The position numbers were made by a program, and so were the translations under genes. A stretch of DNA of 64,000 nt from Chthonomonas sp. (lineage in GTDB: Bacteria; Armatimonadota; Fimbriimonadia; Fimbriimonadales; Fimbriimonadaceae). The notes under the pieces were generated by a model, which saw only the letters and a program-made list of their open reading frames with translations, had not been told where the DNA came from and made no database searches. Shown here one piece after another: positions 1 through 64,000 of the stretch (positions within the stretch are counted from its first letter, which is position 1; each line of letters opens with the position of its first letter). The stretch covers positions 1-64,000 of the forward strand of contig JAEURP010000007.1 in the NCBI GenBank assembly GCA_016788585.1, in the 5' to 3' direction.

Positions 1-3
1 TGC

Positions 4-137
4 GGTCTTTGGTCTATGGTCTATGGTCTATGGTCTATGGTCTATGGTCTATGGTCTATGGTCTATGGTCTATGGTCTATGGTCTATGGTCTATGGTCTA
101 TGGTCTATGGTCTATGGTCTATGGTCTATGGTCTATT
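4..137. repeat. Heptanucleotide tandem repeat (GGTCTAT)x18 plus one degenerate unit; the array begins exactly at the stop codon of the adjacent minus-strand gene and may continue beyond the window edge
   Basis: Direct reading: perfect 7-nt units from 11 to 136; ORF-track entry 9..536 (MVYGLWS repeated) is just its translation. Confidence 0.95.
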
Positions 138-546
138 GATAGACTTCCTCGTCTGGATCGACTTCGTACGGGGCTTTGTGCTCGCGCATGTGCTTATGGG
201 CCAGAGTGTCGACGAGTCTTCGAGTCTGCCTTTGAATTTGATTTAGTTCTAGTAGTGCCGAGTCGTACTCACTTTGGTCTACCTCGTACAATCTGGGTGT
301 TATCTCCAGTAGGGTTTCCAATTCCGCGGCAGATCCAAGCGCAATGCGCAGGAAGCGAGCGAAGTCACTATCTGTTCCTCTCGCAGAGCCTTCAGCGATG
401 TTCTGCGGAATCGAAACGGCGGCTCGCCTCGCTTGCGATATCAGCCCGTACTTCTCACTTGATGGCAATTTCCCATAGAGCTTATGGATTCGGACAGACA
501 AGTCGCAACCATTCTTCCAAACTTGAAGGTCCTTGAAGTTGCCCAT
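133..546 (-). CDS. Four-helix-bundle protein (23S rRNA intervening-sequence protein family, TIGR02436-like)
   Basis: 137-aa ORF; motif KDLxVWK...Y..P..EKYGL.SQ.RRAA.SIP.NIAEG..R....DF..FL.IALGS..ELET is characteristic of this family; stop codon TAG lies in the first unit of the heptamer array. Confidence 0.6.
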   Translation of the reverse strand: MGNFKDLQVWKNGCDLSVRIHKLYGKLPSSEKYGLISQARRAAVSIPQNIAEGSARGTDSDFARFLRIALGSAAELETLLEITPRLYEVDQSEYDSALLELNQIQRQTRRLVDTLAHKHMREHKAPYEVDPDEEVYQ

Positions 547-590
547 TTGGGCAATATATCAGATTGCATTGGCTCGGCTGCATTCCTTCA

Positions 591-625
591 ACCATCGACC
601 ATAGGCCATCGACCATCGACGATTG
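591..625. repeat. Short heptamer tandem repeat (ACCATCG-like x5), 45-80 nt upstream of the four-helix-bundle gene start and upstream of glgP
   Basis: Direct reading: accatcg accatag gccatcg accatcg acgattg. Confidence 0.7.
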
Positions 626-677
626 GTAATTTCCCCCAGCAAATCCGACCCCATCCTGCCAATAATAAGGGCATTCC

Positions 678-3239
678 ATGCGCCAGCTTAAGTACGCCCA
701 CTCGTTTGAAGTCGTCTCGAACCTGCCCGAGCATCTGCAGAGCTTGCAGAAGCTCGCGATGAATTTTCGGTGGACGTGGGATTTGGAGGCGCAGTTTGTG
801 TTTCGCGAGGTAGATGCGGCGCTATGGGAGGCAGTCGAGCACAATCCGCTGAGGCTGCTGCGGCGGCTGAGTCCAGAGCGGCAGCAACGACTTGCCAGTG
901 ATAAGCTCTTTTTGAACCAATTGAAGGCAGCTGAGGAGAGCCTCGACCAGTACATGGGGGCACAGACTTGGTTTGATGTGGCCTATCCCGGTGAACGTGA
1001 GCGCACGATGGTGGCCTACTTTTGTGCCGAGTTTGGCCTGAGCGAGTGCTTACCCATCTACTCTGGCGGTCTTGGCCTCTTGGCGGGCGATCACTTGAAG
1101 GCGGCGAGCGACCTCGGAATCCCGCTCGTTGGTGTTGGATTGCTTTATTCGCGGGGCTACTTTCGGCAGGCGCTCACCGAAGACGGCTGGCAGAAAGAAA
1201 CCTATCCGCAATACGACTTCTATCAATATCCACTGACTTTGGTGCGAGGGGCCGACGAGCAGCCGCTTCAGGTTCGGGTGGACTTTCCCGACCGCGCCGT
1301 GACTGTGCAAGTTTGGAAAGCCCAAGTTGGGCGGGTCGAGCTTTACCTGCTCGACTCCAATATTCTTGCCAATGCGCCCATTGATCAGGGCATCACAGAC
1401 AACCTTTATGGAGGTGATGAGCATATGCGGATCCGCCAGGAAATGGTGCTTGGCATCGGCGGCTTGAAGGCCTTGACGGCACTTGGGATCAAACCCAGCG
1501 TTTGCCATATGAACGAAGGGCACGCGGCATTCTTGACGCTGGAGCGGCTCCGCATGTTTATGGAGGAGCACAACGTGGACCTGAAGACGGCCCGACAGGT
1601 GACGGTCGCGGGCAATGTCTTCACGACTCATACGCCTGTTCCAGCGGGATTCGACGTCTTCCAACCCGAGTTGTTGGAGCAGTACCTGTTGCGAAAGACG
1701 CAGGCCGTTGGTCTCGATTTTGACGACTTTCTTGCCTATGGACGGATGAACCCCGAAGACCCGGCCGAGCCCTTCAACATGGCCATTTTGGCGATGACGG
1801 GGGCGAACTACGTAAATGGCGTGAGCAAACTTCATGCAGAGGTGAGCCGCGAGATGTTCGCCGATCGCTGGGATGACTTCACGGTGAACGAAGTGCCGAT
1901 CGATGCGGTGACCAATGGCGTTCATACGGGCACGTGGATGGGTGAACGGATGGCAACGCTGCTGAGCAAGCACTTGGGTGAGGGGTGGAAGGATGATCCG
2001 AGCTCGGAAGCGGTCTGGGACGAAGTGGCAACGATTCCCGACGAAGAACTATGGGAGTTACGGGAAGATTCTCGGGGCGACTTCGTTCGTTACGTACGAA
2101 GAAGGGTTTTGAAGACTCTGCAGAAGGGCCGCGCAGGACGCACTGAGCAGTCTGAGGCAGGAACTCTCCTCGATCCTCGCATTCTTACAATCGGTTTTGC
2201 CCGACGATTTGCGACCTACAAGCGTGCGACGCTCTTGTTCTCTGATCGCGAACGGCTCAAGCGAATCTTGCAGCATCCCGAGCGACCCGTCCAGTTTGTT
2301 TTTGCTGGCAAGAGTCACCCGAAAGATGATGGCGGCAAGAAACTGATTCAGGACATTACGAACTTCATCAAGGCGGAGGGCGGAGCTCCTCGGATGGTCT
2401 TCTTGGAAGACTATGACATCGATGTCGCTCGACATTTGGTGCAAGGTGTGGACGTTTGGCTCAATAACCCGCGGCGACCAATGGAGGCGAGTGGGACCAG
2501 TGGCATGAAAGTGGTGCCAAATGGGGGATTAAACTGCTCAGTTCTCGATGGCTGGTGGGCCGAAGGCTATGAGCCGGGCAATGGTTGGGCCATTGGCGAC
2601 GGAGGGGAAGACACCGACACCGGACGCCAAGACTGGGAAGAGAGTCGGGCTCTCTATCAATTGATCGAGCAAGACCTCGCTCCGCTCTTCTACAACCGCA
2701 ACGAGACCGGAATTCCAGTTGGCTGGGTGAAAATGATGCGACAGAGTATGCAGCAACTGGCCCCAATGTTTAGCACGGCACGTATGGTTCGCGAGTACAC
2801 CGACCGCTTCTATATGCCGGCAAATCGCTCCTATTACAACTTGTTGGAGAACGGCTGCGCTAAGGCAAAGGAAGCACTGGTCTGGCGCAAGCGCGTTCGG
2901 GAAGCTTGGCCCAGCGTCGCGCTTCGGTCGGTTCGCGACACCGCACATGCCCAGCATGTAATGGGTGATGAGCTCACCATTACGGCTACGGTAGAACTGG
3001 GGGCGCTCTCGCCTAGCGAGGTTAAGGTTCAGGCGATCGTTGGAACCGTCGGCCCAAACCGCGACTTGGTCGACACCACGGTTTATGAAATGGCGGACAA
3101 GGGAAATGGCGAGTTTGAAGTGACCTTGCCTTGTCGCGAACCGGGGCACCACGGCTATGTGTGCCGCATCGTTCCATTCAATGAGAATGTTCGAGCGGCG
3201 ACCGAGCTGCCAGTAGCAAGCTGGCAGCACGTCGGATAG
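678..3239 (+). CDS. glgP: Alpha-glucan (glycogen/maltodextrin) phosphorylase, GlgP family with DUF3417-type N-terminus
   Basis: 853-aa ORF; N-terminal WTWD/EAQFVFREVD...LW motif and length typical of the bacterial alpha-glucan phosphorylase subfamily; ATG at 678, TAG stop. Confidence 0.88.
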   Translation: MRQLKYAHSFEVVSNLPEHLQSLQKLAMNFRWTWDLEAQFVFREVDAALWEAVEHNPLRLLRRLSPERQQRLASDKLFLNQLKAAEESLDQYMGAQTWFDVAYPGERERTMVAYFCAEFGLSECLPIYSGGLGLLAGDHLKAASDLGIPLVGVGLLYSRGYFRQALTEDGWQKETYPQYDFYQYPLTLVRGADEQPLQVRVDFPDRAVTVQVWKAQVGRVELYLLDSNILANAPIDQGITDNLYGGDEHMRIRQEMVLGIGGLKALTALGIKPSVCHMNEGHAAFLTLERLRMFMEEHNVDLKTARQVTVAGNVFTTHTPVPAGFDVFQPELLEQYLLRKTQAVGLDFDDFLAYGRMNPEDPAEPFNMAILAMTGANYVNGVSKLHAEVSREMFADRWDDFTVNEVPIDAVTNGVHTGTWMGERMATLLSKHLGEGWKDDPSSEAVWDEVATIPDEELWELREDSRGDFVRYVRRRVLKTLQKGRAGRTEQSEAGTLLDPRILTIGFARRFATYKRATLLFSDRERLKRILQHPERPVQFVFAGKSHPKDDGGKKLIQDITNFIKAEGGAPRMVFLEDYDIDVARHLVQGVDVWLNNPRRPMEASGTSGMKVVPNGGLNCSVLDGWWAEGYEPGNGWAIGDGGEDTDTGRQDWEESRALYQLIEQDLAPLFYNRNETGIPVGWVKMMRQSMQQLAPMFSTARMVREYTDRFYMPANRSYYNLLENGCAKAKEALVWRKRVREAWPSVALRSVRDTAHAQHVMGDELTITATVELGALSPSEVKVQAIVGTVGPNRDLVDTTVYEMADKGNGEFEVTLPCREPGHHGYVCRIVPFNENVRAATELPVASWQHVG

Positions 3240-3246
3240 CGCCGGT

Positions 3247-4599
3247 TTACTTCCCGGGCAGGGGTGGCGGCCCGGATTTTTTGGGTGCCGGAGTCGAAGC
3301 TGGCGTTGCTTCTGACTCGATTTGCTTTCGCTCATTTGCTGGCTTCGGGCCTTCGACAACGCCGTCGAGCGGTCCGGCGAAGAGCTTGGCGGCCAAGATG
3401 GTCTGGATCACTTGGGTGATCTGGTTCGCCGTCTCACCAGGGGCGTTACCACCGCCGCTGATGTTGATGAGCTTGGCCTGACCGAGGGCTCGGGCAATCT
3501 CCGGAGCAATCGTCGGGAGCATTTCAAGTTGCTTGAGCGCGAGGTACTGCTCGCCACCTTCGCGCATCGCCTCATTCACTTTGCGGATTCCCTCGGCCTG
3601 GGCTTCGGCAATCCGTCGAATCTTGAGCGCTTCGGCATCGGCGGCGGCGCTAGCGGCAACGATCATTTGTTCGGCGTCGGCTTTGGCGCTGGCGATTTGG
3701 GTCGCGAGGAGTTCCGCCTCGCGTTGAGTGGCGAGGGCGGTTTGCCGCTTGGCTTCCGCCTCAGCGACAACGACGGCGTTTTCTGCGCGACGCTGTTCGA
3801 GATCTCGGGTGCGGTCGCTAATCGCTTGCTCGGCCGTCAGCTGAGCTTCTCTAGAGCGGCGCTCTTGGTCGGCTTGCACGATGTCGGCATTGGCTTTTGC
3901 TTCGAGGGCGGTCTGGCGTCGGCGAGCCTCGGCGACCTCACTTTGCACATCCTTGATGTTCAAGGAGTTAAAGACCAATCCAAGGTCTTGTAGTTCGCGG
4001 GAGCAGGCACTCTTGATGATGATCGCGAGGCGATCATCGTCCTCGCTGGTAGCGAGCGTGTGGTCGATGGAGGCTGGCATGTTCGCGGCTCGGGTCGCAG
4101 CGGATCGGTTAAAGAGTTCGTCGTGATGAAGGAGGTTGATCGCGCGGCGCCCCGTGGAACTCAGGAGGTCGACAAGAATCGAGTTTTGCTCGACCTCGCC
4201 CTTACTGAAGAACTTGTTGGCCGCAGTCTTGATCATCTCATTCGTGTCGCCAATACTAACGATCGCGCTGGCCAGCACGCGGACCTTAATCGGCTTTGTG
4301 CGGCCCTGCTCGTCCACGTCGGCAGTTTGGTCGGCAATGTCGAGGTCGATGTTGATCGCCTTGCTCGGAATGGTAGTGGCAGTCGTTAGGACCGGAATTT
4401 CGACCGCTTTGCCAGGGCCGCGGAAGGTGTTCGTTTTGCCGCCGAACCAACTCACCAAGCGGATGGTTCCCGCATCGACCGTCGTCAAGAAGCGACTGAT
4501 GATGAACGGAATAAAGAGGACAGCAGCGACGATTAGGCCAATCAGGACAAAAAGGGGCGGCAAATTCATGCCGTCAGCCTGAGCAAACAATTGGTTCAT
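3247..4599 (-). CDS. Flotillin-like SPFH/band-7 membrane protein
   Basis: 450 aa; N-terminal TM helix, SPFH core, long Ala/Glu/Gln/Arg-rich coiled-coil (EAEAKRQTALATQREAELL...) typical of flotillin/YqiK. Confidence 0.8.
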   Translation of the reverse strand: MNQLFAQADGMNLPPLFVLIGLIVAAVLFIPFIISRFLTTVDAGTIRLVSWFGGKTNTFRGPGKAVEIPVLTTATTIPSKAINIDLDIADQTADVDEQGRTKPIKVRVLASAIVSIGDTNEMIKTAANKFFSKGEVEQNSILVDLLSSTGRRAINLLHHDELFNRSAATRAANMPASIDHTLATSEDDDRLAIIIKSACSRELQDLGLVFNSLNIKDVQSEVAEARRRQTALEAKANADIVQADQERRSREAQLTAEQAISDRTRDLEQRRAENAVVVAEAEAKRQTALATQREAELLATQIASAKADAEQMIVAASAAADAEALKIRRIAEAQAEGIRKVNEAMREGGEQYLALKQLEMLPTIAPEIARALGQAKLINISGGGNAPGETANQITQVIQTILAAKLFAGPLDGVVEGPKPANERKQIESEATPASTPAPKKSGPPPLPGK

Positions 4600-4689
4600 T
4601 TCCTTATGACAATCTTAGCTGATTGCCAGAGCTAGATACGGGGGAGACCTGGTTTGGTTGCGATGGTCCTAACAAGAGCTCTCGCAAAA

Positions 4690-5316
4690 TTAGGTCTCGC
4701 GGATGACGACGCAAGTTCCTTTTGCTTCGTTGATCTGGGCGACAACGACCTGCTCGCCCTTTCGTACGGTAACGCCGCGCTCGAGTTCAAGCGGATCCAA
4801 AGTGGCGAGCAACTGCTTGATTTCGCCATCTACATTCACGCGGATCAAGCCTCGACCGCTCTCATCAAAGTTCGAGATTGCTTCCGCTGGTTGAGCCAAT
4901 TGTCCTTGGAGACCTTCGCTGGGTTTGCTGGCAAAGCTCAACACGAGCCTCATGATGGGGCGAATGAGGAGAAAAGTGAATAAGATTCCGCCGAAGAAGG
5001 CGGCGGTCCAAATGAGTGGGCCAGTAAGCCGATCTTTGAGGAAGATACCGGTTGCGCCCATGGCAAGAGCCATGGAGAAGAGATTTACCGGAGAGAAGAG
5101 AAGGGGCAGCCCGTGAAGGATCGAATCTCCAAAACCGTGGCCATCGGTGTGTCCATGACCATGATGTCCGTCTGCGATGTGACCGCCGTGGTCGGAAGCA
5201 TGGCCATGCCCGTCTCCGTGGGCGTGGCCGCCGTCACCGTGACCATGCATGAGGCCGAGCCCCATCATGGCGATGAATCCGACTAAGCCGACCAGAAACA
5301 GAATTTCGAAGACCAC
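4690..5316 (-). CDS. NfeD-like membrane protein with C-terminal OB/beta-barrel domain; carries a 40-aa His/Gly/Asp-rich insert
   Basis: N-terminal TM helices; C-terminal GRGLIRVNVDGEIKQL...GEQVVVAQINEAKGTCVVI resembles NfeD C-domain; directly upstream of flotillin (classic NfeD-SPFH pairing); GTG start. Confidence 0.6.
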   Translation of the reverse strand: MVFEILFLVGLVGFIAMMGLGLMHGHGDGGHAHGDGHGHASDHGGHIADGHHGHGHTDGHGFGDSILHGLPLLFSPVNLFSMALAMGATGIFLKDRLTGPLIWTAAFFGGILFTFLLIRPIMRLVLSFASKPSEGLQGQLAQPAEAISNFDESGRGLIRVNVDGEIKQLLATLDPLELERGVTVRKGEQVVVAQINEAKGTCVVIRET

Positions 5317-5327
5317 GCTTCGCTATT

Positions 5328-5942
5328 CTAACTCGCAGCGTCGGCAAAAATCAGGCGAACGCACGACGCAAGCCTTCCATCGAGGGTGTCCGGCAGGACC
5401 TCAAGGGCAAAGGCCATTCGCGTTGGCTCGGTTGCAGACTCCAGTCGAACGACGTCACCGGCGGAAAGGTCGGCAGCGGTAAGGACCTTGGCTCCGCCAG
5501 CGCTTTGATCCAGTAGCAGGGAAGGAACGCCGTTCAAGGTGATCTTCTCTTCGCTCTTTATCCTTCCTTGGTCTCGCCGATTGTGGGCGACGGGCTGCTT
5601 GACACGCTTTAGCGTGAGAACGCGGGTCTTCGAATCTCGGTCGACAACCTGTGTGCGGAAGGTGAACGCCTCTCCAAAGCCTGGGGCTTCGACATAGACC
5701 TGGTCCCCGGTTCTTAGCGCCACGTAAGCGCCCTGAGCCATGGGGGCCTCAATTTGATAGCCGCGACTTGTTTCCCCGATGAATCGGGCCCGGAGAACAC
5801 CCCGTTCTGTTCGAAGCCGCCAAAAGGTCTTGGGCTGAAAGATGGGTTCTGGCCTACGTCGTCTCGCGATCAGAGTCGCAATGACGACGGCGACGGCCCA
5901 AAGGCCGAAAAACCAAAGACTAAGTTGTAGTTCGCTAACCAT
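5328..5942 (-). CDS. Membrane-anchored PilZ-domain protein (putative c-di-GMP receptor)
   Basis: N-terminal TM helix; C-terminal RRDQGR (RRxxxR) followed 22 aa later by DQSAGG (DxSxGG), the canonical PilZ c-di-GMP binding motifs. Confidence 0.55.
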   Translation of the reverse strand: MVSELQLSLWFFGLWAVAVVIATLIARRRRPEPIFQPKTFWRLRTERGVLRARFIGETSRGYQIEAPMAQGAYVALRTGDQVYVEAPGFGEAFTFRTQVVDRDSKTRVLTLKRVKQPVAHNRRDQGRIKSEEKITLNGVPSLLLDQSAGGAKVLTAADLSAGDVVRLESATEPTRMAFALEVLPDTLDGRLASCVRLIFADAAS

Positions 5943-5957
5943 GTCCGCTACTCGCGG

Positions 5958-7415
5958 TCACTTCTCGTTGTCAAAGGCTTTCTCTGCATCGGTATAGGCC
6001 CTAAGGGCCTCACCTAAGCTGATCGTTGCCTCGTCACCGGTCTCGGGATTTCCGGACCGTGTGAATGAGAAGATCTCCGCTGCAGCTTGAGTGAGCAATT
6101 TTTGGGCCAGAACCCTTTGCTCGTGGCTTTGACGATGATTTTCTGGTACGCGTGCCGTTTCGAGGACCCCATCAAGACCTTCGCACGACTTAAAAACGCG
6201 CTGGGCCCGATTCACAACGGCTTGGTTGCCCGGCTGGAGCCGTCCCAATCGCAGGACCTCACGAAGTTCGGCTGCGAGCCGGTCGATCGCCCTTCGGCTA
6301 ACGGCAACGAGTCGCGTATAGACGTCAGCGGTGCCAGCGTCGTCGGTGGGCGGCATCGTGCTCATTAGTCGGCGGGCCTCTGCCGTGTCACCCTCCAGAC
6401 CGACGGTGACGGCCAAAGAAGCCTGCACTGCAGGCTTGGACTCTCGACTGAGCACCGTCATAAAAGCCTCACGGGCTTGCTGGTAAAGGCCTCGGAGGAG
6501 CGCGACATTGCCTTTGAGCTCTAAGATTTCGAGGCTGTCGGGATTCCGAGCCTGCGCCTCTTGAAGCTCCTCAGCGGCCCGGTCTGCCTCGCCCAGGGCC
6601 AGTAAACAGCGAATGTGAGCGAGCCTGAAACTCTGCTCGCCGGGCCAGATAAGGAGCGCCCGGCGGCACTCATCGACTGCCTCGTTATTTTTGCCTAGCC
6701 GAATCAGAGTGTCGATCAATAGCTTCCTGATGGGAAGTTCATTGGGTGCTTGGTCGACCGCTTCCCAGAGCACCGTGACCGCCTCTGCCGATTGCTTGGC
6801 GGCAATGAGCGCATCGACTTGGGAAAGCAGGGCGCCGGCGTCTGGTGCGACAGTTGGCGTGACGGGATCGGGCGTGGTGATCGTGCCCTCGCTGGGGTTG
6901 GGATCAGGCACCGCGACCTTTCGGACGTGGTCCTTGAAGAGGTTTTGACGAAGCTCGAAGCCCCATGATCGTGCTAGAGCCTGTTCGGCTTGAATGCGGC
7001 TATTGACTCCGCCTACCTCCGCCCGTGTTTCCAGAGTCTTGGTCCAAGCCGGCTTTCGTTGCCCAGTTCGGTAGACGCTGATGATGGTCCCGAGTAGGTC
7101 CTTCTCGGACTTCACGATGATCGTAACCCAAAATGGCGCCTTTAGCGCTCGGGCGACCGCTTCCATCTGCTCCTGAGTGGGCTCGAAAACACCCTCCGGA
7201 GCCAAGCGATTGTAGATGGCGTCCCGAAACTGCGGATCATTGTAAGACCACACGATCGGGTTGAGTGTGAAGACGGTACTGAATTCCTGAGAGACGGCGA
7301 TCGCGATGTCGCTCACCGCATCTTGGGGGACCTTTTGGTGGATCAGGAGGGCAGGCTCTTGCGCTACGGCAATCCCCGGCAGGATGAGCATTCCGAGCAG
7401 AAACTGGCGAAGCAT
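5958..7415 (-). CDS. Secreted TPR-repeat protein
   Basis: Signal-peptide-like MLRQFLLGMLILPGIAVAQ if ATG at 7415 is used (track ORF extends to a TTG at 7448); TPR-like helical repeats in C-terminal half. Confidence 0.5.
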   Translation of the reverse strand: MLRQFLLGMLILPGIAVAQEPALLIHQKVPQDAVSDIAIAVSQEFSTVFTLNPIVWSYNDPQFRDAIYNRLAPEGVFEPTQEQMEAVARALKAPFWVTIIVKSEKDLLGTIISVYRTGQRKPAWTKTLETRAEVGGVNSRIQAEQALARSWGFELRQNLFKDHVRKVAVPDPNPSEGTITTPDPVTPTVAPDAGALLSQVDALIAAKQSAEAVTVLWEAVDQAPNELPIRKLLIDTLIRLGKNNEAVDECRRALLIWPGEQSFRLAHIRCLLALGEADRAAEELQEAQARNPDSLEILELKGNVALLRGLYQQAREAFMTVLSRESKPAVQASLAVTVGLEGDTAEARRLMSTMPPTDDAGTADVYTRLVAVSRRAIDRLAAELREVLRLGRLQPGNQAVVNRAQRVFKSCEGLDGVLETARVPENHRQSHEQRVLAQKLLTQAAAEIFSFTRSGNPETGDEATISLGEALRAYTDAEKAFDNEK

Positions 7416-7417
7416 GC

Positions 7418-8665
7418 TTAGCCTAATGACTTCAGGGCCTGTTGGCAAGCCTGGAGAGCGCTTCTGAGTGTTGGGCTGTCAGGACTTGCCTGGACTTGCG
7501 CTGTGAAGTATCGGACAGCGTTTTCGTAAGCACGCTTCGCGTCGGCCCTGCGGCCCAGTCGCTGATAGCATTGCCCAAGCCGCTGGTTGGTGCTTGCCGG
7601 TTCGGCACCCGCCGCCAAGGCGTCTTCATAGGCCTTTGCTGCCTTGGCGTAGTCACCGGAATTGAAAAACTGTCGAGCTCGGATTGTATGGTCGCGCCAT
7701 GTGGGACCCGAATCGCCAATGACCTCGCTACCGCCCACCTGCGTGGTGTTGCCCGGCGTGGGGCGAATATCCACAGTGCCGGGGTTCGATTGGGTCGTCG
7801 GCTGGGGATCACTTTGCGTTGGAGTCGGATCCGGATCCTGTTGAGAATTTGTTGAGTTGCTGTTCGATCCCGAAGGATTTTGATTCACCGGCGTGAGGTT
7901 CATCGGCGGGCGGAGCGGTCCGATTCCACCCTCGACCTCATCGGTTCGTCCGTTAGAGGACGGGTTTGGCAGTTGGTTGTTACTACCTGGGCGGTTTGTT
8001 GACGCAGTAGTATTCGGTCCGGTCGTTGGTTGCTGTGCGGCGGCTTGCTGGCGCAGTCTCTCGTATTCCTCGCGACTCACTTCCTTCGCTTGGGGCAATG
8101 GATCACTGGGCTTTTGCTGGCCCGAAGTTGTCCCCGGCGTATTGACCACATTGTTGACGATGGGCTCCTTGACGGTTGCGGCTTGAGCCCGATTGATCAT
8201 GAGGGCAGAAGTTATGCCGATACATGCGACCAGTGCGGTCGCTGCCACTGCGGCACCAAGGGCGGCTCGCTTGTTCGGGGTGACCGGGGTTGGCGCCTCG
8301 CTTAGCATTCGGCGTACATGCTCGACCTTGATTCGATCAAGCGGAGAATTGGGACTAAGTTCCGCAACTCGCTCGTAGCATGCCAAGGCATCGGCCAGCT
8401 TTCCTTGGCGCTCCAATGCGTCCCCCTTTAGGGAGAGCGCTTGCACGTGGCTTGGGTCGGCCTCTAGAGCTTCACAGGCGACCAGAAAGGCTTCATCCGA
8501 TCGTCCATCGCCCAGCAGTCTCAATCCGTTCTCGACCAATTCATTGTTGGCCTCTCTCGCATCAGCTAGGGCCTCTTCGGGCAGGGCATGCCCACAGGAC
8601 CGGCAAAATTGACTGTCCAGCGTATTGGGCTTTTCACACTCGGAACACGTTACCAATAGCATCAC
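7418..8665 (-). CDS. Zinc-ribbon / TPR / single-TM protein with Pro-Thr-Gln-rich extracytoplasmic low-complexity region (anti-sigma-like architecture)
   Basis: N-terminal CSECEKP...CRSCGH zinc ribbon, TPR repeats, TM helix AALGAAVAATALVACIGITSALMI, then PT/Q-rich segment and C-terminal TPRs. Confidence 0.55.
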   Translation of the reverse strand: MMLLVTCSECEKPNTLDSQFCRSCGHALPEEALADAREANNELVENGLRLLGDGRSDEAFLVACEALEADPSHVQALSLKGDALERQGKLADALACYERVAELSPNSPLDRIKVEHVRRMLSEAPTPVTPNKRAALGAAVAATALVACIGITSALMINRAQAATVKEPIVNNVVNTPGTTSGQQKPSDPLPQAKEVSREEYERLRQQAAAQQPTTGPNTTASTNRPGSNNQLPNPSSNGRTDEVEGGIGPLRPPMNLTPVNQNPSGSNSNSTNSQQDPDPTPTQSDPQPTTQSNPGTVDIRPTPGNTTQVGGSEVIGDSGPTWRDHTIRARQFFNSGDYAKAAKAYEDALAAGAEPASTNQRLGQCYQRLGRRADAKRAYENAVRYFTAQVQASPDSPTLRSALQACQQALKSLG

Positions 8666-8685
8666 CTCAGATTGAACGTTCTTAG

Positions 8686-9216
8686 CTACCGGACGAGTTT
8701 ACCTTTGTAGTCCGTTCGCCTCCCACGATTTGTTTCTTCATGATAAACCTCAGCGAGGCCCTCGTAGGCATAACTGGCACGAACTCTAGCAATCTTACGG
8801 CAAGCTTGGTGCAGGATATTGAGGACGGCTTGTTTGCTGGTTCCTCGTATTTCGCCGATTTCTTCGAAGGTTTTGCCTGCCATTCGGTAGCCGATGATCT
8901 CCTTCTGTCGGTGAGTGAGCTTGGCTCTACGGAACAAGTACGCCCATTCTTTCTTCAGGAGATAGAGTTGGCTGGCGGGCGGTGGCGGCAAAAGAAGCTT
9001 GGCGTCGCGTTGGTGCGCCGCGCTGAGCTTGCAGCGAAATGAGTCCTCGGTGTAGTGTGGCCTTTGAGGATCTCGCGGAATCGAGCGCAGAATAGAGTCG
9101 GCTAGGCGGGATAGTTCAAAGGAAGTCAAAGGGGCGCTCCAAGAATGGTAGACATGCGTATACCATAATGGAGCCACGTCGCGTTTCGTCAACCGACTTT
9201 TACACGTCAAATGCAA
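8686..9216 (-). CDS. Sigma-70 region-4-like HTH protein (no recognisable region 2)
   Basis: C-terminal LTHRQKEIIGYRMAGKTFEEIGEIRGTSKQAVLNILHQACRKI is a sigma-70 r4 / LuxR-type HTH; immediately upstream of the zinc-ribbon/TM protein. Confidence 0.5.
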   Translation of the reverse strand: MHLTCKSRLTKRDVAPLWYTHVYHSWSAPLTSFELSRLADSILRSIPRDPQRPHYTEDSFRCKLSAAHQRDAKLLLPPPPASQLYLLKKEWAYLFRRAKLTHRQKEIIGYRMAGKTFEEIGEIRGTSKQAVLNILHQACRKIARVRASYAYEGLAEVYHEETNRGRRTDYKGKLVR

Positions 9217-9236
9217 GTCACGACATAATTGTTTTC

Positions 9237-10319
9237 ATGGCGACGGCTGACTTGACAACCCCCCTTTACGATGCTCACTTGAGGTTGAACGCGCGCATGG
9301 TGCCGTTTGCCGGATATAGCATGCCAGTGCAATACGAGAGCGTGATCGCGGAAAGCAAGGCCGTTCGCGAGGGCGCTGGGATGTTCGATGTGAGCCATAT
9401 GGCTCGCTTAAGGATCAGTGGCGCGCGCGCGATGGAGTATCTGGAATGGGTCACCACAAATGACGTCGCTAAGATTCCGCACGGCGATGGCCACTACTCG
9501 CTCCTGCCAAACTTTGAAGGCGGAGTGGTGGACGACATCATCGTCTACAAGATCAACGACGAGGACTTCGGCATGGTGGTTAATGCGAGTAACCATGCCA
9601 AGGACGTTGCGTGGCTGAAATCACAGAACAGCTTTGGCGTCGAGATTCAAGACGACACCGACGCCACAGCGATGATTGCCGTTCAAGGGCCCAAGGCGAC
9701 CGAGATCTTGGCGGGATTAGCAACTGACCCTGAGTTGCTGAAATCGAAGGATATGTTCGGCTCGCTCAGAACCGAAATCGCAGGTGTTCCGTGCTTTGCA
9801 GCGAGGAGCGGTTACACGGGTGAGGATGGATTCGAAATTATTTGCGATGGAACTCGCGCCGAAGCCGTTTGGAATTCGTTGCTGCAGGCGGGCGTGGCTC
9901 CCTGCGGATTGGGCTCGCGCGACGTGCTTCGGGTGGAGGCTGGCTTGCCGCTCTATGGGCACGAACTGAATGACGAAATGTCACCGCTCTGTGCTGGCCT
10001 GGGCTGGGTCATTAGTAAAGAGAAGGACTTTATTGGCTCGGACAAGATGAAAGCCGTTCGTGAATCGGGCGCGCCCCTCAAGTTGGTCGGCGTGAAGCTA
10101 GACGGCAAGCGATTGCCACAAATCGATATGGCTGTCATGGTCGATGGAAAGGAAGTCGGCAAGGTCAGCAGTGGTATTTACTCACCGCTGTTAGAGTGTG
10201 GTTTGGCTTTTGCCTTCATCTCGCCAGGGGTTGCACTCAACACGCCATGTACGATCGACATGCGAGGCAAGGCGGAGCCCGGCATGATCGTCAGCAAGCG
10301 GTTCTTCAAGCGCGCCTAG
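9237..10319 (+). CDS. gcvT: Glycine cleavage system T protein (aminomethyltransferase)
   Basis: TPLYD.H...GARMVPFAGYSMPVQY and overall GcvT-like sequence; ATG at 9237 preferred over upstream in-frame start at 9168. Confidence 0.9.
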   Translation: MATADLTTPLYDAHLRLNARMVPFAGYSMPVQYESVIAESKAVREGAGMFDVSHMARLRISGARAMEYLEWVTTNDVAKIPHGDGHYSLLPNFEGGVVDDIIVYKINDEDFGMVVNASNHAKDVAWLKSQNSFGVEIQDDTDATAMIAVQGPKATEILAGLATDPELLKSKDMFGSLRTEIAGVPCFAARSGYTGEDGFEIICDGTRAEAVWNSLLQAGVAPCGLGSRDVLRVEAGLPLYGHELNDEMSPLCAGLGWVISKEKDFIGSDKMKAVRESGAPLKLVGVKLDGKRLPQIDMAVMVDGKEVGKVSSGIYSPLLECGLAFAFISPGVALNTPCTIDMRGKAEPGMIVSKRFFKRA

Positions 10320-11305
10320 AGCGATTTCGTTGCGCGGTCGATGATTTGCGCCCACGTTTGATTGCGGATTTCTTCCTTCGTTGGGGGGCGTTGTCGGCGT
10401 ACAGCCGCATCAAAATTGCGCTCAAGGTCCGTACGAGCTTCTTCCACTATATCGAGAATCGCTCGACTACTTTCGATTCGAGGCGCTTCGACGATCTTTG
10501 TCCATCTGGAACTGTCGCTTCCCGAGGCTGAGACTTTGCCGAGCGCGTTCTCACCGTACACGCTGAGCTGAGCATCAATCGTCAGCGTTTGGCGGCGATC
10601 GTCATATCGGACGTCGATTCGGGCGGAGAGCGTCGCGCGTCCAGATCGGTTGTAGTCGAGGTACTTGGCCCGAGACCTTCGGGTCAGTTCATCTTCAATA
10701 TCATTCTCGATTTCCCGCTTGGATCGAAAATTGATTTTTGAACTCGTAAGCGTCACACCGACATCGCCGTACTCCACGAGCAGTTCGTCGTCTGTGAACT
10801 TGGGGTCGTACTCGAGTACTTCGGTGGGCGCCATAGAGAGCCCGGCAGTCAGCTCCTCCAACTTGGCTGGTGGCAGGAGTAGCGCAACCTTAGCTTGGCC
10901 CTGAAGTGCAAAGATGCCAATTCCTCGTGTTTCGATCACCGAGAGGTTCCAATCCTCGATTCGCCCCTCGTGGTAGTAGGTGACCGCTTCATCAGGGAAG
11001 GGTTTGAGGATTTCGGTGAGGGGAACGGGCTGGGAATAGCCTAGGCGAATCGCTGTGACTTTTGCTTTGTCGCCACGACCATCGAGCAGGGCATCGACTC
11101 GGAACGGCGTCCCTTCCACGACCTTTACGTTGAGCGCTTCGGGCCGCACCGCGCCCTTCTCGGTACCAAAGGTGCGCTTAATATCGGCATCGGTCGTCGC
11201 TCCTATTCGGATGCCAGACCAACTGATGCCGATGAACCGGTCGATAGGCTCGGGCACCAATGGAGTCGCGCCAACGAGGCCAGCAAGGAGCAAGGCAAAT
11301 TTCAT
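10316..11305 (-). CDS. Hypothetical secreted protein
   Basis: 329-aa ORF with N-terminal signal-peptide-like MKFALLLAGLVGA; no recognisable domain. Confidence 0.45.
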   Translation of the reverse strand: MKFALLLAGLVGATPLVPEPIDRFIGISWSGIRIGATTDADIKRTFGTEKGAVRPEALNVKVVEGTPFRVDALLDGRGDKAKVTAIRLGYSQPVPLTEILKPFPDEAVTYYHEGRIEDWNLSVIETRGIGIFALQGQAKVALLLPPAKLEELTAGLSMAPTEVLEYDPKFTDDELLVEYGDVGVTLTSSKINFRSKREIENDIEDELTRRSRAKYLDYNRSGRATLSARIDVRYDDRRQTLTIDAQLSVYGENALGKVSASGSDSSRWTKIVEAPRIESSRAILDIVEEARTDLERNFDAAVRRQRPPTKEEIRNQTWAQIIDRATKSL

Positions 11306-11366
11306 GATCGTATTTTGGACGGCTCACAAGATTGCCGGGAAACATGGAATAGAAAATCTGTAAGGA

Positions 11367-12023
11367 TTGGCTATGTCGGAACAGGCGGAAGTAAAGGTCG
11401 AAGAGAAGGCCAAGAAAGGCGGTGGCAAGATGATCATCATCGCCGTCTTGGCATTGGCGATGGCAGGTGGTGGCTATTTTGGAATGGCCTCTAAGAAGGG
11501 CCCGGAGAAGCCAAAGGGTCCTGAACTGGGCGACATGGTTGAAATGACGCCAGAGTTCATTGTGAACTTGAGGGAACGCGAGGTGTTCTTGCGCGCATCA
11601 GTTTCGTTCCAACTGGACAAAAACAACAAAGATGTTCACCTTGGGGGTGATGGTGGGGGGCACGGGGGAGCCTCCGCGCCATCCCCCGAAATGACGGCCT
11701 TGCGCGATGCGATCACGGAGCGTCTTAGCACTCTGAGCGTGAACGACATTAAACGCGCCGACTTCTATGCCCGCTTGCGCCGGGTCTTGGCCGACGACGC
11801 TAATCGGGTTTTGGCGTTGCTCAGCCACAAGGAGGATGCCGCCGCCGACAAGAAGGGCGATAAGAAAAAGGAGGACGACCACGGTCATGCTGAGCCGCCC
11901 AAGAAGGCGAGCCTTTACTCGGTCGTACTCGATCCATCGAAGCTGGAGCATCCCGATTGGGATAGTGACAAGGGCCCGATTCTGAAGGTCTACATCACGA
12001 GTTTCGCAACTCAGAGGGAGTAG
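11367..12023 (+). CDS. FliL-like single-TM protein (tentative)
   Basis: Short charged N-terminus, TM helix, then PEFIVNLRE...ASVSFQLD resembling FliL core; not in a flagellar operon. Confidence 0.35.
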   Translation: MAMSEQAEVKVEEKAKKGGGKMIIIAVLALAMAGGGYFGMASKKGPEKPKGPELGDMVEMTPEFIVNLREREVFLRASVSFQLDKNNKDVHLGGDGGGHGGASAPSPEMTALRDAITERLSTLSVNDIKRADFYARLRRVLADDANRVLALLSHKEDAAADKKGDKKKEDDHGHAEPPKKASLYSVVLDPSKLEHPDWDSDKGPILKVYITSFATQRE

Positions 12024-12181
12024 CAGTTTGCGGGTGGCGGGTTCCGTGTTGGACATGCCGGACTAGTCCTACTGGTCTGACCGTTTTGGTCCGGGGCCTG
12101 AAACCCGAGACCCGAATCCCGGCTAAACTTAAAGCCCGGGGCGCTTTCAGTGTCGCAGGCGGCGCGGGTTCCAGCACCGCT

Positions 12182-14395
12182 ATGGCCTCGCCGTATGAGA
12201 TTTCGCACACTTGGGAAGAGCCCGATGGGCTCACCGAGTTGCTGAATGACATTCGGCAACAGAGGCCAGATGCGGACGTCCGAAAGATTCGCTACGCGTA
12301 TTTCATCGCCGAAGACGCCCATTCTGGCCAAACTCGAGCGACCGGCGACCCCTATATCACGCACCCGCTCGCCGTCACGAATATCCTTGCCCATCTGCGG
12401 ATGGACGACGACACGATCTGTGCGGCCCTGCTTCATGACACGGTCGAGGATTGCAAGGGCATCACGACCGAAAAGATTCGGGAGGACTTTGGCGAAGAGG
12501 TAGCGATGCTGGTCGAAGGAGTGACAAAGCTCAGTTTTAAGACCCTCGACGAGAACAATGAGCGACAGAAGAAGGCGGCTGAAACGGACCGTGCGGCCGA
12601 GAACCTCCGCAAAATGCTGCTTGCGATGGCCAAAGATGTTCGCGTGATGGTCATCAAACTCGCCGACCGGCTGCACAACATGCAGACCTTGGAAGGCCAC
12701 AAAGACCCGGCCAAACGAATCCGAATCAGCCAAGAAACACTTGATATTTTCGCCCCATTGGCGGCGCGGCTAGGCATTTGGCAAGTCAAGTGGCAATTGG
12801 AGGATCTCGCTTTTAAGTTCCTGCATCCCAAGGAATACAAGGAGATTCAGGACATGGTCGTCAAGACGAGGACCGACCGGGAAGCCGAGCTCAACGAGGC
12901 GATTCACATCGTCAAAGATGAACTGATCAAACGTGGGGTCAAGGTTGTGGAAGTTCAGGGGCGGCCCAAGCACCTCTTCAGCATCTTCAACAAGATTGTC
13001 ATTCACGGTTTCCGATTTGAGGACATTCTCGATCTCATCGCGATGCGCATTGTCGTGGCATCGAAAGACGACTGCTACGTTGCCCTAGGTGTTGTGAATG
13101 GGCTTTGGGTGCCAATGCAGGAGCACTTCGCCGATTACATCGCGCGGCCCAAGCCCAATGGTTATCAGTCATTGCATATCAAGGTGATTGGACCCCGCGG
13201 CGAGCCGCTGGAGATTCAGATTCGCACGAAAGAGATGCACGACGTCGCCGAGATGGGTGTCGCGGCCCACTACGCCTACAAAGAGGGCGCCAATGCGGTT
13301 GATCAGCGCTTTGCGAACCTGAGGCAGCAACTTTTCGATTGGTCTAGCGACTACCGGACGTCGTCGGACTTCTTGCGCAATTTGAGTACAGACCTGTTCA
13401 GCGAGCAGGTCTTTGTCTTTACTCCCAAGGGTGAGGTCCTAGATCTGCCCAAGAATTCCACGCCAGTAGACTTTGCTTTTCGGGTGCATACAAACCTTGG
13501 TTTGCGCCTCGTTGGCGCGAAAGTCGGGGGGCAGATCGTGCCCCTCGATCATCAACTCAAGAACGGTGACATTGTGGAGGTCATTACGCGAAGTAATGCC
13601 CAGCCAAGTCTTGATTGGCTTCAATTCACTGCCAGTCCCAGCGCAAAAAGCAAACTCAGGAGCTACTTTAGGACCCGTCGGCGCGATGAGAATGTGGCCC
13701 AGGGTAAGGAACTCGTTGAGCGTGAGCTAAAGAGCCGAAAGCTCGACCCTAAGCTCTATTTGGGCGAGAAACTCACGGGTGTCATCGGGCAGATCAAGGA
13801 CTGCCGGACATCAGAAGACATTTTTGCCAAAGTGGGCGAAGGGTTAGTGAGCGCGATTAGCGTGGTCGATAAGATGCGACCGCCCACCCAAACAAAGGGT
13901 GAGCGAGGCCCGAACAAGGCCAGAGAGACCGGGGTGCTGAGCGTGGTTGGCGGGCTCGACTCGGTGAGCATGCGGCGTGCGAAGTGTTGCGATCCCATCC
14001 CAGGCGAGGATGTTGTGGGATACGTGACGCGGGGCCGCGGCATCATGATTCATCGTGCCGCCTGCACGAACGCCCTGGCTTATGAGCAATCTGACCCCGA
14101 GCGCCTGATTCCTATCGACTGGAAACCCGATGGTTCGGGCGTCTTCCGCGTAAACCTCAAGATCGTGACTCTGGAGCGGCAGGGCCTGCTTGCCGATGTT
14201 TCGAACATGATCGCCGAGGCGCGGGCAAACATTGTCGGCATGAAGGTGCGTCCATTGCCGAATACAACCTTTGAGTGGGATATTTCGGTCGAAGTGCGGG
14301 ATATTGAGCATCTGAACTTCGTGCTGAACAAGGTTTCTAACCTTAGTGATGTGTTCAGCATCTTGCGGGTCCACGGAAGGACGGGCTCGCGTTGA
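12182..14395 (+). CDS. relA: Bifunctional (p)ppGpp synthetase/hydrolase RelA/SpoT
   Basis: HD domain (HD...LHDTVED), RelA_SpoT synthetase region, TGS and C-terminal ACT domain; ATG at 12182 preferred. Confidence 0.9.
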   Translation: MASPYEISHTWEEPDGLTELLNDIRQQRPDADVRKIRYAYFIAEDAHSGQTRATGDPYITHPLAVTNILAHLRMDDDTICAALLHDTVEDCKGITTEKIREDFGEEVAMLVEGVTKLSFKTLDENNERQKKAAETDRAAENLRKMLLAMAKDVRVMVIKLADRLHNMQTLEGHKDPAKRIRISQETLDIFAPLAARLGIWQVKWQLEDLAFKFLHPKEYKEIQDMVVKTRTDREAELNEAIHIVKDELIKRGVKVVEVQGRPKHLFSIFNKIVIHGFRFEDILDLIAMRIVVASKDDCYVALGVVNGLWVPMQEHFADYIARPKPNGYQSLHIKVIGPRGEPLEIQIRTKEMHDVAEMGVAAHYAYKEGANAVDQRFANLRQQLFDWSSDYRTSSDFLRNLSTDLFSEQVFVFTPKGEVLDLPKNSTPVDFAFRVHTNLGLRLVGAKVGGQIVPLDHQLKNGDIVEVITRSNAQPSLDWLQFTASPSAKSKLRSYFRTRRRDENVAQGKELVERELKSRKLDPKLYLGEKLTGVIGQIKDCRTSEDIFAKVGEGLVSAISVVDKMRPPTQTKGERGPNKARETGVLSVVGGLDSVSMRRAKCCDPIPGEDVVGYVTRGRGIMIHRAACTNALAYEQSDPERLIPIDWKPDGSGVFRVNLKIVTLERQGLLADVSNMIAEARANIVGMKVRPLPNTTFEWDISVEVRDIEHLNFVLNKVSNLSDVFSILRVHGRTGSR

Positions 14396-14826
14396 GAGCA
14401 ATCGTCCAGCGCGTGGCCTGGGCGCGGGTGTCGGTGAATGGCAACTTGATCGGGCAATGCGGTTCGGGTTTGCTGGTTTTGGCAGGCGCCCATCGAGAGG
14501 ACACCGCTACCAACGCGGTGAGACTGGCGGATCGGTTGGTCAAGCTTCGGATCTTCAATGATGCCGATGGCAAGATGAACCTCGCGCTTGGAGAAGGGCA
14601 GGGAATGTTGGTGGTGTCGAACTTCACCGTTTATGGGGAGACGGCTAAAAACCGTCGGCCCAGCTTTACTGAATCAGCGCCATATGAAAAAGGACAAGAG
14701 CTGATTGAGCACTTAGTCGCCGAATTGAGAAAGGCAGGGATTTCTGTTGAAACGGGTGAGTTTGGAGCAGATATGCAGGTTGAGCTCCTCAACGATGGGC
14801 CGGTCACGGTGATTGTGGAGGGTTGA
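14392..14826 (+). CDS. dtd: D-aminoacyl-tRNA deacylase
   Basis: MRAIVQRV..A.V.V.G...G.I..GLLVL.G and ~145 aa length typical of Dtd; 4-nt overlap with relA. Confidence 0.85.
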   Translation: MRAIVQRVAWARVSVNGNLIGQCGSGLLVLAGAHREDTATNAVRLADRLVKLRIFNDADGKMNLALGEGQGMLVVSNFTVYGETAKNRRPSFTESAPYEKGQELIEHLVAELRKAGISVETGEFGADMQVELLNDGPVTVIVEG

Positions 14827-14852
14827 CTCCTAGCCGTTGAGGAGTACACATT

Positions 14853-15299
14853 TTACGCTTCGGACTTCGGGGGCCAAGGAAGCATGGCGACGAGCGTACC
14901 AACGCTGATAAGGCCAAACAGAATTGGCCCTCCGATCAAGGCGATTGGTAAAAAGTAGCTTATGTGGTAGGAGTCGCCGGAAGTCGGCGGCCGAATTCGA
15001 GCCATGCTCTGCAGAATATCGATGTGTCCACTGATGGCGAAGAGCGTTCCCCAAGACGCATTCGAGACGATGACGAGAAGTCCATTCCACTGCTTGCGAG
15101 TTAGAAAGAGTCCAGCTAGGAAAAGGCTCTGTGCGCAGCGAACAACGTAGTCGATCTTGCCATTCTCATCGAAATAGAAAGGCGGTTGAAGATCTCGAAT
15201 TTCACTCAAGTGCCACGCAACGATTGCCAAAGTGGTTAGTCCGTAGATTGCAAAAAGGCGACATCGAGATACGAGTGGAAATGGACTGCTCTTACTCAA
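14853..15299 (-). CDS. Hypothetical integral membrane protein
   Basis: 148 aa, 3-4 predicted TM helices. Confidence 0.4.
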   Translation of the reverse strand: MSKSSPFPLVSRCRLFAIYGLTTLAIVAWHLSEIRDLQPPFYFDENGKIDYVVRCAQSLFLAGLFLTRKQWNGLLVIVSNASWGTLFAISGHIDILQSMARIRPPTSGDSYHISYFLPIALIGGPILFGLISVGTLVAMLPWPPKSEA

Positions 15300-15410
15300 C
15301 GAAACACCGTTCTGCCTGAGCCTACCCCCGCACTCTGGGAATAAAATTCCTCGCGTCGGGTGGCGGACTGAAGTCCACCCTCCTTTCGGTAGGCAGTAAA
15401 CTCAATCCTC

Positions 15411-16874
15411 ATGGCGAACTACGTGCTCAGCGTCGGGATGGAGGTGCATGCCGAACTCCTCACCGAATCCAAGATGTTTTGCCGATGCCAAGTGGCATTC
15501 GGCGGTGAGCCCAATTCGCGCGTCTGCCCCGTGTGCTTAGGCTTGCCGGGTGCGTTGCCGGTCCCGAATAAGCACGCGATCGAGCTTGTCATGAAGACCG
15601 CGTTGGCGCTCAACTGCACGATCGCCCGCGACAGCGTCTTCCATCGTAAGAATTACTTCTATCCCGACCTTCCGAAGGGCTACCAGATCAGCCAGTATGG
15701 CGAGACCAACCCGATTGGCTACCACGGCTGGATCGATATCCCAACCGAAGGAGGCAAGACCAAGCGCATCAAGATCGCTCGTGTTCACCTCGAAGAGGAC
15801 ACCGGAAAGCTCATGCACCTTCCGGGTGGCGGCAGCGGAGTGGACCTTAACCGCGCTGGCGTACCGCTCATGGAGATCGTGACCGCGTTTCCACCCGACA
15901 TCGAGAGCCCCGAAGAAGCCAAAGAGTACGGTGAGAGGTTAAGGCAACTCCTTGTTTACCTCGGTGTATGTGACGGCAAGATGGAAGAAGGCAGCATGCG
16001 CGCTGAACCCAACCCATCCGTCCGCCCCGAAGGCTCCGAAACCTACGGCGTCAAGACAGAGCTCAAGAACCTCGGCAGCTTCCGTTCGGTCTTCGGAGGC
16101 GTCGAATTCGAGCGCAATCGCCAGATCGCTGTCCTGGAAGAAGGCGGCGAAGTCTACCAAGAAACCCGCGGCTGGAACGAGGACACCCAAGCCAGCTACG
16201 TAATGCGCGTGAAGGAGTCGGAGAACGACTACCGCTACTTCCCGTGCCCCGACCTGATGCCGATGCACTTCGACGACGCCATGATCGAACGCGTGCGGGC
16301 CACGATAGGAGAATTGCCGATAGCCAAGTGGCAACGGTACCAAAGCGAATTTGGTCTCAGCGAATACGACGCAGGAGTCTTGACCGCCGAACGCCCTTGG
16401 GCCGAGTTCTTTGAAGCCTGCGTCAGGGAAGGCGCCGACCCAAAGGCCGCATGCAACTGGATGAACTCCGACTTCGCCCGCCTCCTCAACGAGACCGGTC
16501 AAAGCGTAGTCGCCCACGAGGGGCGGACCCTCAGCCGAGTCACGCCCAAGCACATCGCCGAACTCACGACCCTCATTGCAAACGGAACGATTAACGGCAA
16601 GATCGGCAAGCAAGTCTTTGGCGACATGTTTGAGTCTGGTCATATGCCAAAGGCGATTGTGGAAGCGGCTGGATTGACTCAGGTAAGCGATACCGGACAG
16701 GTGGACACATGGGCGGCTGAAGTTTGCGCGGAAAATCCCGATGTTATTGAAAAGTATCGCAATGGGCAAACCAATGTGATTGGCTTCCTCGTCGGACAGT
16801 TAATGAAGAAAAGCCAAGGTCGCGCCAATCCGCAACTTGCGCAAGAAGCGATCCGTAAGGCTTTAGGGGAGTAG
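15411..16874 (+). CDS. gatB: Asp-tRNA(Asn)/Glu-tRNA(Gln) amidotransferase subunit B
   Basis: N-terminal Y.L.VG.EVH.EL.T..K.FC.C...[18 protein letters not shown] and [17 protein letters not shown] are GatB signatures. Confidence 0.9.
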
Positions 16875-16881
16875 TGGCCCA

Positions 16882-17424
16882 ATGAGATTGGTATTAGCAG
16901 TTTGTGCGCTGGTGATCGCGACTTGTTCGTGGGGGAAGGACCCACGCCAAGATGCGATTTGGGGGGCCATCGACGATGCGATGATCCACTACATCGATCA
17001 CCACTTTCATGAAGGTGACTTTCCTCGAGCGATTCAAGCCCTCCGATTTCGATACGCCATGTATCCAGATGACTGGGAAGCCATGTCAGACCTTGGATGG
17101 CTCCTCGAGAGCACGGAGCGCGAAGACGAAGCGCTCGCCATGTACATGAAGTATCGGCGCGACTACTCGACCCGGCGCGACGCCGCATATTCGGTCGTGC
17201 AGTATTGGTTCAAGAAGAAGTCCTACGCCAAAATCCCGGCATTGGTGGAGCCCGAACTTGCCAAAAAGCCACACCCCAACATGTATCGCTGGCTCGCCCA
17301 TGCTTACGACCGACTGGGTCGCTATGCCGATTCGATTCGCGTTTGGGATGCCTTGATTGCCCTCGTTCCCAGCGACGCTCAGGCGAAGAATAATCGCGCC
17401 AAGGTTCTCGGCAAAATCAAGTAG
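16882..17424 (+). CDS. Secreted TPR-like protein
   Basis: Signal peptide MRLVLAVCALVIATCS; helical repeat content. Confidence 0.45.
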   Translation: MRLVLAVCALVIATCSWGKDPRQDAIWGAIDDAMIHYIDHHFHEGDFPRAIQALRFRYAMYPDDWEAMSDLGWLLESTEREDEALAMYMKYRRDYSTRRDAAYSVVQYWFKKKSYAKIPALVEPELAKKPHPNMYRWLAHAYDRLGRYADSIRVWDALIALVPSDAQAKNNRAKVLGKIK

Positions 17425-17676
17425 GTGGAAGTTCGAGTCCAGCCACGAAGTTCACAATCCAAGGTTGTGGTAGATGGCGGCGGGCTCAAGGTCTACACAA
17501 ACGCAGCCCCGGTCGATGGCGAAGCTAATGAGGCGGTCATTGCCCTTCTGAGCAAAGCTCTCGGCGTTCCAAAATCCGCCATTTCGATCGCTCGTGGCGC
17601 GACAGGTAGAAAGAAGAAGATCATCGTGGAGGGCCTCAGCGACGAGCAAATCTTGGCCCGGGTAACGTCTAGCTAG
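17425..17676 (+). CDS. DUF167 (YggU/UPF0235) family protein
   Basis: 83 aa; V.V.P.S..KVV..GG.LKV....AP.DG.AN.A....L...L...KS...I..G..GR.K...VEGL family pattern; GTG start overlapping upstream stop. Confidence 0.7.
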   Translation: MEVRVQPRSSQSKVVVDGGGLKVYTNAAPVDGEANEAVIALLSKALGVPKSAISIARGATGRKKKIIVEGLSDEQILARVTSS

Positions 17677-17678
17677 AA

Positions 17679-18506
17679 ATGGACCCGAACCGCACCCAGA
17701 GCCTCGACCCGAACAAGACGATGATGGGCACCATGCCCACCATCAATGCCACCCAGGTCGTTAAGCCGGTCCAGTGCCCGGTCTGCAAGTCTTTTAACCC
17801 CGCCGGGGTGATGTTTTGCGTGGATTGTGGCCTGATTTTTGATCGGGCTTTGCCCGACGACGCCTTCGGCGCGCCAACGGTTCAGATGCCGGTGCTGGTG
17901 GATGAAGCAGGAAGAGAGCATGTACTGAGACCGGGTGAGAATGTGCTTGGCCGCCAGGGCGACATCGTGCTGGATGATTCGCGAATCTCCCGCCGTCACG
18001 CGGCGATCATGGTCGGCGACACGCTCACCGTCACCGATCTTGGTTCTACTAATGGCACGAAACTGAATGATGTCGCGCTCTCGGACTCGCAACTGATGCA
18101 GCCGGGAAGTGTCATCTCTCTCGGCGGCTTCAAGCTCACGCTATCGATGCCCGGGATAGCGGCAAAGACCGCCATGCCCATTGGCGGACAAACGCTACAA
18201 GGCTCTGCGCCCAGCATCGCGGCGACCGCTCACTTGGTTGAAGGCGACAACCGTTATCCTCTTCAACTCGGCCCGAACACCTTCGGCCGCCGCGATTCCA
18301 ATGCCATCGTCATTTCGGATGCCTATGTTAGTGGCGCACATGGACTGATCGAACTGGAAGATGACGCAGCCTATATCACCGACCTTGGTTCAACAAATGG
18401 CACGATGCTCAATGATGCCAAACTTGGCGCCAACATGCGGACCCGTATGGAGCCTGACGATGTGATCCGCCTTGGTAGCCTGGAGTTCCGGATTGATCGC
18501 GGCTAA
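17679..18506 (+). CDS. Zinc-ribbon + tandem FHA-domain protein
   Basis: CPVCKSFNP...CVDCG zinc ribbon, then two FHA domains (GR....I.L.D..ISRRHA.I.....TDLGSTNGT.LN twice). Confidence 0.75.
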   Translation: MDPNRTQSLDPNKTMMGTMPTINATQVVKPVQCPVCKSFNPAGVMFCVDCGLIFDRALPDDAFGAPTVQMPVLVDEAGREHVLRPGENVLGRQGDIVLDDSRISRRHAAIMVGDTLTVTDLGSTNGTKLNDVALSDSQLMQPGSVISLGGFKLTLSMPGIAAKTAMPIGGQTLQGSAPSIAATAHLVEGDNRYPLQLGPNTFGRRDSNAIVISDAYVSGAHGLIELEDDAAYITDLGSTNGTMLNDAKLGANMRTRMEPDDVIRLGSLEFRIDRG

Positions 18507-19101
18507 GGTTTTAGCTGGCAAGACAATACTGTTTTCCGGCGACCCGGATGCACTGGGCCCATTAGTCCGCACCATCAAACGCGCTGGAGCAACTACCGTA
18601 TGGTGGGGTGAAAAGCCGACCGAGGCAAAGTGGCTCTTCGACTGGTGCATGAAGGTCGACTTCAAGAAGCTGGACTCGCTCGAACTGGCTATGGTCAGGT
18701 TACGAAAGAAGTACGGTCACCTGCACGGGGCGGTCAATATGCCCGAAGCTCCAAATCCGGTCAAGTTCTTGGAGAGCAGTCGCCAGCAGTGGGAGGTAAT
18801 AGGGCCGTCAGTCGCCGATCTTGCCATGCAGACCAAGGTTCAAGTTGGGAAGATGCTTGAAACAGGCGGAGGCATTATTCTCACGGCCCTAAGTTACATT
18901 GAGGAAAGCCCAATCGAAGCTGTATGGATCACTGCCATTCAGGAGGTAGCGACGCAAATCGACTTCCAATATGCTGAAAACAGCGTGCGAGCCTTCAATT
19001 TCTACGATTCGACGGACGATGAAATGGTGAACTACCTTGCGGGCATCGGAGTACCTGAATTGAACATGAGTTACGCCGATGACGTAGTTCCTAATTCCTA
19101 A
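18472..19101 (+). CDS. Hypothetical protein (possible Rossmann-like N-terminus); start uncertain, overlaps FHA gene by 35 nt
   Basis: 209-aa ORF, GKTILFSGD...GA resembles a nucleotide-binding N-terminus; no catalytic motifs recognised. Confidence 0.35.
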   Translation: MVAWSSGLIAAKVLAGKTILFSGDPDALGPLVRTIKRAGATTVWWGEKPTEAKWLFDWCMKVDFKKLDSLELAMVRLRKKYGHLHGAVNMPEAPNPVKFLESSRQQWEVIGPSVADLAMQTKVQVGKMLETGGGIILTALSYIEESPIEAVWITAIQEVATQIDFQYAENSVRAFNFYDSTDDEMVNYLAGIGVPELNMSYADDVVPNS

Positions 19102-19123
19102 TTCTTAGCTTTAGATTTCGTAC

Positions 19124-19139
19124 CTGCGCAGGTACAATT
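19124..19139. promoter_or_regulatory. Perfect 16-bp palindrome GTACCTGCGCAGGTAC between convergently ending/starting genes (terminator stem or operator)
   Basis: Direct reading; 5 nt upstream of the deacetylase GTG start. Confidence 0.4.
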
Positions 19140-19144
19140 TAAGC

Positions 19145-19882
19145 GTGGCTCTCCCCCTCTTGCTTGGCTTCATGCTGCTCCCGCCGCCGAAGCCGGTGGA
19201 CTCGCTCGATATTCCGGATCGGTATCGAGGGCGGATCGTGTTGGTGCAGCCCAAGCAATTCAGTGAAAAGGTGGTAGCGCTCACGTTCGATGACGGCCCC
19301 GACCCCAAGGTCACAGCACAGATTTTGAAGACGCTGAAAAAGAATGACGCCAAAGCGACCTTTTTCATCTTGGGGCAGAACGCGCACTATTATCCAGAGA
19401 CGGTGAAGCTCATCGCTGCCCAAGGCCACGCGATCGGCCAGCATAGCTGGTCGCACGCCGCCAAAGCCGATGCCAAGAAGGCTGAAGTCGAGTTCACAAA
19501 GACGAACTCGTTGCTCAAGAACCTGATCGGCTACCGACCGGTGATGTATCGCCCGCCCTATGGCATCACCAAGAACGGCATGACGGCTCTTGCTCTAAAA
19601 GAGAACGACGCGGTCATTCTCTGGACGAGAATCGCCAACGACACAATGACCAAGAGCCCGGCTAAGGTAAACCTCAATGTCGGTACACCCGGTCCCGGTG
19701 AAATCGTGCTGATGCACGATGGGTATGGCAAGACGTGGACGGCAGAGGCCTTACCGCGCATCATTAAGCGCCTGAAGAACAAGGGCTACAAGTTTGTGAC
19801 CGTTCCAGAAATGCTTCGCAAGTGGGATCAGTACCTAAACGTTCACCCAGATCGCGGGGCCACCAAGCCCTGGCACCTATGA
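19145..19882 (+). CDS. Polysaccharide deacetylase (NodB homology domain), secreted
   Basis: Signal peptide then VALTFDDGP...HS.SH motifs of CE4 deacetylases. Confidence 0.8.
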   Translation: MALPLLLGFMLLPPPKPVDSLDIPDRYRGRIVLVQPKQFSEKVVALTFDDGPDPKVTAQILKTLKKNDAKATFFILGQNAHYYPETVKLIAAQGHAIGQHSWSHAAKADAKKAEVEFTKTNSLLKNLIGYRPVMYRPPYGITKNGMTALALKENDAVILWTRIANDTMTKSPAKVNLNVGTPGPGEIVLMHDGYGKTWTAEALPRIIKRLKNKGYKFVTVPEMLRKWDQYLNVHPDRGATKPWHL

Positions 19883-20863
19883 CCGGCTCGGGGACACGGT
19901 CTGCAGAGTCTGGCAGCTTTCGATTGCGGCTCTGGCAATAGCGACGGCCCGCAGGCCATCCAGTGCCGTCACCGGAGCTTCGCGCGCACCCGTGCAAGTC
20001 TCGACAAACGCTCGTCCTTGGTTGTAATAGGGGTCGTCCACTGGCAGCATCGGTGACTCCAATTGTGTGTTCTCTTCCGTATGTCTTCGTACGGTCGGCG
20101 TCTTGCGAGAGTCGAATTCGATCATGCCCTTGTCGCCGCAGACTTCGATCGTCGTCCTGAATCCACTGGGGTCGAGCCACGTCGCCTCGACGTGAGCAAT
20201 CGCGCCCGATTCAAACTCTAAGGTCGTTAACGCATAGTCGCCCGGCTTGCCTTCGAGCGCTCCCGGGTTGGTCAGGCGAACCGATCGTGACGTGACGAAT
20301 CGCACCTCACCCAATGTCCAGCGCAACCAATCGAAATCATGCACTGCCAGGTCGAGCAGTACGCCGCCAGAGCGAGATGCATCTTGAAACCACCCAGCGC
20401 TACCCACTGGAGCCTTACCACCGCGGCGCGTGCGCGCGGTAACCGGGTTGCCAACCGCTCCTCCAGCAACCAACTCGTGGGCCTTCTTGAAGTCGGGGAA
20501 GTACCGAACAACTTGCGCGGGCATCAGAACCACACCTGCCTTCTCGGCTGCCTCCAGCATTTCGGCGCACTGGGCCACGTTCAGCGCCATCGGCTTCTCG
20601 CACAGCACGTGCCGGCCTGCCGCAATTGCCTTTAGGGTAACGGAATGGTGCGCATCCGTCGGTAAGCAAACATCCACGGCGTCTGCCCAGTTCAAGAGTT
20701 CGTCATAGGAAGTCGCAGGAGATAGGCCATGCGTCGAAGCAAAAGCCTCGGCGCGAGCGGGATCAAGTTCAAAGAACTTGAGTTCGACGTCGGGCATGTT
20801 CTTCCAATGCCGGGTGTGCACATTGCCCATCCCGCCCGCGCCGACAACCCCGATCCGTAACAT
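19877..20863 (-). CDS. Gfo/Idh/MocA family NAD(P)-dependent oxidoreductase
   Basis: N-terminal [13 protein letters not shown] Rossmann motif and family-typical length/organisation. Confidence 0.8.
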   Translation of the reverse strand: MLRIGVVGAGGMGNVHTRHWKNMPDVELKFFELDPARAEAFASTHGLSPATSYDELLNWADAVDVCLPTDAHHSVTLKAIAAGRHVLCEKPMALNVAQCAEMLEAAEKAGVVLMPAQVVRYFPDFKKAHELVAGGAVGNPVTARTRRGGKAPVGSAGWFQDASRSGGVLLDLAVHDFDWLRWTLGEVRFVTSRSVRLTNPGALEGKPGDYALTTLEFESGAIAHVEATWLDPSGFRTTIEVCGDKGMIEFDSRKTPTVRRHTEENTQLESPMLPVDDPYYNQGRAFVETCTGAREAPVTALDGLRAVAIARAAIESCQTLQTVSPSRS

Positions 20864-22209
20864 CAGTCCGAAAGTGTACTAGGTTGCTCAGTCTGCCGCG
20901 CTGCTACCAATCCCATGGCTAAACCCGCGATCGCGGCGACGGCTGAAGCGATCAATATTCCGAGTTTGGCGGGCCCAAGCAATGTCCCGTCCTTAAAGGC
21001 AAGCATCGCGATGAACATGGACATCGTAAACCCAATTCCCGCGAGCAATCCAGCCGAACAAAGCCAAAGCCATGAGACGCCAGCGGGAAGCCGGCTCAAG
21101 CCGAGTTTCACCGTCAGCAAACTGGCGCCAATGATTCCGACGGGCTTTCCCGCGACCAATGCAAGCGCAATCCCAAACATGACCGATTGGCTCTCTGCAC
21201 CTGCCCCGTTCGTATTGATCACCACACCGGCATTGGCGAGGGCGAACAGCGGCATGATGACGTAGGCCATCCAAGGGTGAATCGCCATCTGCGCTCTAAC
21301 CACCGGCGGCAGGAGCTCGCGTTGAGCCACTCGCAACTGCTTCAAGCGCGAGGCCATGCGGCTCTCATCGTCGGTGTGGTCCGAGTCGAAGAGTCGCTTA
21401 GTGGCGCGAACGACGATATCCATTGGATTCTCGCGCAGTTGCATCGATCGCACGGGGGTGATCAGGCCGAGCGTAACGCCTGCTAACGTAGGATGGACAC
21501 CTGCCCAATACAAGCCAGACCATGTGACCAAGCCCGGAATCACATAAGCCAACGCTGCCCCTGTCCCGATGCGCTGCAATCCAAGAACCAACAAAATTCC
21601 GAGTCCTGCCACCAAGAACCCGATGGCATTCAGACCCGACGAGTAGAAGAGCGCGATCACCAGCACGGCGATGATGTCGTCGATGATCGCGAGCGCGAGC
21701 AAAAAGACCCGCGCATTCGATGGGACTCGCTTACCCAAAAGAGCTAGAATCCCAACCGCAAAGGCGATATCCGTCGCCGTTGGAATCGCCCAGCCCGCCC
21801 GCTTGGCAGGATCAGCATTCATGGCAACGTAAATCAAGGCCGGAACAGCAACGCCACCCACCGCTGCCGCAAGAGGCAAGATGGCTTGCTTGGCGTCGCT
21901 CAACGCCCCTTCATGGATTTCGCGCCGAATCTCCATGCCGACGACTAGGAAGAAGATGGTCATCAACCCATCGTTGATCCAGAAGTGAAGGGACCGGTTG
22001 AACTCAAATGTCCCGACCTGAATGCCAATCGGCATATGCCAAAAGTCGTGATACGAGCCAGACCAAGGGGAGTTGGCCCAAAACAAAGCCGCGATTGCCG
22101 CGACCAGAAGGACCACGCCGCTAGCCGCCTCCACATGCAGGAAGCGCTCTAAGGTTCCAAAGGCGCGCTCGGCAAGGCGTTGGGCTCGGGGCAGATTCGT
22201 CTCGGGCAT
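20863..22209 (-). CDS. nhaA: Na+/H+ antiporter NhaA
   Basis: 448 aa polytopic membrane protein with NhaA-typical ALAIIDDI...conserved Asp pair and 12-TM layout. Confidence 0.85.
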
Positions 22210-22305
22210 AGGATTCCTCGCGCGGCGGCCCGACCAACGCTATCCTGCCCGCCAAGGGCGGACACCCAAACTCTAACTTACCTCTTTTTTGGTCAGCTCC
22301 AATGG

Positions 22306-22332
22306 TTGACATATGATACACATGTCTACTAT
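22306..22332 (+). promoter_or_regulatory. Sigma-70-like promoter candidate for the phage head module (TTGACA-15-TACTAT)
   Basis: Direct reading; spacer slightly short (15 nt). Confidence 0.3.
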
Positions 22333-22344
22333 TGCTATGTTCGC

Positions 22345-23163
22345 ATGACAATGACCCAAAACATTCTTAATCGCCGCGCGGCTGCTGCTGGCCCAGGCTA
22401 TCTCGGCGCGCGGAGCCATCTCGATGACCTTCGTCGCCAGAATCTCGTCCAAGAGTTCCGCGACGCCGGCCAAGATCCGCCCGACTATCTTCAACAAGCC
22501 CACGACTGGATCGAGAGGGAAGCCAAGCTCTTCGAAGCCGGCGACTTTCCCGACAAAGGCGTGAGCATCACCCAAGAAGACCTGAAGGAAATTGAATCCG
22601 AGTTCGATCTGCCGGTCCCGGTGCTGATCGAGCACGCTCAGAACCCTCTCGAACTCGGCTACCTTACTGCGGTTCGGGCCGAAGGCAACGAACTCTTCGG
22701 AACGGTGGCACTGACACCCGAGGCCGACGCCCTCATCCGTCGTTGCGGCGCAAAGTCGCTTTCCCTCGGTCTAACACCCGACCTCAAAGCGATTCGCGAG
22801 GTCAGCCTCGTGCAAAACCCGCGCATCAGCGACGCCCAACTCTTCCGCGCCGGACACCTCCTTCCCTCAATCAATGCCGAGGCGCACACCGAGAAGATGG
22901 TCCGCGAGGGCCGCTTGCTCCCGAGCCAGGCTCCCTTCGCCAAAGCGCTCCTGGAGTGCCCGAAATCGGTCGAGTTCGAGGGCGCGATGAAGCCGGTTCA
23001 GCAACTCATCATCGAGTTCCTCAATCGCATGCCGTGCTTCAAGCTCTACGGCGCGGTCGCTCCCGCCAGCATCGTCAACAGCACCCTCACCAACGAGGAG
23101 CTCGACTTCTATCAACGCTACTTCCCGGGCCTCAAGCCGGAAGACATTCTCCAACACAGATAA
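22345..23163 (+). CDS. Phage prohead protease (HK97/S78-like; Mu gpI-like) with C-terminal scaffold-like extension
   Basis: DLPVPVLIEHAQNPLELGYLTAVRAEGNELFGTVALT matches the vpvl.nHd...iG......ed.GL motif of HK97-family prohead proteases; helical C-terminal half; ATG at 22345 avoids overlap with nhaA. Confidence 0.6.
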   Translation: MTMTQNILNRRAAAAGPGYLGARSHLDDLRRQNLVQEFRDAGQDPPDYLQQAHDWIEREAKLFEAGDFPDKGVSITQEDLKEIESEFDLPVPVLIEHAQNPLELGYLTAVRAEGNELFGTVALTPEADALIRRCGAKSLSLGLTPDLKAIREVSLVQNPRISDAQLFRAGHLLPSINAEAHTEKMVREGRLLPSQAPFAKALLECPKSVEFEGAMKPVQQLIIEFLNRMPCFKLYGAVAPASIVNSTLTNEELDFYQRYFPGLKPEDILQHR

Positions 23164-23167
23164 GAAA

Positions 23168-23608
23168 ATGCCAGCCCTATCAAAACCCTTTGAATCCCTC
23201 GAAAGGCCCGGTCTCGTGGTCTCCTACAAGCTCTCCAATGTCGCCGTTTGGAAGGGCGCGCTACTCGGCGTCAATAGCAGCGGCTTCGCCGTGCCCATGG
23301 CGCATGGCACGGCGAACCTCCGGTTCATCGGCGTCGCTAACGAGTCGGTGAACAATGCCTCGGGCAGCGCCGGCGATAAGTCGGTGAATGTCACGAAAGC
23401 GGGTTCGTTCGTCTTCACACCGAACTCCGGCTATACCCCGGCCCAAGGCGATCTCGGCGCGGAAGTTTACGCTGTGAACGATAACCAAGTCCAAATCGTG
23501 ACGACCGGCCTGACCTCCGCCTACAAGATCGGCACGGTCAGCGCCCTCGAAACGACCTCCACTGGCAGCGCGGGCGTCCGCGTTCGCATCGACCGCTACT
23601 CCCTCTAA
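23168..23608 (+). CDS. Phage head-associated protein (decoration or scaffold candidate), function unknown
   Basis: 146-aa Gly/Ser/Thr/Val-rich beta-type protein encoded between protease and major capsid gene, same strand, 4-nt spacing. Confidence 0.4.
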   Translation: MPALSKPFESLERPGLVVSYKLSNVAVWKGALLGVNSSGFAVPMAHGTANLRFIGVANESVNNASGSAGDKSVNVTKAGSFVFTPNSGYTPAQGDLGAEVYAVNDNQVQIVTTGLTSAYKIGTVSALETTSTGSAGVRVRIDRYSL

Positions 23609-23614
23609 ACCACT

Positions 23615-24529
23615 ATGCCACTTACCAGAAGCGATATTCCTGAGCTTATGCTTGCCGGTCTCAAGACCGAATTCGACCTTGCCTACCGCGCCCAAGTCTC
23701 GAACAGCGCGGTCGAGCAGATCGCGACCGTCATCTCGACCACGCTGCCCGTGCAGAAGTACGGCTGGCTCGGCTTCTCGCCGCCGATGCGCGAGTTCATT
23801 GACGAACGCCAGCCGCTCGGCCTTTCCTCGCAATCCACCTCGATCGAGGACAAGGTTTTCGAGTCCACCCTCGCCGTTCAGCGCAAGGCGATCGAGGACG
23901 ACCAGTTCGACCTCATCCGCCTGCGCATCCAAGAGATGGCGTCGCGCGTGGCCCTGCACCGTCACCAGATGGTTGTCGAGTCGCTCGCCAATGGCAATGC
24001 CGGCACGATTTACGACGGCAATGCCTACTTCGCCGAGCGCACGGTGGGCGCGAACACCTTCTCGAACCTCTCGACCGATGCGCTCGATGCAACAGCAATC
24101 CGTGATGCGGTGAGTGCAATGATGAGCGTGCGCGACGAGACCAACTCGCCGATGGGCATCACGCCCGACACGCTGCTCGTCGGCCCCAGCCTCATGTGGA
24201 CGGCGATGGAGCTCGTGCAGAGCCCGGTCGTGGTCTCCGGCGGCGCCGCGCCGAGCTATCTCAATGTCTTCCAAGGCAAGCTCAAGGTCATCGTCTCGCC
24301 CTTCCTCACCGGCGACCACGCTGACAAGTGGTTTGTGCTCGACACCAGCCGCCCCGTCCGCCCGATCATCATGCAACAGCGCAGCGACGTTCCGGTGGAG
24401 TTCACCGCCCTCGAATCAGGCTCGGGTTCGGAGTCCGCTTTCATGCGCGATCTCTACATGTACGGCGTGCGCGGGCGATACAACGTCGGCTACGGCCTAT
24501 GGCAACTCGCCTACGGCGGTGGTTTCTGA
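23615..24529 (+). CDS. Major capsid protein, Mu gpT-like (HK97 fold)
   Basis: 304 aa; overall resemblance to Mu-like prophage major head subunit gpT (PF10124) by eye, including the characteristic C-terminal ...YGLWQ...GGGF end; follows the prohead protease. Confidence 0.65.
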   Translation: MPLTRSDIPELMLAGLKTEFDLAYRAQVSNSAVEQIATVISTTLPVQKYGWLGFSPPMREFIDERQPLGLSSQSTSIEDKVFESTLAVQRKAIEDDQFDLIRLRIQEMASRVALHRHQMVVESLANGNAGTIYDGNAYFAERTVGANTFSNLSTDALDATAIRDAVSAMMSVRDETNSPMGITPDTLLVGPSLMWTAMELVQSPVVVSGGAAPSYLNVFQGKLKVIVSPFLTGDHADKWFVLDTSRPVRPIIMQQRSDVPVEFTALESGSGSESAFMRDLYMYGVRGRYNVGYGLWQLAYGGGF

Positions 24530-24786
24530 TGAATGTGGACCTCACCGTTCTGCTGGGCGGGGTGGTCACGGGAATCTTGGCATTGGCTCGCATCACGTTG
24601 AACCAGCACAAGGCTCTTGTGGATCGCTTCGTCTCGTTCGTTGAGGCTTCCGTGAGGCGGCAAGAAACTTCGGCCGAGCAGGTCGCGCAAGCGTTGCGCG
24701 ACCTGGCCGAGGGCACTCGGGAGAATACGATGACCTTGCGCCGAATGGGCGAACAGCTCGGCGTCCACTTTCGCAAGGGGGCGTAA
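24529..24786 (+). CDS. Small single-TM protein in capsid module
   Basis: 85 aa, ATG overlaps capsid-gene stop (TGATG); TM helix LTVLLGGVVTGILALARI followed by charged helix. Confidence 0.45.
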   Translation: MNVDLTVLLGGVVTGILALARITLNQHKALVDRFVSFVEASVRRQETSAEQVAQALRDLAEGTRENTMTLRRMGEQLGVHFRKGA

Positions 24787-25188
24787 ATGGCGCTATCAGT
24801 CCTGGTCGCCGATATTCAGGCGCGCGCCAACGTCCACGACTCAGCTTACGAGACTGAGATTGATGAGGTTGTGGCGCGCCTCCTGCCCGTCGTCTCCTAC
24901 GCGCTTCGTCCGGAGGCTCTTGCCTCCGGCGACGCCGGGCTGCAGGCCGTGCTTGATGATGGAGCCGCCGACGTGATCGCGGGCACGTTCCTGGCTCAAC
25001 ATTACCGCCGCCCGGAGCTGCTGCTGTCGGTCATCGTCGGCGACCTCCAACTCTTCCCCCGCCGATTTGAAAGTGTTGCCGACCCAAGCGGTTTGATCGC
25101 CCAAGGTTGGCTCAAGCTAAAGCCCTGGCTCAAGCCCGACTCCACAGCCCCTGTCCTCGCCGCGAGCGGCAAAGGAGTTCCGTCATGA
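24787..25188 (+). CDS. Phage head-tail connector (gp6-like adaptor) candidate
   Basis: 133 aa; N-terminal LVADIQARANVHDSAYETEIDEVVARLLPVV resembles gp6-like connector N-termini; translationally coupled (TAAATG). Confidence 0.35.
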   Translation: MALSVLVADIQARANVHDSAYETEIDEVVARLLPVVSYALRPEALASGDAGLQAVLDDGAADVIAGTFLAQHYRRPELLLSVIVGDLQLFPRRFESVADPSGLIAQGWLKLKPWLKPDSTAPVLAASGKGVPS

Positions 25189-25493
25189 GTGTCCTCATCG
25201 AGCGTCTGTCCGACTCGCTGGAAGTCTTCGGCGAGCCGATTTTGATCGAAGACGAACCTGCCCAAGCCTTCGTCCGCGTCTACTCGGCCGCCGAAGCGCG
25301 CCTCTATCTTGAAGAAGCCGTCATCACCGCCGCCTCCCGCCCCATCCGCGGCTTCTTCGTCTTAGCTGATACCGTCGCGGCCATCGGCAATACGATCGAA
25401 TGGCTTGGCGAAACCTACGAAATCGCCTTCATCCGCCGCTACCGCATCAGCGGCGCGGACGTGGGACTGGGCCTGATCGCAGTCCTACCGTAG
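25185..25493 (+). CDS. Small phage head-completion-like protein
   Basis: 102 aa, ATGA overlap with upstream gene; last gene of the module. Confidence 0.35.
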   Translation: MSVLIERLSDSLEVFGEPILIEDEPAQAFVRVYSAAEARLYLEEAVITAASRPIRGFFVLADTVAAIGNTIEWLGETYEIAFIRRYRISGADVGLGLIAVLP

Positions 25494-25626
25494 CTCCCTC
25501 CTCTCCCCTTGCGGGAGAGGAAGTTCGAGGAGTTCCGCGCGATAGCAAGGGAAGCTCGAACAGGAGAGGGGTTTCTCGCTTTGACCTCACCCCTAACCCC
25601 TCTCCTCCGCCACCCGCTACCCGCGA
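25494..25626. terminator. Two GC-rich hairpins between convergent capsid module and gspE-like gene (bidirectional termination region)
   Basis: cctctcccc-ttgc-gggagagg and aggagagggg...cccctctcct inverted repeats read directly. Confidence 0.45.
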
Positions 25627-26892
25627 TCACGCCATCGCTTGCGTATGCACCGCCCGAATCACCTCATCCGGAACCGTCCACCCGTTCAGAACCTTGTACT
25701 TGCCGTCCTCCAGCATGGTTCTAAAGCCTTGCTTTTTGGCCGCTTCGTCAATCGCGACATAGGAACCGCCCGAGGCGATCGCATGCTTGAAGTCGAGCGT
25801 GCCCATGAGGAGCTCGAAAACACCAACACGGCCCTTGAGACCAGTGCCGCGGCACTCGGCGCAGCCTTTGCCCTTCGCGCACTTGGCGCGCTCTAAATCG
25901 GCGGGCGTGATGCGAAGCATCTTAATCTCGTCTTCGGTGAGCTTGTAGGGCTCAAGGCACTTCTGACAGTTCAAGCGGATGAGCCGCTGAGCCAGAATCG
26001 CGACGGTGACGCCGGCGATGAGATACGGCTCCGCGCCCATGTCCACCATACGCCCGATGGTCTCCATCGAGTTATTGGTGTGGAGCGTGCTGAGGACCAA
26101 GTGGCCGGTAAGCGCGGCTTGTATGCCAATCGCGAGCGACTCGGGGTCGCGCATTTCGCCGACCATCATCACGTCGGGGTCTTGGCGAAGGAACGACCGC
26201 ATGACGCGAGGGAAGGGAAGCTTCTCGGTCACCTGCACCTGACCGACGTCCTTGTCGAATTCGTATTCGATTGGGTCTTCGACCGTCACAATGTTGCGCG
26301 TCTTGCTGTCCAGCGTAAGCAGGGAAGCGTAGAGCGTCGAGGTCTTGCCGCTACCCGTCGGGCCGGTGACCAAAACCAGGCCATAGGGAACCGAGATCGC
26401 CTTCTGCCAATTGCGCAAGAGATCCTCGGGCATGCCGAGCTTGAGAAGGTCGACCTTCATTGCGCCCGGGTCGAGAATACGCATGACGATCTTCTCGCCG
26501 TTCAGACAGGGCACACACGAGCACCGGGCCGAGAGCCGCCGCCCCATGAACTCCATGTCGATACGGCCGTCCTGCGTCTCGCGATTCTCGTCAATCCGCA
26601 TGCCAGCCGCCAGCTTAAGCCGCGCGACGACGTTCATCGCATGCTCGGGAGGCAACTGACCGCCGTCAATCAGGATGCCGTCTTGGCGGAAACGAATCTT
26701 GAGCTGATCACGCTCTGGCTGAAGGTGAATATCGCTCGTGCCCATTTCGAGGGCTTGGATGAAGATATTGTCAACGATACCGACCGCCAACGACATCTCA
26801 TCGCCGCCCATATCGCGGGCGCTACCGGCTTCTCGAAGAACGAGCCGGAACTTCTTCCCGGCTCCATAGTTAAAGCTGTCGTTGTACGTCAT
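25627..26892 (-). CDS. GspE/PilB-family secretion ATPase (lacks N1 domain; has C-terminal CxxC...CxxC zinc motif)
   Basis: Walker A GPTGSGKTST, Asp/His boxes, tetracysteine CQKC...CAEC; 421 aa. Confidence 0.85.
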   Translation of the reverse strand: MTYNDSFNYGAGKKFRLVLREAGSARDMGGDEMSLAVGIVDNIFIQALEMGTSDIHLQPERDQLKIRFRQDGILIDGGQLPPEHAMNVVARLKLAAGMRIDENRETQDGRIDMEFMGRRLSARCSCVPCLNGEKIVMRILDPGAMKVDLLKLGMPEDLLRNWQKAISVPYGLVLVTGPTGSGKTSTLYASLLTLDSKTRNIVTVEDPIEYEFDKDVGQVQVTEKLPFPRVMRSFLRQDPDVMMVGEMRDPESLAIGIQAALTGHLVLSTLHTNNSMETIGRMVDMGAEPYLIAGVTVAILAQRLIRLNCQKCLEPYKLTEDEIKMLRITPADLERAKCAKGKGCAECRGTGLKGRVGVFELLMGTLDFKHAIASGGSYVAIDEAAKKQGFRTMLEDGKYKVLNGWTVPDEVIRAVHTQAMA

Positions 26893-27248
26893 GGCTTAAC
26901 GAAAAGGTACGCCGCGACGCACACGAGGAATCCTGCGAAGATCTTCCTCATGAGCGCAGGGTCGAGACCGAGCGCCAGTTTACTACCGGCATACGCTCCA
27001 CCGAACAGCCCCAGCGCGATCCATGCGCCCTTGAGGAGGTCAATCTGCTCCTTCTCCCAATAGTTCTTGACCGCGAGGAGCCCAACGGGCGCCAGCAACA
27101 CGATCAAACTCGTGCCTTGCGCCTTCTGCTGGGTCATCTGAAAAGCAAAAATCAGGAGCGGCACAATGATGATGCCGCCCCCGATTCCAAAGAGTCCGCT
27201 GCTTACGCCCGCCACAAGGCCGATCAGCACACAGAGAAAAATCTCCAT
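26889..27248 (-). CDS. Half-size TauE/SafE (TSUP, DUF81) membrane protein
   Basis: 119 aa, 4 TM; GLFGIGGGIIIVPLL motif; 4-nt overlap with gspE-like start. Confidence 0.6.
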   Translation of the reverse strand: MEIFLCVLIGLVAGVSSGLFGIGGGIIIVPLLIFAFQMTQQKAQGTSLIVLLAPVGLLAVKNYWEKEQIDLLKGAWIALGLFGGAYAGSKLALGLDPALMRKIFAGFLVCVAAYLFVKP

Positions 27249-27271
27249 GTGCCGAGCGTACCTAAGAGCCC

Positions 27272-28867
27272 TTACTCGTCAATAGCGCCGAAGTTGGCGA
27301 TGATGATGTCGATATCGCCAGCATCGACTTCACCGCTAACATCTACATCGGAGTTTGGATTGCCATTACCGACGGGCCAAATCGCGCCGAAGTCGGCGAT
27401 GACTTGATCGATGTCGGCGGCGTCCACTTCGCCAGAGGTGTCGACGTCCCCATTAACAAGTGCCACTGCACCGATATTGATATCGGTCGGAGTCGCGCTA
27501 CCAGGAACGGTTACGTTGACGGTCTTCTTCAAGAAAGAAGCCCCGTCGAACACAATCGTGTATTGGTTCGTCGCCCCAGCCGGAGGTACGTTTGGCAAGA
27601 TCACGCGAACCGACGACGAGGTCGAAGCTGTGCCAACCAAGAGGCCGCCATGAGTGATTGGCATTACGCCAGAGAAGACTTGATAGGTGATCGCTCTCTG
27701 ATAGGCCATCGCACCCACATCTTGAAGGTTGACCGTCCCCACAAAGTCCTGTCCCTGCACAGCGATGCCCAAAGCAATATTGCTAATACGGGATGGGCTG
27801 ACAGCTCCTTGAGTTCCGACCGGTCCAGAGACCGCAGTCGACGTTCCCGGCGCCGTGGATCGCCACAGGTTGTGGGTGCTCGAGCCTACGTGAGGGTTAG
27901 CATAGACGGCCCCAATTCCATTCAACTGTGCTGCCGTCGTGGCCGTGGTGGCTCCCCCATTGTTGTACTGCTGCCCCATCCAGAATGTCTGATCGGTTGG
28001 GACCGTTGGAAACGCCGTGCTGACACCGGTTCGCCAAACAAAGCTACCCGCGGTATGGGATGAAACATAGGTGTGTCCCGTGAGCCATGTCCCTGGGTCG
28101 AAAACTCCCGTCGGACCAGGGGTCCCAGTTCCCTGCAAATGGAAGCGGATGAGGCTCTGGAAGGTGGCAGCGGCACCTGTTCGGGTCGCCCAGTTGACGG
28201 CTGTAATCTGCTGACCAGCGTAGCCTGGCATCGGAGTGACGTCATCGTAAATCGCGGTCGTATAGGCCGGCACATCCGCATCCTGCGCGCCGCCAAGTGC
28301 GGTCAGCGTTGTCTGCGTACCCGTCGCGTAGCACTGATAGATATAGAACCTTCCAGTTTGGACCGGTGACCCAACTGGGATCCCAGAGAGTTGGAAATCG
28401 ATGCCGGTCGTCGTGGCTTCTTCAGGATAAACGCCGCCGACTAGGGCCACGTCGTTCACGTACTCAAGGGTCCAGGTGGAGCCATTGAGAATAAAGCACC
28501 CTTTGAGGGTCGAGGCTGCTGTTCGAGTTCCTGGTGTTACCGGGCCATAGCTGTTGGTGAGACCAAACTCGTGGTATAGGGTCGGGTAATTGGCGTGCTT
28601 CAGTCGGACTTTCTTGGCAGAGGCAAGAGTGCCTGACCCATCGACGGTACCAGCGTGGACTGTTACAACATCGCCCAACACATAGCTGCTCCGTGCGGCC
28701 TGGGTAACGGAAGTGTTCCCGCTGAAGCCTGCCGGGCCCGAAAAGAAGCCAGCGGTCATGCGCCAGCCGTCGTTGGTTGCATTTGCAAGGCCAGGGATCG
28801 CGGTCGCAACGAGGCCTGCGACCAATGGCAGAGATCGATATCGAATAATCATAAGAGTCCGAGGCAT
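27272..28867 (-). CDS. Secreted beta-rich protein with C-terminal dockerin-type tandem Ca-binding repeat (paralogue A)
   Basis: Signal peptide; C-terminus VNGDVDTSGEVDAADIDQVIADFG...DVDVSGEVDAGDIDIIIANFGAIDE = two dockerin type-I-like DxDxSGxVDxxDID loops. Confidence 0.65.
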   Translation of the reverse strand: MPRTLMIIRYRSLPLVAGLVATAIPGLANATNDGWRMTAGFFSGPAGFSGNTSVTQAARSSYVLGDVVTVHAGTVDGSGTLASAKKVRLKHANYPTLYHEFGLTNSYGPVTPGTRTAASTLKGCFILNGSTWTLEYVNDVALVGGVYPEEATTTGIDFQLSGIPVGSPVQTGRFYIYQCYATGTQTTLTALGGAQDADVPAYTTAIYDDVTPMPGYAGQQITAVNWATRTGAAATFQSLIRFHLQGTGTPGPTGVFDPGTWLTGHTYVSSHTAGSFVWRTGVSTAFPTVPTDQTFWMGQQYNNGGATTATTAAQLNGIGAVYANPHVGSSTHNLWRSTAPGTSTAVSGPVGTQGAVSPSRISNIALGIAVQGQDFVGTVNLQDVGAMAYQRAITYQVFSGVMPITHGGLLVGTASTSSSVRVILPNVPPAGATNQYTIVFDGASFLKKTVNVTVPGSATPTDINIGAVALVNGDVDTSGEVDAADIDQVIADFGAIWPVGNGNPNSDVDVSGEVDAGDIDIIIANFGAIDE

Positions 28868-28928
28868 TGGATAGCCTGAAGTTCTTTATACAGGACTCTT
28901 TCTAAAATCGCTAACTTTTAGTCGAAAA

Positions 28929-30044
28929 TTACTCGTCTACGGCACCGAAATTGGCAATCACCAGATCAATGTCCGCCGCGTCCACTTCGCCACTGAGGTC
29001 GAGATCGGCGAATTCGTTGCCTACGCCAGGAAAGACCTGCCCAAACGAGGCGATGACTTCATCGATGTCGGCGGCATCCACTTCTCCTGAACCGTCGACA
29101 TCGCCATTGGTTAGCGCGACAGTTCCAATATCAATCGACTCTGGCATCACACTAGGCGGCACCGGTACCTGCACCAAGATAGTCTTGTGCAGGAAGGGCT
29201 GCCCGCCAATTCGGATAGAAATAGGGTTTGTAGTACCCGTTGGCAATACGGCTGGAACGGTAAGCCAAAACGCATCTGTCGCCGCCAAGTTGCTCATGCT
29301 AATCGCTTCCGAGGCGAACGTGACGCTTCCCGAAATCGCCGTGACTTGGATGGTACGCCCATGGGCCATGGGCGTGATCACATCGTTCAGCGTGATACGG
29401 CCATGAAAGTCCTGCCCAGGGATACCCAACGACAGAGCGAGATTCCCGTATTCGTAGGCTCCGGGGGGATTGTTGCTGTAGATGAGATCTGAGGCTGCGC
29501 TACTGCGAAAGACGTTCGCATCCGAGGTGCCGCGAGCAACCGTGCCCGGCATGATCCCCATCTCATTGAGCTGGGATACCGTTGCCATGCCATTTCCGTT
29601 GGAATCATTGTCGAGGGCAATGCCAACATAGAACTTCGAGGCAGGTACAGACAAGTCCCCACCGGCCGTGCTGAAGATGGCGTTTTCTGTCGAGTAACCG
29701 GCCATCCGAATAGCATCCCCGGTGAAGGCGGTGGTTCCCAGGTAGGTGCCCAGGGTAGAGCCTGGCCCGTTGGCCTCCCAGAACCGAATCCTCGGGCGAA
29801 AGCTCACATCGGCAAGATTGTAATTGTAAAACGTGGAGGCGATTGCTGTGACTTCGCGACCTGCATAAAGGCTCATCGCCGTAACATCGTCGGCGAGCGT
29901 TTTGGTGATTGGAGTGGTCCCGGATTGGGCAAACGAGGGGTACAAGCAGTCGTCGGCCATGGGCTCAGACTGATAGACCCAATAGGGAGACTGGGCCAGC
30001 CCAATCGCTGGCAACACACACAAGCTCAGTAGAAGCAGTCGCAT
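28929..30044 (-). CDS. Secreted protein with C-terminal dockerin-type repeat (paralogue B)
   Basis: Signal peptide MRLLLLSLCVLPAIGLAQ (ATG 30044; alternative TTG 30086); C-terminal TNGDVDGSGEVDAADIDEVIASFG...DLDLSGEVDAADIDLVIANFGAVDE. Confidence 0.65.
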   Translation of the reverse strand: MRLLLLSLCVLPAIGLAQSPYWVYQSEPMADDCLYPSFAQSGTTPITKTLADDVTAMSLYAGREVTAIASTFYNYNLADVSFRPRIRFWEANGPGSTLGTYLGTTAFTGDAIRMAGYSTENAIFSTAGGDLSVPASKFYVGIALDNDSNGNGMATVSQLNEMGIMPGTVARGTSDANVFRSSAASDLIYSNNPPGAYEYGNLALSLGIPGQDFHGRITLNDVITPMAHGRTIQVTAISGSVTFASEAISMSNLAATDAFWLTVPAVLPTGTTNPISIRIGGQPFLHKTILVQVPVPPSVMPESIDIGTVALTNGDVDGSGEVDAADIDEVIASFGQVFPGVGNEFADLDLSGEVDAADIDLVIANFGAVDE

Positions 30045-30091
30045 CTGAAAAAGGTTCAACGAAATCCTTTGCACCGATCGTGCCAAAGATT

Positions 30092-30117
30092 GGGGGCGTC
30101 ACAGTAATGACGCCCCC
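30092..30117 (-). terminator. Rho-independent terminator candidate after paralogue C (GGGGGCGTCA-loop-TGACGCCCCC, T-stretch on minus strand)
   Basis: Perfect 10-bp stem read directly; followed by AATCTTT on the coding strand. Confidence 0.5.
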
Positions 30118-30174
30118 AAGATCAATTAAGTTCAAGCTGGGGCTAGTCTCAGGACTGAAACCCCAGTTCAAACA

Positions 30175-31344
30175 TCAAACGTCGTCGACAGCGCCGAAGT
30201 TGGCAATAACGATGTCGATATCTGCAGCATCCACTTCACCATTGATGTCGCAGTCGGAATTAGCAGCTGCATCGGTTTCCGCAGAGATCACGGCACCGAA
30301 GTCAGCGATCACCTGATCGATGTCAGCCGCGTCGACTTCACCCGAGCCATCGCAGTCGCCATTTGTCAACGCAACATCGGGAACCACGATTGCAACGGGA
30401 GCATCGTTCGGAGCTGCTGGAATCGTCACGTCGAACTTTCGCTTCAAGAACTGACCGCCGTCCATGGTGATGGTGACGGGGTTTGAGGCGCCAATAGGGA
30501 GGCGAGCTGGGCATCGTATGGCCAATGCACCTACGTTTGGACCTGCAGCAGCATAGGTGAAGATGTAGTAACCGGCAAGAATAACATTGCCGGCAGCAAC
30601 CGTAATGTTAATGGTCTTGGCATAGGCGGGCGAAACTACGTCGTTCATCGTCATGTTGAAGTTGTAGTTTTGCGACATCAGACCAAAGTCCATATCCAAC
30701 GTGTCGCCAGCTGGAAGGAGGCTCTGTACGCCATTTCCTGCTACGATCGCTTGGAACCAGCTACCTGGGGTGTTGGTGGTGTAGATCGCATCGGTGCTCG
30801 GCGCGAAGAACCCCGAGTTAGCAACCGCCTTTCCTAATGCCATTAGGTTGAGGTCTGCATCAGTGGCACCGGTCGTGTTGGCATTGTTGTCATACACCCA
30901 ACCCGCCCAGAACTTTCCGCTCGCTGGAACCAACACGTTGTTGGCGACCGTTGGAGCAAATGCATAGTAGTTGTTGCCGGGAACAAAGGAAATCGCCGCA
31001 AACGAGAAGCCGGGGCCTAAGGTTGCAGGATCGTTAATGCCAGTTGGTCCAACAGTTGTTCCGTCAGCTTGGTGCATGCGGTATCGAGGGCGGCAGCTAA
31101 TCGCCGCGCCACCAGTGTTTACCGTGTTCCAAGCGATATAGCGAATTGGCTGACCTGCCCACATAGGATCGATATTGATGTCGTCGGTGACGTACTTCGT
31201 GATCGGGCCCGCACCAGCAACGGCGCCGCCATTAATGACCGATCCGTTGGTCGCCCCTACAGCGGAAACGTAAAAGACGCCCTGAGCGTGCGCAAGGCTC
31301 CCAATAAGGAGTGCGCCCAAAGCGGTTAGAGTGAGTTTGTTCAT
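30175..31344 (-). CDS. Secreted protein with C-terminal dockerin-type repeat (paralogue C)
   Basis: Signal peptide MNKLTLTALGALLIGSLAHAQ with GAGGA RBS; C-terminal TNGDCDGSGEVDAADIDQVIADFG...DCDINGEVDAADIDIVIANFGAVDDV. Confidence 0.65.
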   Translation of the reverse strand: MNKLTLTALGALLIGSLAHAQGVFYVSAVGATNGSVINGGAVAGAGPITKYVTDDINIDPMWAGQPIRYIAWNTVNTGGAAISCRPRYRMHQADGTTVGPTGINDPATLGPGFSFAAISFVPGNNYYAFAPTVANNVLVPASGKFWAGWVYDNNANTTGATDADLNLMALGKAVANSGFFAPSTDAIYTTNTPGSWFQAIVAGNGVQSLLPAGDTLDMDFGLMSQNYNFNMTMNDVVSPAYAKTINITVAAGNVILAGYYIFTYAAAGPNVGALAIRCPARLPIGASNPVTITMDGGQFLKRKFDVTIPAAPNDAPVAIVVPDVALTNGDCDGSGEVDAADIDQVIADFGAVISAETDAAANSDCDINGEVDAADIDIVIANFGAVDDV

Positions 31345-31483
31345 GGATATCCTCAATTTCTGACAGACTTCGGCGCGCCAGATAGGCCACCGATAGTGAC
31401 CTCTACTATAACTCAAGTTCATCCTAAGTGTATGACAATTCTATGAGGAATTGAGAAGTCCCGGCCAAATACCAGCGAAAACC

Positions 31484-31510
31484 TAAAGCTATTCCACATC
31501 CTGCCGATAA
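31484..31510 (+). promoter_or_regulatory. Sigma-28 (FliA) class promoter: TAAA-N15-GCCGATAA upstream of flagellin
   Basis: Exact match to the consensus with 15-nt spacer, 40 nt upstream of fliC GTG start; RBS GGAGAG. Confidence 0.75.
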
Positions 31511-31550
31511 TCTCACACAGGAAATCACCAGATTTGCTACGGAGAGCAAC

Positions 31551-32972
31551 GTGAGTCTACGGATCAATACAAACATTACGGCCCTCAGCGCGTTGCGCAG
31601 CCTCAACAGCACAACTGAGGCGATGAGCCGACAGATTTCGCGCCTGAGTACGGGCCTGCGAATCAACAATGCCGCCGACGACCCGGCTGGCCTGATCATC
31701 AGCGAAAACCTGCGCACCCAGATGCTCGGTATCGACCAGGCCACCCGCAATGCCCAGGACGCCGTAAACATGGCCAAGACAGCCGAAGCCGCCCTGGAAG
31801 AGGTTCAGACCCTCATCCGCAACATGCGCGGCCTCGCCGTCCACTCGGCGAATACCGCGGTTGTGGACGCCAATATGCTTCAGGCTAACCAAGCGCAGAT
31901 TCGAAACGCCATTCAATCCATCAACCGAATTGCCTCGCAAACCAGTTGGGGCACCCGCCAACTCCTCGATGGCTCCGCCGGCGCCCAGGCCAACGTGACC
32001 AATGGCGCCGCTGTGGGCAGCATTTATATGGGTGGGATGTTCAATGGCGAGTCGGTGGCAACCGGCCCAATCACCATGACCCGGGTGACCGCGGGTGAGC
32101 GCGCCGCCGTCAGCCTCGGCAACACATTCGCCAGCGTTAACGCAATCGTTCCGACCCCGGGCGCTTTCGTCATCAATGGCTTCAGCTTCAGCACAGACGG
32201 TGCAGAGTCGGTCCAATCGCTCCTCGCGAAGATCAACGCCATGTCGAGTTCGACGGGGGTCACCGCGCAGTTCAATGGCGGTTCGATCCAACTGACCGCC
32301 GGCGAGTTTGGCTCTAGGCATGCAGTGAACTTCTTTGATCCCTCGAACATCCTGCACACGGCCAGTAGCGCGACTGATACGGGAGTGGATGCAGTGTTCG
32401 ATGTTTCGATGAACACGGACGCCGGCATTCAAACCGCGACGTTCACCGGCGACGGCCTACGATTGCGCGATGGCTACGGCAACATCATCTTGCTCACGGA
32501 GCAAGGCAATGCCACGGCTGGTGTTCAATCCGTCGGAATGATGACCGCCGGATCGGTTAACTTCCACATCGGAGCAGGTTCAAATCAGTCGGTTGCTTAT
32601 TCGCTGCCCAATGCCTACGCGAACCGCCTCGGCACTGGCGTCATCGCGAACATGGACCTTTCGCAAGTCGATGTGACCACCCAAACGGGCGCACAACAGG
32701 CAATTCAAATCATTGATGCCGCAGTGTCCCAACTCGGTCAATGGCGAGGCGATCTCGGTTCGTTTCAGGTCAACTTCCTTGAGTCAACGATCCGGTCACT
32801 CGGCGTAGTCAAAGAAAACCTAGCCGCCTCCGAGAGCCAAATCCGTGACGCAGACATGGCGATGGAGATGACCAGCTACACGAAGTACCAAATCCTGCAG
32901 CAAAGTGGCATGGCAATGTTGGCTCAAGCGAATCAAGCCCCTACAAATGTTCTGCAACTCCTCCAACAATAG
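31551..32972 (+). CDS. fliC: Flagellin
   Basis: N-terminal LRINTNITALSALRSLN...LSTGLRINNAADDPAGL and C-terminal conserved flagellin D0/D1 segments; GTG start. Confidence 0.9.
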   Translation: MSLRINTNITALSALRSLNSTTEAMSRQISRLSTGLRINNAADDPAGLIISENLRTQMLGIDQATRNAQDAVNMAKTAEAALEEVQTLIRNMRGLAVHSANTAVVDANMLQANQAQIRNAIQSINRIASQTSWGTRQLLDGSAGAQANVTNGAAVGSIYMGGMFNGESVATGPITMTRVTAGERAAVSLGNTFASVNAIVPTPGAFVINGFSFSTDGAESVQSLLAKINAMSSSTGVTAQFNGGSIQLTAGEFGSRHAVNFFDPSNILHTASSATDTGVDAVFDVSMNTDAGIQTATFTGDGLRLRDGYGNIILLTEQGNATAGVQSVGMMTAGSVNFHIGAGSNQSVAYSLPNAYANRLGTGVIANMDLSQVDVTTQTGAQQAIQIIDAAVSQLGQWRGDLGSFQVNFLESTIRSLGVVKENLAASESQIRDADMAMEMTSYTKYQILQQSGMAMLAQANQAPTNVLQLLQQ

Positions 32973-33003
32973 AGAATAGGAAGTCATTCTTCATAAGATC
33001 CTC

Positions 33004-33031
33004 GGCGCGGACCAAGTCCGCGCCATTTTTT
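33004..33031 (+). terminator. Rho-independent terminator after fliC
   Basis: GGCGCGGAC-caag-TCCGCGCC followed by ATTTTTT. Confidence 0.75.
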
Positions 33032-33051
33032 CGTCCCAAGGAGGGTGGACT

Positions 33052-34062
33052 TTAGTCCGCTGACGGCAAGGGCTTCAAGAACTCAAAAATCGAAGGCTGC
33101 TTCCCGTTCACCACAACCTCGGCAATCTTGGTTTCTGCGCCCCAAGGACCACCGTCTCGGCGAGCCCGTCGAATGCTCGGATAGCTAAACCCGGCGATAG
33201 TCTTGTAGCCGCTGTACTCGACCTCAATCCTCGACACTGGGCCGAACCAAATATCCTCAAAGTCGAGGCCGATGATTCGGTTAGCTGAGTCGACGCGAAC
33301 GCGGGTCACGATGTCGCCATCGACCATCGTAAATCCATCGCTCTCCGGCCGAACCGGCTTGCCCCCGCCGCCCACTGCGATGAATAGGGGGTTGCGGTTC
33401 GCCTGGGCGCGAAACTCGCGTCGCTCGCCCGGGTGAACGGCAAAGTTAGCGTTCTTATCGCCTTCCACATAGGTGCCATTTCCAGCAATGAAGTAGGAGA
33501 CTCCGGCGTCCCATTGCTCCCAGTGCGCAAAGCGGTCTAGCCCCCAATAAGCACCTTTGGTCTTCCAAATCTTGGCGGTGCCACTATCGGAGTACGGGGT
33601 CTCGATTGTCCACTCGACCTTTGCACCCTGCTTGCTACCATGGGCGATTAGCATGGCTTTGTGCCTGCGGATCGCTTCGTCTTGTTCGGCCCGAGTGACG
33701 AACGGAACAGGGCGACGCTGCCGGAAGTAACTGGCCTGGTTTGCAAGAAACGTTGTCCGACATCCATCGGATGCAAACAAGTAGATCTTGCCCTCGACCA
33801 CGGCCCAGCGCTCGGGCGAGCCCTTGCCGGTCGTCGCCCCCATCTTGCCGCAAGCGCCGCCATTCTGCACGCCATAGCTATAGGGGTCGCGTTTGAATAG
33901 CTCGAGGTGGTCTTGGCTGGCGAATCGGTAAGTGTGGCGTCCAAGTGTTGAACTGAGTTCGGGTTCGCCCGGTACCTCTCGGCCCTGAATCAGGTCAATT
34001 GGGTCGAGTCCGTTGAGGACGAGTGGAAGTTGAGAGGTGAGGACGAGTGACGTTAATATCAT
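33052..34062 (-). CDS. Hypothetical secreted protein
   Basis: 336 aa with signal peptide MILTSLVLTSQLPLVLNG; no recognisable domain. Confidence 0.45.
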   Translation of the reverse strand: MILTSLVLTSQLPLVLNGLDPIDLIQGREVPGEPELSSTLGRHTYRFASQDHLELFKRDPYSYGVQNGGACGKMGATTGKGSPERWAVVEGKIYLFASDGCRTTFLANQASYFRQRRPVPFVTRAEQDEAIRRHKAMLIAHGSKQGAKVEWTIETPYSDSGTAKIWKTKGAYWGLDRFAHWEQWDAGVSYFIAGNGTYVEGDKNANFAVHPGERREFRAQANRNPLFIAVGGGGKPVRPESDGFTMVDGDIVTRVRVDSANRIIGLDFEDIWFGPVSRIEVEYSGYKTIAGFSYPSIRRARRDGGPWGAETKIAEVVVNGKQPSIFEFLKPLPSAD

Positions 34063-34613
34063 GATTTCTCCATTTCGGCTTTGATAGAGGTGAGAAGCTC
34101 GCCCCAGGCCGAGCGCAGTCCGTCGGCCTCATCGCGAGTTTGAATTCGGTTATGAGTCAAGGTGATTCCGGTCTTGCCGTTCTTCTCGGAAAAGGCAATA
34201 TCAACGTCGGTCGGGGTCGCAATACCATCGGTTTGCCATTTGTAACGAAGGTCTTTCGCCTCACGATCGCGCACCAACTGGCTTTGCGAATCGGCACCAA
34301 CGATGGACTTCAGCCGCTCGTAGACTTCGGCAATTGGCTTTGCGACCGACTTCGTAACGCAGATGTTGTAGCCTTCGGGTCGCCCGTCCTTCTGAACGAT
34401 GCCTTGCGACGCTTCCCATTCGACCCAGATGGTCACCGACCACCAGATGTGGCCCTTGTTCTCTTCGTAAATCCAGTGCAGGGCATCCCGGCGTGTCCCG
34501 GCGAACTCCGGCTTCTGTGCGAGTCGCTGGTTCCATTCTGCTAAAGTCGCTCCGGTCGCAGCCTTGCATTCGGTATCGGTCACAGGATGATCAGATTGAA
34601 GGGTGACTTTCAT
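34059..34613 (-). CDS. Hypothetical protein (possibly SRPBCC/AHSA1-like fold)
   Basis: 184-aa ORF, 4-nt overlaps with both neighbours suggesting operon with tetR-like gene. Confidence 0.35.
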   Translation of the reverse strand: MKVTLQSDHPVTDTECKAATGATLAEWNQRLAQKPEFAGTRRDALHWIYEENKGHIWWSVTIWVEWEASQGIVQKDGRPEGYNICVTKSVAKPIAEVYERLKSIVGADSQSQLVRDREAKDLRYKWQTDGIATPTDVDIAFSEKNGKTGITLTHNRIQTRDEADGLRSAWGELLTSIKAEMEKS

Positions 34614-35266
34614 AGGGTCTTTTCTCCGTCGCTCGCATGTCGAAATCGGCTCGGCTTCGCCCAGTTAGTCCCGTCCTCCACCATGCGGTCGACGTAGTCA
34701 CGCAGGTGAGCGATTGCGTTGTCATAGGGATCGATCGTGCGGTAGGTGCGAGCAAGCATTATCGCCCCTTCCATAACGGACAAAATGTACTCCGAGAGGC
34801 CTGGAATATCGATTTCGGCGGGCAGTCGTCCCGCCGCCAGAGTCAAGTTCCTGGCGACCTCGTCTGTCCATTGAACAAAGTTCTCCTTCAGTAGCTCGCG
34901 CACCCGCGGGTGGCTGTTGGTGACCTCCAGGGCCAAGTTACCAATAGGGCAACCTTGGTCATAAGCGGTCAGAAGAAGCATCTGGCGATAGCCGTCAAGG
35001 ATGCCAAAGACGCGCTCAAGCGGATCGTCAATCCGTTCATACACCGGCTGCAACAGGCCCTCGTAGATGTTGTCGCGATACCACTCCAACACCGCGATGA
35101 GCAAATCTTCTTTGGTAGGGAAGAAGTAGTACAGGCTGCCCGGCCGAACCCCCGCCACTCGCACAATCTCCGCGACGCCCGTCGCGCCGTAGCCCTGCAA
35201 TAAGAAGAGATCCCTTGCTGTTTCGATCAGCAAATCTCTCGTCCCTGTTCCTGTTTCGTTTCCCAT
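34610..35266 (-). CDS. TetR family transcriptional regulator
   Basis: GVAEIVRVAGVRPGSLYYFFPTKEDLL is the TetR N-terminal HTH signature; ATG at 35266 preferred. Confidence 0.85.
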   Translation of the reverse strand: MGNETGTGTRDLLIETARDLFLLQGYGATGVAEIVRVAGVRPGSLYYFFPTKEDLLIAVLEWYRDNIYEGLLQPVYERIDDPLERVFGILDGYRQMLLLTAYDQGCPIGNLALEVTNSHPRVRELLKENFVQWTDEVARNLTLAAGRLPAEIDIPGLSEYILSVMEGAIMLARTYRTIDPYDNAIAHLRDYVDRMVEDGTNWAKPSRFRHASDGEKTL

Positions 35267-35268
35267 GA

Positions 35269-35284
35269 TTGAGCGATCACTCAA
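35269..35284. promoter_or_regulatory. Near-palindromic operator candidate TTGAGCGATCACTCAA immediately upstream of the tetR start codon
   Basis: 14/16 positions self-complementary; position consistent with autoregulation. Confidence 0.4.
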
Positions 35285-35362
35285 CAGTATATCATGGTTT
35301 TTGGTTTTGGGGTTCAGGTCGTTAAACGCCAAATACTCAACCCAGAAACCAAAAGCAGACGC

Positions 35363-36139
35363 TCAATCACATAGTGAATACCAGGTGCCCGTCCAAGCAT
35401 TCGGGTCATTCGAAGCCTCACCAGAGCGCCGGCCTTCCGGGTTTACGCGCTGCTCATCAAACTTTCCCGCGCCGGTCGTCGCCCTCGCGCTGCCGTCGGC
35501 GAAGATCACGGTCCCTCCAATTGAGCTCCAGCGGCGGAAATAGTCGCCTGGAGCAGGGCAGTCGTAGCCGTAACGATCGCATGCGGTTGCTACCACCTGG
35601 CGCGAAAAGAAGGGCATCATCTCTGTGCGCATCATTCGCGTGTTGCTGGGTTCCTCCATGCTTCCCAAGGTCACTGCGCGGTTAAAATCGAGAACGTAGC
35701 CATTCTGAACCGAGTAATTTTGGGCCACTGTAAAGACGCAGCTGGTGAACCGGTAAGAAGTGCCATACGCTTCGAAGTACGACTTCTTGCCGCGAAGCCA
35801 AGCAGGAAGGGTCGACCGGTTTAGGTAAGGGCCCCCCGCGTCGGTTGGACTGCCGAAGATCTGCTTGTTCTTGGCGTAGGGAAGCACCCATACCTCGACA
35901 CCGCGGTGCAATGGCCCCGGAGGATTGATCTCGTCATACGCCGAGAAGATCGGCATGCCGTCGTCATTGTCGCTCGTGTACATCATCGTCGCGATGCCAA
36001 TTTGCCGGCCATTGCTGAGGCAAGCCGTTCGCTTGGCCGCTTCTCTGGCTTGCGCGAAGACAGGGAAGAGAATGGCCGCGAGAATCGCGATGATCGCGAT
36101 CACGACCAGAAGCTCGATAAGGGTGAATGCTCGTTTCAT
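35363..36139 (-). CDS. DUF1559 (H-X9-DG) protein with prepilin-type N-terminal cleavage/methylation domain
   Basis: [29 protein letters not shown]-terminus; C-terminal [12 protein letters not shown] (H-X9-DG-type motif). Confidence 0.8.
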
Positions 36140-36329
36140 GGTGATTCAAAGTGAAAGCCACCCACGCTTTACAGCGGAGGTGGCTTGAGATTCTCACCAC
36201 TTCCACAGTGCCTACGCCGGTATGAGCCGGATCAGGTCCTAGGGTCCGCAGATTTCTCTCTGCATCTCAGCCGCCTTCGCGACACCCCTTGCGGATTGCT
36301 TTCAACACTAAGAGTACCTTGCAGAAAGG

Positions 36330-37295
36330 CTACTTCTTGATGAGGGTTTTTTCGACTGCCCGACTGAGCTTGTACAACTTCGGTTGTAGCTTGTCGAGAG
36401 CGCTAATGGGCCAGCGAGGCTTGGCGATTGAAGCATCCGAGTAGTTCACCTTAGCCTTGTTCAGAGGCATTCGCACGGGGCGGTGGTGCGTTCGGAACAA
36501 GTGATCCCAAACGGCCCAACCCCAGAATCCGACCACCGCTTGATTAGTGATCGGTCGCCAGTGGTGCATCAGGTGAAAACCGTAGACGTGTCGCACCAAT
36601 CCGCCCCAGCGGCGGTTTTCCATCGCTGGCTTCCAATAACGATCGAAAGGAAGATGAAGTACGGCATGCCAAAGCTCGTAAGCGGCATAGGCAAATGTCG
36701 CACTGAACAGCATGGCAGCAATGACCGGCTGACCAGGGAAAAACCACTTGATCGGGATCGCAATCAGCCCTACGAAGATCAGGAAGAACGCGCTGATCGC
36801 AAAGGGCGGAAACTGCATGGATTCCTCTTGGTGTTCATGCTCGATCGGGTATTCGCTGTGAACCTCGACAAATTTGTCGGGATCTCTCTTGCTAACTGGC
36901 GCCTTTACATTGGTCAGCCCGTGGTGTTCCGCATGGCAGTGATGCATGATTCCCAAGAAGGGAAGTACGGCTGAGTGAAGTAAGTAGCGATGATAGAGGA
37001 ACTCAAACAAGCTAAGGGGAATGCCGAAGGCGAATGTCCAAGCGACCAGCATCCAGGGCTGCGCAAATTCGCTTCGGAACATATCGGGCCGTAGCCAGTA
37101 AAACAACCCAAGGGCCGCCACGAGTTGGGCGCTAGTTATCCAATAGAATGGGCCGAAATTGAAGCGGCCTGCTGCCAATTCGTGGTCGTGATCGTGCTCG
37201 TGATGATGCTGATGTTCCTCCAGCAATTCCTCAAAAGTAAGGAGATCGGCCTTTTCTTCCTGCTGGCCTGATTTTTGAAGTTCTTCCGTGAGCAC
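36330..37295 (-). CDS. Fatty acid hydroxylase / sterol desaturase superfamily membrane protein
   Basis: Three His boxes (HRYLLH, HHCHAEHHG, HLMHHW) in polytopic membrane protein; His-rich N-terminus HQHHHEHDHDHE. Confidence 0.7.
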   Translation of the reverse strand: MLTEELQKSGQQEEKADLLTFEELLEEHQHHHEHDHDHELAAGRFNFGPFYWITSAQLVAALGLFYWLRPDMFRSEFAQPWMLVAWTFAFGIPLSLFEFLYHRYLLHSAVLPFLGIMHHCHAEHHGLTNVKAPVSKRDPDKFVEVHSEYPIEHEHQEESMQFPPFAISAFFLIFVGLIAIPIKWFFPGQPVIAAMLFSATFAYAAYELWHAVLHLPFDRYWKPAMENRRWGGLVRHVYGFHLMHHWRPITNQAVVGFWGWAVWDHLFRTHHRPVRMPLNKAKVNYSDASIAKPRWPISALDKLQPKLYKLSRAVEKTLIKK

Positions 37296-37331
37296 GTGAG
37301 AAATAACGATACCAGCTTGCGAAAAGCACCG

Positions 37332-38177
37332 TTAGGGCTTGATTTGAAAGTAGTGATCGAGTGCCCTCGCCAGCGAGGGCATTTGCCCAGTTATTGCCGA
37401 AAACTTGCTGGAATCGAGGGCAGAGTAGGCAGGTCGTTTTGCTGGAGTTAGGTACTCGCTGGTCGAAATCGCGCGGCGCGTTCCTTTGGGCTCGGGAAGT
37501 CGTTCGTGGATTCGCATCGAAAGGTCATACCAAGTCATTACCTCGGAGCCGGCTGCATGAAAGATCCCAGGCGGCGGGGAACTTTCGGCCAGCACAATGG
37601 CTGCCTCGGCCAGAAATGGCGCGTAGGTAGGCGTCCCGGTTTGGTCTGAGACAATGGCAAGGTCATCATCCTTGCGAGCGACCATCGTATTCAAGAAGTT
37701 CTTGCCGTGGGGGCCAATGAGCCAACTGGTGCGCAAGATCCAGGCGTAGGCGCCAGAACTCAGCACTGCTTCTTCACCTTGTCGCTTTGACTGGCCGTAG
37801 GCGCCAATCGGGTTGACGGCGTCTTCTTCGGTGTATGGCTTAGTCCCATCGCCGCCAAACACATAGTCAGTGCTGAAGTGCATGAGCTTCACGCCGCTCA
37901 TCGCGCACGCTTGTGCAAGGTAGCCGACGCCTAGTCCGTTCGTCATAAAGGCGGCATCGGGTTCGCTTTCAGCTTTGTCCACCGCTGTGAATGCCGCACA
38001 ATTAATGATGAGGTCGATCTCGCCAAAGTCGCCAGCCATGATTTTTCCACTGCTGACCGGATCAGCGATGTCGAATTCCGGGTGCCCTAAAGCGGTTACC
38101 TGGTGCCCACGGTGTTGCGCATCGGAAACAATTTCTTGGCCCAACATGCCGCCCGCCCCGGTCACCAAGATTCTCAA
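37332..38177 (-). CDS. rfbD: dTDP-4-dehydrorhamnose reductase
   Basis: ILVTGAGGMLG Rossmann start and RmlD-like body; conserved region begins at a TTG at ~38177 (track ORF extends to 38324 through non-conserved sequence). Confidence 0.7.
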   Translation of the reverse strand: MRILVTGAGGMLGQEIVSDAQHRGHQVTALGHPEFDIADPVSSGKIMAGDFGEIDLIINCAAFTAVDKAESEPDAAFMTNGLGVGYLAQACAMSGVKLMHFSTDYVFGGDGTKPYTEEDAVNPIGAYGQSKRQGEEAVLSSGAYAWILRTSWLIGPHGKNFLNTMVARKDDDLAIVSDQTGTPTYAPFLAEAAIVLAESSPPPGIFHAAGSEVMTWYDLSMRIHERLPEPKGTRRAISTSEYLTPAKRPAYSALDSSKFSAITGQMPSLARALDHYFQIKP

Positions 38178-40390
38178 CTGCCAACCTGCAAATCGAAGTG
38201 GAGCTCTCCTGACCGACTCGGAAGCCGAGTGGCGGCGAGTGGTCGTCCGAGGTCGTCGAAGAGGACGCCATTTGCTTGCCCAAGCTGAGGGGTCAGCCGC
38301 GAATGCCCAAACATGAGGACGCACCGCTGATTGTCGGGCAATTCAAGGACGCCGGCAAATCCGCCTTTACTGATGTCGACCGATTGCCCACGCCAAACAA
38401 TGCGCGACCCTTGCATGATCGGCCCGTTTGGAATCTTCTTCAAGAGTTCCGAGAACTCGGCGTTCTTCCTCGGGTCGGCGATCAGAATCATGCGGTTAAG
38501 GTTCGTCGGCAGAGCAGCTCCTGCAGTGCGCGGCCGCGCTCCTAATAGTTGTTCGCCCATTTCTTCATCTCCGCCGCGAACCCAGGTTCGCCCTTGCATC
38601 GAACGACGGAGGTTCGGAGCGTAAGACGCTGAATCCACATTCCTCATGATTCGGTGCCAGGGATCAAAGGTAATCGCTCTTGGCCGAAACGGGACCTGGA
38701 CTTTAAGCACTTCGCTGGACTTTCCGCTACTCAAGGGGAGCTTTATGAGCTGAGATTCTCCTTTGTCTCCTTCGACTAGAGCCTCCAGTCTCAGGCGGTA
38801 CGGCGTTCCGTTAAAGCGCAGCGTTCCGGCTACTTCCCAGCCCGCCTTCGACTGATTCAAGCTCGTGTCCGTAATTTCGAATTCGGAATAGCCGGGTTTG
38901 CGCAACCACTGATCGAAGAACCACCGTATATCGCGCTTGGAGACACGAATGACGATCCGCTCAAAGTCCTCCCACTCACCCGTCTTGCCCGGCTGGTGCT
39001 CACGGAGCCAAGTGCGAATCGACTCCTTCATGGCAACCTCGCCAATCTCGTGCTCAAGCATGTCGAGTACGAGTCCTCCTCGACCATAGCCAATCGCCGA
39101 AGCTGAACTCCCCGTTTCAGCACCAGCGGTCGCGGCTGCCTGAGCCTTGAATACAGGCATACCGAGTGGAATATCTCGAAAGGCGAGGCGGAGATCGGCA
39201 CGATTACCGGGCACGCCTTCTCGGAAATAATACTGCTCGAAGTAAGAAGCGAAGCTCTCGTTCCAGAGCGACCGCAAGTAGGTGTTGGGAATCACTCCGC
39301 CAAAAAAGGTGTGGGCGGTTTCGTGTGGGTCGATGTCGGGAAGCCAGCCCTTGGCGTAGGTCGCAAACGAATAGGCTTCGAGCGCCCCTCCTACCATTCG
39401 GCTGGAGATTAGCGAGCCCCAGGAAGGGTAGGGCCACTTGGCCAGAGTTTCATAGAACCCGATGATTCCCGCGTTTACCTCGTTCTGAATTACAAACTCC
39501 TCTGGGACCTCATCGATTGCGGCTGTCCAGAAGGTCTTGGTTCCATATTTGTCGAGCCGAATCTTGTAGCGGCCCGATGCCGCAGATAAGACAGAGATGG
39601 GAATCTGGTTGTCCCAGGTGGTGACTCGCAACCCATTCTCAAGCGTTTCCTTGATTCGTGCTCCATGCCCAAAGCTCCGCCAGTCGGGTGGGCTGATGAT
39701 CGTCGTCTTGCACTTGGACGCTTGGCGGGCAAGGGAGGGCCACCAACATGCACCCGATAGCATCATTTCGTCCGAGCGCATTTTCCCTTCCATTTCGGGC
39801 TTATCTAGCACTGCTTCATAGGTGAATTTGAGAGCGAATTGGTCGCCCGAGGGCCTGAGAATGCTTACTGTGCCCGCGGCTTGGTTGTACTTGACGATTT
39901 GGTCGCTGCCATTCTTGACTTGGGTAACGCGCCATTCGGGTCCCAAGCGAACTTGGAACGACTTCTGTGCTGGCCCGGTCGACCGAAAAGTCACCGTATC
40001 TTCGATCATAACCTTGGAGGCGGCAGGATCCATTCGGATCACAAAGTCGTGGGTATCTAGGTGCAGGCCAAAGTCGTACCGTTCTTCCACCTTACTGCCG
40101 AGCCCATCTGGCTTCCACTCGAAGACCTGCTCACCGATGTCCTCGCACGTCATTTCGGTTGAAAACACCGCGTACTTTCGTTGACCGTCTGCATCGCTTA
40201 GCTCGTGGGCGGTCCAGCCAGAACGGCCACCGCCATAGACGCCGCCGGTCCTCAGAAAATCAAAGGCAGTCGGCCGCACAGCATCCGGTCTAGAGAGGGC
40301 TAACAGTGCAGCGACATCGCGTTTGGCGGCAAGTTCGTTCAATCGCTCTAGGTTTGCGGATTGGGGAAGAAGCAGGGAAAGTAGGTCCAT
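38174..40390 (-). CDS. M1 family zinc aminopeptidase (PepN-like)
   Basis: HETAH...LWNESFASYFE matches the M1 HExxH-(X17/18)-E zinc site; 738 aa. Confidence 0.75.
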   Translation of the reverse strand: MDLLSLLLPQSANLERLNELAAKRDVAALLALSRPDAVRPTAFDFLRTGGVYGGGRSGWTAHELSDADGQRKYAVFSTEMTCEDIGEQVFEWKPDGLGSKVEERYDFGLHLDTHDFVIRMDPAASKVMIEDTVTFRSTGPAQKSFQVRLGPEWRVTQVKNGSDQIVKYNQAAGTVSILRPSGDQFALKFTYEAVLDKPEMEGKMRSDEMMLSGACWWPSLARQASKCKTTIISPPDWRSFGHGARIKETLENGLRVTTWDNQIPISVLSAASGRYKIRLDKYGTKTFWTAAIDEVPEEFVIQNEVNAGIIGFYETLAKWPYPSWGSLISSRMVGGALEAYSFATYAKGWLPDIDPHETAHTFFGGVIPNTYLRSLWNESFASYFEQYYFREGVPGNRADLRLAFRDIPLGMPVFKAQAAATAGAETGSSASAIGYGRGGLVLDMLEHEIGEVAMKESIRTWLREHQPGKTGEWEDFERIVIRVSKRDIRWFFDQWLRKPGYSEFEITDTSLNQSKAGWEVAGTLRFNGTPYRLRLEALVEGDKGESQLIKLPLSSGKSSEVLKVQVPFRPRAITFDPWHRIMRNVDSASYAPNLRRSMQGRTWVRGGDEEMGEQLLGARPRTAGAALPTNLNRMILIADPRKNAEFSELLKKIPNGPIMQGSRIVWRGQSVDISKGGFAGVLELPDNQRCVLMFGHSRLTPQLGQANGVLFDDLGRPLAATRLPSRSGELHFDLQVGS

Positions 40391-40431
40391 GGCAAAGCGC
40401 GGTCGGCTTGCATCATAATACTGATTCCAGC

Positions 40432-40508
40432 GGCGAGGTAGCTCAGGTGGTTAGAGCAACGGACTCATAACCCGTAGGTCGCGGGTTCGACTCCCGCCCT
40501 CGCTACCA
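40432..40508 (+). tRNA. tRNA-Met (anticodon CAT); could alternatively be tRNA-Ile2 (lysidine) or initiator
   Basis: Cloverleaf readable by eye: acceptor GGCGAGG/CCTCGCT, D-arm GCTC-AGGTGGTTA-GAGC, anticodon loop CTCATAA, T-arm GCGGG-TTCGACT-CCCGC, 3' ACCA. Confidence 0.8.
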
Positions 40509-40531
40509 TCTCTCCCTTCGCGCCTCGTCTC

Positions 40532-41269
40532 TCAGCCCGTAACTCCGCCAAACTTCCTCAGCCGCGATTGATACTCAATCACACCCGCGAAGAGGTCTTC
40601 TTGCTTAAACTCCGGCCAGGTGGTATCGGTCACAACGAGTTCCGCATAGGCCGCCTGGTAGATCAAAAAATTGCTCCAGCGCATTTCGCCCGCTGTCCGC
40701 AAAATCATGTCGGGGTCGGGAACTTCTGGCAAGTACATCTTCCGTGACAAACAAGCCTCATCAACCTCATCCGCGGGTACGCCCGACTTAATCAGGTCCC
40801 GAACCGCGTCCACGATCTCGGCTCGGCCGCCGTAGTTCACCGCGAGCGTGAACGTGATTCCCGTATTCGCCGCCGTCGTCTCAACCGCGAACTGAAACGC
40901 CTCTTGGAGCGAAGCAGGGAGTTCCTTCAGTCGCCCCGCGACCTTCAGCCGCACATTGTTGCGCATCATGGTCGGCACCTCGTCGCGCGTGGACTTCTCA
41001 ATCAGCTGCATCAGCCCCGCCACTTCATCGTCGCTTCGTCGCCAGTTTTCTGAGGAGAAGGCATAAACCGTCAGGTAGCGAATGCCTAAGTCGCTGCAAT
41101 CGAGCAATGCCGTGCGAAGGGTCTTGTAGCCTTTGTGATGCCCCCAAAGCCGCGCAAACCCTTGCGCCTTGGCGAAACGCCCATTACCATCCATGATCAT
41201 GCCGATATGAACCGGCAAGCGGTCGAGATTAACACCTGCAGCTTTGGCTTTGGTTTGGATGGGATTCAA
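40532..41269 (-). CDS. uppS: Undecaprenyl-diphosphate synthase (isoprenyl transferase)
   Basis: IMDGNGRFAK...YLTVYAFSSENWRR motifs; TTG start at 41269. Confidence 0.88.
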   Translation of the reverse strand: MNPIQTKAKAAGVNLDRLPVHIGMIMDGNGRFAKAQGFARLWGHHKGYKTLRTALLDCSDLGIRYLTVYAFSSENWRRSDDEVAGLMQLIEKSTRDEVPTMMRNNVRLKVAGRLKELPASLQEAFQFAVETTAANTGITFTLAVNYGGRAEIVDAVRDLIKSGVPADEVDEACLSRKMYLPEVPDPDMILRTAGEMRWSNFLIYQAAYAELVVTDTTWPEFKQEDLFAGVIEYQSRLRKFGGVTG

Positions 41270-41274
41270 GATTC

Positions 41275-41385
41275 TGTTAGGATTTGTTAGGGTTTGTTTG
41301 GGTCGTTAGGTTTGTTCGGGTCACTTTGCAAAAGGAGTAGCTTCCAGTCCTAACCACCCGAACTAATCCGAACCAACCCTAACGG
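41275..41385. repeat. GT-rich repeat element (GTTAGG[G/A]TTTG-type units) with partial inverted copy (CCTAAC...CCCTAAC) in the frr-uppS intergenic region
   Basis: Direct reading: ctgttaggatttgttagggtttgtttgggtcgttaggtttgttcggg ... gtcctaaccacccgaactaatccgaaccaaccctaacgg. Confidence 0.6.
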
Positions 41386-41388
41386 AGA

Positions 41389-41943
41389 TCAGACTTCCAT
41401 CAACTCAGCTTCTTTCTTCTTCTGGTGAGCGTGAGCTTCTTCGACATACTTGTCGGTCGACTTCTGAATCTTGCTCTCGAAGCCCTTCAGTTCGTCCTCG
41501 TTGATTTCCTTTGCCTTAAGCTTCGCCTGCACGTGATGAATGGCGTCACGGCGCACGTTTCGAATCGCGATAATCGCTTCCTCAGTCCGTCCGCTCACCT
41601 GTTTCGCCATTTCCTTGCGGCGGTCTTCGGTCATCTGCGGCAGGATGAGGCGGATCGCGGTGCCGTCATTGGTTGGGTTGATACCCAAATCGCTCTTCAA
41701 AATCGCCTTCTCGATCGCGCCAAACATGCTTTTGTCCCAAGGGGTAATCGCAATCATGCGCGGCTCGGGGACGCTGATATTAGCGACCTGGCTAATCGGC
41801 GATTCAGCGCCGTAATAGTCAACCGTAATGCGCTCCAGCATCGCCGGGTTCGCCCGCCCCGTGCGATAAGTCGCAAAGTCGTGCAACATCGCATCAATCG
41901 CGGCCTTCATTCGCCGCTCAGCATCTTGAATCAATTCGTCCAT
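41389..41943 (-). CDS. frr: Ribosome recycling factor
   Basis: RRF-typical sequence throughout; ATG at 41943 preferred (longer track ORF merely translates the GT-rich repeat as NPNKPNKK). Confidence 0.88.
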   Translation of the reverse strand: MDELIQDAERRMKAAIDAMLHDFATYRTGRANPAMLERITVDYYGAESPISQVANISVPEPRMIAITPWDKSMFGAIEKAILKSDLGINPTNDGTAIRLILPQMTEDRRKEMAKQVSGRTEEAIIAIRNVRRDAIHHVQAKLKAKEINEDELKGFESKIQKSTDKYVEEAHAHQKKKEAELMEV

Positions 41944-41946
41944 GGT

Positions 41947-42031
41947 TTTTTTGTTTGGTTTGTTAGGATTTGCCAGGGTTCGTTCGGTTTGTCCGTTATT
42001 CCCCAATTCCTAATTCTAAACTCCTAATTCC
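41947..42031. repeat. Second copy of the GT-rich element (tttgttaggatttgccagggttcgttcggtttg) followed by CT-rich cctaattc repeats, in the pyrH-frr intergenic region
   Basis: Shares tgttaggatttg core with 41275-41385. Confidence 0.55.
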
Positions 42032-42757
42032 TCATTCTCCAGCAACTACCGTCCCAACTGGTTCGCCAAGAACAGCCTGCAGCATTGCGTCCTTCTGATT
42101 CAAGTCTAACACGACCAGTGGAAGCTCATGTTCCCGGCACATCGTAAAGGCGGTCATGTCCATCACCGCGAGTTGCTTGCTCATCACTTCGCCATAGCCG
42201 ACCTTCTCGTAACGCTTGGCATCGGCGTGCTTGCGAGGGTCTTTGTCATAGACGCCATCCACCTTGGTCGCTTTAATTAAGGCATCAGCGTGAATCTCTA
42301 GTGCGCGCAAAACGCCCGCTGTGTCGGTCGTAAAGTAGGGATTGCCGGTGCCGCTCGCGAATACAACGATGCGCCCCTTTTCGAGGTGGCGAATGGCGCG
42401 CCTCACGATGAACGGCTCGGCGACCTGGCTCACGGTTATCGCGCTTTGCACCCGCGCCGCAACGCCATATTTCTCAATGGCGTTTTGCAGGGCGAGGCCA
42501 TTGATGACCGTACCCATCATGCCCATCTGATCAGCCACGCTGCGGTCGAATCCGCCCTGCTGGCTAAAGGCATCGCCTCGAATAAAGTTGCCGCCACCGA
42601 CTACCACCGCGACCTGAACGCCCGCATTCGCAACCGCAACAATCTCACCGGCAATTCGGTTCAAGGTCGTGGCATCAAGCCCAAATCCGGCGTCTCCGGC
42701 GAGCATTTCGCCACTAATCTTCAGGAGTACGCGCTTGAATTTGGGGGTGCCGGACAT
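42032..42757 (-). CDS. pyrH: UMP kinase
   Basis: KRVLLKISGE...GGG..FRG and overall PyrH sequence; ATG at 42757 preferred. Confidence 0.9.
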   Translation of the reverse strand: MSGTPKFKRVLLKISGEMLAGDAGFGLDATTLNRIAGEIVAVANAGVQVAVVVGGGNFIRGDAFSQQGGFDRSVADQMGMMGTVINGLALQNAIEKYGVAARVQSAITVSQVAEPFIVRRAIRHLEKGRIVVFASGTGNPYFTTDTAGVLRALEIHADALIKATKVDGVYDKDPRKHADAKRYEKVGYGEVMSKQLAVMDMTAFTMCREHELPLVVLDLNQKDAMLQAVLGEPVGTVVAGE

Positions 42758-42806
42758 CGCGATAGATTGTAGCTTACAAACTCCCAACCTGTCGTAGAAT
42801 TAGGGC

Positions 42807-44039
42807 ATGTCTAAGTTTTGGGTTTCGTGCCTCTGTGTTTGTGCCACGCTCTCGGCCAGCGCGATCGGGCCGCGCGTTGCCATCGTTGCCGCTGCCACCA
42901 ACACGGCTAACGAACAAACGAACACTCGCTTCACCGATCCACGCGATATGCTCGTAAATGACGGTCGTTTCAGTAGCGTGACGATTATCAGCACCACACA
43001 GTACGGTGGTGGCTTTACGCCGACCCTTATCGACCTCCTTCAATATGACGCGATCCTCCACTGGACCAATGACTCGAACGAAGACAGCGTCGGCCTGGGC
43101 AATAGCTTTGCTGACTATGTGGACGCAGGAGGCGGCGTAGTCGTGTCGGTTTTTGCTAACACTTCGACCAATGTCATGCGTTACCTGCGCGGTCGATGGC
43201 AGACCGGAAATTACGAGATCATTCCCGCCGCAGGCACCCATACGGAAGGTCCGGTCGCCGGTACCCCGGGCACTGAGGGGTACATCCATATGGCAACGCC
43301 AATTGTTCCGGCTCACCCCATTTTCCAAGGAGTTGGCGACGTGCGGCTGTGGTGGAAGACGACGACTCAGGGTCTCCGCTGGGGCGCCCATCGACCCACA
43401 AATACCAACGTCCACCTTTGGGGGCAGAAAATCGCGCTGTGGGACGACGGTAAGACCGCGGTTGCCCTGCACAACGACCACCCCAACCGCGTGGATTTGG
43501 GCATTCACCCGGTGTCCGACGCCGTTGCATTAGCCTACTATGATCGCACAAGCGACGCTGGAAAGCTGATCGCGAACTCGCTTCTGTATTCGGCAGGAAT
43601 CGCGATTGCCGTTGATTTGAGCCTCGGCGATACGGTGAGCCCGATGGCGGCATCCCGCAGCATTGACTACACAGTAAAGCAAGGAGATATTGTTCGGAAG
43701 ATTGGGACGGTGCAATTACCTACGGTGCCAGAGGCTCCCGCAAGGATCTACCTGCTGCGATCACTGACCGGCCCAATCACGATCGAGTTCGATGGCGCCT
43801 CCTATCTTCGGAAGAAAGTGCACGCAGTTCATGCGGGCAGTGACCTGAATCTCGGACCCGTTGTATTGACGAACGGTGACCCTGACAATAGCGGTGAAGT
43901 CGATGCCGCTGATATTGACGCTGTCATTGCCAACTTCGGATCAACGAATGACGGTAGCACCGACGTGGACGCGTCTGGGGAAGTTGATGCCGCCGATATC
44001 GATATCGTGATTTCCAACTTTGGCAGCGTCAACGAATAA
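42807..44039 (+). CDS. Secreted ThuA/class-I-glutamine-amidotransferase-like protein with C-terminal dockerin-type repeat (paralogue D)
   Basis: N-terminal signal peptide; DAILHWTND...GGGVVVSVF ThuA-like; C-terminal TNGDPDNSGEVDAADIDAVIANFG...DVDASGEVDAADIDIVISNFGSVNE. Confidence 0.6.
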   Translation: MSKFWVSCLCVCATLSASAIGPRVAIVAAATNTANEQTNTRFTDPRDMLVNDGRFSSVTIISTTQYGGGFTPTLIDLLQYDAILHWTNDSNEDSVGLGNSFADYVDAGGGVVVSVFANTSTNVMRYLRGRWQTGNYEIIPAAGTHTEGPVAGTPGTEGYIHMATPIVPAHPIFQGVGDVRLWWKTTTQGLRWGAHRPTNTNVHLWGQKIALWDDGKTAVALHNDHPNRVDLGIHPVSDAVALAYYDRTSDAGKLIANSLLYSAGIAIAVDLSLGDTVSPMAASRSIDYTVKQGDIVRKIGTVQLPTVPEAPARIYLLRSLTGPITIEFDGASYLRKKVHAVHAGSDLNLGPVVLTNGDPDNSGEVDAADIDAVIANFGSTNDGSTDVDASGEVDAADIDIVISNFGSVNE

Positions 44040-44126
44040 GTTCACATTCTTGTGGGCGGAAGGTCCCTACACAGTAATTTTCCTGTAGTCTTACTGTAAC
44101 CGTAGCAATGCGGTTCAGAGGACAAC

Positions 44127-45992
44127 ATGAAGAAAATCGCTAGCCTATGCCTTCTGCTAGGCTTAATGAACATAGTCCAGGCGCAGCTCACCGTTCCCAA
44201 AGGTGCGACAGTGAATGGTCATGGACAGACCCTTTTGGACACAAGCGCCGCTAAGGCCAAGTGTGTCGCCGACTCCAGTGTAACCGGTGGATATCGAATG
44301 AGCCTCCGCTGGCTGGAATGGGCAATTTATACAGTACCGAATGGCAAGACCAGCATCGGCGCTGTTCAAGTCTGCCACTGGAAATGCAAGGGTGGCAAGC
44401 ACACGCACGCTGCCGAGTGCATCGAAGGTGGATGCTATACAAAGTGCACCGATAAGCATTTGGTAACGCTTGATTCTTCCAGAAGCACTGAGGACACTGT
44501 TTCGACAGCAGTGGCGAGCGAATCAGCGATCGAGCACTGCATCGAGGTCAGCGCCGAAGCTGGAATTGAGATTGGTCCGGTCAGCCTTGGCGGTAGTGTA
44601 ACGGGAAGCAAAACTACCTCACAGACTAAGTCGATCGAGAACAGCATTTCTGCGGCCATCGGGGCCTCGCAAACCGGTACCGTCAATATTGATGTCGAGC
44701 ACTTCAACACCGTGTGCTGCACCAAGACAACGCGAGTCTATGGCTTCTACCAATATGAAGTTCATGTCGTAGCTTTGGTGAAGGAGCATGATTACTACGC
44801 AGATAGCTGGATCATCGGTCTTGGCAAGGCGGGCGTACTGCCGAGCGGCGGTTTGAAACTCATTGGAGATAGCCGCGTGGTCGCTGGTCCAAGCGACACG
44901 ATCGTCGCCACTTACCAGATTCCAAGCAATGAGCCACTCAGTGAAAAGCCTGAGACGATTTGCAAATGCGTACCCGCGCCAGTCACGACACCAAATGGCA
45001 GTGGAAGTAGCGGTGGAAGCAAAGACCCATTGGATGATCAAGGTAGCTTGCCGCGCGGAACCTCTCGATTCAAAGTGACTCCAAAAGACGATGAAGAGTA
45101 CGTCGTCCGTAACCCCTACAATGGCCCCCTATTGGTGGATTACGGCCCATTCAAGACGGTTCTTGAGCCAAAGGGCGAAGTCACTATTCCGAAGGGCAAG
45201 GACACTTCCGTCGTCGTAAAGAACTCAAAGGGCGAGCCCTTGCTCGGCATCCTCATCGACTACGGCTACAACTTCTTGACGCGAAATGGGAATCCGCCCA
45301 TGAGATCTCCTGGTCCAACCGATTCGACGCCGCCCATGATCATGCCAATCGAAGGTGGCGCGGTCAATTTCGGTGGACTCACTCCCGTAAATCTAACCGG
45401 CCCCAACCTTGGGTTGCCCAAGTTCAACGGCCAGTTCGAAGGCATCAAGTTCTCGGGACTCACTTCGGGATGCTTACCGGTCATGGGATCGAGTACGCCA
45501 ATTCTGGAGTTCGTCGGCCACTGGCCCAAGGGTTCCCAATTACAGATCACGGAAGGCACGAAAGCAAGCGGTGCTCAGTGCATGTTTGAAGTGCGAAAGG
45601 GCAACGAAGTTGTTCGTTCATTTGGGCGGTTCACTGGTGTTCAAGGCATGAGCAACCCGACGATCAATGTCGTTAATCCGAGCGGCCAAGTCATTGGAAG
45701 CACAAAGATGAGTACTGATCCGGTCGGATTCGAGACGAAAATTTCGCCTGAGTCTGGCAAGGTGGGAACCGAAGCCACGATGACTGTGAACTGTCAGCCG
45801 GTTCAAGCGGTGCTTAGTTTGGATGGAACGGAAGCTCAAAACTCCCTTCGGCTGGTCTTCGACTACTCGAACAGCGGCGGCGCCACCGGCCCCAAGACGG
45901 CCAATGTTCCGGCCAACGGAATCGTCACGGTCAAAATCAAACGAGGCGAGGTTGGTGAATACGCCGTTGGAGTCGGGATGGAGATCCGATAG
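44127..45992 (+). CDS. Secreted Cys-rich beta-type protein, possible aerolysin/ETX-like insertion segment (speculative)
   Basis: Signal peptide MKKIASLCLLLGLMNIVQAQ; Cys-rich N-domain; Ser/Thr-rich alternating stretch IEIGPVSLGGSVTGSKTTSQTKSIENSISAAIGASQTGTVNIDV. Confidence 0.45.
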   Translation: MKKIASLCLLLGLMNIVQAQLTVPKGATVNGHGQTLLDTSAAKAKCVADSSVTGGYRMSLRWLEWAIYTVPNGKTSIGAVQVCHWKCKGGKHTHAAECIEGGCYTKCTDKHLVTLDSSRSTEDTVSTAVASESAIEHCIEVSAEAGIEIGPVSLGGSVTGSKTTSQTKSIENSISAAIGASQTGTVNIDVEHFNTVCCTKTTRVYGFYQYEVHVVALVKEHDYYADSWIIGLGKAGVLPSGGLKLIGDSRVVAGPSDTIVATYQIPSNEPLSEKPETICKCVPAPVTTPNGSGSSGGSKDPLDDQGSLPRGTSRFKVTPKDDEEYVVRNPYNGPLLVDYGPFKTVLEPKGEVTIPKGKDTSVVVKNSKGEPLLGILIDYGYNFLTRNGNPPMRSPGPTDSTPPMIMPIEGGAVNFGGLTPVNLTGPNLGLPKFNGQFEGIKFSGLTSGCLPVMGSSTPILEFVGHWPKGSQLQITEGTKASGAQCMFEVRKGNEVVRSFGRFTGVQGMSNPTINVVNPSGQVIGSTKMSTDPVGFETKISPESGKVGTEATMTVNCQPVQAVLSLDGTEAQNSLRLVFDYSNSGGATGPKTANVPANGIVTVKIKRGEVGEYAVGVGMEIR

Positions 45993-47648
45993 CTACCGGA
46001 TATTGAAGTACTTTGCCGCCGGATGGTGAATGACGATCGCGCTGGTGCTCTGCTCGGGCACCAGCATAAACTCCTCGCTTAGCTCGATTCCGATTCGGCC
46101 GGGATCGAGCAACTCGAACAGCTTTGCTTGATCCTCTAGGTTAGGGCAAGCGGGATAGCCGAACGAGTATCGCGCGCCTTGATACTTAACCCCAAAGAGC
46201 CCCTTAATATCGGCTGGGTCGTTGTGGCCTATTCCCATCTCAGCGCGCATCAGTTTGTGCCAGTACTCGGCAAGGGCCTCGGCCGTCTCAACACCCATGC
46301 CGTGTACGAAAAGATAATCCTGAAACTCGCCCCTTGCGAACAGCGCGCGCTCGGCATCACTTACCGCCGATCCAACCGTCACAATACTGAACCCGGCGAC
46401 ATCCATCTCGGAATCACCGACCGGGCGGAAGAAATCGGCGAGGCACTGCCGGCGACCATCGCGTTGGCGAGGAAAGTTGAATCGAAGCCGCTCAGTTTTC
46501 TTGTCGTCCTCGAAAATGACGAGGTCGTTTCCTTCGCTTTGCGCCCAAAAGTATCCCCAAGCTACCTTTGGCGTCAAGACGGTAGCCAGCTCTCTTTGTA
46601 GCCGATTGAAGGTGGGTCGTGCCTCTTGCTCCAGATAGGCATTGAACCCAGGGTTGTCCATGCCATCCGGACGCTTAAATTGCCACTGCCCGCGCCAGAG
46701 CGCGGTCAAGTTGATGTACTTGTAAATCTCAAAGATGTCGAATTTGTCGCGAACCCGCGAGCCATAGAAGGGAAGGACCGGAATGCTCTCGGCGGCCTCG
46801 ATATCGCTCTTGACGCCCTGATATTCGTAGAGATCGGGATCGAGTTCATCTGTCCGGTGGCTGCGAGTCCGCTCGCCGCGATCGGCAATCTCCACGGACT
46901 CACCGCTGCCAATCTGCTCCATCAGCCGCAGACCCTCAAAAGCATCCTGTGCGTAGTGAACTTGGCCACGATAGATGTCGCGTAAGTCCTCTTCGACGTA
47001 GCCGCGGGTCAGGGCCGCGCCGCCAAGGATGACGGGAATTTCGGCTAGGCCCCGTTCGTTCATTTCGAGCAGGTTGTCCTTCATGATCACCGTGCTCTTC
47101 ACGAGCAGCCCGCTCATGCCAATGACCTGGCACTGGTTCGCCGCGCACTGGTCGAGAATGTTGTTGATCGGCTGCTTAATGCCAATATTCACCACCCGAT
47201 AACCATTGTTCGAAAGGATGATGTCGACGAGGTTTTTGCCAATGTCGTGAACATCGCCGGCGACGGTCGCCAATAGGATAGAGCCCTTTTCGGCTCCCTC
47301 AACTTTCTCCATCAATGGCTCAAGCTGAGCTACTGCGGCTTTCATCACCTCAGCGCTTTGGAGAACGAATGGCAATTGCATCTTGCCTGCGCCAAATAAC
47401 TCGCCAACAGTCTTCATACCGTCGAGAAGAATCTCGTTGATGATCGTCAGCGGTTCATACGTCTTGAGCGCATCCTGTATGTGCCGGTCAAGGTTCTTCT
47501 TGACGCCGTCGATGATGTGCTTTTTCAGCTTGTCTTCGACACTGAGGGCGGCAAACGCATCTTCGCTGTCATTCGTTGCGCGCACGCCCTCGAACCGCTT
47601 CATGAGTTCGATGAGCGGATCGTATGTCACGCGCTTCTCGTCTGCCAC
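45993..47648 (-). CDS. metH: Methionine synthase C-terminal half only (B12-binding cap + cobalamin-binding + AdoMet activation domains); start uncertain
   Basis: DVHDIGKN...GMSGLL (B12 DxHxxG...SxL...GG motifs) and C-terminal reactivation domain; no Hcy/pterin-binding domains; GTG at 47648 proposed, track ORF runs on through the G-rich repeat to 47858. Confidence 0.65.
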   Translation of the reverse strand: MADEKRVTYDPLIELMKRFEGVRATNDSEDAFAALSVEDKLKKHIIDGVKKNLDRHIQDALKTYEPLTIINEILLDGMKTVGELFGAGKMQLPFVLQSAEVMKAAVAQLEPLMEKVEGAEKGSILLATVAGDVHDIGKNLVDIILSNNGYRVVNIGIKQPINNILDQCAANQCQVIGMSGLLVKSTVIMKDNLLEMNERGLAEIPVILGGAALTRGYVEEDLRDIYRGQVHYAQDAFEGLRLMEQIGSGESVEIADRGERTRSHRTDELDPDLYEYQGVKSDIEAAESIPVLPFYGSRVRDKFDIFEIYKYINLTALWRGQWQFKRPDGMDNPGFNAYLEQEARPTFNRLQRELATVLTPKVAWGYFWAQSEGNDLVIFEDDKKTERLRFNFPRQRDGRRQCLADFFRPVGDSEMDVAGFSIVTVGSAVSDAERALFARGEFQDYLFVHGMGVETAEALAEYWHKLMRAEMGIGHNDPADIKGLFGVKYQGARYSFGYPACPNLEDQAKLFELLDPGRIGIELSEEFMLVPEQSTSAIVIHHPAAKYFNIR

Positions 47649-47670
47649 AGGTTCAATTGTACTTAGTTTC

Positions 47671-47747
47671 GGGTGTGGGGTCTGGGGTGTAGGGTTTGGG
47701 GTGTGGGGTGTGGGGTGTGGGGTGTGGGGTATGGGGTATGGGGTATG
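47671..47747. repeat. G-rich heptamer tandem repeat (GGGTGTG/GGGTATG-type x11) between folB and metH-like gene; G-quadruplex-capable on plus strand
   Basis: Direct reading of 11 consecutive 7-mers each starting GGG(G). Confidence 0.9.
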
Positions 47748-47773
47748 GCGAGCGCGACCCCCCAACCCCAAAC

Positions 47774-48142
47774 TTACCGATTCACGGTCACGCTCACACC
47801 CGCGTCCGCCGCAATGTACGAAATTGGGGGCTTTACCTTCGCCAGAGTCACGGTGCAAACTCGCACTCGCTCGTCACTCAGAAGTATGGCCTCAGCCACG
47901 CGCTGAGCGACAAACTCCATGAGGCGATGCTTGTCTTTGGTCGCGACGGACACGGTGAGCGCAGTTAACGTGCCGTAGTCAATCGTTGCGTCGAGCTCAT
48001 CGCGGTGGTTCCCATCCCCCGCCACTCGAAGATCAAGGTCTAGGGTGTAGCGATGCCCAATCTCCTGCTCCTCGGCAGAGCAACCGTGATACGCGTAGAA
48101 CTCAATCCCACGCACAAAAAGGCGATAAGAGTGGGCTTCCAT
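47774..48142 (-). CDS. folB: 7,8-Dihydroneopterin aldolase
   Basis: 122 aa; FV.GIEFYAYHG...E.E.GQ.Y..DL.L pattern of FolB. Confidence 0.8.
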   Translation of the reverse strand: MEAHSYRLFVRGIEFYAYHGCSAEEQEIGHRYTLDLDLRVAGDGNHRDELDATIDYGTLTALTVSVATKDKHRLMEFVAQRVAEAILLSDERVRVCTVTLAKVKPPISYIAADAGVSVTVNR

Positions 48143-48244
48143 TCGACAAATTGTGACACGAGGCGAATCCGGCTACAGACCCACGGACTAGAGACTCACC
48201 GCCTTTACGAGGTACAATGGCCGAAACCTCGCGAAACCGATGAC

Positions 48245-48273
48245 GGGTGGCGCTCCGCCACCCATCTTTGTTT
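48245..48273 (+). terminator. Intrinsic-terminator-like hairpin in nusA 5' leader (GGGTGGCG-ctc-CGCCACCC + ATCTTTGTTT): candidate attenuator
   Basis: Direct reading, 22 nt upstream of nusA ATG, followed by AAGAGG RBS. Confidence 0.5.
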
Positions 48274-48294
48274 AAGAGGCAGGAAGTTACGGCA

Positions 48295-49377
48295 ATGGAT
48301 ATGGTTCAACAGCTTAATCAGATCGCCATCGAGCGGGACATCCCGGTCGAGGAGTTGTTCTTAGAGCTTGAGGAGTCACTCGCTGTCGCTTACAAGAAGT
48401 ACGTTAACGTTCCCAATGAGGTCGCCGTCGAAGTCAAGATGGACCGCCAGAACCTCACGAACATGTACGTCATGAAGGAGGTCGTTGGCGAGGTCATGAA
48501 CCAGGCCTTACATGTTGATGTTAGTACCGCCCGCAAGTCGCACCCCGATGCTGAAATTGGCGGATTTGTTCCAGTCAAGGTCAAGCCAGAACTTTTCGGA
48601 CGCATTGCGGCCCAAACCTTTAAGCAGGTTTTGACGCAAAAGATGCGTGAGGCCGAGCACCGCCGCGTCACTGGTGTCTTCGCTGAAAAGCAACACGACA
48701 TCGTCACTGGAACCGTAGTTCGCCGCGAAGAGCAGAACGTTTTCATCCAAGTCGAAAAGGTCGAGGCCAAACTCCCCCGATGGGAGCAAGTGCCGACTGA
48801 GCCCTATCGAATCAACGACACTCTGAAGGTTTATGTCCTGCGGGTCGAAGACGGACGCCGGGGCCTTGAAGTCATTGTCAGCCGTACTCATCCAAACCTC
48901 CTGCGCAAGCTGTTTGAACTTGAAGTGCCTGAAATTAAGGAGGGCATTATCGAAATCAAGAGCGTCGCTCGTGAGCCGGGCCAGCGCAGCAAAGTGTCTG
49001 TCAGCACAACGGATGAGCGTATCGATGCCGTTGGCGCATGCGTCGGGCCACGAGGTAGCCGAGTTCAAGCGATTGTCGATGAACTCTTCGATGAAAAGAT
49101 CGATATCGTCCCGTTTAGCGAGGATGCGAAGACCTACATCATTAACGCTCTCAGTCCGGCGAAGGTGAACACGATCAAGCTGAATGAGGAAGATCGCTCG
49201 GCTTATGTCATCGTGCCCGACATGCAACTCAGCCTCGCCATTGGCAAAGGCGGTCAGAATGTCCGCCTTGCGGCCAAGCTGACCGAGTGGAAGATCGATA
49301 TTCGCAGTGAAGCCCAGGCCGCCGCCGAAGGTGGCGTGGCACAACCGAAAGCAGCTCCGGCGGGCGGGGAGGCATGA
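48295..49377 (+). CDS. nusA: Transcription termination/antitermination factor NusA
   Basis: N-terminal domain, S1 and tandem KH domains recognisable; ATG at 48295 preferred. Confidence 0.9.
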   Translation: MDMVQQLNQIAIERDIPVEELFLELEESLAVAYKKYVNVPNEVAVEVKMDRQNLTNMYVMKEVVGEVMNQALHVDVSTARKSHPDAEIGGFVPVKVKPELFGRIAAQTFKQVLTQKMREAEHRRVTGVFAEKQHDIVTGTVVRREEQNVFIQVEKVEAKLPRWEQVPTEPYRINDTLKVYVLRVEDGRRGLEVIVSRTHPNLLRKLFELEVPEIKEGIIEIKSVAREPGQRSKVSVSTTDERIDAVGACVGPRGSRVQAIVDELFDEKIDIVPFSEDAKTYIINALSPAKVNTIKLNEEDRSAYVIVPDMQLSLAIGKGGQNVRLAAKLTEWKIDIRSEAQAAAEGGVAQPKAAPAGGEA

Positions 49378-49383
49378 CACAGC

Positions 49384-49602
49384 GTGCCTTTACGAACCTG
49401 CATCGCATGCCGTAAGAAAGGCGAACAGGCCACACTTTTTCGTGTTCGCGCTCGGGAAACCGAAGGGCGTGGAGCTTATTCATGCCGCAACGCCGCGTGC
49501 CTCGACAAGACCTTGAAGAGGCTAGCCCAGGCCCTTCGAACGACCATCTCTCCCGAGTACCGGGCTCGACTAACAGAACAGATAAATCATGTCATCCAAT
49601 AG
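49384..49602 (+). CDS. ylxR: YlxR/DUF448 family RNA-binding protein
   Basis: PLRTCIACRKK...LFRV signature; between nusA and infB as in the canonical operon. Confidence 0.8.
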   Translation: MPLRTCIACRKKGEQATLFRVRARETEGRGAYSCRNAACLDKTLKRLAQALRTTISPEYRARLTEQINHVIQ

Positions 49603-51523
49603 CATTGCCACACTAGCCAAAGAGTTCGAAATCACGCCAGGTCAAGTCACGTCAGTACTTTCCGAATTGGGCGTTCTGTTTGATGGCGACGAGTTTGTTG
49701 CTGAGGCCGACGAACTCAGCATTATCAAAGAAACGCTCGGTGAGCAAAGGGGCCAAAAGGTGCTCGTCCTTGCTCCGGGCGCTAATGTTCGGGACATTGC
49801 TGCCTCGCTGGACAAGCAGCCCCAAGACCTGATCAAGGACCTTTTGCTTAAGCACAAGACGCCTGCCCAACTCACTACCTCCCTGGCTCCCGAAGTGGCG
49901 GAGAAACTGGCGGGGGGCTACGGGTTTAGCATCAAGTGGCAAGTCGCCGAAACAAAGACTGAGGCTCCGAAGAAGTTGATCGCCTCGACGGCGGCAGTAA
50001 AACCCATCTCTGGCGCACAGCACCGCCCCCCGGTGGTCACCATCATGGGCCACGTCGATCACGGCAAGACGTCTCTGCTTGATTACATCCGCAAGACCCG
50101 CGTCGTCGACAAGGAGCATGGCGGAATCACCCAGCACATCGGCGCTTATCAGGTCGAACTTCCAGAAGGAAAGATCACGTTTCTCGACACCCCCGGCCAC
50201 GCCGCCTTCACAGCGATGCGCGCCCGAGGGGCCCAGGTCACCGATATTGCGATCCTCGTGGTTGCCGCCGACGACGGATTGATGCCGCAAACGCTTGAGG
50301 CGATCGGCCACATCAAGGCTGCTGGCGTGCCAATGGTTATCGCCATCAACAAGATCGACAAGCCAAGTGCGAATCCTGACAAGGTGATGCAAATGCTCAT
50401 GGCGCAAGAAGTTGTGGTTGAAGCCTACGGTGGGCAAGTAGGAAGCGTCAATGTGTCGGCGCTTACCGGCGAAGGAGTTCCTGCGCTGCTTGAGCGAATC
50501 CTTCTTGAAGCCGAGTTGCTCGACCTCAAAGCCGATCCACGCGGGGACTTCCGTGGGGTCGTCATCGAGGCGAAATTGGATAAGGGACGGGGTGCGGTCG
50601 CAACCATTCTCGTTCAAGAGGGCACGCTCAAGATCAGCGATTCGATCGTAGTGGGATCGGCTTTCGGAAAGATAAAGGCGATGACCGACTACACCGGGGC
50701 AAGTATCAAGGAAGCTGGCCCAAGCGTCCCAGTGGAGATTCTCGGGCTGAACGAAGTGCCGGGAGCGGGTGACAAGGTCGAGGCGGCTGAGAACGAAAAG
50801 GTGGCTCGTGCCATTGGCGAGCAACGCGCAACAGAAGCCCGCGATAAATCGCTGATGACCGGGAAGCGCAAGATTAGTCTCGGCGACCTTCGCCGCCAAA
50901 TGGACGAGGAAGACGTCAAGAACCTCAACCTCATTGTCAAGGCGGATGTACAGGGCTCTGTCGAAGCTGTTCGCGGGCTCCTCGAAAAGGTCAAGAACGA
51001 CGAGGTCGAGGTCAAGGTCATCTACGCTGGTGTGGGGCAGCCTTCCGAGTCCGATATCTTGTTGGCCAGCGCCGCCGGTGGAATCATTGTCGGTTTCAAC
51101 GTGAAGGCTGACGCCAAGACGAAGACCGAAGCCGAGCGGGCCAAGGTTGAGATTCGTTCCTACAATGTCATTTACGAACTGATCGAGGACATCGAAGCAG
51201 CTGTAAAGGGCATGCTTGCGCCGAAGTTCGAAGAACATGGTCTCGGCACGGCAGAAATCCGCCTGGTCTTCAAGCTCACACGCGCTGGGTTCGTGGCCGG
51301 GTCCTACGTCCAAGAGGGCATGATCAAGCGAGGTGCCGAATGTCGAGTTCGTCGGGCCGGCGAAATCGTTTACACCGGAAAGATCGACTCTCTCAAACAC
51401 ATCAAACAAGACGTCCGCGAAATGACGGCGGGACAAGAGTGCGGAATTCAGTTCGAGAACTGGACCGACTTCAAAGAAGGTGACCTCGTCGAGGCCTTTG
51501 AGATGGTCCAGATTATGGATTGA
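49589..51523 (+). CDS. infB: Translation initiation factor IF-2
   Basis: GTPase domain [17 protein letters not shown]...DTPGH, C-terminal IF2 domains; operon nusA-ylxR-infB. Confidence 0.92.
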
Positions 51524-51651
51524 TTAAGCTTCGCGATTGCATGAGCCTAGAGGATGTACCAGTTTTGTCGGAACTTGAGCTTTCCGGCGCACATGTTGCA
51601 GCCCGAATGCAATACAATTAGTTTCGTTCCAATCGGGATCAGGACTCGAAT

Positions 51652-52221
51652 ATGAAATCTCTATCATTTGCTTTGCTATTGGCTTTGGTGGCGGGAGCCC
51701 AAGCTCAAACGCGATCTTCGTTTACAAACGTTGGATCGATCACAGATATCGCTGTGACGAACTCAGGACTTTCCTACAATGTTTCGCTCTCTGGTACGCC
51801 AACAATCAACTACAGCGGCGACACCTACGAGATCGACTACATTGTTGGCTTCTGGGTCTTGTCCTCGACGGACATCTCGGTTTCTAACAGCGCAAGCGGT
51901 GCGTGGTCGACCAATAACAGCAATGCTGGTTCTGGCGGCATCGCTGGCTGGACAGTGAGCTACCAAAACTCACAGCGCATCGATCCGACCGAATCCAAGA
52001 CGTTTACATACAACCAGTTGAACAATGTCAACAATCGAATGTACGGCTTCTGGGTTCGCCTCGGCGATGAAGTGGGTCATGCCGACAAGAACGGTCACGG
52101 TAGCCACGCAAACTCAAAGGTGTATGTCACTGGTACCTGCGTTGTTCCTGAGCCAGGTACGATCGCAGCATTGAGTATCGGTGCAGCCGCCATGCTTCGC
52201 CGCCGACGCAAGGCCAAGTAA
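51652..52221 (+). CDS. PEP-CTERM domain secreted protein
   Basis: Signal peptide; C-terminus VVPEPGTIAALSIGAAAMLRRRRKAK = PEP motif + TM + basic tail. Confidence 0.8.
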   Translation: MKSLSFALLLALVAGAQAQTRSSFTNVGSITDIAVTNSGLSYNVSLSGTPTINYSGDTYEIDYIVGFWVLSSTDISVSNSASGAWSTNNSNAGSGGIAGWTVSYQNSQRIDPTESKTFTYNQLNNVNNRMYGFWVRLGDEVGHADKNGHGSHANSKVYVTGTCVVPEPGTIAALSIGAAAMLRRRRKAK

Positions 52222-52240
52222 TTCCTGGCGAGTAACAGAA

Positions 52241-52270
52241 GTCCGCGAGCGTTTCGCTCGCGGACTTTTT
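52241..52270 (+). terminator. Rho-independent terminator
   Basis: GTCCGCGAGCG-tttc-GCTCGCGGAC + TTTTT. Confidence 0.8.
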
Positions 52271-52361
52271 AGTCACTTTGAAAACGAGCTTTCCACAGGC
52301 ATCGTATGGCACTGGCCTACCCAAGTAAAGAAAGCTAGTATAGGTATTTCAACCTAATTTG

Positions 52362-52390
52362 TTGAGTAGGCGCAATTCTTGCGATATAAT
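52362..52390 (+). promoter_or_regulatory. Sigma-70 promoter TTGAGT-17-TATAAT for second PEP-CTERM gene
   Basis: Near-consensus hexamers with 17-nt spacer, followed by CAGGAG RBS and ATG at 52420. Confidence 0.65.
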
Positions 52391-52419
52391 GTGAATATTC
52401 CCAACAGGAGTTAATAAAG

Positions 52420-52956
52420 ATGAAGTCATTCTTTAGTGTTGTAGTACTATTAGCCAGCGCAGGCGCCTTCGCACAGAATTACAGTGCATTTTATAACGCG
52501 GGCCCAACATTTGTCGATGTCTCTGTAACAGGATTGAATCCGACCTATACGGTCAGTATCGGAGCCACTCCCACCGTTACGCTCGGCGGCACTACGTACA
52601 ATATCAAGGATGTTTTTGGCTTCTGGGTCTTGGGCGTCGATCCCGGCTCTGCGACAAATACTGCCACGGGTGTGTGGAGCCCAAATAATAACAATGCCGG
52701 TCCAAATTGGATCTTTGGCTGGAGCACGAATCCAAACACCGGTCTCACAGCCAATACGTCGAAGACGTTTACGTTCGATAGCCTTTCTGGAAATATTGAA
52801 TCGTTTGGCTTCCACGTTCGTTTGGTCGATGGTCAAGCCTATCAGGGCAATAACACGTTCTTCGTGAAGGGTTCGGCAGTGCCAGAACCAGCCACGATGG
52901 CTGCACTGGGGCTTGGGGTCGCGGCGCTGATTCGCCGCCGAAAGATCGCGAAGTAA
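52420..52956 (+). CDS. PEP-CTERM domain secreted protein (paralogue of 51652-52221)
   Basis: C-terminus AVPEPATMAALGLGVAALIRRRKIAK; shared GFWVL and Y.G...SFGFHVRL motifs with upstream paralogue. Confidence 0.8.
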   Translation: MKSFFSVVVLLASAGAFAQNYSAFYNAGPTFVDVSVTGLNPTYTVSIGATPTVTLGGTTYNIKDVFGFWVLGVDPGSATNTATGVWSPNNNNAGPNWIFGWSTNPNTGLTANTSKTFTFDSLSGNIESFGFHVRLVDGQAYQGNNTFFVKGSAVPEPATMAALGLGVAALIRRRKIAK

Positions 52957-52980
52957 AAGCTCTCTGATAATCTCCAGATA

Positions 52981-53010
52981 AGCCCACGGGTTACCGTGGG
53001 CTTATTTTTG
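52981..53010 (+). terminator. Rho-independent terminator
   Basis: AGCCCACGG-gtta-CCGTGGGCT + TATTTTTG. Confidence 0.8.
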
Positions 53011-53063
53011 TCTGACTGGCATGACCCGATTGCCTCGAATTGACGCATAATCCAACCCGGAGC

Positions 53064-53768
53064 ATGCTGCAGGTTAAAGACATCAACGTCTACTACGGGG
53101 CGATTCAAGCAATCAACAATGTGAGCTTGGAAGTTGAGAAGGGCGAAATCGTTGCGATCATCGGATCGAACGGCGCAGGGAAATCAACATTAATGAGGAC
53201 CCTCAGCGGACTGCTTCGTACTCGCAGTGGCGCGATTCGCTTTCTCGACGAGGACATTACTGATTTGGAGCCCGACGCCATCGTACGGAGGGGCATCAGC
53301 CAGTCTCCGGAAGGTCGCAAGATCTTTACAAACATGTCAGTTCACGAGAACCTGCTGATCGGTGCGACAACCCGCACGGATGCACAGGGCATTAAGGAAG
53401 ACATGGAGCATGTCCTCGAGCGATTTCCGAGGCTTCGCGAGCGGCTTAAGCAAAATGCCGGAACTCTAAGCGGAGGGGAGCAGCAAATGCTTGCGATTGG
53501 TCGAGCCCTCATGAGCCAACCCAAGCTCCTGCTCCTCGACGAACCAAGTATGGGGCTTGCGCCTAATCTGGTTGCGGAGATTTTTGACATCATCACGGAT
53601 GTGAAGGCCGAAGGCGTCACTGTTCTGGTGGTCGAGCAGAACGCCCACAAAGCTCTTGGCATCGCCGATCGTGCCTATGTTCTCGAAACGGGCTCATTGG
53701 TCCTTCAGGGCACAGGGCAAGAACTCCTCCACAGCGATAAGGTGCGCGAAGCGTACTTGGGCGGATGA
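53064..53768 (+). CDS. livF: ABC transporter ATP-binding protein, LivF-like (branched-chain amino acid type)
   Basis: MLQVKDINVYYG.IQA...GSNGAGKSTL, LSGGEQQML, LLLDEP motifs. Confidence 0.75.
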   Translation: MLQVKDINVYYGAIQAINNVSLEVEKGEIVAIIGSNGAGKSTLMRTLSGLLRTRSGAIRFLDEDITDLEPDAIVRRGISQSPEGRKIFTNMSVHENLLIGATTRTDAQGIKEDMEHVLERFPRLRERLKQNAGTLSGGEQQMLAIGRALMSQPKLLLLDEPSMGLAPNLVAEIFDIITDVKAEGVTVLVVEQNAHKALGIADRAYVLETGSLVLQGTGQELLHSDKVREAYLGG

Positions 53769-54385
53769 GACTCTTTCTGATCCGGCACGGCCAAACGGCT
53801 TGGAATGTCGAGCGACTGGCACAGGGCCATAGCGATATTCCCTTGGACGCTACTGGCGAAGACCAAGTGAGGCGCCTCGCGAAGGCATTCCATGAGCGAC
53901 GTTTGCACCGCGTGTATACGAGCGATCTCCAGAGATCCTACCGCACGGCCCTGCCGTTGTCAGAGGCTACTCGAGCCGAGCTCGTCTCGACCCCAGATCT
54001 GCGTGAACGAAGCTTCGGCGAGTGGGAAGGGAAGCCATACGAGGCCATTCGCGCTGGTGTCTTGGCAAGCGCTAGGCCGTCTCACGAATTCGTCCCGCCT
54101 GGGGGCGAGTCCATGGTGGCCGTTCGCACGAGGCTCGCCAATTGGCTATCGGGCCTGGATCTCGATCAAGGCAACTTAGCGATCGTTAGTCATGGTGGAT
54201 CTTGTTCATTATTGCTAGCGTTGCTTCTTAGGGCTGGCCCCGAGGCGAGCCGTTCATTCTCGTTTGCAAACACCGGCGTGACTGAACTCCATCGTCGCGA
54301 TGATGGCGAATTCAGAATGGTGACTTACAACTCGACCGATCACCTGCAGGAGGACCCTCGTGAAAGTTTCGGCGTCATTGGTTAG
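53765..54385 (+). CDS. Histidine phosphatase family protein (phosphoglycerate mutase-like)
   Basis: MRLFLIRHGQTAWN catalytic RHG motif; ATGA overlap with livF. Confidence 0.75.
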   Translation: MRLFLIRHGQTAWNVERLAQGHSDIPLDATGEDQVRRLAKAFHERRLHRVYTSDLQRSYRTALPLSEATRAELVSTPDLRERSFGEWEGKPYEAIRAGVLASARPSHEFVPPGGESMVAVRTRLANWLSGLDLDQGNLAIVSHGGSCSLLLALLLRAGPEASRSFSFANTGVTELHRRDDGEFRMVTYNSTDHLQEDPRESFGVIG

Positions 54386-55802
54386 GGCCTGGCCCGCCGC
54401 GCTTAGCGCACTGCTGCTCGCGCTCACCTACTGGCCGGCTAACTTAGCCCTTCTCACCTTCGTTGGCCTCGTGCCGTGGCTCTGGTCACTAAAGCAACCT
54501 GACGTGAATTGGAAGAGGAATGGCGCAATTTTTGCCCTGCTTTACTTTGCGTATCAAATGTCTTGGCTCCTCTTCTTTGCTGAGAAGTGGACCAACAGCT
54601 TCGCTCTAGCGGCTATCCCGTACACCTTCACGGTGGTCGCCCATGTGCCGTTCATAATCTTCCTCGCCTTCCTCATTCGCCGTTGCTATGAGAGGAACTG
54701 GCTTTGGGGGATTCCCTTTGTTTGGGCTTCTGTAGAGTTCATTCGCGCATCGCTTCCGTTTCTTGCCTTCCCCCATGCCCTATTGGCAACCCCTCTCGCC
54801 GTAGCGCCAAATCTGATCCAAACGGCATCGCTGGGCACGGTCTTCATGGTCTCAGCCTGGGTTGCCTTGATCAATGTCGTTTTGGTGGAGCTCTTCGATC
54901 GAGCCAATCCTCGACAGAATCTTGCCCTCGCCGGCATTGCTCTGGCGCTGGGGCTCTTCTCCGTAGATCGGCACAGCCAGTTACCCATTGCGAAAACCAA
55001 AGTTGTAACGATAGGCCAGTTGGGCGAAGATATGGCTTTTGGAAACCAAGCGACGGAAACCGCTCGGATCGCCACTGCCGTAGAAAAGACTTCAGCCGAG
55101 GCGGAGCTTCAAGGAGCCCAGTTACTGGTCATGCCCGAGGGCCTTGCGCCAGGTGGCTACGATCCCGAGAACCCCGATATTCCGTTCGCTCTCCCAAGCA
55201 TGCCATCAGTTTTCGGGCTTCAGCGAGCGTCAGATGGCAAGGTCTTTCAATCCGCCTTCGGCTTCGACGGAAAGTGGAGCCACGTCGACAAGACAAAGCT
55301 CGTTATCTTTGGTGAATACGTTCCGTTTCGAGAGATTCTTCCCGCGTTTAATCTGCCCACGCTTGACCTGCACCCGGGCTCAAAGGTTGGCACGATGACA
55401 ATTGATGGAACCAAGATCGCTCCAATGATCTGCTTCGAAGGCATGTTCTACGAAGTGGCGCAGCAACAGGCCCTAGACGGGGCGCAACTCATTGCCCTCA
55501 TGAGCATCGACGATTGGTACATGGATACCGGAATGCCCCGACAACTCTGGAATTCTGCCGTGTTTCGGTCAGTCGAGAGCGGCTTGCCATTGGTTCGGGC
55601 GGCGTCGCTTGGGTACTCGGGTTGGATCGACGCACGTGGCAATGTTCGTGCAATGCTGCCTCTTCGGGAGAGGCGGACTTTGCGGGCCGAGGTCCCCATA
55701 CCATCGGGATCGGACGCCTTTCCTTATCGCGGCTTCTTCCCCTACCTTTGCCTTCTAATATCGGCCTTCGTTTGGCTATGGCCAAGGAAAACCGGTGAGT
55801 GA
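54360..55802 (+). CDS. lnt: Apolipoprotein N-acyltransferase
   Basis: Polytopic N-terminal membrane domain plus C-terminal CN-hydrolase domain (VMPE...catalytic region); GTG start at 54360 uncertain. Confidence 0.7.
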   Translation: MKVSASLVRAWPAALSALLLALTYWPANLALLTFVGLVPWLWSLKQPDVNWKRNGAIFALLYFAYQMSWLLFFAEKWTNSFALAAIPYTFTVVAHVPFIIFLAFLIRRCYERNWLWGIPFVWASVEFIRASLPFLAFPHALLATPLAVAPNLIQTASLGTVFMVSAWVALINVVLVELFDRANPRQNLALAGIALALGLFSVDRHSQLPIAKTKVVTIGQLGEDMAFGNQATETARIATAVEKTSAEAELQGAQLLVMPEGLAPGGYDPENPDIPFALPSMPSVFGLQRASDGKVFQSAFGFDGKWSHVDKTKLVIFGEYVPFREILPAFNLPTLDLHPGSKVGTMTIDGTKIAPMICFEGMFYEVAQQQALDGAQLIALMSIDDWYMDTGMPRQLWNSAVFRSVESGLPLVRAASLGYSGWIDARGNVRAMLPLRERRTLRAEVPIPSGSDAFPYRGFFPYLCLLISAFVWLWPRKTGE

Positions 55803-56062
55803 CCTACGACGAACTCCTCGCTAAGTGCCGCGCCCTAGATGGCAAGACCCTCCAGACCAAGACCGGCAAGCCTTTTCGGGTCGGAATCTTTATGGACTGC
55901 CCATACTTCATTCCGCTAAGCACGGGCCTTGGGCGGAGCGATGGCCGCAAAGCCGCCGAGCGGTTTTTGGAGAGATGGAATCAAGGGCATAGCCCGAAGA
56001 CTTCGGACTATCGAGACGTGACAGTTAACGCCTCGTACTTCATCGGCGTGATGCTTGACTGA
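55799..56062 (+). CDS. Hypothetical protein
   Basis: 87-aa ORF, GTG start overlapping lnt stop. Confidence 0.35.
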   Translation: MTYDELLAKCRALDGKTLQTKTGKPFRVGIFMDCPYFIPLSTGLGRSDGRKAAERFLERWNQGHSPKTSDYRDVTVNASYFIGVMLD

Positions 56063-56097
56063 AAAGAGCCTCTTCGAAGTTGAAGAGGCTCTTTCCT
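56062..56097. terminator. Bidirectional rho-independent terminator between convergent genes (AAAGAGCCTCTTC-gaagtt-GAAGAGGCTCTTT)
   Basis: Perfect 13-bp inverted repeat flanked by A/T runs. Confidence 0.8.
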
Positions 56098-56117
56098 TCG
56101 AGACACGCTACCCGCGC

Positions 56118-58012
<1,895 letters not shown>

Positions 58013-58016
58013 TGCG

Positions 58017-58043
58017 TTGGCAGTATACCGCCGGGAGTGCTAA
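58017..58043. promoter_or_regulatory. Degenerate CIRCE (HrcA operator) TTGGCAGTA-N9-GAGTGCTAA immediately upstream of groES
   Basis: Right half 9/9, left half 6/9 to TTAGCACTC-N9-GAGTGCTAA; only 4 nt from groES ATG. Confidence 0.5.
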
Positions 58044-58052
58044 TAAGGCTAG

Positions 58053-58152
58053 TTTTCGGTGTTCAGTTTTCAGTGTTCGGTTTCACAGATTTCATGTTTG
58101 CGGCTCGCGTCTCCCCTCATCTCCAAACACCGAACACCGAACACCGAACACC
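58053..58152. repeat. Inverted heptamer repeats: (TTCGGTG-like)x3 ... ~40 nt ... (CACCGAA)x4, in groES upstream / GNAT upstream region
   Basis: Direct reading: ttttcggtgttcagttttcagtgttcggtttc ... aaacaccgaacaccgaacaccgaacacc. Confidence 0.85.
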
Positions 58153-58163
58153 ATAATAAACCT

Positions 58164-58763
58164 ATGCCTTGGATCGAACCCGTCACTCTCGAAGGCTCAA
58201 CCGTTCGCCTCATTCCCGCAGAACTAGCCCACGCTGAAGCGCTCCATGCAGCGTGCCCAAGCGATACCTTTGCGTACTTCGTCACGCTTCAACCCCAAGA
58301 CAGTTCGCTAGATGCTTTTCGCGATTACCTAAGCAAGCGAATTCAAGCCCTCAACATGGTCACTTTCGCTGTCCAAAATATTGAGACCGAAAGATTCATA
58401 GGAGAGACTGCGTTCATGGATATCCGCCCCGAAGCTCGCGGTCTCGAGATCGGCCTGACATGGTACGCCGAAGACTGCCGCGGAACCAAGGTCAATCCGG
58501 AATGCAAACTTCTGCTCCTGACCCATGCCTTCGAGGAATGCAACGCCCTCCGCGTGACCCTCAAGACCGACGCCCGAAACCTGCACAGCCAAGCCGCCAT
58601 CCGCAAGCTCGGCGCCCATTACGAAGGAACACTGCGACGCCATGGCATTCAGCCCAATGGCTTCATCCGTGACACTGCGTACTTCGGCATCACCGACCTC
58701 GACTGGCCGGAGGTAAAGGCAAGGATCCAGAGCCGCCTTCAATCCTTGAAGAATGCCAAATGA
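58164..58763 (+). CDS. GNAT family N-acetyltransferase (RimL/RimJ-like)
   Basis: GNAT fold signatures (…RNLHSQAAIRKLGAHYEGTLR…); ATG at 58164 after the repeat. Confidence 0.7.
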   Translation: MPWIEPVTLEGSTVRLIPAELAHAEALHAACPSDTFAYFVTLQPQDSSLDAFRDYLSKRIQALNMVTFAVQNIETERFIGETAFMDIRPEARGLEIGLTWYAEDCRGTKVNPECKLLLLTHAFEECNALRVTLKTDARNLHSQAAIRKLGAHYEGTLRRHGIQPNGFIRDTAYFGITDLDWPEVKARIQSRLQSLKNAK

Positions 58764-59167
58764 TAAGCCTCGTGGCTCACCAACCGCCAGACGAGTCGAG
58801 AAATCGTATCCGGCTTGCGATTCCACTTGCCGCTGCGGGTCCAATCGGCTTCGCGTAACGCTGTCCACTTGGCGCGGTCGGCCCGGAACTTCGCCAAGTG
58901 ATCAGCCCATTCAACCCGGGCGTAACCCTGAGCATCGAACTGCCGCCACGGATGGAGCAATGTAATACTCGGCGAGTCGCGTTCCATAAACGCTTCTGCG
59001 GCGATAAGCCACTGCTCTTGGCATGCTCGCAGATGACCAAGCGTTCGATGCCTGGATTCCTCACATCGCAGTGCGTCGGGTGCAGGTGCTTCAGGTGTCC
59101 AGGACTCGATCTGCGCGAGATGATCCCTCAAGCGCTGGAAGTAAGTTGCCCAAACCGCTTCATCCAC
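58739..59167 (-). CDS. DinB/YfiT-like (DinB_2) protein; start uncertain
   Basis: C-terminal HEAYHL motif; track ORF to 59296 would overlap the M14 gene by 120 nt, so a GTG at 59167 just below its stop is preferred. Confidence 0.4.
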   Translation of the reverse strand: MDEAVWATYFQRLRDHLAQIESWTPEAPAPDALRCEESRHRTLGHLRACQEQWLIAAEAFMERDSPSITLLHPWRQFDAQGYARVEWADHLAKFRADRAKWTALREADWTRSGKWNRKPDTISRLVWRLVSHEAYHLAFFKD

Positions 59168-59175
59168 CGAAACGG

Positions 59176-61755
59176 TTACCTCAACTTGTCCCAATTGGCC
59201 GCTGCGTTGAAGACCATTGGCCAAGACCCGTTCGTATGCTGACGCCACATGGGGTTGATCGCGAAGAGCAACACATTGCCCTTGCCAACTGGGCATTGAA
59301 TCACCGCCGCCCTGCCCGCAAGTTCCTCGCCTTGGGCGAGAGAGCCACTGACGAGTAGCCTGTTGATCGCCGCAAATCGCAACAGGGTTTGCGGTCTCGG
59401 ACCTTGGGGCTGTGGGGACGGGGGTTGCGCATCGCCCGGCTGAGACCGAGCTTGATGTGGCGCGCGCCCTTGAACCACGTCTGGATCATTTTCGTCGCCT
59501 CGGCCCGTTACTCGACCGCTCGTGCCGCCTCCTCGACCGCCGAACCCACCGCCTCCTACCGAGAGCAATGGTGTCTGCGAGAAGTACACGCCTACGGTGT
59601 CGTCGTAGGTAGCCATGATCGGATTGTCCTTCGCCGTGTTCTCGGCAAAGAAGACCCCGCCCGGCGCGAAGAGCTCGTTCGGCTCAGTCATCGAGACCCC
59701 GCTTACCAGGCCGTATTGGATTGGCACAGCGCAGGTGTCGGCCATGCAGATGAACAACCCCCCTTCATTCACAAACTTCTGCAGGTTAACCATGCCTTCA
59801 AGCTCGATCCCACCGCGAATGTTGTCGGTGGCCGTCTTCACGCCCTGCACGGTTGGCCCGCCCAAGTGAGGGAAGCCTTCAAGCGGCTTCCAAGGAATAG
59901 GTTCGCCGACGCTGGAAACGCCATTCACAATTGACTGCGCCGAGCCGCCGGTCGGCGACAAGATGATCACGTCGAACTTGCTCTTCAGATTAGCCGTGTC
60001 TCGCAGATCGTGCGTCGAGAGATACGTGTAGGGCACGCCCGCCGCCTCGAACGCCATGCGTACCCAGCCTTCGTCTTGTGTGCTCTGCCAGGTATGAACC
60101 AGCGCTATGCGTCCGTACTTCTTGGCTGGGAGAGGTTTCGGATCGGCCCACTTGGCGGGTACTGGCTTCTCCGTCTTACTCAATATTGTGGAGTCCTTCA
60201 CCCGCGTCACGTCCACATCGAAGAGGGGCCCGAGCGACCAGCCTGTGTCGTCGTACGGACTTGGGTCATCGGCGCGGTAGTACTGCTTGTCCAGCAACAT
60301 GTCGGCCATGCGGCAGTAGGGCTGATCCATCCGCACGACAAACGAGCCCTTGGCCAAAGTCTGCTCGCCGACTTTGAAATCTTCATTCAAGGTCGTGACT
60401 TCGACGCCCTGTCGGTTCAGAAGGGACCGAAGCTCACCCAAGTTCCATTCTCGACCCTTCTTCGGCGAAAGCACATAAGCTGCCGGCCCTTCGTTTTGCG
60501 GCTTCATGACGCTGCGCTTCGACTTGAGATAGTAATTCCAAAGGTACTTCTCGCCATTCGCCGCTAGGTTATGCATGCCGAGCAAGACGCCCGACTGCAT
60601 GAGATTCGTGTTGTTGCGCAGACTCCACCGCACGCTGCTGAGCGGTGGATTCGGCCGGAACCAAGCGCGCTGCGCCTGCTGGCCAACTTGAATCACTCGC
60701 GTATCGGCCCCGTTGCCGCCTTGGGTCTCATAAAACCGACCGATTGCGTTATGCCCATTTGCGATGTAGAAAGCGTAGTTCGGCGCCCAGCCATCGTAGA
60801 ATCCGTGCGTCCAAACTCCGGGTACGCCACGCTTGGTCATTTCGTTCACTTCGTTGTAGGCCATGAGGTGCCATTCGTCGATCGTGATTGGGTCGAGCCA
60901 CGCATTGTAAGGCCCTGTTCCGGTGCTGATGTAGAGGAAGGGAACCGACTCGTGGAGGTCGTGAAGAACCGTCGGGTGATACTGCAGCCAAGTCTGCATG
61001 AGGTTCTTGCTGAGGGCGAGCCCCATGCCGATGTTATCGCGATTGTTGTCGTGCGCCACGTATTGACCCCAGTAGAGCAGGGGAATTGCGGGCTTGGTCG
61101 GGTTCTTTTTGCGATAGAGGTAAGTGTCCACGTACCGGTCGCGGCCATCGGGGTCGAGCACCGGCGTTAGAATGACCACCGAGTTCTTGCGAATGTCCTG
61201 GATCATCGGCGTCTCGCTAACGGCGAGGCGATAAGCCAGCTCCAACAGCATCTCCGGTGGCCCCGCTTCTGGCGAGTGCATGCCGCCGGTAGCGTAATAG
61301 ATGGGCATGGCGTCTTTCGCGATCTGAGCCTTGGCCGCCTCATCCCACTTGCCCTGCTCGCCTAGGAGCCTAGGATCACCGATCATCGCGTTGGCCGCGG
61401 AAATCTTGTCGAGGCGCCTAAGATTCGCCTCATCGCTGATGATCACGGCGATCATCTCGCGCCCATCTTCGCTTCGTCCCATGCTCTGGACGGTCACGCG
61501 GTTAGATGCCTTGTCGAGAAGCCGCATGTAAGAATTGATCTCGTCAACGTGGTGCAGATGATTCGGCGCACCGATGATGTCGCCGAAGAACTTCATCGGA
61601 CTCGGTACCGTCCTGCTCGCCGGCAGGTGGTCCACCATCTCGGTCAAAAAGAACGGCTCGGTCGTGTACTGCTTGATCTTGGCCCCGTAGGCTTCGTCAT
61701 TCTGGGCCCAGGCTAGGGAGGAGAAGAGGAGAGCAATGAAGGCGACACGACGCAT
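59176..61755 (-). CDS. Secreted M14 family zinc carboxypeptidase-like protein with Gly/Pro-rich C-terminal region
   Basis: Signal peptide MRRVAFIALLFSSLAWAQ; HSPE (HxxE) zinc motif in N-terminal third; 859 aa. Confidence 0.6.
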   Translation of the reverse strand: MRRVAFIALLFSSLAWAQNDEAYGAKIKQYTTEPFFLTEMVDHLPASRTVPSPMKFFGDIIGAPNHLHHVDEINSYMRLLDKASNRVTVQSMGRSEDGREMIAVIISDEANLRRLDKISAANAMIGDPRLLGEQGKWDEAAKAQIAKDAMPIYYATGGMHSPEAGPPEMLLELAYRLAVSETPMIQDIRKNSVVILTPVLDPDGRDRYVDTYLYRKKNPTKPAIPLLYWGQYVAHDNNRDNIGMGLALSKNLMQTWLQYHPTVLHDLHESVPFLYISTGTGPYNAWLDPITIDEWHLMAYNEVNEMTKRGVPGVWTHGFYDGWAPNYAFYIANGHNAIGRFYETQGGNGADTRVIQVGQQAQRAWFRPNPPLSSVRWSLRNNTNLMQSGVLLGMHNLAANGEKYLWNYYLKSKRSVMKPQNEGPAAYVLSPKKGREWNLGELRSLLNRQGVEVTTLNEDFKVGEQTLAKGSFVVRMDQPYCRMADMLLDKQYYRADDPSPYDDTGWSLGPLFDVDVTRVKDSTILSKTEKPVPAKWADPKPLPAKKYGRIALVHTWQSTQDEGWVRMAFEAAGVPYTYLSTHDLRDTANLKSKFDVIILSPTGGSAQSIVNGVSSVGEPIPWKPLEGFPHLGGPTVQGVKTATDNIRGGIELEGMVNLQKFVNEGGLFICMADTCAVPIQYGLVSGVSMTEPNELFAPGGVFFAENTAKDNPIMATYDDTVGVYFSQTPLLSVGGGGFGGRGGGTSGRVTGRGDENDPDVVQGRAPHQARSQPGDAQPPSPQPQGPRPQTLLRFAAINRLLVSGSLAQGEELAGRAAVIQCPVGKGNVLLFAINPMWRQHTNGSWPMVFNAAANWDKLR

Positions 61756-61845
61756 GAGCTAGTTTCGCATAAAAATTCTGGAGTGCGGCGAGCAATCGCC
61801 GCTATTATCAGTGAAGGAAAAGCCGAGCCGGGCCAAGCCTAACGG

Positions 61846-62526
61846 CTATCCTAGGCGGTAGCCAACGCCGGTCTCGGTGCGTATTAGTCTCCCATGATTG
61901 GCAAGCAGCTTCTGACGAAGAGCTCCCATGTGCACGCGCAGCGTATGCGTAGATTCTAGATAGCCAGGTCCCCAGACTTCTGAAAGCAGGAAGCGGTGTG
62001 TCAGTACTTTGCCCGAATGTCGGGCCAAAACAGCGAGCAACTTATACTCGGTGGGGGTCAAACGCACTTCCTCATCGCCACATTCAACCCGCCGCGCCGA
62101 GAAGTCAATTCTAAGACCGTCGAGCTCGAAAGTCGCTTCATTCTCTATTGAAGTGTCTTTTGCATGGCGAAGTGCCACTCGAACTCTCGCCATGAGCTCC
62201 GGCACTGAAAATGGCTTCGTCACATAGTCATCGGCCCCCGCATCGAGCGCGAGAACCTTTTCATGCTCTTGCCCTCGGGCCGTAAGAATGATGATCGGTA
62301 CGGTAGTCCAGTCGCGTAGGCTGCGCAGTACCTCTAATCCGTCCTCATCAGGCAATCCCAGATCCAGCAGGACGACGTCCGGATTGACTCGCGCAATCTG
62401 ACGTTTTCCCTCCGCGGCGGAATCCGCTTCGATCCATTCGACATCCTCTGGCTCAATGCTCGCACGAAGAAATCGTCGGATCGGGGCTTCGTCATCAATA
62501 ATGACAATCCGTATGGGTTCAGCCAC
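61846..62526 (-). CDS. kdpE: OmpR-family response regulator, KdpE-like
   Basis: REC domain (IVIIDDE...D..LPD..G) + winged-helix C-terminus; overlaps upstream kinase gene by 8 nt. Confidence 0.85.
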   Translation of the reverse strand: MAEPIRIVIIDDEAPIRRFLRASIEPEDVEWIEADSAAEGKRQIARVNPDVVLLDLGLPDEDGLEVLRSLRDWTTVPIIILTARGQEHEKVLALDAGADDYVTKPFSVPELMARVRVALRHAKDTSIENEATFELDGLRIDFSARRVECGDEEVRLTPTEYKLLAVLARHSGKVLTHRFLLSEVWGPGYLESTHTLRVHMGALRQKLLANHGRLIRTETGVGYRLG

Positions 62527-63538
62527 GATCAGCCTCTTGGCTCAAAGGCAACCTCAGTGTCACTTGGGCGCCCTTGCCAGACAGATTGCCCGCCCCCATC
62601 GTGCCGCCATGCGATTCAACCACAGCTCTGCAAATGGCCAAGCCAAGTCCGGAGCCCTTTGGAGCTCTCCCTTTTGAAAAGCCAAGGCCGTCATCCTTGA
62701 CCATCAACTCTACGCAGTTTCCAGCTTGATTCGCTTGGACGTGCACAAGTGAGGCGGGACCGGCATGCCGAGCTGCATTCTCCAGCATGTTGATGAGCGC
62801 CTTCTCGACCAAAATGCCATCGGCAAAAAGCAGCGGCAATTCGGGTTCGATTTCTACCTTAACCGGTTCCTTGAAAAGCCCATCTGTTCGCTCAATAGCT
62901 GACTCTACCAAGTCTGAGACCGAGTGCCAATCCTTGAACAACTTGACCTTGCCGTCTTCAAACCGGCTCATGTCCAGGAGATTGCGTACTTGGCGTCCCA
63001 TTCGTTGTGACTCCTCCAAAATGGTCTCGGCCAAGACCTTAACGCGATCAGAGATATCTGGTTGCTGGATTAAGCCACTCGCAGCACCTTCGATACTAGC
63101 CAGGGGAGTTCTTAAGTCGTGAGAGACACTACTCAGCAGATCGCCCCGAATCTGCTCGGACCGGACGGCAACCGCGGCCGCTTGACGTGCGGCAACCTGC
63201 TCTCGCAACTGGATCGTGAGGCTACTAATAAGTAGACCAACGATTAGCATAACGCCAAACGTTACAAGGTACTGAACATCGTGCACCATCAAGCTGCCAG
63301 ACGGAGGCACAATGCTGATGTCAAAGGCCAATACCGCCAAGATCGAAGCGGCGGTTGCTGCTCGTGGTGTCGTCCGGCTCGCCACGTAGGTCACGCCGAG
63401 CAGATAGATCATCGCCACATTTGCATGATCCCAGGTTGATACGGTCAGTACACCGATCAATGTTGAGCACAGGGTCACCACCACCGCTAGGCCCATTCCG
63501 GCCCAGTCGGAGAGTGGTTGATCAGAGAACCTCAACAT
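62519..63538 (-). CDS. kdpD: KdpD-like sensor histidine kinase, C-terminal part (4-TM domain + HisKA + HATPase)
   Basis: ANVAMIYLLGV...FDISIVPPSGSLMVHDVQYLVTFGVML matches KdpD TM region; SHDLRTPL H-box; HATPase GLGLAICRAVVESHGG. Confidence 0.8.
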   Translation of the reverse strand: MLRFSDQPLSDWAGMGLAVVVTLCSTLIGVLTVSTWDHANVAMIYLLGVTYVASRTTPRAATAASILAVLAFDISIVPPSGSLMVHDVQYLVTFGVMLIVGLLISSLTIQLREQVAARQAAAVAVRSEQIRGDLLSSVSHDLRTPLASIEGAASGLIQQPDISDRVKVLAETILEESQRMGRQVRNLLDMSRFEDGKVKLFKDWHSVSDLVESAIERTDGLFKEPVKVEIEPELPLLFADGILVEKALINMLENAARHAGPASLVHVQANQAGNCVELMVKDDGLGFSKGRAPKGSGLGLAICRAVVESHGGTMGAGNLSGKGAQVTLRLPLSQEADRG

Positions 63539-63541
63539 GAA

Positions 63542-64000
63542 TCAATTGAGAAAGTACCGCACATTTGATACGATTACATTCTTTCGTCGGCCCAATGCTC
63601 GCTTCAACTGCTGGGCCACGTTCTCCTGAAGGAATCGGTGAAACCATTTAGTCGCGACAGCCTCCGCAACGATCACTGTGACAAGGCGATCCGGGTCTTC
63701 CTCCAGCATTTGATCCACGTAGTCGAGAATCGGGCTCAGGAGTGACCTGTACGGTGATTCGATGACGACAAGCGGCAAGCTCCCTGCGTACTTCTCCCAA
63801 TCATTGCGAATCTCCGGCACCGCATCGCGGTCCAGCGTCACGTGGAGACCACGCACATCACCGTGAAGGGAAGCCGCATAGTTGAGCGCGCTCAATACGC
63901 CACGGTGAACGCGGGGGACGAGAAGAATGACACTTTGTTCTCGAGCCTGCAGCGTAGCAGTCTCAGCGGGCCGCAGTTGCTCTGCAATTGCCTCGTACCG
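63542..64000 (-). CDS. kdpD: KdpD N-terminal part (Usp-like region), partial at window edge; separated from the kinase part by one in-frame TGA
   Basis: Open frame runs from window edge to TGA at 63542-63544; next in-frame codons are TTC then ATG 63538 starting the kinase ORF. Confidence 0.55.
   Translation of the reverse strand, partial: RYEAIAEQLRPAETATLQAREQSVILLVPRVHRGVLSALNYAASLHGDVRGLHVTLDRDAVPEIRNDWEKYAGSLPLVVIESPYRSLLSPILDYVDQMLEEDPDRLVTVIVAEAVATKWFHRFLQENVAQQLKRALGRRKNVIVSNVRYFLN

Follow-up and report, generated by a model that had tools for sequence, protein, structure and literature searches.

The heptanucleotide array that opens the window (the whole stretch of 64,000 nucleotides analysed here, from a Chthonomonas-like MAG of the Armatimonadota) is read here as the 3' arm of an IVS-type cassette situated outside rRNA, between glgP and, by orthology, a leuA-like gene, whose RNA would be processed by RNase III. 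We put the probability of this reading as a whole at roughly 0.6, and its two parts differ in strength: that the (GGTCTAT)19 array constitutes one arm of a pair of inverted arrays enclosing a gene of the PF05635 family is very probable, while the formation of an RNA stem and its cleavage by RNase III, proposed by analogy to known systems, stands at about even odds. Gene-carrying elements of the IVS type are known from rRNA, and the present one would be such a cassette outside rRNA. Moreover, the reading links two subjects, namely the large PF05635 family and the heptamers, i.e. the long SSR class that is over-represented in prokaryotes and whose function is called unknown in the literature.

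The cassette at the left end of the window

The array at 4-136 has a period of 7 and comprises 19.0 copies with 99% matches according to TRF. The exact run of GGTCTAT occupies 11-136 with 18 perfect copies and is preceded by a degenerate unit, GGTCTTT, at 4-10 and by TGC at 1-3. A sequence-only reading of the same DNA had described a long perfect heptamer array that abuts the stop codon of the gene at 133-546 and runs to the window edge; the former description is borne out by the 18 perfect copies and the one degenerate copy, while the array ends 3 nt before the edge. On the minus strand, which carries the gene, the array reads (ATAGACC)n, and its first unit provides the TAG stop codon, the reverse complement of 133-135 within the last plus-strand repeat unit. 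Perfect triple repeats in the 64 kb are confined to period 7 (four runs), with none at periods 5, 6, 8, 9 or 10 anywhere in the window; hence, the heptamer arrays are not attributable to chance.

The identical protein is encoded on six independent short-read contigs, all of which terminate within the main array. Since the amount of repeat per contig equals the k-mer size of the assembler (29 nt in Logan, 103 nt in the k127 contig), the figure of 19 copies stems from this one assembly only, and independent support extends to at least about 15 copies (at least 14.7 in the k127 contig). The exact distal junction of the array was not found among the metagenome contigs, and the left flank of the window was therefore taken from an orthologue. 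The distal end of the main array, AAAGACC-GCA, resembles the end of the orthologous L233 array, about 17 nt before a leuA-like ATG. At the fully assembled orthologous locus, the order is glgP (-), 5' arm, PF05635 gene (+), 3' arm of about 160 nt and leuA-like gene (+). According to this layout, the leuA-like gene almost certainly adjoins the window on the left, and the window probably contains the entire array. An assembly artefact, in which the contig-end array would merely be the extension of a short repeat by the assembler, might be suspected from the location of the array 3 nt from the window start and from the uniform breaks of the short-read contigs at k-mer-sized repeat lengths. Such an origin is nevertheless next to impossible, given that seven independent assemblies hold the repeat at the same junction, that the k127 contig carries at least 14.7 copies, and that the bridged orthologous cassette possesses a 3' arm of comparable length.

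The counterpart of the main array is the 5' arm at 591-625 (minus strand), between the cassette gene and the divergent glgP, which starts at 678. It consists of four to five degenerate heptamers (on the gene strand, CGATGGT or CTATGGC), each unit having roughly one mismatch; TRF assigns 4.3 copies with 82% matches to 591-620. The ACCATCG x5 array previously reported at 591-625 is thus real but degenerate. When reverse-complemented, ACCATCG corresponds to a rotation of GGTCTAT with one mismatch, and the segment 591-623 is 85% complementary over 33 nt to the 3' arm (16-132) in any register. Since the upstream array reverse-complements the downstream one, the gene at 133-546 lies between inverted heptamer arrays. 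What had been taken for independent direct repeats at 'regulatory positions' are the two hairpin arms around a gene. The 5' arm of this locus is identical in six metagenome samples, in which the 3' arm is unbridged.

The gene in the loop (133-546, minus strand) encodes a protein of 137 aa that matches the profiles PF05635 of Pfam (E 2.4e-33, 115 bits; cut-off 33.8) and TIGR02436 of NCBIfam (E 1.1e-31, 109 bits; cut-off 24). Both scores exceed the curated cut-offs, which confirms the proposed identity as a four-helix-bundle protein of the rRNA-IVS family. The gene is the sole sizeable ORF with family support in the array region, and an identical protein is recorded as 'four helix bundle protein [Chthonomonas sp.]' from a Chthonomonas sp. 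MAG. The conserved motif Q..RRA..S...NI.EG is present with all of its invariant columns (Q38, R41, A43, S45, N49, E52 and G53). Among solved structures, XCC0516 is closest (2gsc, E 7.8e-20), and 2rld matches with an E of 1.8e-6. The solved PF05635 relatives are proteins which we take to be ring-shaped pentamers of four-helix bundles, an oligomeric state that pertains to the relatives only. The family is large, with more than 2,000 clusters matched in one search. To our knowledge, it has no known catalytic activity, and we know of no member with a known role other than Avd, the DGR accessory protein. Searches of PADLOC and PHROG, as well as a phage tblastn search, returned no match for the protein family of 133-546. 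To judge from dN/dS values of 0.068 and 0.084 in two orthologous pairs from loci elsewhere, the cassette gene is under purifying selection.

With respect to transcription, the spacer between 5' arm and ATG (547-590, minus strand) holds TGATATATT at 561-553 on the minus strand, 6 nt before the ATG, which might be an extended -10-like motif inside the cassette, downstream of the 5' arm; this is only a reading. A consensus scan of positions 1-900 detected neither a two-hexamer promoter nor a terminator, and Rfam recognized no rRNA in the window and no family covering the hairpins. Because glgP is divergent, both arms can be part of one RNA only if a promoter lies within the 52 nt that separate the 5' arm from glgP. 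Folding of the whole cassette as an RNA of 660 nt gives z = -1.8; the arms pair in the MFE structure, whereas the closing stem is absent from the centroid, and the predicted stem of the window itself is weak.

Comparison with relatives points to turnover of the cassette at this site. At locus L231, where GlgP is 83% identical, the leuA-like gene and glgP are divergently oriented at a distance of about 140 nt without any cassette, and homology with the window ends near 636. At L227 (GlgP 78% identical), the equivalent spacer contains a gene-less hairpin built from repeats. The presence or absence of the cassette at the orthologous site in relatives implies gain or loss on the timescale of species divergence. 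No target-site duplications were detected, and neither a recombinase nor a reverse transcriptase is located next to the cassette among the genes called in the 10 kb towards glgP; on the other side, the orthologue has the leuA-like gene.

Homologous loci and the properties of their arms

The generality of this arrangement was assessed at 80 loci with homologues in reference genomes of Bacteroidota, Patescibacteria, Acidobacteriota, Bacillota, Desulfobacterota and others. In the 47 kb that lie no more than 300 nt from the gene, TRF found 64 arrays of period 7, 24 of period 14, six of period 21 and five of period 28, in addition to 17 of period 8 and seven of period 16. Arrays with a period of 7 or its multiples thus number 99 in the 47 kb near the gene as compared to 55 in the 320 kb of far flanks, an enrichment of about 12-fold, and period 7 alone is enriched about 10-fold (64 near the gene vs 44 in the far 320 kb). 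The far flanks themselves contain one period-7 array per about 7 kb. At 52 of 78 loci, the complementarity of the two flanks exceeds the maximum of 234 distance-matched control pairs drawn from the same loci, and a strict lag test was passed by 23 loci at period 7, by six at period 8 and by one at each other period. The sequence of the unit varies from locus to locus, yet both sides are reverse complements of each other. As in the window, the 3' arm begins within 10 nt of the stop codon at 28 of 60 loci. Taken together, the architecture of a gene between inverted arrays recurs across bacterial phyla.

The genomic contexts of these cassettes are diverse. Neighbouring genes mostly share the orientation of the cassette gene, both upstream (71 vs 7 loci) and downstream (64 vs 13), and none of 20 homologous loci tested with Rfam sits in an rRNA gene. 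One insertion site is located between groES and groEL. On finished Anabaena and Calothrix plasmids the PF05635 gene is flanked by heptamer arrays; in the Anabaena case, the cassette lies between cas6 and cas4, with an array of AGGTGAC/AGGGAAC heptamers of about 300 nt facing (CTGTCAC)x4.3, which matches an earlier remark on PF05635-type genes inside cas operons (PMC3936711). One of the exceptions is the plasmid copy of Nostoc PCC 7120, as heptamer arrays are present on both sides but are not complementary. A second kind of cargo was considered and rejected, because inner ORFs of the hairpins turned out to be further PF05635 copies or an adjacent methyltransferase domain, and no second cargo family emerged. 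In the literature, no description of a general association between PF05635 and heptamer arrays was found, only the heptamers of Coxiella being described. The family-wide and phylum-spanning regularity, comprising period 7, a phased RG step, a common handedness and hypervariable, co-evolving arms, hence appears to be undescribed.

In the inward reading direction, the arms are rich in G and poor in C; G exceeds C at 46 loci, and the reverse holds at nine. An interpretation of the G-rich 5' arm as a polarity relative to the gene was rejected in favour of a handedness of the inverted repeat: since the order of a G-rich and then a C-rich arm is the same on either strand of a hairpin, the handedness tells nothing about gene orientation. 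The G-rich-arm-first order could limit the exposure of a C-rich, Rho-loading 5' arm before its partner is made, which is only inference. The inward-reading units have G at position 1 in 88% of the arms and a purine at position 7 in 96%, the five intervening positions being variable, and the information content amounts to 2.95 bits vs 2.07 +/- 0.06 in column-permuted controls. No preference for G.U was seen among the mismatches of the sense-strand arms (54 G.U vs 72 A.C, not significant), so that the mismatches give no sign of pairing at the level of RNA rather than DNA. Stop codons in all three frames of inward-reading arms are modestly enriched (26/60 vs 14/60) and confounded with low C content, and were hence set aside as a property of the arms. 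Elsewhere, the GGTCTAT/ATAGACC unit flanks quite different PF05635 proteins, also in the opposite arrangement, which indicates that the variable part of the unit does not correspond to the protein it flanks.

The length of the arms is subject to rapid change. Ten samples that share a 100% identical protein (P0049) have upstream arms of 179-330 nt and downstream arms of 250-387 nt. Likewise, the 5' arm comprises about 7 vs 13 units in the groES-groEL cassette (P0003) and 8 vs 2 units in the orthologue of the window cassette (P0002), each with 100% protein identity. Arm length is thus hypervariable between samples at constant protein. The slipped-strand variation affecting expression that had been surmised for the window is therefore real, as far as variation is concerned, for this class of arrays, while a classical switch does not fit, since the main array is located downstream of the stop codon and its length cannot switch ORF 133-546 in the classical manner. 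Between species, the unit itself is exchanged: at a locus shared by two Geothrix species, one has mostly AGCTATC/GATAGCT and the other AGCTGTC/GACAGCT, and a Chthonomonas-like orthologue has GGCTGAT/ATCAGCC where the window has GGTCTAT-type/ATAGACC, with ATAGACC/ATCGACC kept at the far end of the 3' arm. In these two orthologous comparisons, both arms remain complementary upon the change of the dominant unit.

Gene-less hairpins and solitary arrays

The window holds further inverted pairs of repeats that enclose no gene. At 35299-35354, a G/T-rich arm precedes a complementary A/C-rich arm (19 nt, 84% complementary, 18-nt loop). The pyrH-frr-uppS operon has a repeat-built hairpin in each of its spacers, one in the uppS/frr spacer at 41270-41385, where GTTAGGG-type units face CCCTAAC-type units (TRF array at 41275-41322, inverted repeat 41286-41301 / 41368-41383), and the other in the frr/pyrH spacer at 41945-42037, where G/T-rich units are followed by AATTCCT x4.7 (TRF 42005-42037) and the two arms can be read as complementary. 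Further arrays that had been noticed near 47.7 kb and 58.1 kb do exist, but both sites are inverted pairs without a gene. The former, at 47671-47773, consists of (GGGGTGT)x11 followed by the short complementary arm CCCCCAACCCCAAAC (11.1 copies of GGGTGTG at 47671-47748 by TRF; inverted repeat 47694-47708 / 47759-47773), and its RNA fold is no more stable than those of shuffles. The latter, upstream of groES at 58051-58152, is composed of two inverted arrays (58051-58083 and 58126-58152), in which GGTGTTC-type units face (AACACCG)x4 (29 nt, 83% complementary, 42-nt loop), with RNA folds of z = -6.9 for the minus and -5.0 for the plus strand. The repeat units differ among the six hairpin sites of the window.

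Beyond the window, (GGTCTAT) arrays of at least four copies occur on more than 120 metagenome contigs, in both orientations, and most of them have no inverted partner within 1.2 kb. A PF05635 gene lies within 150 nt of the array in 2 of 75 well-flanked cases, for which reason a (GGTCTAT)n array was rejected as a predictor of the gene. As most of these arrays have neither a gene nor an inverted partner, heptamer arrays exist for other reasons too. Three nested classes can be distinguished, namely solitary heptamer arrays, inverted pairs, and inverted pairs with a gene, of which only the last is explained here.

RNA processing, related systems and alternative readings

The proposed mechanism starts from one transcript across both arms, which would pair into a long stem with the gene in its loop. 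RNase III would then cut the stem, as in the 23S rRNA IVS of Coxiella and the hmw leader of Haemophilus, and this cleavage would free the cassette RNA from the host RNA, so that a promoter-less passenger gene could reside in operons or rRNA and would not block them. Lengthening, shortening and homogenization of the arms would result from replication slippage, probably combined with template switching from one arm to the other, and arm length could modulate the processing and expression of the cassette gene or its downstream neighbour. When fully assembled cassettes are folded as RNA, the arms close a long stem in both the MFE and the centroid structure (L233, z = -6.0; L207, z = -4.9), and none of 20 shuffles reached the same stability. 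If the RNase III model holds, such cassettes would be a widespread class of passengers that insulate themselves within transcription units, and they would make strains differ in the expression of the adjacent genes.

The closest parallel is provided by the 23S rRNA IVS of Coxiella burnetii, in which a 28-bp stem borders an S23p ORF. The ORF is preceded by tandem GACAGAT heptamers, which lie in the 5' part of the stem and vary in number among strains. The first repeat is the site of cleavage by RNase III, and excision by this enzyme from precursor RNA is known from Coxiella and other IVSs (PMC4990558). The window cassette shares with the rRNA IVSs (Leptospira and Coxiella 23S; CPR 16S/23S insertions) the protein family, the sense ORF in the loop and the complementary termini enclosing it (here, the 33 nt at 85% that pair in the MFE structure). 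On the other hand, it resides between protein-coding genes instead of a 23S/16S rRNA helix, the arms of window-type cassettes are long arrays (up to 19 units here and more than 40 elsewhere), and the Coxiella ORF is decaying and probably untranslated, whereas the window-type gene is under purifying selection. A second parallel is the 5'-UTR of hmw1A/hmw2A in Haemophilus influenzae, where RNase III cleaves a long hairpin. One of its arms is the (ATCTTTC)n array transcribed ahead of hmw1A, and repeat number sets expression (PMC12721329). Here too, a heptamer array of variable copy number pairs with a complementary arm, but the hmw hairpin has no gene in its loop, only one of its arms is a tandem array, it serves as the leader of a surface adhesin gene, and it has no link to PF05635.

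Heptamer SSRs such as GGGAATC in Xanthomonas, GGGGA(C/T)T in Nostoc, TAACTGA in Beggiatoaceae and those of Bacteroidetes have been called unexplained. Together with the cyanobacterial STRR, they have period 7, intergenic location, much length variation and occasional inverted pairs in common with the window, and neither of the two reports describes a link to PF05635 (PMC4692102, PMC4679880). In those genomes, one unit dominates genome-wide, mostly in solitary direct repeats, whereas each site of the window has its own unit; STRR, moreover, are defined by their occurrence in (heterocystous) cyanobacteria and have no functional definition, while the host of the window is an armatimonadotal MAG. 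The resemblance to STRR noted earlier hence extends to the period, the intergenic site and the PF05635 genes with such arrays on cyanobacterial plasmids, but it missed the key structure, i.e. the inverted pair capable of hairpin formation. Xanthomonas, with its GGGAATC heptamers, is also the source of the solved family member XCC0516.

Two further systems invite comparison. REPIN/RAYT elements consist of a single gene flanked by inverted short repeats along with many gene-less intergenic hairpins; the REPs have one sequence per genome, and RAYT is a Y1 transposase. The gene between inverted repeat copies and the gene-less hairpins of like build in the same genome resemble this situation, in contrast to the units of the window, which vary by site, and to the protein, a small helical bundle matching PF05635 only and devoid of a known catalytic motif. 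Avd has the same fold as the window protein and belongs to a homologous family, and PF05635 is the commonest Pfam family in DGR loci (PMC10053308). However, neither a reverse transcriptase nor a template/variable repeat pair adjoins the cassette, its neighbours being glgP and, by orthology, the leuA-like gene, and the bAvd profile PF22296 does not match the product of 133-546.

Against this background, a classical contingency locus, in which slipped-strand copy number would tune the four-helix-bundle gene or its neighbours through promoter geometry without involvement of a hairpin, is unlikely. It would account for the hypervariable copy number at identical proteins and for the intergenic location of arrays beside start codons, and it could draw on the -35-like TAGACC/TCGACC within ATAGACC/ATCGACC and the -10-like CATAAT/TATAAT before the leuA-like ATG of the orthologue (a reading of motifs only) as well as on the tuning of hmw1A expression by heptamer number in Haemophilus (PMC12721329). 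Yet the main array starts at the stop codon and extends downstream, the upstream array is positioned 44 nt before the ATG, and the main array is thus neither within the ORF of the gene nor between its -35 and -10. Moreover, interior copy changes leave the spacing at the array ends unaltered, the 5' arm of the window locus is the same in all six samples, the complementarity of the arms and their co-variation between species are left unexplained, and even the hmw effect goes through an RNase III hairpin (PMC12721329). An element acting at the DNA level, whose inverted arrays would be the ends of a mobile cassette (TIR, REPIN-like or attC-like) acted upon by the PF05635 protein alone or with a host enzyme, and for which the gene-less hairpins would be non-autonomous or decayed copies, is quite improbable. 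Its presence or absence at the orthologous site, the diversity of hosts and contexts (operons, cas loci, plasmids and rRNA), the gene-less hairpins of like build in the same genome and at the equivalent site of a relative, the phased RG step common to the inward-reading units and the handedness of 46 vs 9 would suit such an element. It is opposed by the absence of a target-site duplication signal and of an adjacent recombinase or reverse transcriptase, by arm sequences that, unlike REPs or TIRs, differ between the sites of one genome, and by a family without known catalytic activity or PADLOC and PHROG matches. As one unit flanks unrelated PF05635 proteins and orthologues switch the unit, sequence-specific recognition of whole units is unlikely.

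It is very unlikely that the arrays have no function at all and merely reflect polymerase slippage in weakly constrained spacers, with a gene that is tolerated or inserts there and a complementarity that is kept passively by quasi-palindrome template switching. Such an origin would agree with the many solitary (GGTCTAT)n arrays lacking a gene, with the over-representation of heptamer SSRs without known role in many prokaryotes (PMC4692102) and with the period-7 arrays in the far flanks. However, the approximately 12-fold enrichment beside the gene, the inverted arrays on both of its sides across phyla, the close fit of the ORF between its arms, and the demonstrated processing of such stems by RNase III in two organisms (PMC4990558, PMC12721329) argue against it.

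As a far more speculative extension, which we regard as improbable, rings of PF05635 pentamers may read the phased purine-G step every 7 nt in single-stranded RNA or DNA and thereby control hairpin folding, RNase III processing, slippage or spread. The cassette would then be the autonomous member, with gene-less hairpins and solitary arrays (STRR, GGGAATC, TAACTGA and others) as non-autonomous ones, for which the relation between REPIN and RAYT offers a loose parallel; the reading of a phased RG step is likened to the TRAP ring, which reads spaced GAG/UAG triplets. If PF05635 proteins were in general tied to heptamer arrays in this way, the excess of heptamer SSRs that has long been noted in prokaryotes would find an explanation.

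On the practical side, the arrays systematically break short-read assemblies, which is why many family members are found alone on contigs of 0.5-1.4 kb. The long plus-strand ORFs of the window that read MVYGLWS... are translations of the array itself, and such arrays likewise yield spurious ORF calls of this kind.

Repeat arrays and the promoters of neighbouring genes

At the orthologous locus between glgP and the leuA-like gene, a -10-like element (CATAAT/TATAAT) is located 8-9 nt upstream of the leuA-like start in both the cassette-occupied (L233) and the empty (L231) site. Where the cassette is present, the final unit of its 3' arm additionally provides a -35-like TAGACC at a spacing of approximately 18 nt, and on the strength of these motifs the 3' array may constitute part of the promoter of the neighbouring leuA-like gene.

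Upstream of groES, the window harbors a CIRCE-like inverted repeat on the minus strand (TTGGCAGTA-N9-GAGTGCTAA, 58018-58044), which is directly adjoined by the gene-less heptamer hairpin at 58051-58152. Because of this immediate vicinity, the groES promoter must reside either inside the hairpin or past its far side.

Contexts and assembly of cassette genes

One groEL-linked cassette, characterized by an identical PF05635 protein and an identical groEL N-terminus, occurs in two upstream contexts (L209 and L216 versus L207, L210 and L212), of which one is groES and one is a minus-strand rotamase gene together with a CIRCE-like sequence. Either a second copy of groEL is equipped with this cassette as well, or the double context is a graph chimera running through the repeat. 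In the homologue hit table, many PF05635 homologues come from contigs that measure just 500-1,400 bp and barely exceed the length of the gene; such short contigs are consistent with assemblies breaking within the flanking arrays on both sides.

Gene-less hairpins and dispersed arrays

The gene-less hairpins of the window's lineage share GTTCGG/CCGAAC-like and GTTAGGG/CCCTAAC-like units. Hairpins composed in this manner are present in the pyrH-frr-uppS spacers of the window (41270-41385 and 41945-42037), in the groES hairpin, and in the spacer upstream of glgP in the relative GCA_031425375.1 (L227, 3836-3960), which hints at a lineage-specific hairpin family separate from the cassette's own arms. 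On several metagenome contigs (L135, L181, L182, L201 and L120), a stretch of a few kb contains four to six distinct (GGTCTAT)n arrays; GGTCTAT is therefore a repeat dispersed genome-wide in the organisms from which these contigs derive, as is likewise the case for TAACTGA in Beggiatoaceae.

Array-gene junction and further features

Where the array meets the gene in the window's cassette, a small perfect palindrome, GTCTAT-TG-ATAGAC, lies within positions 130-147; here the final gene codons GTC TAT CAA TAG include one repeat unit in the orientation opposite to that of the array. The long ORFs at 9-536 (+) and 16-246 (+), which read MVYGLWSMVYGLWS..., are array translations, and comparable spurious gene calls, comprising ORFs of 73-124 aa, appear in the arrays of loci L217-L226. 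Elsewhere in the window, the minus strand features two RNA elements, a TPP riboswitch (36191-36299; Rfam RF00059, 70.3 bits) and an nhaA-I RNA motif (22221-22267; Rfam RF03057, 42.9 bits against a gathering score of 37).

Follow-up and report, generated by a model that had tools for sequence, protein, structure and literature searches.

Why would a bacterial chromosome retain a run of phage head genes in the company of cellular genes alone? The question is raised by the window analyzed here, a stretch of 64,000 nucleotides from Chthonomonas sp., in which a sequence-only reading had singled out an orphan head-morphogenesis module. Indeed, when every sizeable ORF of the window and a further ~8 kb past its 3' end (~72 kb in total) were inspected using Pfam, PHROG and precomputed annotation, only cellular genes were recovered around the module, with no portal, terminase, tail or integrase. 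Neither a Mu-type portal (PF06074), gpF or terminase upstream nor tail genes downstream were detected in the window, where a tblastn search using TerL and portal queries from Armatimonadota also returned no match, and the six window ORFs without Pfam matches gave no phage matches in a PHROG scan. The proposed lack of an att/tRNA boundary holds as well, the sole tRNA being 15 kb away and flanking direct repeats not being found. Searches for an integrase, alpA, a replication module, HNH and TerS gave no Pfam, PHROG or NCBIfam match in the window or at any annotated locus; a single Phage_integrase match ~3 kb 5' of the module in one relative (L015) is XerC/D-like and not conserved. Analogously, no encapsulin family match (Pfam, NCBIfam) or cargo-like gene was found at the module, and PADLOC reported no defence family match.

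The module comprises six genes, here g1 to g6, all on the plus strand and all present as uninterrupted ORFs, and the genes called in another, independently assembled copy of this sequence agree. No gene begins at position 22306, previously taken as the module start: the TTGACA found there belongs to a conserved promoter-like motif, and the first ATG is found at 22345. The tight coupling of the genes is evident from the junctions, with TGATG at g3/g4, no intervening nucleotide at g4/g5 and ATGA at g5/g6, and a spacing of 4-6 nt otherwise.

The product of g1 (22345..23163; 272 aa) is a prohead protease whose C-terminal domain, for scaffolding or targeting, is shortened. It matches PHROG 976 (head maturation protease, 3.6e-7), and E96-H97 and S140 are invariant in 11 orthologues and likewise in the proteases of the phages FP_Mushu and L032, so that a catalytic His/Ser protease gene sits directly 5' of the capsid-side genes, as in Mu-like head modules. 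While the protease assignment of the sequence-only reading thereby stands, its S78 type was not established, there being no Pfam S78 or Mu-like_Pro match, and the protein is instead Mu gpI-like. Two C-terminal motifs, GRLxPxQ and FYxRYFP, are conserved, the former also in Mushu gp29, to which hhalign recovers this short match alone, and the scaffold portion is far shorter than in phage homologues. PDB sequence profile searches with g1 and g2 yielded nothing useful. Next, g2 (23168..23608; 146 aa) encodes a beta-rich, cement- or decoration-like protein, the anticipated head association being reflected in a match to PHROG 1731 (virion structural protein, 1.5e-19) and in its alignment to FP_Mushu gp30, the positional equivalent. 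At two other loci (L031 and L034) the gene at this position has weak Pfam Phage_cement_2 or Phage_cement matches; the L031 equivalent is 42% identical to g2 of the window, and similarity to that of L034 was not detected. The major capsid protein, of the Mu gpT family and HK97 fold, is encoded by g3 (23615..24529; 304 aa), congruent with the original assignment: Pfam PF10124 (Mu-like_gpT) is matched with 197 bits (cut-off 20.1; E 5.3e-58), and Phage_capsid_4 also matches. Homologues of g3 number 512 at E<=1e-10, and the best 120 of these 512 are 59-91% identical, with all organism-named ones among them from Armatimonadota except one.

Downstream of the capsid gene, g4 (24529..24786; 85 aa) indeed encodes a small membrane protein, with a single N-terminal hydrophobic, transmembrane helix followed by a helical tail. 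It is kept in most loci, and in most other lineages a second small transmembrane gene of ~80 aa, gX, which is missing from the window, is found 5' of it. The two genes earlier described as connector-like, g5 (24787..25188; 133 aa) and g6 (25185..25493; 102 aa), are by predicted structure a head-to-tail adaptor of the portal-binding HK97 gp6/SPP1 gp15/Mu gpJ fold and a head-closure or stopper protein with an SPP1 gp16/HK97 gp7-like beta-barrel, respectively. Both folds are confidently assigned, and that of g6 matches the RcGTA stopper (6tba_3A). In the annotation, g5 and g6 carry the locus tags JNK63_03540 and JNK63_03545. To our knowledge, adaptor and stopper proteins are known solely as parts of the portal neck. 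Of the two, g6 is fast-evolving (44% identity to the L002 protein, pN/pS 0.65-0.78 in the same comparison), and g6 and gX have been lost in one lineage (L006/L008/L010), from which it follows that neck genes can be dispensable.

The module is furthermore framed by conserved non-coding elements. The promoter-like motif, GGTTGAC-N15-GTCTAC-TA, occupies 22304..22335 of the plus strand and is aligned in the window and five further loci (L002-L005 and L017), despite differing upstream neighbour genes. Across the 64 kb window its pattern is matched a single time, where 0.07 matches are expected, and it has the same placement before g1 in the loci; a generic sigma-70 scan also placed one site at the motif, at a score not above chance. 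A second match, found within an L003 coding region, was regarded as chance. Considering that no Shine-Dalgarno sequence is visible before g1 and that the motif ends ~10 nt 5' of the ATG, the arrangement suggests a transcript leader that is very short or absent. At the other end, the 133-nt spacer between g6 and the convergent gspE holds three stem-loops (25499-25521, 25523-25560 and 25562-25606, given on the plus strand) with an MFE of -61 kcal/mol (z = -3.7 versus shuffles) and a 12-nt perfect inverted repeat. These probably represent a bidirectional transcription stop; the generic scan calls no terminators in the spacer because a U-tract is absent 3' of the stem-loops.

How long has the module resided in these chromosomes? 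The same set is found at more than 20 Armatimonadota (Fimbriimonadaceae-like) loci, invariably amid housekeeping genes, with flanks that vary between lineages and a synteny that persists over deep divergence. In close comparisons (L004, L005 and L014), pS is saturated (0.5-0.8) and pN is 0.065-0.24 for the six genes, exemplified by g1 (pN 0.155, pS 0.80), g2 (0.134, 0.56) and g3 (0.065, 0.64) against L004, and g4 (0.10, 0.73) against L014; the capsid gene is constrained. The capsid protein diverges at the rate of neighbouring housekeeping genes (identity relative to that of GFO being 91% versus 85% for L004/L005, 79% versus 78% for L002 and 63% versus 64.5% for L017), which argues for vertical descent. 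A rough NJ tree groups the modules into a single clade that excludes L032, a bona fide Mu-like phage (49% identity). Hundreds of homologues within the one phylum share identical module boundaries and the promoter-like motif. The family is nearly absent from IMG/VR viral contigs (three matches, at 24-36% identity), and the best match in a cultured phage reaches just 36%. Aggregated, these are phage-derived structural genes that are chromosomally fixed, vertically inherited and under purifying selection, with replication, integration and lysogeny genes absent, features also seen in GTAs.

The missing packaging genes were recovered in relatives. In two sister genomes (L024 and L025), genes for TerL (414-433 aa) and Portal_Mu (356-359 aa) follow directly 3' of g6, with housekeeping genes next and the tail absent, while in a more distant relative (L031) a Portal_Mu gene is found 3' of g6 and an ABC-type ATPase between them takes the place of the terminase. 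Two further contigs (L027, whose GcvT is 62.5% identical to that of the window, and L028) have the TerL-portal pair alone among cellular genes, without a head module upstream. The Walker A, Walker B and nuclease motifs of TerL are conserved; dN/dS for TerL and portal was uninformative, as synonymous sites are saturated. A metagenome scan for portals with narrow peptide patterns returned four loci, a count to be read as at least four and not as a frequency of split versus linked arrangements. No tail genes and no small terminase are linked to any locus examined (+/-10 kb), and the genes 3' of the module in L016 gave no counted PHROG phage matches, very weak tail-fibre-like matches of a 1095-aa protein being discounted. 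The full set is protease/scaffold, cement, capsid, one or two small membrane proteins, adaptor, stopper, TerL and a short Mu-type portal, contiguous in the two sister genomes and without tail, lysis, regulatory, integration or replication genes. Such tail-less content, as seen in L024 and L025, matches that of cf-PICIs, of which the window has the capsid, protease and connectors only. Of the two candidates put forward by the sequence-only reading, the head portion of a split cluster is thus favored by the linkage in L024/L025 and L031 and by the orphan pairs of L027/L028, whereas a portal-less protein nanocompartment is disfavored, as two of the six genes encode constrained portal-neck proteins and the terminase of the family is motif-intact.

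We therefore consider the six genes, with a probability of roughly 0.6, as one half, that for head and neck, of an ancient gene set that is fixed in the chromosomes of Fimbriimonadaceae-like Armatimonadota, inherited vertically and derived from a Mu-like phage, with TerL and portal supplied in trans and a DNA-filled head, GTA-like or akin to an immobilized satellite, as the product. The module probably builds DNA-carrying capsids for the cell, and we infer a GTA-like label for it. No TerL-portal pair was found in the 22 kb 5' or the 46 kb 3' of the module; by analogy to the other contigs, that of this genome most likely resides at another locus. A conserved promoter belonging to the operon would drive its transcription, and a procapsid would be assembled by g1, as protease/scaffold, and the capsid protein g3 on the portal supplied in trans. 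Self-digestion of g1 would then clear the interior of the shell, the terminase would load DNA, the g5 adaptor ring would dock on the portal and the g6 stopper ring would close it, with the g2 cement protein strengthening the shell. The outcome would be a DNA-filled head, either without a tail or fitted with one that is specified by genes elsewhere or taken from a phage. A bolder version, which we advance only tentatively, is that genes for a tail-less, DNA-packaging capsid machine (head, cement, neck, TerL and portal) are maintained, scattered over the chromosome, throughout a bacterial class. The sealed DNA-filled heads would borrow tails from unrelated phages or act in something other than transfer, perhaps with a link to the membrane via the two small transmembrane proteins.

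Several observations sit less comfortably with a split packaging set: the fast evolution of g6, the loss of neck genes in L006/L008/L010, the lack of a linked TerS or tail, the ABC-type ATPase of L031 and the short g1 scaffold. Loss of TerL and portal in this lineage is also compatible with the 64 kb plus ~8 kb examined.

Could the genes then encode a closed shell? HK97-fold capsid proteins are able to assemble with protease or scaffold alone, as known for HK97. Following this logic, TerL and portal may have been lost in this lineage, leaving an HK97-fold protein or nucleic-acid nanocompartment for which g5 and g6 were co-opted. The absence of both genes from 72 kb, the shortened g1 scaffold, the relaxed g6 that some lineages have lost and the membrane proteins, atypical for a phage head module, are congruent with such a shell. 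We nevertheless deem it unlikely, considering that the adaptor and stopper folds are confident and g5 is constrained, that sister genomes retain a motif-intact TerL and portal, and that neither a cargo-like gene nor an encapsulin family match was found. A role in interference, in which the head and neck proteins act as a decoy or dominant-negative set against infecting Mu-like phages, appears improbable: although public assembly contigs include a genuine Mu-like phage, 49% identical in its capsid protein, which makes the target plausible, and long retention without the rest of the phage suits a benefit to the host, seven to nine co-linear assembly genes, including a motif-intact protease, TerL and portal, exceed what would be needed. 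The capsid protein also shows no hypervariability, being conserved like housekeeping genes, and a PADLOC defence family match is absent.

Mobility, past or present, must also be weighed. The content of the full set, and the order of morphogenesis before packaging, fit the cf-PICIs of Proteobacteria, raising the idea of a capsid-forming satellite that still moves and steals tails, and perhaps more than tails, from a helper phage. We find this hard to credit, as no integrase, alpA, rep, HNH or small terminase was found at any locus, att repeats and an adjacent tRNA were not found, and the chromosomal position is stable and co-diverging with the neighbours; moreover, several genomes have the set in physically separate pieces, incompatible with self-packaging as one unit. 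Least credible of all is a decaying remnant of a Mu-like prophage, even though the module corresponds exactly to the protease-to-neck segment of the FP_Mushu late operon and g6 or gX has been lost in some lineages. In line with the sequence-only reading, which took intact ORFs and tight coupling as arguments against simple decay, such decay is contradicted by ORFs devoid of frameshifts and stops, by low pN at saturated pS in all six genes, and by hundreds of homologues in one phylum with shared boundaries, a conserved promoter-like motif and housekeeping synteny, widely distributed across genera.

The preferred split head-and-packaging set can also be placed among known systems. Domesticated phage particles, namely GTAs, tailocins and the distantly related encapsulins, stem from a handful of lineages. 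With GTAs (the RcGTA type of Alphaproteobacteria, BaGTA, VSH-1, Dd1 and VTA), the Armatimonadota set shares chromosomal phage-derived structural and packaging genes, purifying selection, the absence of replication, integration and lysogeny genes, and a possible dispersal over loci. It differs in its Mu-like origin, in TerL and portal following the neck genes and in having no linked tail or found TerS. The cf-PICIs likewise place morphogenesis genes first and packaging after, and form deep lineages apart from phages, whereas the Armatimonadota set is Mu gpT-type, has no int, alpA, rep, HNH or TerS, and is chromosomally fixed, vertical and split into loci in several genomes, apparently including this one. 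Mu-like phages (FP_Mushu gp29-gp33 of Faecalibacterium and the uncultured L032) have the same consecutive genes for protease/scaffold, a ~145-aa virion or cement protein, gpT capsid, adaptor and the next neck protein, with 35-49% capsid identity. In these phages, however, TerS-TerL-portal-gpF precede and a full contractile tail follows, neither of which accompanies the module; furthermore, the Armatimonadota family lacks gpF, its portal is ~70-160 aa shorter, the protease scaffold linker is largely deleted and small membrane-protein genes have been inserted 3' of the capsid gene. Encapsulins resemble the module in being an HK97-fold shell gene in a cell without a recognizable surrounding virus, yet they have adjacent cargo with targeting peptides and no maturation protease, cement, adaptor, stopper, TerL or portal.

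A targeted literature search found no prior description of an Armatimonadota capsid module, GTA or domesticated capsid, and we know of no GTA described in the phylum. In the genome paper of F. ginsengisoli, a 45.5 kb prophage is the only one mentioned. If the preferred reading is true, a Mu-derived, tail-less head and packaging system has become fixed across a poorly studied phylum, with loci that are separated yet constrained, offering a natural test of how much dispersal a virus-derived machine tolerates while still working. It would also be a candidate for moving genes horizontally in Armatimonadota and might connect capsid-forming satellites with gene transfer agents in evolutionary terms. 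Were the tentative class-wide version to hold, this would be a form of phage domestication distinct from tailed GTAs and encapsulins, an immobile counterpart of cf-PICI 'tail piracy'. A practical caution is that the module goes mostly unnoticed by prophage finders and in IMG/VR, and that the genome annotation labels five of its six proteins 'hypothetical'.

The window carries six ORFs on the plus strand at 22345-25493 (g1-g6), the same six being called on an independent assembly of identical sequence, and we conclude that they are one half, head and neck, of a gene set for head formation and packaging that is Mu-derived, ancient, immobilised and without a tail. The tight coupling noted by the sequence-only reading holds, with spacings of 4 and 6 nt, TGATG shared by g3 and g4, g4 and g5 directly abutting, and ATGA shared by g5 and g6. 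Its module start at 22306 is however not a gene start, rather the TTGACA of a promoter-like motif, GGTTGAC-N15-GTCTAC-TA, which occurs once in the window. The motif lies approximately 10-20 nt ahead of the start codon of g1, both in the window and in the related loci L002-L005 and L017, and keeps this position regardless of the upstream gene. Of the proposed flanks, the convergent end at a gspE-type ATPase gene stands, as does nhaA upstream, which is on the other strand. The 133-nt spacer between g6 and gspE folds into three hairpins (z = -3.7), strong structures at 25499-25606, two of which share GGAGAGG/CCTCTCC words, suggesting not a simple terminator but a repeated element of REP type.

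The proposed Mu gpT-like major capsid protein is g3 (Pfam, 5.3e-58), and the prohead protease is g1, which matches PHROG 976 (head maturation protease) and displays the conserved motifs PVPVLIEH, GAKSLSLGL and EVSLV. E96-H97 and S140 of g1 are invariant in 11 orthologues, and also in the proteases of the Mu-like Faecalibacterium phage FP_Mushu and of L032, an uncultured Mu-like phage contig. Most of the coiled-coil scaffold linker present in the phage counterparts is deleted; the C-terminus retains GRLxPxQ and FYxRYFP motifs. g2 matches PHROG 1731 (virion structural protein, 1.5e-19) and aligns with Mushu gp30, which has the same position in the gene order; the genes at this position in the loci L031 and L034 give weak Pfam phage-cement matches, with similarity to g2 of the window detected in L031 alone of the two. 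g4 is an 85-aa protein with a single N-terminal hydrophobic helix. As g5 and g6 matched no family in family searches, they were modelled from homologue alignments, and the confidently predicted folds identify g5 as adaptor and g6 as stopper. The individual identities therefore yield the order protease/scaffold, cement, capsid, membrane protein, adaptor and stopper, an exact counterpart of one segment of Mu-like phages, for example gp29-gp33 of FP_Mushu.

No portal, terminase, tail, integrase or att/tRNA boundary is apparent near the module, as had been claimed: all sizeable ORFs of the window, and likewise the called genes in the 8 kb past its 3' end, are cellular or without phage match. These include glgP, gcvT, relA, dtd, gatB, and genes for an FHA-domain protein and a GFO/IDH/MocA-family oxidoreductase (GFO) upstream, and dockerin-domain proteins, fliC, uppS, frr, pyrH, nusA, infB, groES/EL and a two-component system downstream. 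Armatimonadota large terminase (TerL) and portal queries gave no match in the window, no direct repeats flanking the module were found, and the sole tRNA of the window lies at 40432.

A genome-collection scan recovered the module in 13 loci, 12 from Armatimonadota-labelled MAGs and one Methanoregulaceae-labelled. Protein searches returned 512 capsid homologues at E<=1e-10, the best 120 of which are 59-91% identical, and 134 g5 homologues; all organism-named matches in both lists except one are Armatimonadota. IMG/VR contributed only three relatives (24-36% identity), and the closest cultured phage reaches 36%. L010 (JADZEW010000005.1), binned as 'Methanoregulaceae archaeon', holds an Armatimonadota module with a capsid 59% identical to that of the window and the layout of L006 and L008, and is probably a mis-binned bacterial contig; in these three loci g6 and gX, a second small TM-protein gene, are lost. 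In most lineages gX sits between the capsid gene and g4, and it is absent from the window.

Synteny with the window is common to L002-L005 and L014, the last with g5 79% and gspE 94% identical, and the capsid co-diverges with the neighbouring GFO: identities are 91% and 85%, respectively, in L004/L005, 79% and 78% in L002/L003, and 63% and 64.5% in L017, where the GFO orthologue still adjoins the module. Every inspected locus has cellular flanking genes, not the same ones in each lineage (cytochrome c peroxidase and transhydrogenase/FTHFS; tricorn protease; dxr/rseP; carbamoyl-phosphate synthase; ppk/ilvC).

That the window represents the head portion of a split cluster is favoured by L024 and L025, contigs of 1.26 Mb and 573 kb, where g6 is directly followed by TerL (Terminase_6N/6C; 414-433 aa) and a short portal of the Mu type (PF06074; 356-359 aa), succeeded by housekeeping genes, and by L027 and L028, recovered in a portal-based metagenome scan, where TerL-portal pairs stand between cellular genes without a head module upstream. 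TerL has conserved nuclease motifs and conserved Walker motifs A (GRRWGKT) and B (VDEAA), and the GcvT of L027 is 62.5% identical to that of the window. Tail, lysis, TerS (small terminase), integrase and replication genes are absent from every locus examined. L031, its capsid 52% identical, shares this tail-less order, its Portal_Mu gene coming last and adjoining hslVU and an Ldh-family (malate/lactate) dehydrogenase gene. The next relative, L032 (49%), is a canonical Mu-like phage with the order TerL, portal, Mu F, protease, capsid, neck and tail. In a rough NJ capsid tree without support values, the Armatimonadota modules form one clade with L031 as sister and phage outside, and the two linked loci branch from among unlinked ones, suggesting that linkage came first and was lost on several occasions. 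Such dispersal fits the genomic background: the Chthonomonas calidirosea genome is termed 'seemingly disorganized' in a genome paper (PMC4959169), and in F. ginsengisoli dnaA-region genes are reported as scattered and the rRNA operon as split (PMC4072686). Flagellar and motility genes of the window, PilZ/YcgR-like, fliL and fliC (5328-5942, 11367-12023 and 31551-32972), stand singly among unrelated genes, in keeping with the low degree of operon organisation reported for genomes of Armatimonadota.

We consider the assembly of DNA-filled heads the most likely function (probability roughly 0.6), as two of the six proteins, which to our knowledge occur only in portal necks, keep confident predicted folds and the family keeps its terminase; TerL and portal would then be supplied from another locus of this genome, and a tail may be encoded elsewhere, borrowed or absent altogether. 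A shell lacking a portal in this lineage is unlikely. Interference with phages appears less likely still, and no PADLOC match was obtained. It is improbable that the set is a still-mobile satellite. Plain decay, finally, is highly implausible: synonymous sites are saturated (pS 0.5-0.8), while pN, also by Nei-Gojobori and against the closest orthologues, is 0.065 for the capsid gene, 0.10 for g4, 0.13 for g2, 0.135 for g5, 0.155 for g1 and 0.24 for g6, in line with the earlier argument against simple decay.

We rate the gene set as encoding a putative domesticated phage particle; targeted literature searches found no earlier description of it. Closest in gene content and order are the capsid-forming satellites (cf-PICIs), which share capsid, protease, portal and connectors followed by packaging genes, and no tail, whereas the full set lacks their int/alpA/rep backbone, HNH and TerS, and is fixed and split. 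Gene transfer agents are similar in evolutionary mode, a tail and transfer activity being at most hypothetical here, and the full set is not an encapsulin.

Several further observations were made around the modules. In L031, the most divergent of the tail-less relatives, an ABC-type ATPase (ABC_tran and MJ0874; 5049-6356) takes the TerL position of L024/L025, and the module contains an extra 356-aa gene (2874-3944). Downstream of the module in one MAG, L016 (12688-20450), lie proteins of 605, 106, 155 and 510 aa without Pfam matches, and a 1095-aa opposite-strand protein with only very weak tail-fibre/Phage_tail_beta similarity, the sole faint tail-like hint near any module. L018 (IMGVR_UViG_3300027268_000061, 8.9 kb; capsid 35% identical) encodes cement, capsid, small genes, TerL and portal at 47-5425, with an AAA_21 ATPase rather than tail genes after the portal; as this is the same unusual order, the permuted tail-less layout may extend beyond the clade. 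Three paralogous secreted proteins of the window (27272-31422, minus strand; 531, 385 and 415 aa) have dockerin-type repeats at their C-terminal ends, and paralogues lie on both sides of the module in L002/L003 (8.1-8.6 and 12.1-15.2 kb) and adjoin it in L014 (3.4-5.9 kb) and L031; though recurrent near the module, they are probably unrelated surface proteins. Lastly, heptanucleotide tandem arrays occur at 47671-47748 (GGGTGTG x11) and at the window's very beginning (4-136, GGTCTAT x19), the latter reading in one frame as a repeated VYGLWSM peptide and, in a matching Logan contig, overlain by a 23S_rRNA_IVP-family gene called on the opposite strand.

Follow-up and report, generated by a model that had tools for sequence, protein, structure and literature searches.

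An N1-less PilB/GspE-type ATPase beside a half-size TauE protein and dockerin-like paralogues in Fimbriimonadaceae: export unit or ordinary neighbourhood?

On a contig of Chthonomonas sp. (Fimbriimonadaceae, Armatimonadota; JAEURP010000007.1), the gene of a GspE-family ATPase follows genes for a small membrane protein and a protein with a C-terminal dockerin-like module. An earlier note on this DNA took the three genes for a possible operon and proposed that the lone ATPase might serve the export of its dockerin-tagged neighbour or of a prepilin-like DUF1559 protein. The question is therefore whether the locus is a dedicated export unit or an ordinary chromosomal neighbourhood. We consider it probable that the ATPase is the pilus or pseudopilus assembly ATPase of the lineage, with scattered partners, and that its adjacency to the TauE-half and dockerin-like genes is incidental and lineage-specific. 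The features under discussion lie as follows in the window, i.e., the whole stretch of 64,000 nucleotides that was analysed.

19877-20863, (-): GFO/IDH/MocA oxidoreductase, marker of an older neighbourhood
25535-25626, (-): structured region directly 3' of the ATPase stop (folding)
25627-26892, (-): GspE/PilB-type assembly ATPase, 421 aa; N2 and C-terminal ATPase domain only, without N1/GSPII
26889-27248, (-): half-size TauE/TSUP membrane protein (TauE-half), 119 aa; one 4-helix repeat unit
27272-28867, (-): dockerin-like paralogue A, 531 aa; Sec-type signal peptide and C-terminal double Ca-loop module
28929-30086, (-): dockerin-like paralogue B, start uncertain
30087-30174, (-): two strong terminator-like hairpins 3' of paralogue C (folding)
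30175-31422, (-): dockerin-like paralogue C
35363-36139, (-): prepilin-type DUF1559-like protein with a prepilin leader
42807-44039, (+): fourth dockerin-like paralogue, unlinked to the ATPase

The open reading frames and their junctions agree with the spacing reported in the earlier note. The stop of paralogue A and the TauE-half ATG are separated by 23 nt, and the TauE-half stop and the ATPase start share 4 nt (ATGA), suggesting translational coupling of these two genes in this lineage. When RNA folding was compared with shuffled sequences, the A-TauE and B-A junctions folded no better than the shuffles (z = 0.1 and 0.3), whereas the gap 3' of paralogue C reached -48.3 kcal/mol (z about -6.9), as expected from the strong terminator that the note had placed there and not between the genes. 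The stem of the second hairpin in that gap is rich in G+C and 13 pairs long, and AAUCUUUGG follows it. The gap 3' of the ATPase folded at -46.6 kcal/mol (z about -3.3); this structured region separates the ATPase from convergent prophage-remnant genes and is likely the end of the transcription unit. An Rfam scan of the window revealed no RNA element in the 25.6-31.5 kb interval. A consensus scan for promoters and terminators gave only intragenic, chance-level matches inside the unit; it returned 11 terminator-like sites where 6.0 ± 2.8 were expected, and no such site lay in the gaps between A, TauE-half and the ATPase. Because the genes lie on one strand with such a short gap and overlap, with no hairpin between them and hairpins at both ends, A, TauE-half and the ATPase, possibly from B onward, are probably transcribed together. 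The proposed operon thus fits the sequence in strand, gaps and lack of an internal terminator, but its gene order is not conserved in related genomes.

The ATPase and its likely partners

The ATPase matched Pfam T2SSE (PF00437) with an E value of 6e-108 and 361 bits (cut-off 24.9), over residues 38-413, and no other Pfam family exceeded its curated cut-off. The translation contains the complete motif set typical of GspE and PilB, namely Walker A (GPTGSGKT), the Asp box (VTVEDPIEYEF), Walker B (DPDVMMVGEMRD), the His box (TGHLVLSTLHTN) and a tetracysteine zinc motif, CQKC...CAEC (CxxC...CxxC); the motifs were also aligned to GspE 4pht. The closest solved structures were Vibrio vulnificus GspE (4pht), Geobacter PilB (5tsg) and Thermus PilF (5oiu), with E values of about 1e-87 to 1e-90 over their N2 and C-terminal domains, both of which the window protein shares in full along with the catalytic boxes and the tetracysteine. 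Unlike these proteins, it lacks the N-terminal N1/GSPII domain, as the earlier note had recognized: its alignments to the NCBIfam models begin at position 110 of GspE (110-484 of 486) and position 181 of PilB (181-561 of 564). Its scores stay below the equivalog cut-offs for full-length proteins (GspE TIGR02533, 421 vs 630 bits; PilB TIGR02538, 413 vs 676 bits). At the N-terminus, only some 36 conserved aa remain, a stub with the pattern (K/R)(K/R)FRL(I/V)(I/L)RE...MSLAVGIVDNI. The same short architecture without GSPII is found in ComGA, the ATPase of the Firmicutes competence pseudopilus and an N1-less example of the GspE family, and the window protein covers positions 2-266 of the 267 in the NCBIfam ComGA model. 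However, it scores 212 bits, below the ComGA cut-off of 300, its C-terminal zinc-finger region is PilB/GspE-like, and a comG-type operon is absent at its gene.

Among about 90 related genomes or loci compared, orthologues with 65-94% identity and a length of about 421 aa were counted in 80 GTDB species of Fimbriimonadales, and clustering at 50% reduced the whole group to a single representative. The next relatives have at most 47% identity (40-47% for typical PilB-length proteins), are mostly 500-600 aa long as in PilB, and match only from near residue 160-200. Unlike PilB and GspE genes in pil or gsp operons, the window-type gene is usually solitary; it stands alone in most genomes compared, and at about 30 loci it is preceded by a divergent EamA gene and followed by no conserved one. 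The Fimbriimonas ginsengisoli orthologue likely belongs to this EamA-adjacent type. The Armatimonadota possess a sharply separated, strongly conserved clade of N1-less PilB/GspE ATPases that is normally encoded alone, so gene neighbourhood should not be used to assign partners in this phylum.

A canonical type II secretion (T2SS) or type IV pilus (T4P) cluster, with platform protein, pseudopilins, GspL/M or PilM/N/O and secretin beside the ATPase, is not found in the window. Pfam searches of the long open reading frames taken as genes and tblastn with E. coli Gsp and Hof queries detected no GspF/PilC there, in agreement with the earlier note, and no secretin, PilM/N/O or prepilin peptidase. 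In the about 90 loci, E. coli GspF, HofC, GspO, GspG, GspL and GspM gave no match near the ATPase, and neither GspF nor HofC appeared within 6 kb in any locus, although E. coli queries have limited sensitivity and divergent homologues of GspF, GspO or pilins may escape them. The note had named a T4P or T2SS locus elsewhere as an argument against its own proposal, and such loci exist in relatives. In GCA_019638775.1, a pilM/N-pilO-secretin operon lies on one contig (L011) and the ATPase alone on another (L005). In two of the 80 relatives (L089 and L090), about 200 nt separate the end of the ATPase gene from a pilM-pilN-pilO-T2SSC-like-secretin operon, the arrangement being convergent and not operonic. 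In Fimbriimonas ginsengisoli, genes for PilB, C, D, Q, M and PilT have been reported together with 79 PulG-like pseudopilins (PMC4072686). The evidence for PilC, PilD and PilMNOPQ comes from such relatives, while the source genome was examined within the window.

Considering this distribution, we suggest that the 421-aa protein represents a PilB/GspE-type assembly ATPase that has lost N1 and has orthologues throughout the Fimbriimonadaceae, and that the machine it drives is most likely a type IV pilus or a type II secretion-like apparatus. In the source genome, its partners (PilM, N, O, secretin, PilC, PilD and many prepilin-like proteins) would be encoded at other loci, in keeping with the usual scattering of functionally related genes in Armatimonadota genomes. 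The genome of Chthonomonas calidirosea has been called "disorganized", with pathway genes that are not in operons (PMC4959169).

The half-size TauE protein and the dockerin-like paralogues

The 119-aa membrane protein matched Pfam TauE (PF01925) with 78.3 bits against a cut-off of 32.6, at profile positions 2-110 of 237, confirming its half size. TSUP/TauE-SafE permeases (TC 2.A.102) have 7-9 transmembrane segments (TMS) and consist of 4+4 TMS duplications (PMC7176098). TauE-half shares their Pfam match and glycine-rich motifs, but it corresponds to one half only, a single 4-TMS repeat. Its AF2 model (pLDDT 93.7) has four transmembrane helices, the second of which is broken, and a fold search of the PDB with this model found no significant match. 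The 842 homologues are mostly 114-150 aa long, with invariant GIGGG and QGTSL motifs. A truncated pseudogene was considered and rejected, because hundreds of homologues keep the 119-aa length, the motifs are invariant and the model is confident. Four-helix "half" TSUP proteins thus represent a large conserved family, and related species have a full-length TauE of 275 aa at the equivalent position. Conceptually, the half and full TSUP proteins resemble SemiSWEET and SWEET, and by this analogy TauE-half probably works as a homodimer, like half-transporters such as the SemiSWEETs. Its role would be the transport of a small anion or solute, unrelated to secretion.

Like type I dockerins (PF00404), the paralogues carry two tandem C-terminal segments, each of a Ca-loop and a helix, on Sec-exported proteins. 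The segment consensus is NGDxDxSGEVDAADIDxVIAxFG, and the duplicated Ca-binding segments are invariant in an alignment of the four paralogues. Against the Dockerin_1 cut-off of 22.9 bits, paralogue B scored 29.3, but A (18.7) and C (22.3) did not reach it. Two of the three linked copies thus differ from type I dockerins in falling just under the Pfam threshold, and "dockerin-like" is the safer label. A cellulosomal context was not identified, and the N-terminal domains matched no family in Pfam or NCBIfam. Where paralogue B starts is uncertain, since the terminator hairpin after C contains the TTG at 30086; the ATG at 30044 is more plausible, and in a public gene call the identical sequence gives 376 aa. 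The fourth paralogue lies on the opposite strand 14 kb away. The paralogues are probably Sec-exported surface proteins that expanded within the genus and were inserted upstream of TauE-half and the ATPase.

Gene neighbourhood in relatives and rival explanations

Dockerin paralogues were found upstream of the ATPase in only four of the 80 species, the four closest (ATPase identity at least 90%), and TauE-half directly upstream of it in six; in 72 species, where conservation of the ATPase is equal, no TauE lies within 6 kb. The TauE-half and ATPase pair is present at eight loci, always with a spacing of -4 to +60 nt, and these loci fall into two separate ATPase clades. In a different lineage (L008), the order is TrpRS, TauE-half, ATPase, without dockerins, and in L024 it is MocA, TauE-half, ATPase. 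A third ATPase clade (L070 and L077) retains a TauE gene within 3 kb, in the order MocA, full-length TauE, EamA, a 181-aa gene and ATPase. The EamA gene between TauE and the ATPase is on the opposite strand, implying that the genes did not form an operon ancestrally. The MocA gene of the window, 6 kb away, is orthologous to the gene flanking TauE in L024, L070 and L077 (54% identity). The proximity of TauE to the ATPase therefore appears to be a relic of an older MocA-TauE-EamA-ATPase neighbourhood that was not an operon, and direct adjacency would be lineage-specific, arising once the EamA gene in between was lost. That TauE-half had been "captured" twice independently was considered as evidence of selection, but this argument is weakened because simple deletions in the older neighbourhood would produce the same adjacency.

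The ATGA overlap, the tight spacing in two clades and the nearby TauE gene in the third nevertheless count against our preferred explanation. They would suit a true two-gene functional module in which the small membrane protein docks to or regulates the N1-less ATPase, particularly as the two genes are adjacent in three flanking contexts (dockerin, TrpRS and MocA). We regard such a module as improbable. Besides the 72 species with no TauE nearby, GCA_019638775.1 carries the ATPase (L005) and TauE-half (L011) on separate contigs, with its pilM/N-pilO-secretin operon (L011) apart from both, TauE-half genes occur in unrelated contexts at L010-L012, and the EamA gene splits the pair in the third clade. 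In the reverse test, a GspE-like gene was found within 4 kb at none of 80 metagenome loci of more distant TauE-half relatives. Furthermore, none of the conserved TSUP motifs that mark a transporter is missing from TauE-half. N1 is the part of the ATPase that binds GspL in type II secretion systems; it is conceivable, though very unlikely, that some Fimbriimonadaceae recruited a single-repeat TSUP protein as a translationally coupled partner that replaces the N1-GspL/PilM contact or couples the assembly of the pilus or pseudopilus to a small molecule that it transports.

Similarly slim are the chances of a dedicated export unit, in which the dockerin-like proteins encoded on the same transcript would be secreted or displayed by means of the ATPase. 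Such a unit would agree with the shared strand and the lack of hairpins between the genes, whether counted from B or from A to the ATPase, and with the Sec signal peptides of the paralogues, as in T2SS substrates. However, the dockerin linkage is confined to the four closest species, the fourth paralogue is unlinked, the strong terminator sets paralogue C apart, and the upstream gene in L008 encodes a tRNA synthetase. Platform protein, secretin and pseudopilin are all absent from the unit. The co-occurrence of ATPase and dockerin-like genes that the earlier note had proposed to examine is thus limited to 4 of 80 species, that with TauE-half to 6 of 80, and the suggested link between dockerin cargo, small membrane protein and lone ATPase is unsupported. 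We also considered that the ATPase might come from the neighbouring remnant of a Mu-like prophage, in which case it could be, for example, a secretion or packaging-type ATPase carried by the phage. The Mu-like head genes (protease-like, virion protein and gpT major head) occupy 22180-24529; two unannotated ORFs (24787-25493) fill the roughly 1.1 kb between them and the end of the ATPase gene. However, the prophage genes run towards the ATPase on the other strand, and the fragment is common only to the closest relatives. The ATPase orthologues in 80 species have no prophage genes nearby, which effectively refutes this origin, and we rejected it as having almost no chance of being correct.

An assembly ATPase with scattered partners is thus our preferred explanation. 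Because the ATPase is conserved and usually solitary, and has TauE-half and surface proteins beside it only in this lineage, the locus appears ordinary. The candidate new secretion module does not hold, which spares follow-up effort.

A prepilin-like gene in the window

The DUF1559-like protein encoded at 35363, which the earlier note had mentioned as possible cargo, is a candidate substrate of the pilus or pseudopilus machinery powered by the ATPase, and the many prepilin-like DUF1559 proteins of the lineage would need such an ATPase. A fold search with its model showed that only the N-terminal pilin helix resembled known pilins. The gene sits behind a conserved TPP riboswitch; TPP-riboswitch control of one DUF1559 protein offers a testable functional handle on the DUF1559 family.

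Gene organization and surroundings of the three-gene unit

Three minus-strand genes span 25627-28867:

27272-28867 (-), dockerin-like paralogue A, 531 aa; Sec-type signal peptide, dockerin-like module at the C-terminus
26889-27248 (-), TauE-half, a TauE/TSUP protein of 119 aa (Pfam TauE)
25627-26892 (-), ATPase of the T2SSE family, 421 aa (Pfam T2SSE)

Every detail of the sequence observation in the earlier note was borne out: the gene identities, the 23-nt gap between paralogue A and TauE-half, the ATGA overlap of the TauE-half stop with the ATPase start, and the hairpin pattern. RNA folding was at chance level at the junctions of A with the upstream paralogue B and with TauE-half (z = 0.3 and 0.1), and strong hairpins were found 3' of paralogue C (-48.3 kcal/mol, z = -6.9) and 3' of the ATPase gene (-46.6 kcal/mol, z = -3.3). 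Co-transcription of A, TauE-half and the ATPase gene is thus plausible. The dockerin label held for paralogue B (29.3 bits for Pfam Dockerin_1, cut-off 22.9), but A and C fell just below the cut-off (18.7 and 22.3 bits).

The window is otherwise made up of ordinary chromosomal genes (RelA/SpoT, GatB, NusA, IF-2, GroEL, RRF, UppS and others), with a flagellin gene divergent to paralogue C and the following further features:

22180-25500 (+), Mu-like prophage head-module remnant of ~3 kb (protease-like gene, virion protein, gpT major head protein)
22221-22267 (-), nhaA-I (Na+-responsive) riboswitch, immediately 5' of the gene for the NhaA antiporter (20863-22209)
42807-44039 (+), fourth dockerin-like paralogue, far from the other three and on the opposite strand
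51652-52221 and 52420-52956 (+), two small tandem PEP-CTERM proteins

The Mu-like remnant lies between NhaA and the ATPase gene and is convergent with the latter; relative L006 (94% identity) has a Mu portal gene several kb farther along, past a host gene. The nhaA-I riboswitch with the NhaA gene is an expected pairing. All four dockerin-like paralogues share an invariant C-terminal NGDxDxSGEVDAADIDxVIAxFG duplication and end in FGA(V/I)D(E/D). The PEP-CTERM proteins imply an exosortase-type sorting system in the organism.

A solitary ATPase, probably of the assembly type

The ATPase matched Pfam T2SSE with E=6e-108, and no other family exceeded its curated Pfam cut-off. NCBIfam alignments covered GspE positions 110-484 and PilB positions 181-561, under both equivalog cut-offs, and their starting points indicate that the protein lacks N1. 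It retains the catalytic boxes and the CxxC...CxxC motif intact. The closest solved structures are GspE, PilB and PilF (E ~1e-87 to 1e-90 over N2+CTD), whereas PilT is much farther away (E ~1e-33). Orthologues of 421-424 aa, 65-94% identical, occur in 80 GTDB species of Fimbriimonadales, the close relatives carrying the label Fimbriimonadaceae. Among the 1.84 billion cluster representatives scanned, one stood for the whole Armatimonadota group; the next matches were at most 47% identical and mostly 500-600 aa long, with alignments beginning near their residue 160-200, and only a handful of the best 150 matches had a length of ~415-440 aa. The protein is thus most likely an assembly ATPase of PilB-like type in which N1 has been lost, and its clade stands sharply apart.

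In the N1-less ATPases of the window and of the related loci L024 and L070, residues 1-36 form a conserved basic stub, (K/R)(K/R)FRL(I/V)(I/L)RE..(R/T)(D/E)MGG.(D/E)MSLAVGIVDNI, which might be a short docking motif in place of N1. The top non-Armatimonadota relatives by bit score (P0362-P0375) are ~1000 aa long with two T2SSE matches each, and look like tandem double PilB/GspE-type ATPases.

In the window, neither Pfam scans nor tblastn with E. coli Gsp/Hof proteins revealed a platform protein, a secretin, PilM/N/O or a prepilin peptidase. Fimbriimonadales relatives do carry such an operon: in L011 (GCA_019638775.1, 7592-12360) it comprises a pilM/N gene, pilO, an 840-aa secretin and, where L089 and L090 have a T2SSC-like gene, one of 225 aa. 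In L089 (7431-13023) and L090 (7456-13206), on the minus strand in both, the pilM-pilN-pilO-T2SSC-like-secretin operon is convergent on the ATPase orthologue with ~200 nt between gene ends. The F. ginsengisoli genome is reported to encode PilB, C, D, Q, M, six PilT, 79 PulG-like pseudopilins and PulD/E/F/J/K/O (PMC4072686), and the genome of C. calidirosea, which is the phylum's other cultured model, has been described as "disorganized" and non-operonic (PMC4959169). For this phylum, a lone ATPase is therefore to be expected and no anomaly.

Origin of the TauE-ATPase adjacency

The genes stand side by side in a lineage-specific arrangement; the pilus/pseudopilus ATPase at its centre is conserved and normally stands alone. 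We compared the window proteins with the ATPase loci (±6 kb) of 80 Fimbriimonadales species. TauE-half was directly upstream of the ATPase in 6/80 loci (L013-L017 and L024; two loci had too little upstream sequence to judge), and dockerin paralogues were upstream in four, only at ATPase identities of at least 90%. A further relative, L008 (81% identical), has tryptophanyl-tRNA synthetase, TauE-half and ATPase, without dockerin proteins. A divergent EamA transporter gene lies upstream in ~30 loci, and no conserved downstream gene was found among the compared loci. GCA_019638775.1 encodes the two proteins at unlinked sites, the ATPase on contig 2 and TauE-half on contig 1, and two other genomes have TauE-half genes in unrelated contexts. 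Conversely, none of 80 metagenome loci with TauE-half relatives (38-55% identity) had a GspE-like gene within 4 kb. These counts do not support a module of cargo, membrane protein and ATPase; a dedicated export route for the dockerin proteins, despite the plausible co-transcription, is very improbable.

A genuine partnership of TauE-half and ATPase is hardly more credible. The ATPase tree and identity matrix placed the window, L008 and L013-L017 in a single TauE-linked clade, and L024 is a separate case whose 84-86%-identical sisters lack TauE-half. Taken alone, this recurrence might point to selection on the pair; deeper synteny gives a simpler explanation. In L070 and L077 the order is MocA-type oxidoreductase, full-length TauE, EamA, 181-aa gene and ATPase, with MocA and EamA on the opposite strand and the 275-aa TauE on the same strand; the order is MocA, EamA, ATPase in L071 and MocA, TauE-half, ATPase in L024, and the window keeps a MocA orthologue (19877-20863). 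TauE and ATPase are therefore old neighbours, and their old neighbourhood, split by an opposite-strand gene, was no operon. Loss of EamA would have made them contiguous.

TauE-half matched only positions 2-110 of 237 of the Pfam TauE profile (78 bits). A fragment was ruled out by its 842 homologues, mostly of 114-150 aa, and 22 invariant positions across 29 diverse members. The AF2 model is confident (pLDDT 93.7) with four transmembrane helices, and a structure search with it matched no solved structure. Since TSUP proteins are 4+4 duplications (PMC7176098), TauE-half represents a single repeat unit, and we infer a homodimer. Each half of the 275-aa TauE (L070 3050-3877; L077 about 2594-3340), which in these deeper-branching relatives stands where the window clade has TauE-half, resembles the latter (~45% identity); the change was loss of one half or, alternatively, duplication and fusion of a half.

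A TPP riboswitch upstream of the DUF1559-like gene

36191-36299 (-), TPP riboswitch (Rfam RF00059, 70 bits)
35363-36139 (-), monocistronic prepilin-type DUF1559-like gene, also named in the earlier note
L006 4569-4677, TPP riboswitch at the close relative's DUF1559-like gene
L175 2817-2932, L176 2829-2938 and L177 2832-2939, TPP riboswitches at diverged orthologues

In the window the riboswitch lies 52 nt upstream of the gene, and a terminator-like hairpin separates the aptamer from the start codon. The protein (~255 aa) belongs to a conserved orthologue group, and all three diverged orthologues (58-64% identity) have the riboswitch 62-69 nt upstream in unrelated gene contexts. Across the five loci, the riboswitches scored 61-72 bits (RF00059 cut-off 54.3) at 52-69 nt upstream. 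The AF2 model combines a pilin helix of 50 residues with a globular domain, for which a fold search found no PDB match. A literature search found no paper pairing DUF1559 with riboswitches, and titles and abstracts on TPP riboswitches and pilins mention no pilin-like gene under riboswitch control. These features suggest a pilin-anchored protein for acquisition of thiamine or a thiamine precursor. A c-di-AMP (ydaO) riboswitch in L008 (2125-2258, minus strand) bears no relation to the three-gene unit.

What the first reader, a model, noticed from the sequence alone, without database searches (positions are those of the whole stretch)
27272..31344. Family of secreted proteins sharing a conserved C-terminal cassette ending in a tandem dockerin-type Ca-binding repeat
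Three tandem minus-strand genes, plus a fourth paralogue at 42807-44039, have unrelated beta-rich or ThuA-like N-terminal bodies. All end with the same ~70-aa cassette: LP.G.tNP.tI..DG..FLKK...V.vP.......iG.VaLTNGD followed by two DxDxSGEVDAADID.VIANFG loops (dockerin type-I-like EF-hand pairs). This looks like a shared anchoring or sorting tag in a non-cellulosomal organism. No cohesin-like partner is recognisable in the window. The cassette may instead be a Ca-dependent surface-attachment or secretion signal.
Basis: seen in the sequence. Interest (0 to 1): 0.7.

Follow-up and report, generated by a model that had tools for sequence, protein, structure and literature searches.

The report
Dockerin docking tag on secreted proteins
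Four secreted proteins of this Armatimonadota genome end in the same 150-170-residue module, a relative of the calcium-dependent "X-module plus dockerin" plug that clostridia use to fasten cellulosomes to the cell. Related genomes carry dozens of such proteins, which points to a non-cellulosomal surface-display system.

Summary
ORFs 27272-28867, 28929-30086 and 30175-31344 (all minus strand) and 42807-44039 (plus strand) are the only ORFs in the window with D.D.SGEVDAADID..I..FG loops, two each, at the extreme C-terminus.

The shared cassette is about 150-170 aa, not about 70. It is a seven-stranded, CarboxypepD_reg-like beta module packed against a two-loop dockerin. By sequence profile and by predicted structure it matches one thing in the PDB: the X-module/type II dockerin dyad (XDoc) of clostridial scaffoldins.

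The window comes from an Armatimonadota MAG. Relatives carry at least 16-49 XDoc-tagged, signal-peptide-bearing proteins each. Their N-terminal domains (cargo) are mostly lectin/CBM-like domains and some proteases, not cellulases.

The dockerin is held by purifying selection. Four cargo families exist in both XDoc-tagged and PEP-CTERM-tagged versions, two of them as adjacent paralogues, so XDoc behaves as a surface-localisation tag.

The window has no cohesin. I found a candidate partner elsewhere: a roughly 155-aa cohesin-like domain (below Pfam's threshold) fused to PEP-CTERM, dockerin or XDoc tails.

Binding itself is inferred. I rate this a new variant of a known kind.

The parts
27272..28867 (-). 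Gene A, 531 aa: signal peptide, about 150-aa N-terminal extension, jelly-roll (CBM-like) domain, X module, dockerin
   Evidence: ORF. Pfam Dockerin_1 at residues 473-525. Cassette HMM at residues 369-531. Body paralogous to B and C.
27455..27769 (-). X module of A (seven-strand beta sandwich, CarboxypepD_reg-like)
   Evidence: Alignments A1 and A2, by homology to the modelled B cassette.
27275..27454 (-). Dockerin of A (two Ca-loop plus helix repeats)
   Evidence: Loops at 27413-27448 and 27314-27349. Pfam Dockerin_1.
28929..30086 (-). Gene B, 385-aa ORF. The public annotation starts at MRLLLL, giving 371 aa (JNK63_03565). Signal peptide, jelly-roll CBM-like domain, X module, dockerin.
   Evidence: P0001, 100% identity. 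Models: N-terminal domain pLDDT 93.1, cassette pLDDT 94.6.
29109..29432 (-). X module of B
28932..29108 (-). Dockerin of B
   Evidence: Pfam Dockerin_1, 29.3-31 bits, above the cut-off. Helices at cassette residues 120-128 and 152-160.
30175..31344 (-). Gene C, 389 aa (JNK63_03570): signal peptide, jelly-roll CBM-like domain, X module (30364-30690), dockerin (30178-30363)
   Evidence: P0012.
42807..44039 (+). Gene D, 410 aa: signal peptide, weakly ThuA-like body, X module (43593-43871), dockerin (43872-44036)
   Evidence: Its body is 43.8% identical over 256 aa to a PEP-CTERM protein at L070:18796-19635.
26889..27248 (-). TauE-like 119-aa membrane protein, 24 nt downstream of gene A. It is a conserved neighbour; whether it belongs to the system is not shown.
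   Evidence: Pfam TauE, 78 bits. Same position in L001, L002 and L003.
25627..26892 (-). Type II/IV secretion ATPase (T2SSE, 421 aa), last gene of the same-strand run. It is a conserved neighbour; whether it belongs to the system is not shown.
   Evidence: Pfam T2SSE, 361 bits. 90-94% identical and syntenic in L001-L003.

Best explanation
**What it is.** The shared C-terminal cassette is an X-module/dockerin dyad (XDoc). A transthyretin-/CarboxypepD_reg-like seven-strand beta sandwich packs against a dockerin made of two Ca2+-binding loop-helix repeats. It is homologous to the type II XDoc at the end of clostridial scaffoldins.

**How it most likely works (inferred).** In this Armatimonadota lineage it serves as a general C-terminal tag.
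1. Proteins are exported by their Sec signal peptides.
2. The Ca2+-loaded dockerin, stiffened by the X module, plugs non-covalently into a common receptor at the cell surface.
3. Dozens of lectin-like binding modules and some hydrolases are displayed this way.

**Likely receptor (less certain).** The best candidate is a newly noticed cohesin-like domain of about 155 aa. Relatives carry it on PEP-CTERM (exosortase) anchors. In the XDoc-rich genomes themselves it is fused to an XDoc, which would make it an adaptor.

**Shown versus inferred.** Shown here: module identity, homology, C-terminal position, abundance, selection and tag swapping. Inferred: Ca2+ binding, docking, and the identity of the receptor.
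For: **Module identity**
- Pfam Dockerin_1 matches all four proteins and 37 of 38 cassettes. CarboxypepD_reg matches the beta module, above its cut-off in L003:16664-19735.
- A cassette profile searched against PDB sequences puts six XDoc type II chains on top (2b59_B at E 8.9e-7; also 5k39_B, 3kcp_A, 4wi0_B, 4u3s_B, 5g5d_B). The alignments run through the X strands and both repeats.
- The layout matches the published XDoc: a 98-aa seven-strand X module resembling carboxypeptidase D domain II, followed by two F-hands (PMC5141474).

**Behaviour as a tag**
- At most 8 residues follow the cassette in all 128 carriers found in the held DNA (0-3 in 123 of them) and in nearly all of the 120 database carriers.
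- 110 of 128 carriers have signal-peptide-like N-termini.
- At least 49, 33, 26 and 16 distinct carriers occur in four related MAGs, counted only in the DNA fetched.
- An X-only profile finds just 421 proteins among 1.84 billion representatives. Every full-length X hit is followed by dockerin loops.

**Constraint**
- Among 112 cassettes the X module averages 28% pairwise identity and the dockerin 72%.
- Third codon positions at identical residues are only 45% identical, so this is purifying selection, not gene conversion.
- The helix motif differs between lineages, as expected for a partner-specific interface.

**Tag swapping**
- Four cargo families occur with either XDoc or PEP-CTERM, two of them as adjacent paralogues: L011 7927-8907 with 9050-10450, and L009 9326-10438 with 10687-11409.

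**Candidate receptor**
- hhalign of the family against cohesins gives probability 90.2 and E 1.5e-6. Controls give P of 0.04 or worse.
- 17 of 120 members hit Pfam Cohesin below threshold, one across HMM positions 7-119 of 139.
- 43 of the 120 carry PEP-CTERM by Pfam; the remainder mostly end in paired dockerin-like repeats (29 match Dockerin_1).
- Metagenomic proteins with two cohesin-like copies plus an anchor exist.
Against: - No binding, Ca2+ or localisation data exist. Everything here is computed.
- Pfam's Cohesin model finds nothing in 20 window proteins, in 25 PEP-CTERM proteins or in the 10 largest XDoc proteins.
- Cohesin HMMs built here find nothing significant in 5,917 ORFs from 1.2 Mb of lineage DNA.
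- The cohesin-like family never reaches Pfam's cut-off (best 18.8 bits against 24.1). A profile search against PDB sequences did not return cohesins.
- In the five XDoc-rich genomes I found only the XDoc-fused form of that domain. The PEP-CTERM-anchored form was seen only in related metagenomic contigs (L070, L072), whose proteins are 40-64% identical to those of the MAGs.
- The inter-repeat linker is 8-14 residues, against 23 with a small helix in clostridial type II dockerins.
- Both loops are canonical and near-identical, which is more like type I dockerins.
- The phylum is reportedly diderm (from my own knowledge, not tested here). If so, an unexplained outer-membrane crossing step is needed.
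Confidence: 0.6

Rival explanations
1. The cassette is an export or sorting signal rather than a docking plug. A secretion or sorting machine (a type II secretion system or an exosortase-like system) recognises the folded XDoc in the periplasm, takes the protein across or into the outer membrane, and may cleave the tag.
For: - The cassette is strictly at the extreme C-terminus on dozens of Sec-exported proteins.
- It is interchangeable with PEP-CTERM, a known sorting signal.
- The tandem XDoc genes are always followed by a T2SSE ATPase gene in four genomes.
Against: - The strongest conservation lies in the Ca2+ loops and helices that form the cohesin interface in known dockerins, and it differs by lineage.
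- No known secretion system uses a dockerin as its signal (from my own knowledge).
- The synteny involves a single ATPase gene and was seen for only one cargo family.
Confidence: 0.15
2. The cassette has no protein partner. It is a Ca2+-stabilised structural stalk or spacer, an orphan dockerin of the kind found in many non-cellulosomal organisms, that only stabilises or spaces the N-terminal binding domain.
For: - No cohesin above threshold was found in the window or in 1.2 Mb of related DNA.
- Non-cellulosomal dockerins are widely reported. Papers that cite Peer et al. 2009 treat them as possible adhesins or cellulosome-like parts. That many lack a known cohesin is from my own recollection of that review, which the library does not hold.
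Against: - A passive spacer would not keep 72% identity in the dockerin while the adjoining X module drifts to 28% across more than 100 paralogues, with saturated synonymous sites.
- It would also not need to be at the extreme C-terminus, nor swap with an anchoring signal.
- A cohesin-like family with matching tails exists.
Confidence: 0.12
3. The cassette anchors proteins by binding a non-protein envelope component, such as exopolysaccharide, lipopolysaccharide or peptidoglycan, in a Ca2+-dependent way.
For: - The tag swaps with PEP-CTERM.
- PEP-CTERM proteins are associated with exopolysaccharide production (from my own knowledge).
- The X module belongs to a fold often found next to carbohydrate-active domains.
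Against: - There is no precedent for XDoc binding a glycan (from my own knowledge).
- The conserved surface is the dockerin helices, not the X module.
Confidence: 0.08

Closest known systems
Type II X-module/dockerin dyad (XDoc) of clostridial scaffoldins (C. thermocellum CipA/ScaA and CipB, A. cellulolyticus ScaA; PDB 2b59, 5g5d, 5k39, 4u3s, 3kcp)
   Same: - About 165 aa at the extreme C-terminus.
- A seven-strand X module resembling carboxypeptidase D domain II, packed on a two-F-hand dockerin.
- Detectable sequence homology across both modules (E about 1e-6), with the same relative orientation in the model.
   Different: - It is found in an Armatimonadota lineage, a phylum I understand to be diderm and largely aerobic (my own knowledge, not tested here), rather than in anaerobic Firmicutes.
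- It sits on dozens of cargo proteins per genome rather than on one or two scaffoldins.
- Cargo is lectin-like or protease, not cellulosomal.
- Both Ca2+ loops are canonical and near-identical.
- The linker is 8-14 residues instead of 23 with a helix.
- No canonical type II cohesin was found.
Enzyme-borne type I dockerins of cellulosomes (Pfam PF00404)
   Same: - A C-terminal tag on many secreted proteins.
- Duplicated, near-symmetrical Ca2+ loop plus helix.
- The sequence is homogeneous within a genome.
   Different: - Type I dockerins have no X module (PMC5141474).
- Here the X module is obligatory: every X hit carries a dockerin.
Anchoring scaffoldins, that is cohesin plus a cell-wall anchor (SLH domains in C. 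thermocellum; sortase signal in R. flavefaciens ScaE, from my own knowledge)
   Same: The candidate partner family is a single cohesin-like module followed by a C-terminal sorting or anchor signal.
   Different: - The anchor is PEP-CTERM (exosortase) or IPTL-CTERM-like, not SLH or LPXTG.
- The module is only cohesin-like, below the Pfam cut-off.
- Binding is untested.
PEP-CTERM/exosortase sorting tags
   Same: - A C-terminal tag on many secreted proteins of the same genomes.
- The same cargo families carry either tag.
   Different: - PEP-CTERM is a roughly 25-aa motif with a transmembrane helix and an Arg cluster.
- XDoc is a folded, soluble 160-aa two-domain module with no transmembrane segment.
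Hypothetical 'planctosome' of freshwater Planctomycetes (PMC6461901)
   Same: Non-cellulosomal cohesin/dockerin modules proposed to assemble peptidases on the surface of a diderm bacterium.
   Different: - That model uses Pfam-recognisable cohesins on large multidomain proteins and bare dockerins.
- It involves neither an X module nor a PEP-CTERM link.

Membership tests
Dockerin (Pfam PF00404) | Match to the family HMM at or above the gathering score | tested here: met
   B scores 29.3-31 bits against a cut-off of 22.9. C, D and A score 22.5, 20.6 and 18.7, just below it. 37 of 38 cassettes match at E<=1.
Dockerin (Pfam PF00404) | Two duplicated 12-residue Ca2+-binding loops (D/N at positions 1, 3, 5, 9, 12), each followed by a helix | tested here: met
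   DxDxSGEVDAAD occurs twice in all four proteins. Helices are predicted directly after each loop. Loop columns are at least 90% conserved in 112 cassettes.
Dockerin (Pfam PF00404) | Ca2+-dependent binding to a cohesin | not testable with these tools
   This needs ITC or pull-down experiments with and without EDTA.
Type II XDoc dyad | An Ig-like, seven-strand X module immediately N-terminal to the dockerin | tested here: met
Type II XDoc dyad | X module and dockerin form one rigid unit with the same mutual orientation as in 2b59/5g5d | tested here: met
Type II XDoc dyad | Sequence homology to known XDocs | tested here: met
   The profile search gives E 8.9e-7 to 1.9e-5 for six XDoc chains, aligned from the X strands to the last helix.
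Type II XDoc dyad | About 23-residue inter-repeat linker with a small helix | tested here: not met
   The linker is 8-14 residues and no helix is predicted between residues 129 and 151.
Type II XDoc dyad | A cognate type II cohesin in the same genome | tested here: inconclusive
   No Pfam cohesin was found in 20 window proteins or 35 lineage proteins. Local type I and II cohesin HMMs found nothing significant in 1.2 Mb. Whole genomes could not be searched. A divergent cohesin-like family was found (see the next rows).
Cohesin (Pfam PF00963), for the candidate partner family A6/A8 | Match to the family HMM at or above the gathering score (24.1 bits) | tested here: not met
   The best scores are 18.8 and 18.4 bits (E 0.002-0.003). 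17 of 120 members have sub-threshold hits in the same register, one spanning HMM positions 7-119 of 139. There was no hit for L068, L048 or L042 themselves.
Cohesin (Pfam PF00963), for the candidate partner family A6/A8 | Profile-profile similarity to known type I and II cohesins beyond controls | tested here: met
   hhalign gives probability 90.2 and E 1.5e-6 (A6), and probability 71.7 and E 3.5e-5 over 131 columns (A8). The controls were unrelated beta domains (P 0.067-0.2), reversed sequences (P 0.15) and 100 column shuffles (best P 0.042).
Cohesin (Pfam PF00963), for the candidate partner family A6/A8 | Nine-strand jelly-roll fold | not tested

The most novel reading that the evidence does not exclude
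These Armatimonadota, and probably some Planctomycetota, run a complete non-cellulosomal cohesin-dockerin surface-display system. Single cohesin-like modules are fixed to the cell by PEP-CTERM/exosortase (or IPTL-CTERM) anchors. They hold dozens of XDoc-tagged lectin-like, protease and other cargo proteins. Cohesin-like-XDoc fusions act as adaptors or chain extenders. XDoc and PEP-CTERM are evolutionarily interchangeable ways to place the same cargo on the surface, one non-covalent and one via exosortase processing.
Probability: 0.4. Interest if true: 0.75.

Novelty: new variant of a known kind. Interest (0 to 1): 0.6.

Why it matters
**Reach of the XDoc module.** XDoc dyads are known as the specialised plug that fastens clostridial cellulosomes to the cell wall. 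Here the same two-domain module is the general tag on at least 50 secreted, mostly non-enzymatic proteins per genome, in a distant phylum I understand to be diderm. That would show the cohesin-dockerin principle is a general bacterial surface-display mechanism, not a cellulosome speciality.

**A testable receptor.** Many 'orphan' dockerins in non-cellulosomal organisms have no known partner. This lineage offers a candidate receptor family (cohesin-like plus PEP-CTERM), which makes that open question directly testable.

**A link to exosortase sorting.** The result connects cohesin-dockerin assembly to exosortase sorting. No paper in the searchable library mentions both terms.

**Possible tools.** Orthogonal, compact XDoc/cohesin-like pairs from mesophilic aerobes could also be useful parts for protein assembly.

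Tried and rejected
**Cohesin searches that found nothing**
1. A cohesin in the window. Pfam on 20 window proteins, including every secreted protein of unknown function, found none.
2. A cohesin near XDoc genes in relatives.
   - I built type I and type II cohesin HMMs. The CipA sequences were verified against the PDB. The type II sequences came from Table S5 of PMC5141474.
   - hmmsearch and jackhmmer over 5,917 ORFs gave nothing significant. The weak top hits did, however, lead to the cohesin-like family.
3. PEP-CTERM proteins as hidden cohesins. Pfam on 25 of them found CHRD, DUF4394 and Spondin_N, but no cohesin.
4. Scaffoldin-like XDoc proteins. The 10 largest carry S8 protease, WD40, cadherin/He_PIG and lectin domains, but no cohesin.
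5. Internal repeats. A self-BLAST screen of 560 proteins of 300 aa or more printed no hits. The screen was not validated on a positive control, so I give it little weight.
6. A profile of the cohesin-like family against PDB sequences returned no cohesin. The best hit was an IgA Fc receptor at E 0.057.

**Hypotheses rejected**
8. Gene conversion as the cause of dockerin uniformity. Synonymous sites are near saturation.
9. Generic EF-hand or RTX motifs. EF-hand models hit fewer members and more weakly, and no RTX model hit.

**Searches that returned nothing useful**
10. NCBIfam has no family for any of the four proteins.
11. A look-up of the contig encoding P0001 failed.
12. The AFDB50 fold library was unavailable.
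13. Literature searches for dockerin with Armatimonadetes, Armatimonadota or Fimbriimonas found nothing relevant.

Full report
**1. The observation**

The region holds three tandem minus-strand ORFs and a fourth on the plus strand:
- A: 27272-28867, 531 aa
- B: 28929-30086, 385 aa
- C: 30175-31344, 389 aa
- D: 42807-44039, 410 aa

A six-frame motif scan finds eight dockerin-type loops in the whole 64 kb. All eight are in these four ORFs, two per protein, ending 3-5 residues before the stop codon. Pfam Dockerin_1 matches all four. B is above the gathering score and the others fall just below it. All four start with Sec-type signal peptides.

- A, B and C are paralogues over their whole length, at 27-36% identity.
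- The conserved C-terminal block is about 150-170 aa, not about 70.

**2. Where the window comes from**

B and C are identical to JNK63_03565 and JNK63_03570 of a MAG labelled Chthonomonas sp., phylum Armatimonadota. The closest genomes in the species collection are two 'Chthonomonas sp.' MAGs and two Fimbriimonadaceae MAGs.

**3. What the cassette is**

*Sequence families.*
- Of 38 diverse cassettes, 37 match Dockerin_1. Five also match CarboxypepD_reg over the preceding beta region.
- In a 1023-aa relative that match is above the gathering score, and it sits immediately next to the dockerin.

*Predicted structure.*
- An AlphaFold2 model of the B cassette, built on that alignment, is confident: pLDDT 94.6 and pTM 0.87.
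- It shows seven strands followed by two loop-helix units.

*Comparison with solved structures.*
- The ten best Foldseek matches are all X-module/type II dockerin dyads of C. thermocellum CipA and A. cellulolyticus ScaA. They are aligned over both domains (171-177 columns, TM 0.65-0.72 normalised to the isolated XDoc chains, E 1e-9 to 2e-7).
- Independently of any model, a sequence profile of the cassette finds six XDoc chains as the top PDB hits (E 8.9e-7 to 1.9e-5). The alignments run from the X strands through both repeats.
- The published description of XDoc fits: 164 aa, made of a 98-aa seven-strand X module resembling carboxypeptidase D domain II plus two F-hands (PMC5141474).

*Differences.*
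- The linker here is 8-14 residues rather than 23.
- Both loops are canonical and nearly identical.

I conclude that the cassette is a homologue of the XDoc dyad.

**4. The N-terminal bodies**

- The domain shared by A, B and C models confidently (pLDDT 93.1) as a beta jelly roll.
- D is only weakly ThuA-like.

**5. How the cassette is used**

*Position and abundance.*
- The cassette ends within 8 residues of the C-terminus in all 128 carriers found in 1.2 Mb of related DNA (within 3 in 123 of them), and in nearly all of the 120 database relatives.
- 110 of those 128 have signal-peptide-like N-termini.
- Counting only the DNA fetched around 69 seed loci, the four related MAGs carry at least 49, 33, 26 and 16 distinct carriers.

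*Cargo.* Most cargo has no Pfam annotation. The annotated cases are the following:
- Proteases and associated domains: M10, S8, PPC.
- Lectin-like and adhesion-type domains: DUF642, LamG, Laminin_B, CBM25, cadherin/He_PIG/C-type lectin.
- Others: GSDH, HpiC1-like, WD40 and PD40 propellers.

This is not a glycoside-hydrolase repertoire.

*Rarity.* An X-module-only profile finds just 421 proteins (E<=1e-3) among 1.84 billion representatives. Every full-length hit is followed by dockerin loops, so X and dockerin form an obligate pair.

**6. Selection**

- Among 112 distinct cassettes the X module averages 28% pairwise identity. The dockerin averages 72%, and its loop and helix columns are at least 90% conserved.
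- Among the eight repeats in the window, third codon positions at identical residues are only 45% identical. The uniformity is therefore purifying selection on the protein, not recent conversion.
- Other lineages carry the same X module with different helix motifs.

This pattern is what a shared, lineage-specific binding partner would produce. That reading is an inference.

**7. Tag swapping**

The same genomes also hold many PEP-CTERM proteins. There are 29 in the loci and two in the window, and none carries the cassette. Four cargo families occur in both versions:
- L011 7927-8907 (PEP-CTERM) lies next to 9050-10450 (XDoc), 48.6% identical over 317 aa. The same pair occurs in L059.
- L009 9326-10438 (XDoc) lies next to 10687-11409 (PEP-CTERM), 49% identical. 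The same pair occurs in L018 and L020.
- The body of window gene D matches a PEP-CTERM protein at L070 18796-19635, 43.8% identical over 256 aa.
- The fourth family is the cohesin-like domain described in the next section.

XDoc therefore occupies the same evolutionary slot as a known surface-sorting signal. This supports a localisation role, but it does not separate docking from sorting.

**8. The search for a partner**

*Negative results.*
- The window has no Pfam cohesin.
- I built type I and type II cohesin HMMs. The CipA sequences were checked against the PDB. The type II sequences came from the supplement of PMC5141474.
- These HMMs gave no significant hit in 5,917 ORFs.

*The lead.* The three best weak hits were orthologous XDoc proteins (L068 9338-10465, L048 9422-10450, L042 3534-4520). 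Their roughly 155-aa N-terminal domain shows two cohesin-like motif blocks:
- VNLDF.PD.QTV.VGD.V.V.VYAVSD..NQGFSA.D..VTWDP..LNPIS
- T.VSMPA..GR.TR.FD

*Tests of cohesin likeness.*
- hhalign against ten cohesins gives probability 90.2 and E 1.5e-6.
- Unrelated beta domains, reversed sequences and 100 column shuffles give P of 0.04 or worse.
- A profile search finds 437 relatives.
- The top 120 are secreted single-domain proteins of 190-285 aa. 43 end in PEP-CTERM. Most of the rest end in paired dockerin-like repeats, of which 29 match Dockerin_1.
- 17 members give sub-threshold Pfam Cohesin hits in the same register, one spanning HMM positions 7-119 of 139.
- With this larger family, hhalign aligns 131 columns at probability 71.7.

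*Context.*
- PEP-CTERM versions 55-64% identical to the Fimbriimonadaceae domain lie on contigs from related organisms, L070 and L072.
- In L072 the gene follows two roughly 1000-aa proteins that carry dockerin pairs.
- Metagenomic proteins with two copies of the domain plus an IPTL-CTERM-like tail also exist.

*Caveats.*
- The family does not reach Pfam's cut-off.
- PDB sequence search does not find cohesins.
- In the XDoc-rich MAGs I saw only the XDoc-fused form.

I put the chance that this domain is a true cohesin homologue at about 0.7. I put the chance that it is the receptor of the window's XDoc proteins at about 0.4.

**9. Neighbourhood**

- In the window and in L001-L003, the tandem XDoc genes (two or three copies) are followed after 22-40 nt by a 119-aa TauE-like membrane protein and a 421-aa T2SSE ATPase. 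Those two are 85-94% identical between genomes.
- No terminator-like site separates gene A from these two genes, although one lies inside the TauE-like gene.
- This may hint at how the proteins leave the periplasm. I did not follow it up.

**10. Comparison with what is known, and verdict**

- The module is a member of the dockerin family and a homologue of type II XDoc.
- Its use is new: a general cargo tag in a non-cellulosomal Armatimonadota lineage, interchangeable with PEP-CTERM, with a possible exosortase-anchored cohesin-like receptor.
- Papers that cite Peer et al. 2009 treat non-cellulosomal dockerins as known.
- No paper in the searchable library links dockerins with Armatimonadota or with PEP-CTERM.

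I rate this a new variant of a known kind, with interest 0.6.

Noticed in passing
window 25627-27248 (-): A half-size TauE-like membrane protein (119 aa) and a T2SSE secretion ATPase (421 aa) follow the tandem XDoc genes after 24 nt. The order is conserved in L001, L002 and L003 even though the number of XDoc copies varies. They may form an operon linked to export.
   Followed up: partly
window 51652-52221 and 52420-52956 (+): Two small paralogous secreted proteins end in PEP-CTERM sorting signals (Pfam 23.7 and 30.7 bits). A homologue lies at L017:8516-9064. Their roughly 130-aa body has no family match.
   Followed up: partly
L068:9338-10465, L048:9422-10450, L042:3534-4520; P0228-P0348: A previously unannotated cohesin-like domain family of about 155 aa. 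It occurs with PEP-CTERM, dockerin or XDoc tails in Armatimonadota and Planctomycetota (Phycisphaerae). Pfam Cohesin hits are sub-threshold only.
   Followed up: yes
L074:796-3741, L075:9875-12514, L077:9497-12598, L078:741-9695: Metagenomic proteins of 880-1030 aa have two cohesin-like domains and an IPATS-hydrophobic-RR tail (IPTL-CTERM-like). A 2984-aa protein combines the domain with dockerin-like pairs. These are scaffoldin-like architectures.
   Followed up: no
L072:3882-6911 and 6956-9856: Two paralogous proteins of about 1000 aa with C-terminal dockerin pairs lie directly upstream of a PEP-CTERM cohesin-like gene (10001-10600). Homologues occur at L010:10281-16470.
   Followed up: partly
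window 4-136, 47671-47748, 58126-58152: Heptanucleotide tandem arrays: GGTCTAT x19, GGGTGTG x11 and AACACCG x4. The first two make spurious repetitive peptides at the starts of long ORFs.
   Followed up: no
window 44127-45992 (+): A 621-aa secreted protein directly downstream of XDoc gene D has no Pfam or NCBIfam match.
   Followed up: partly
window 35363-36139 (-) and eight loci: A prepilin-type (type IV pilin/T2SS pseudopilin-like) N-terminal methylation-motif protein. Its paralogues form the largest family of secreted non-XDoc proteins near XDoc genes: eight members in the held DNA.
   Followed up: no
window 31551-32972 (+), 11367-12023 (+), 5328-5942 (-): Flagellar genes are scattered through the window: flagellin (divergent from gene C, also adjacent in L001), FliL, and a YcgR/PilZ-like protein.
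   Followed up: no
window 22000-25500: G+C rises to 0.60-0.62 here, against about 0.56 elsewhere. The stretch holds overlapping ORFs on both strands and small conserved ORFs (24787-25493, also present in L001). Its nature was not examined.
   Followed up: no
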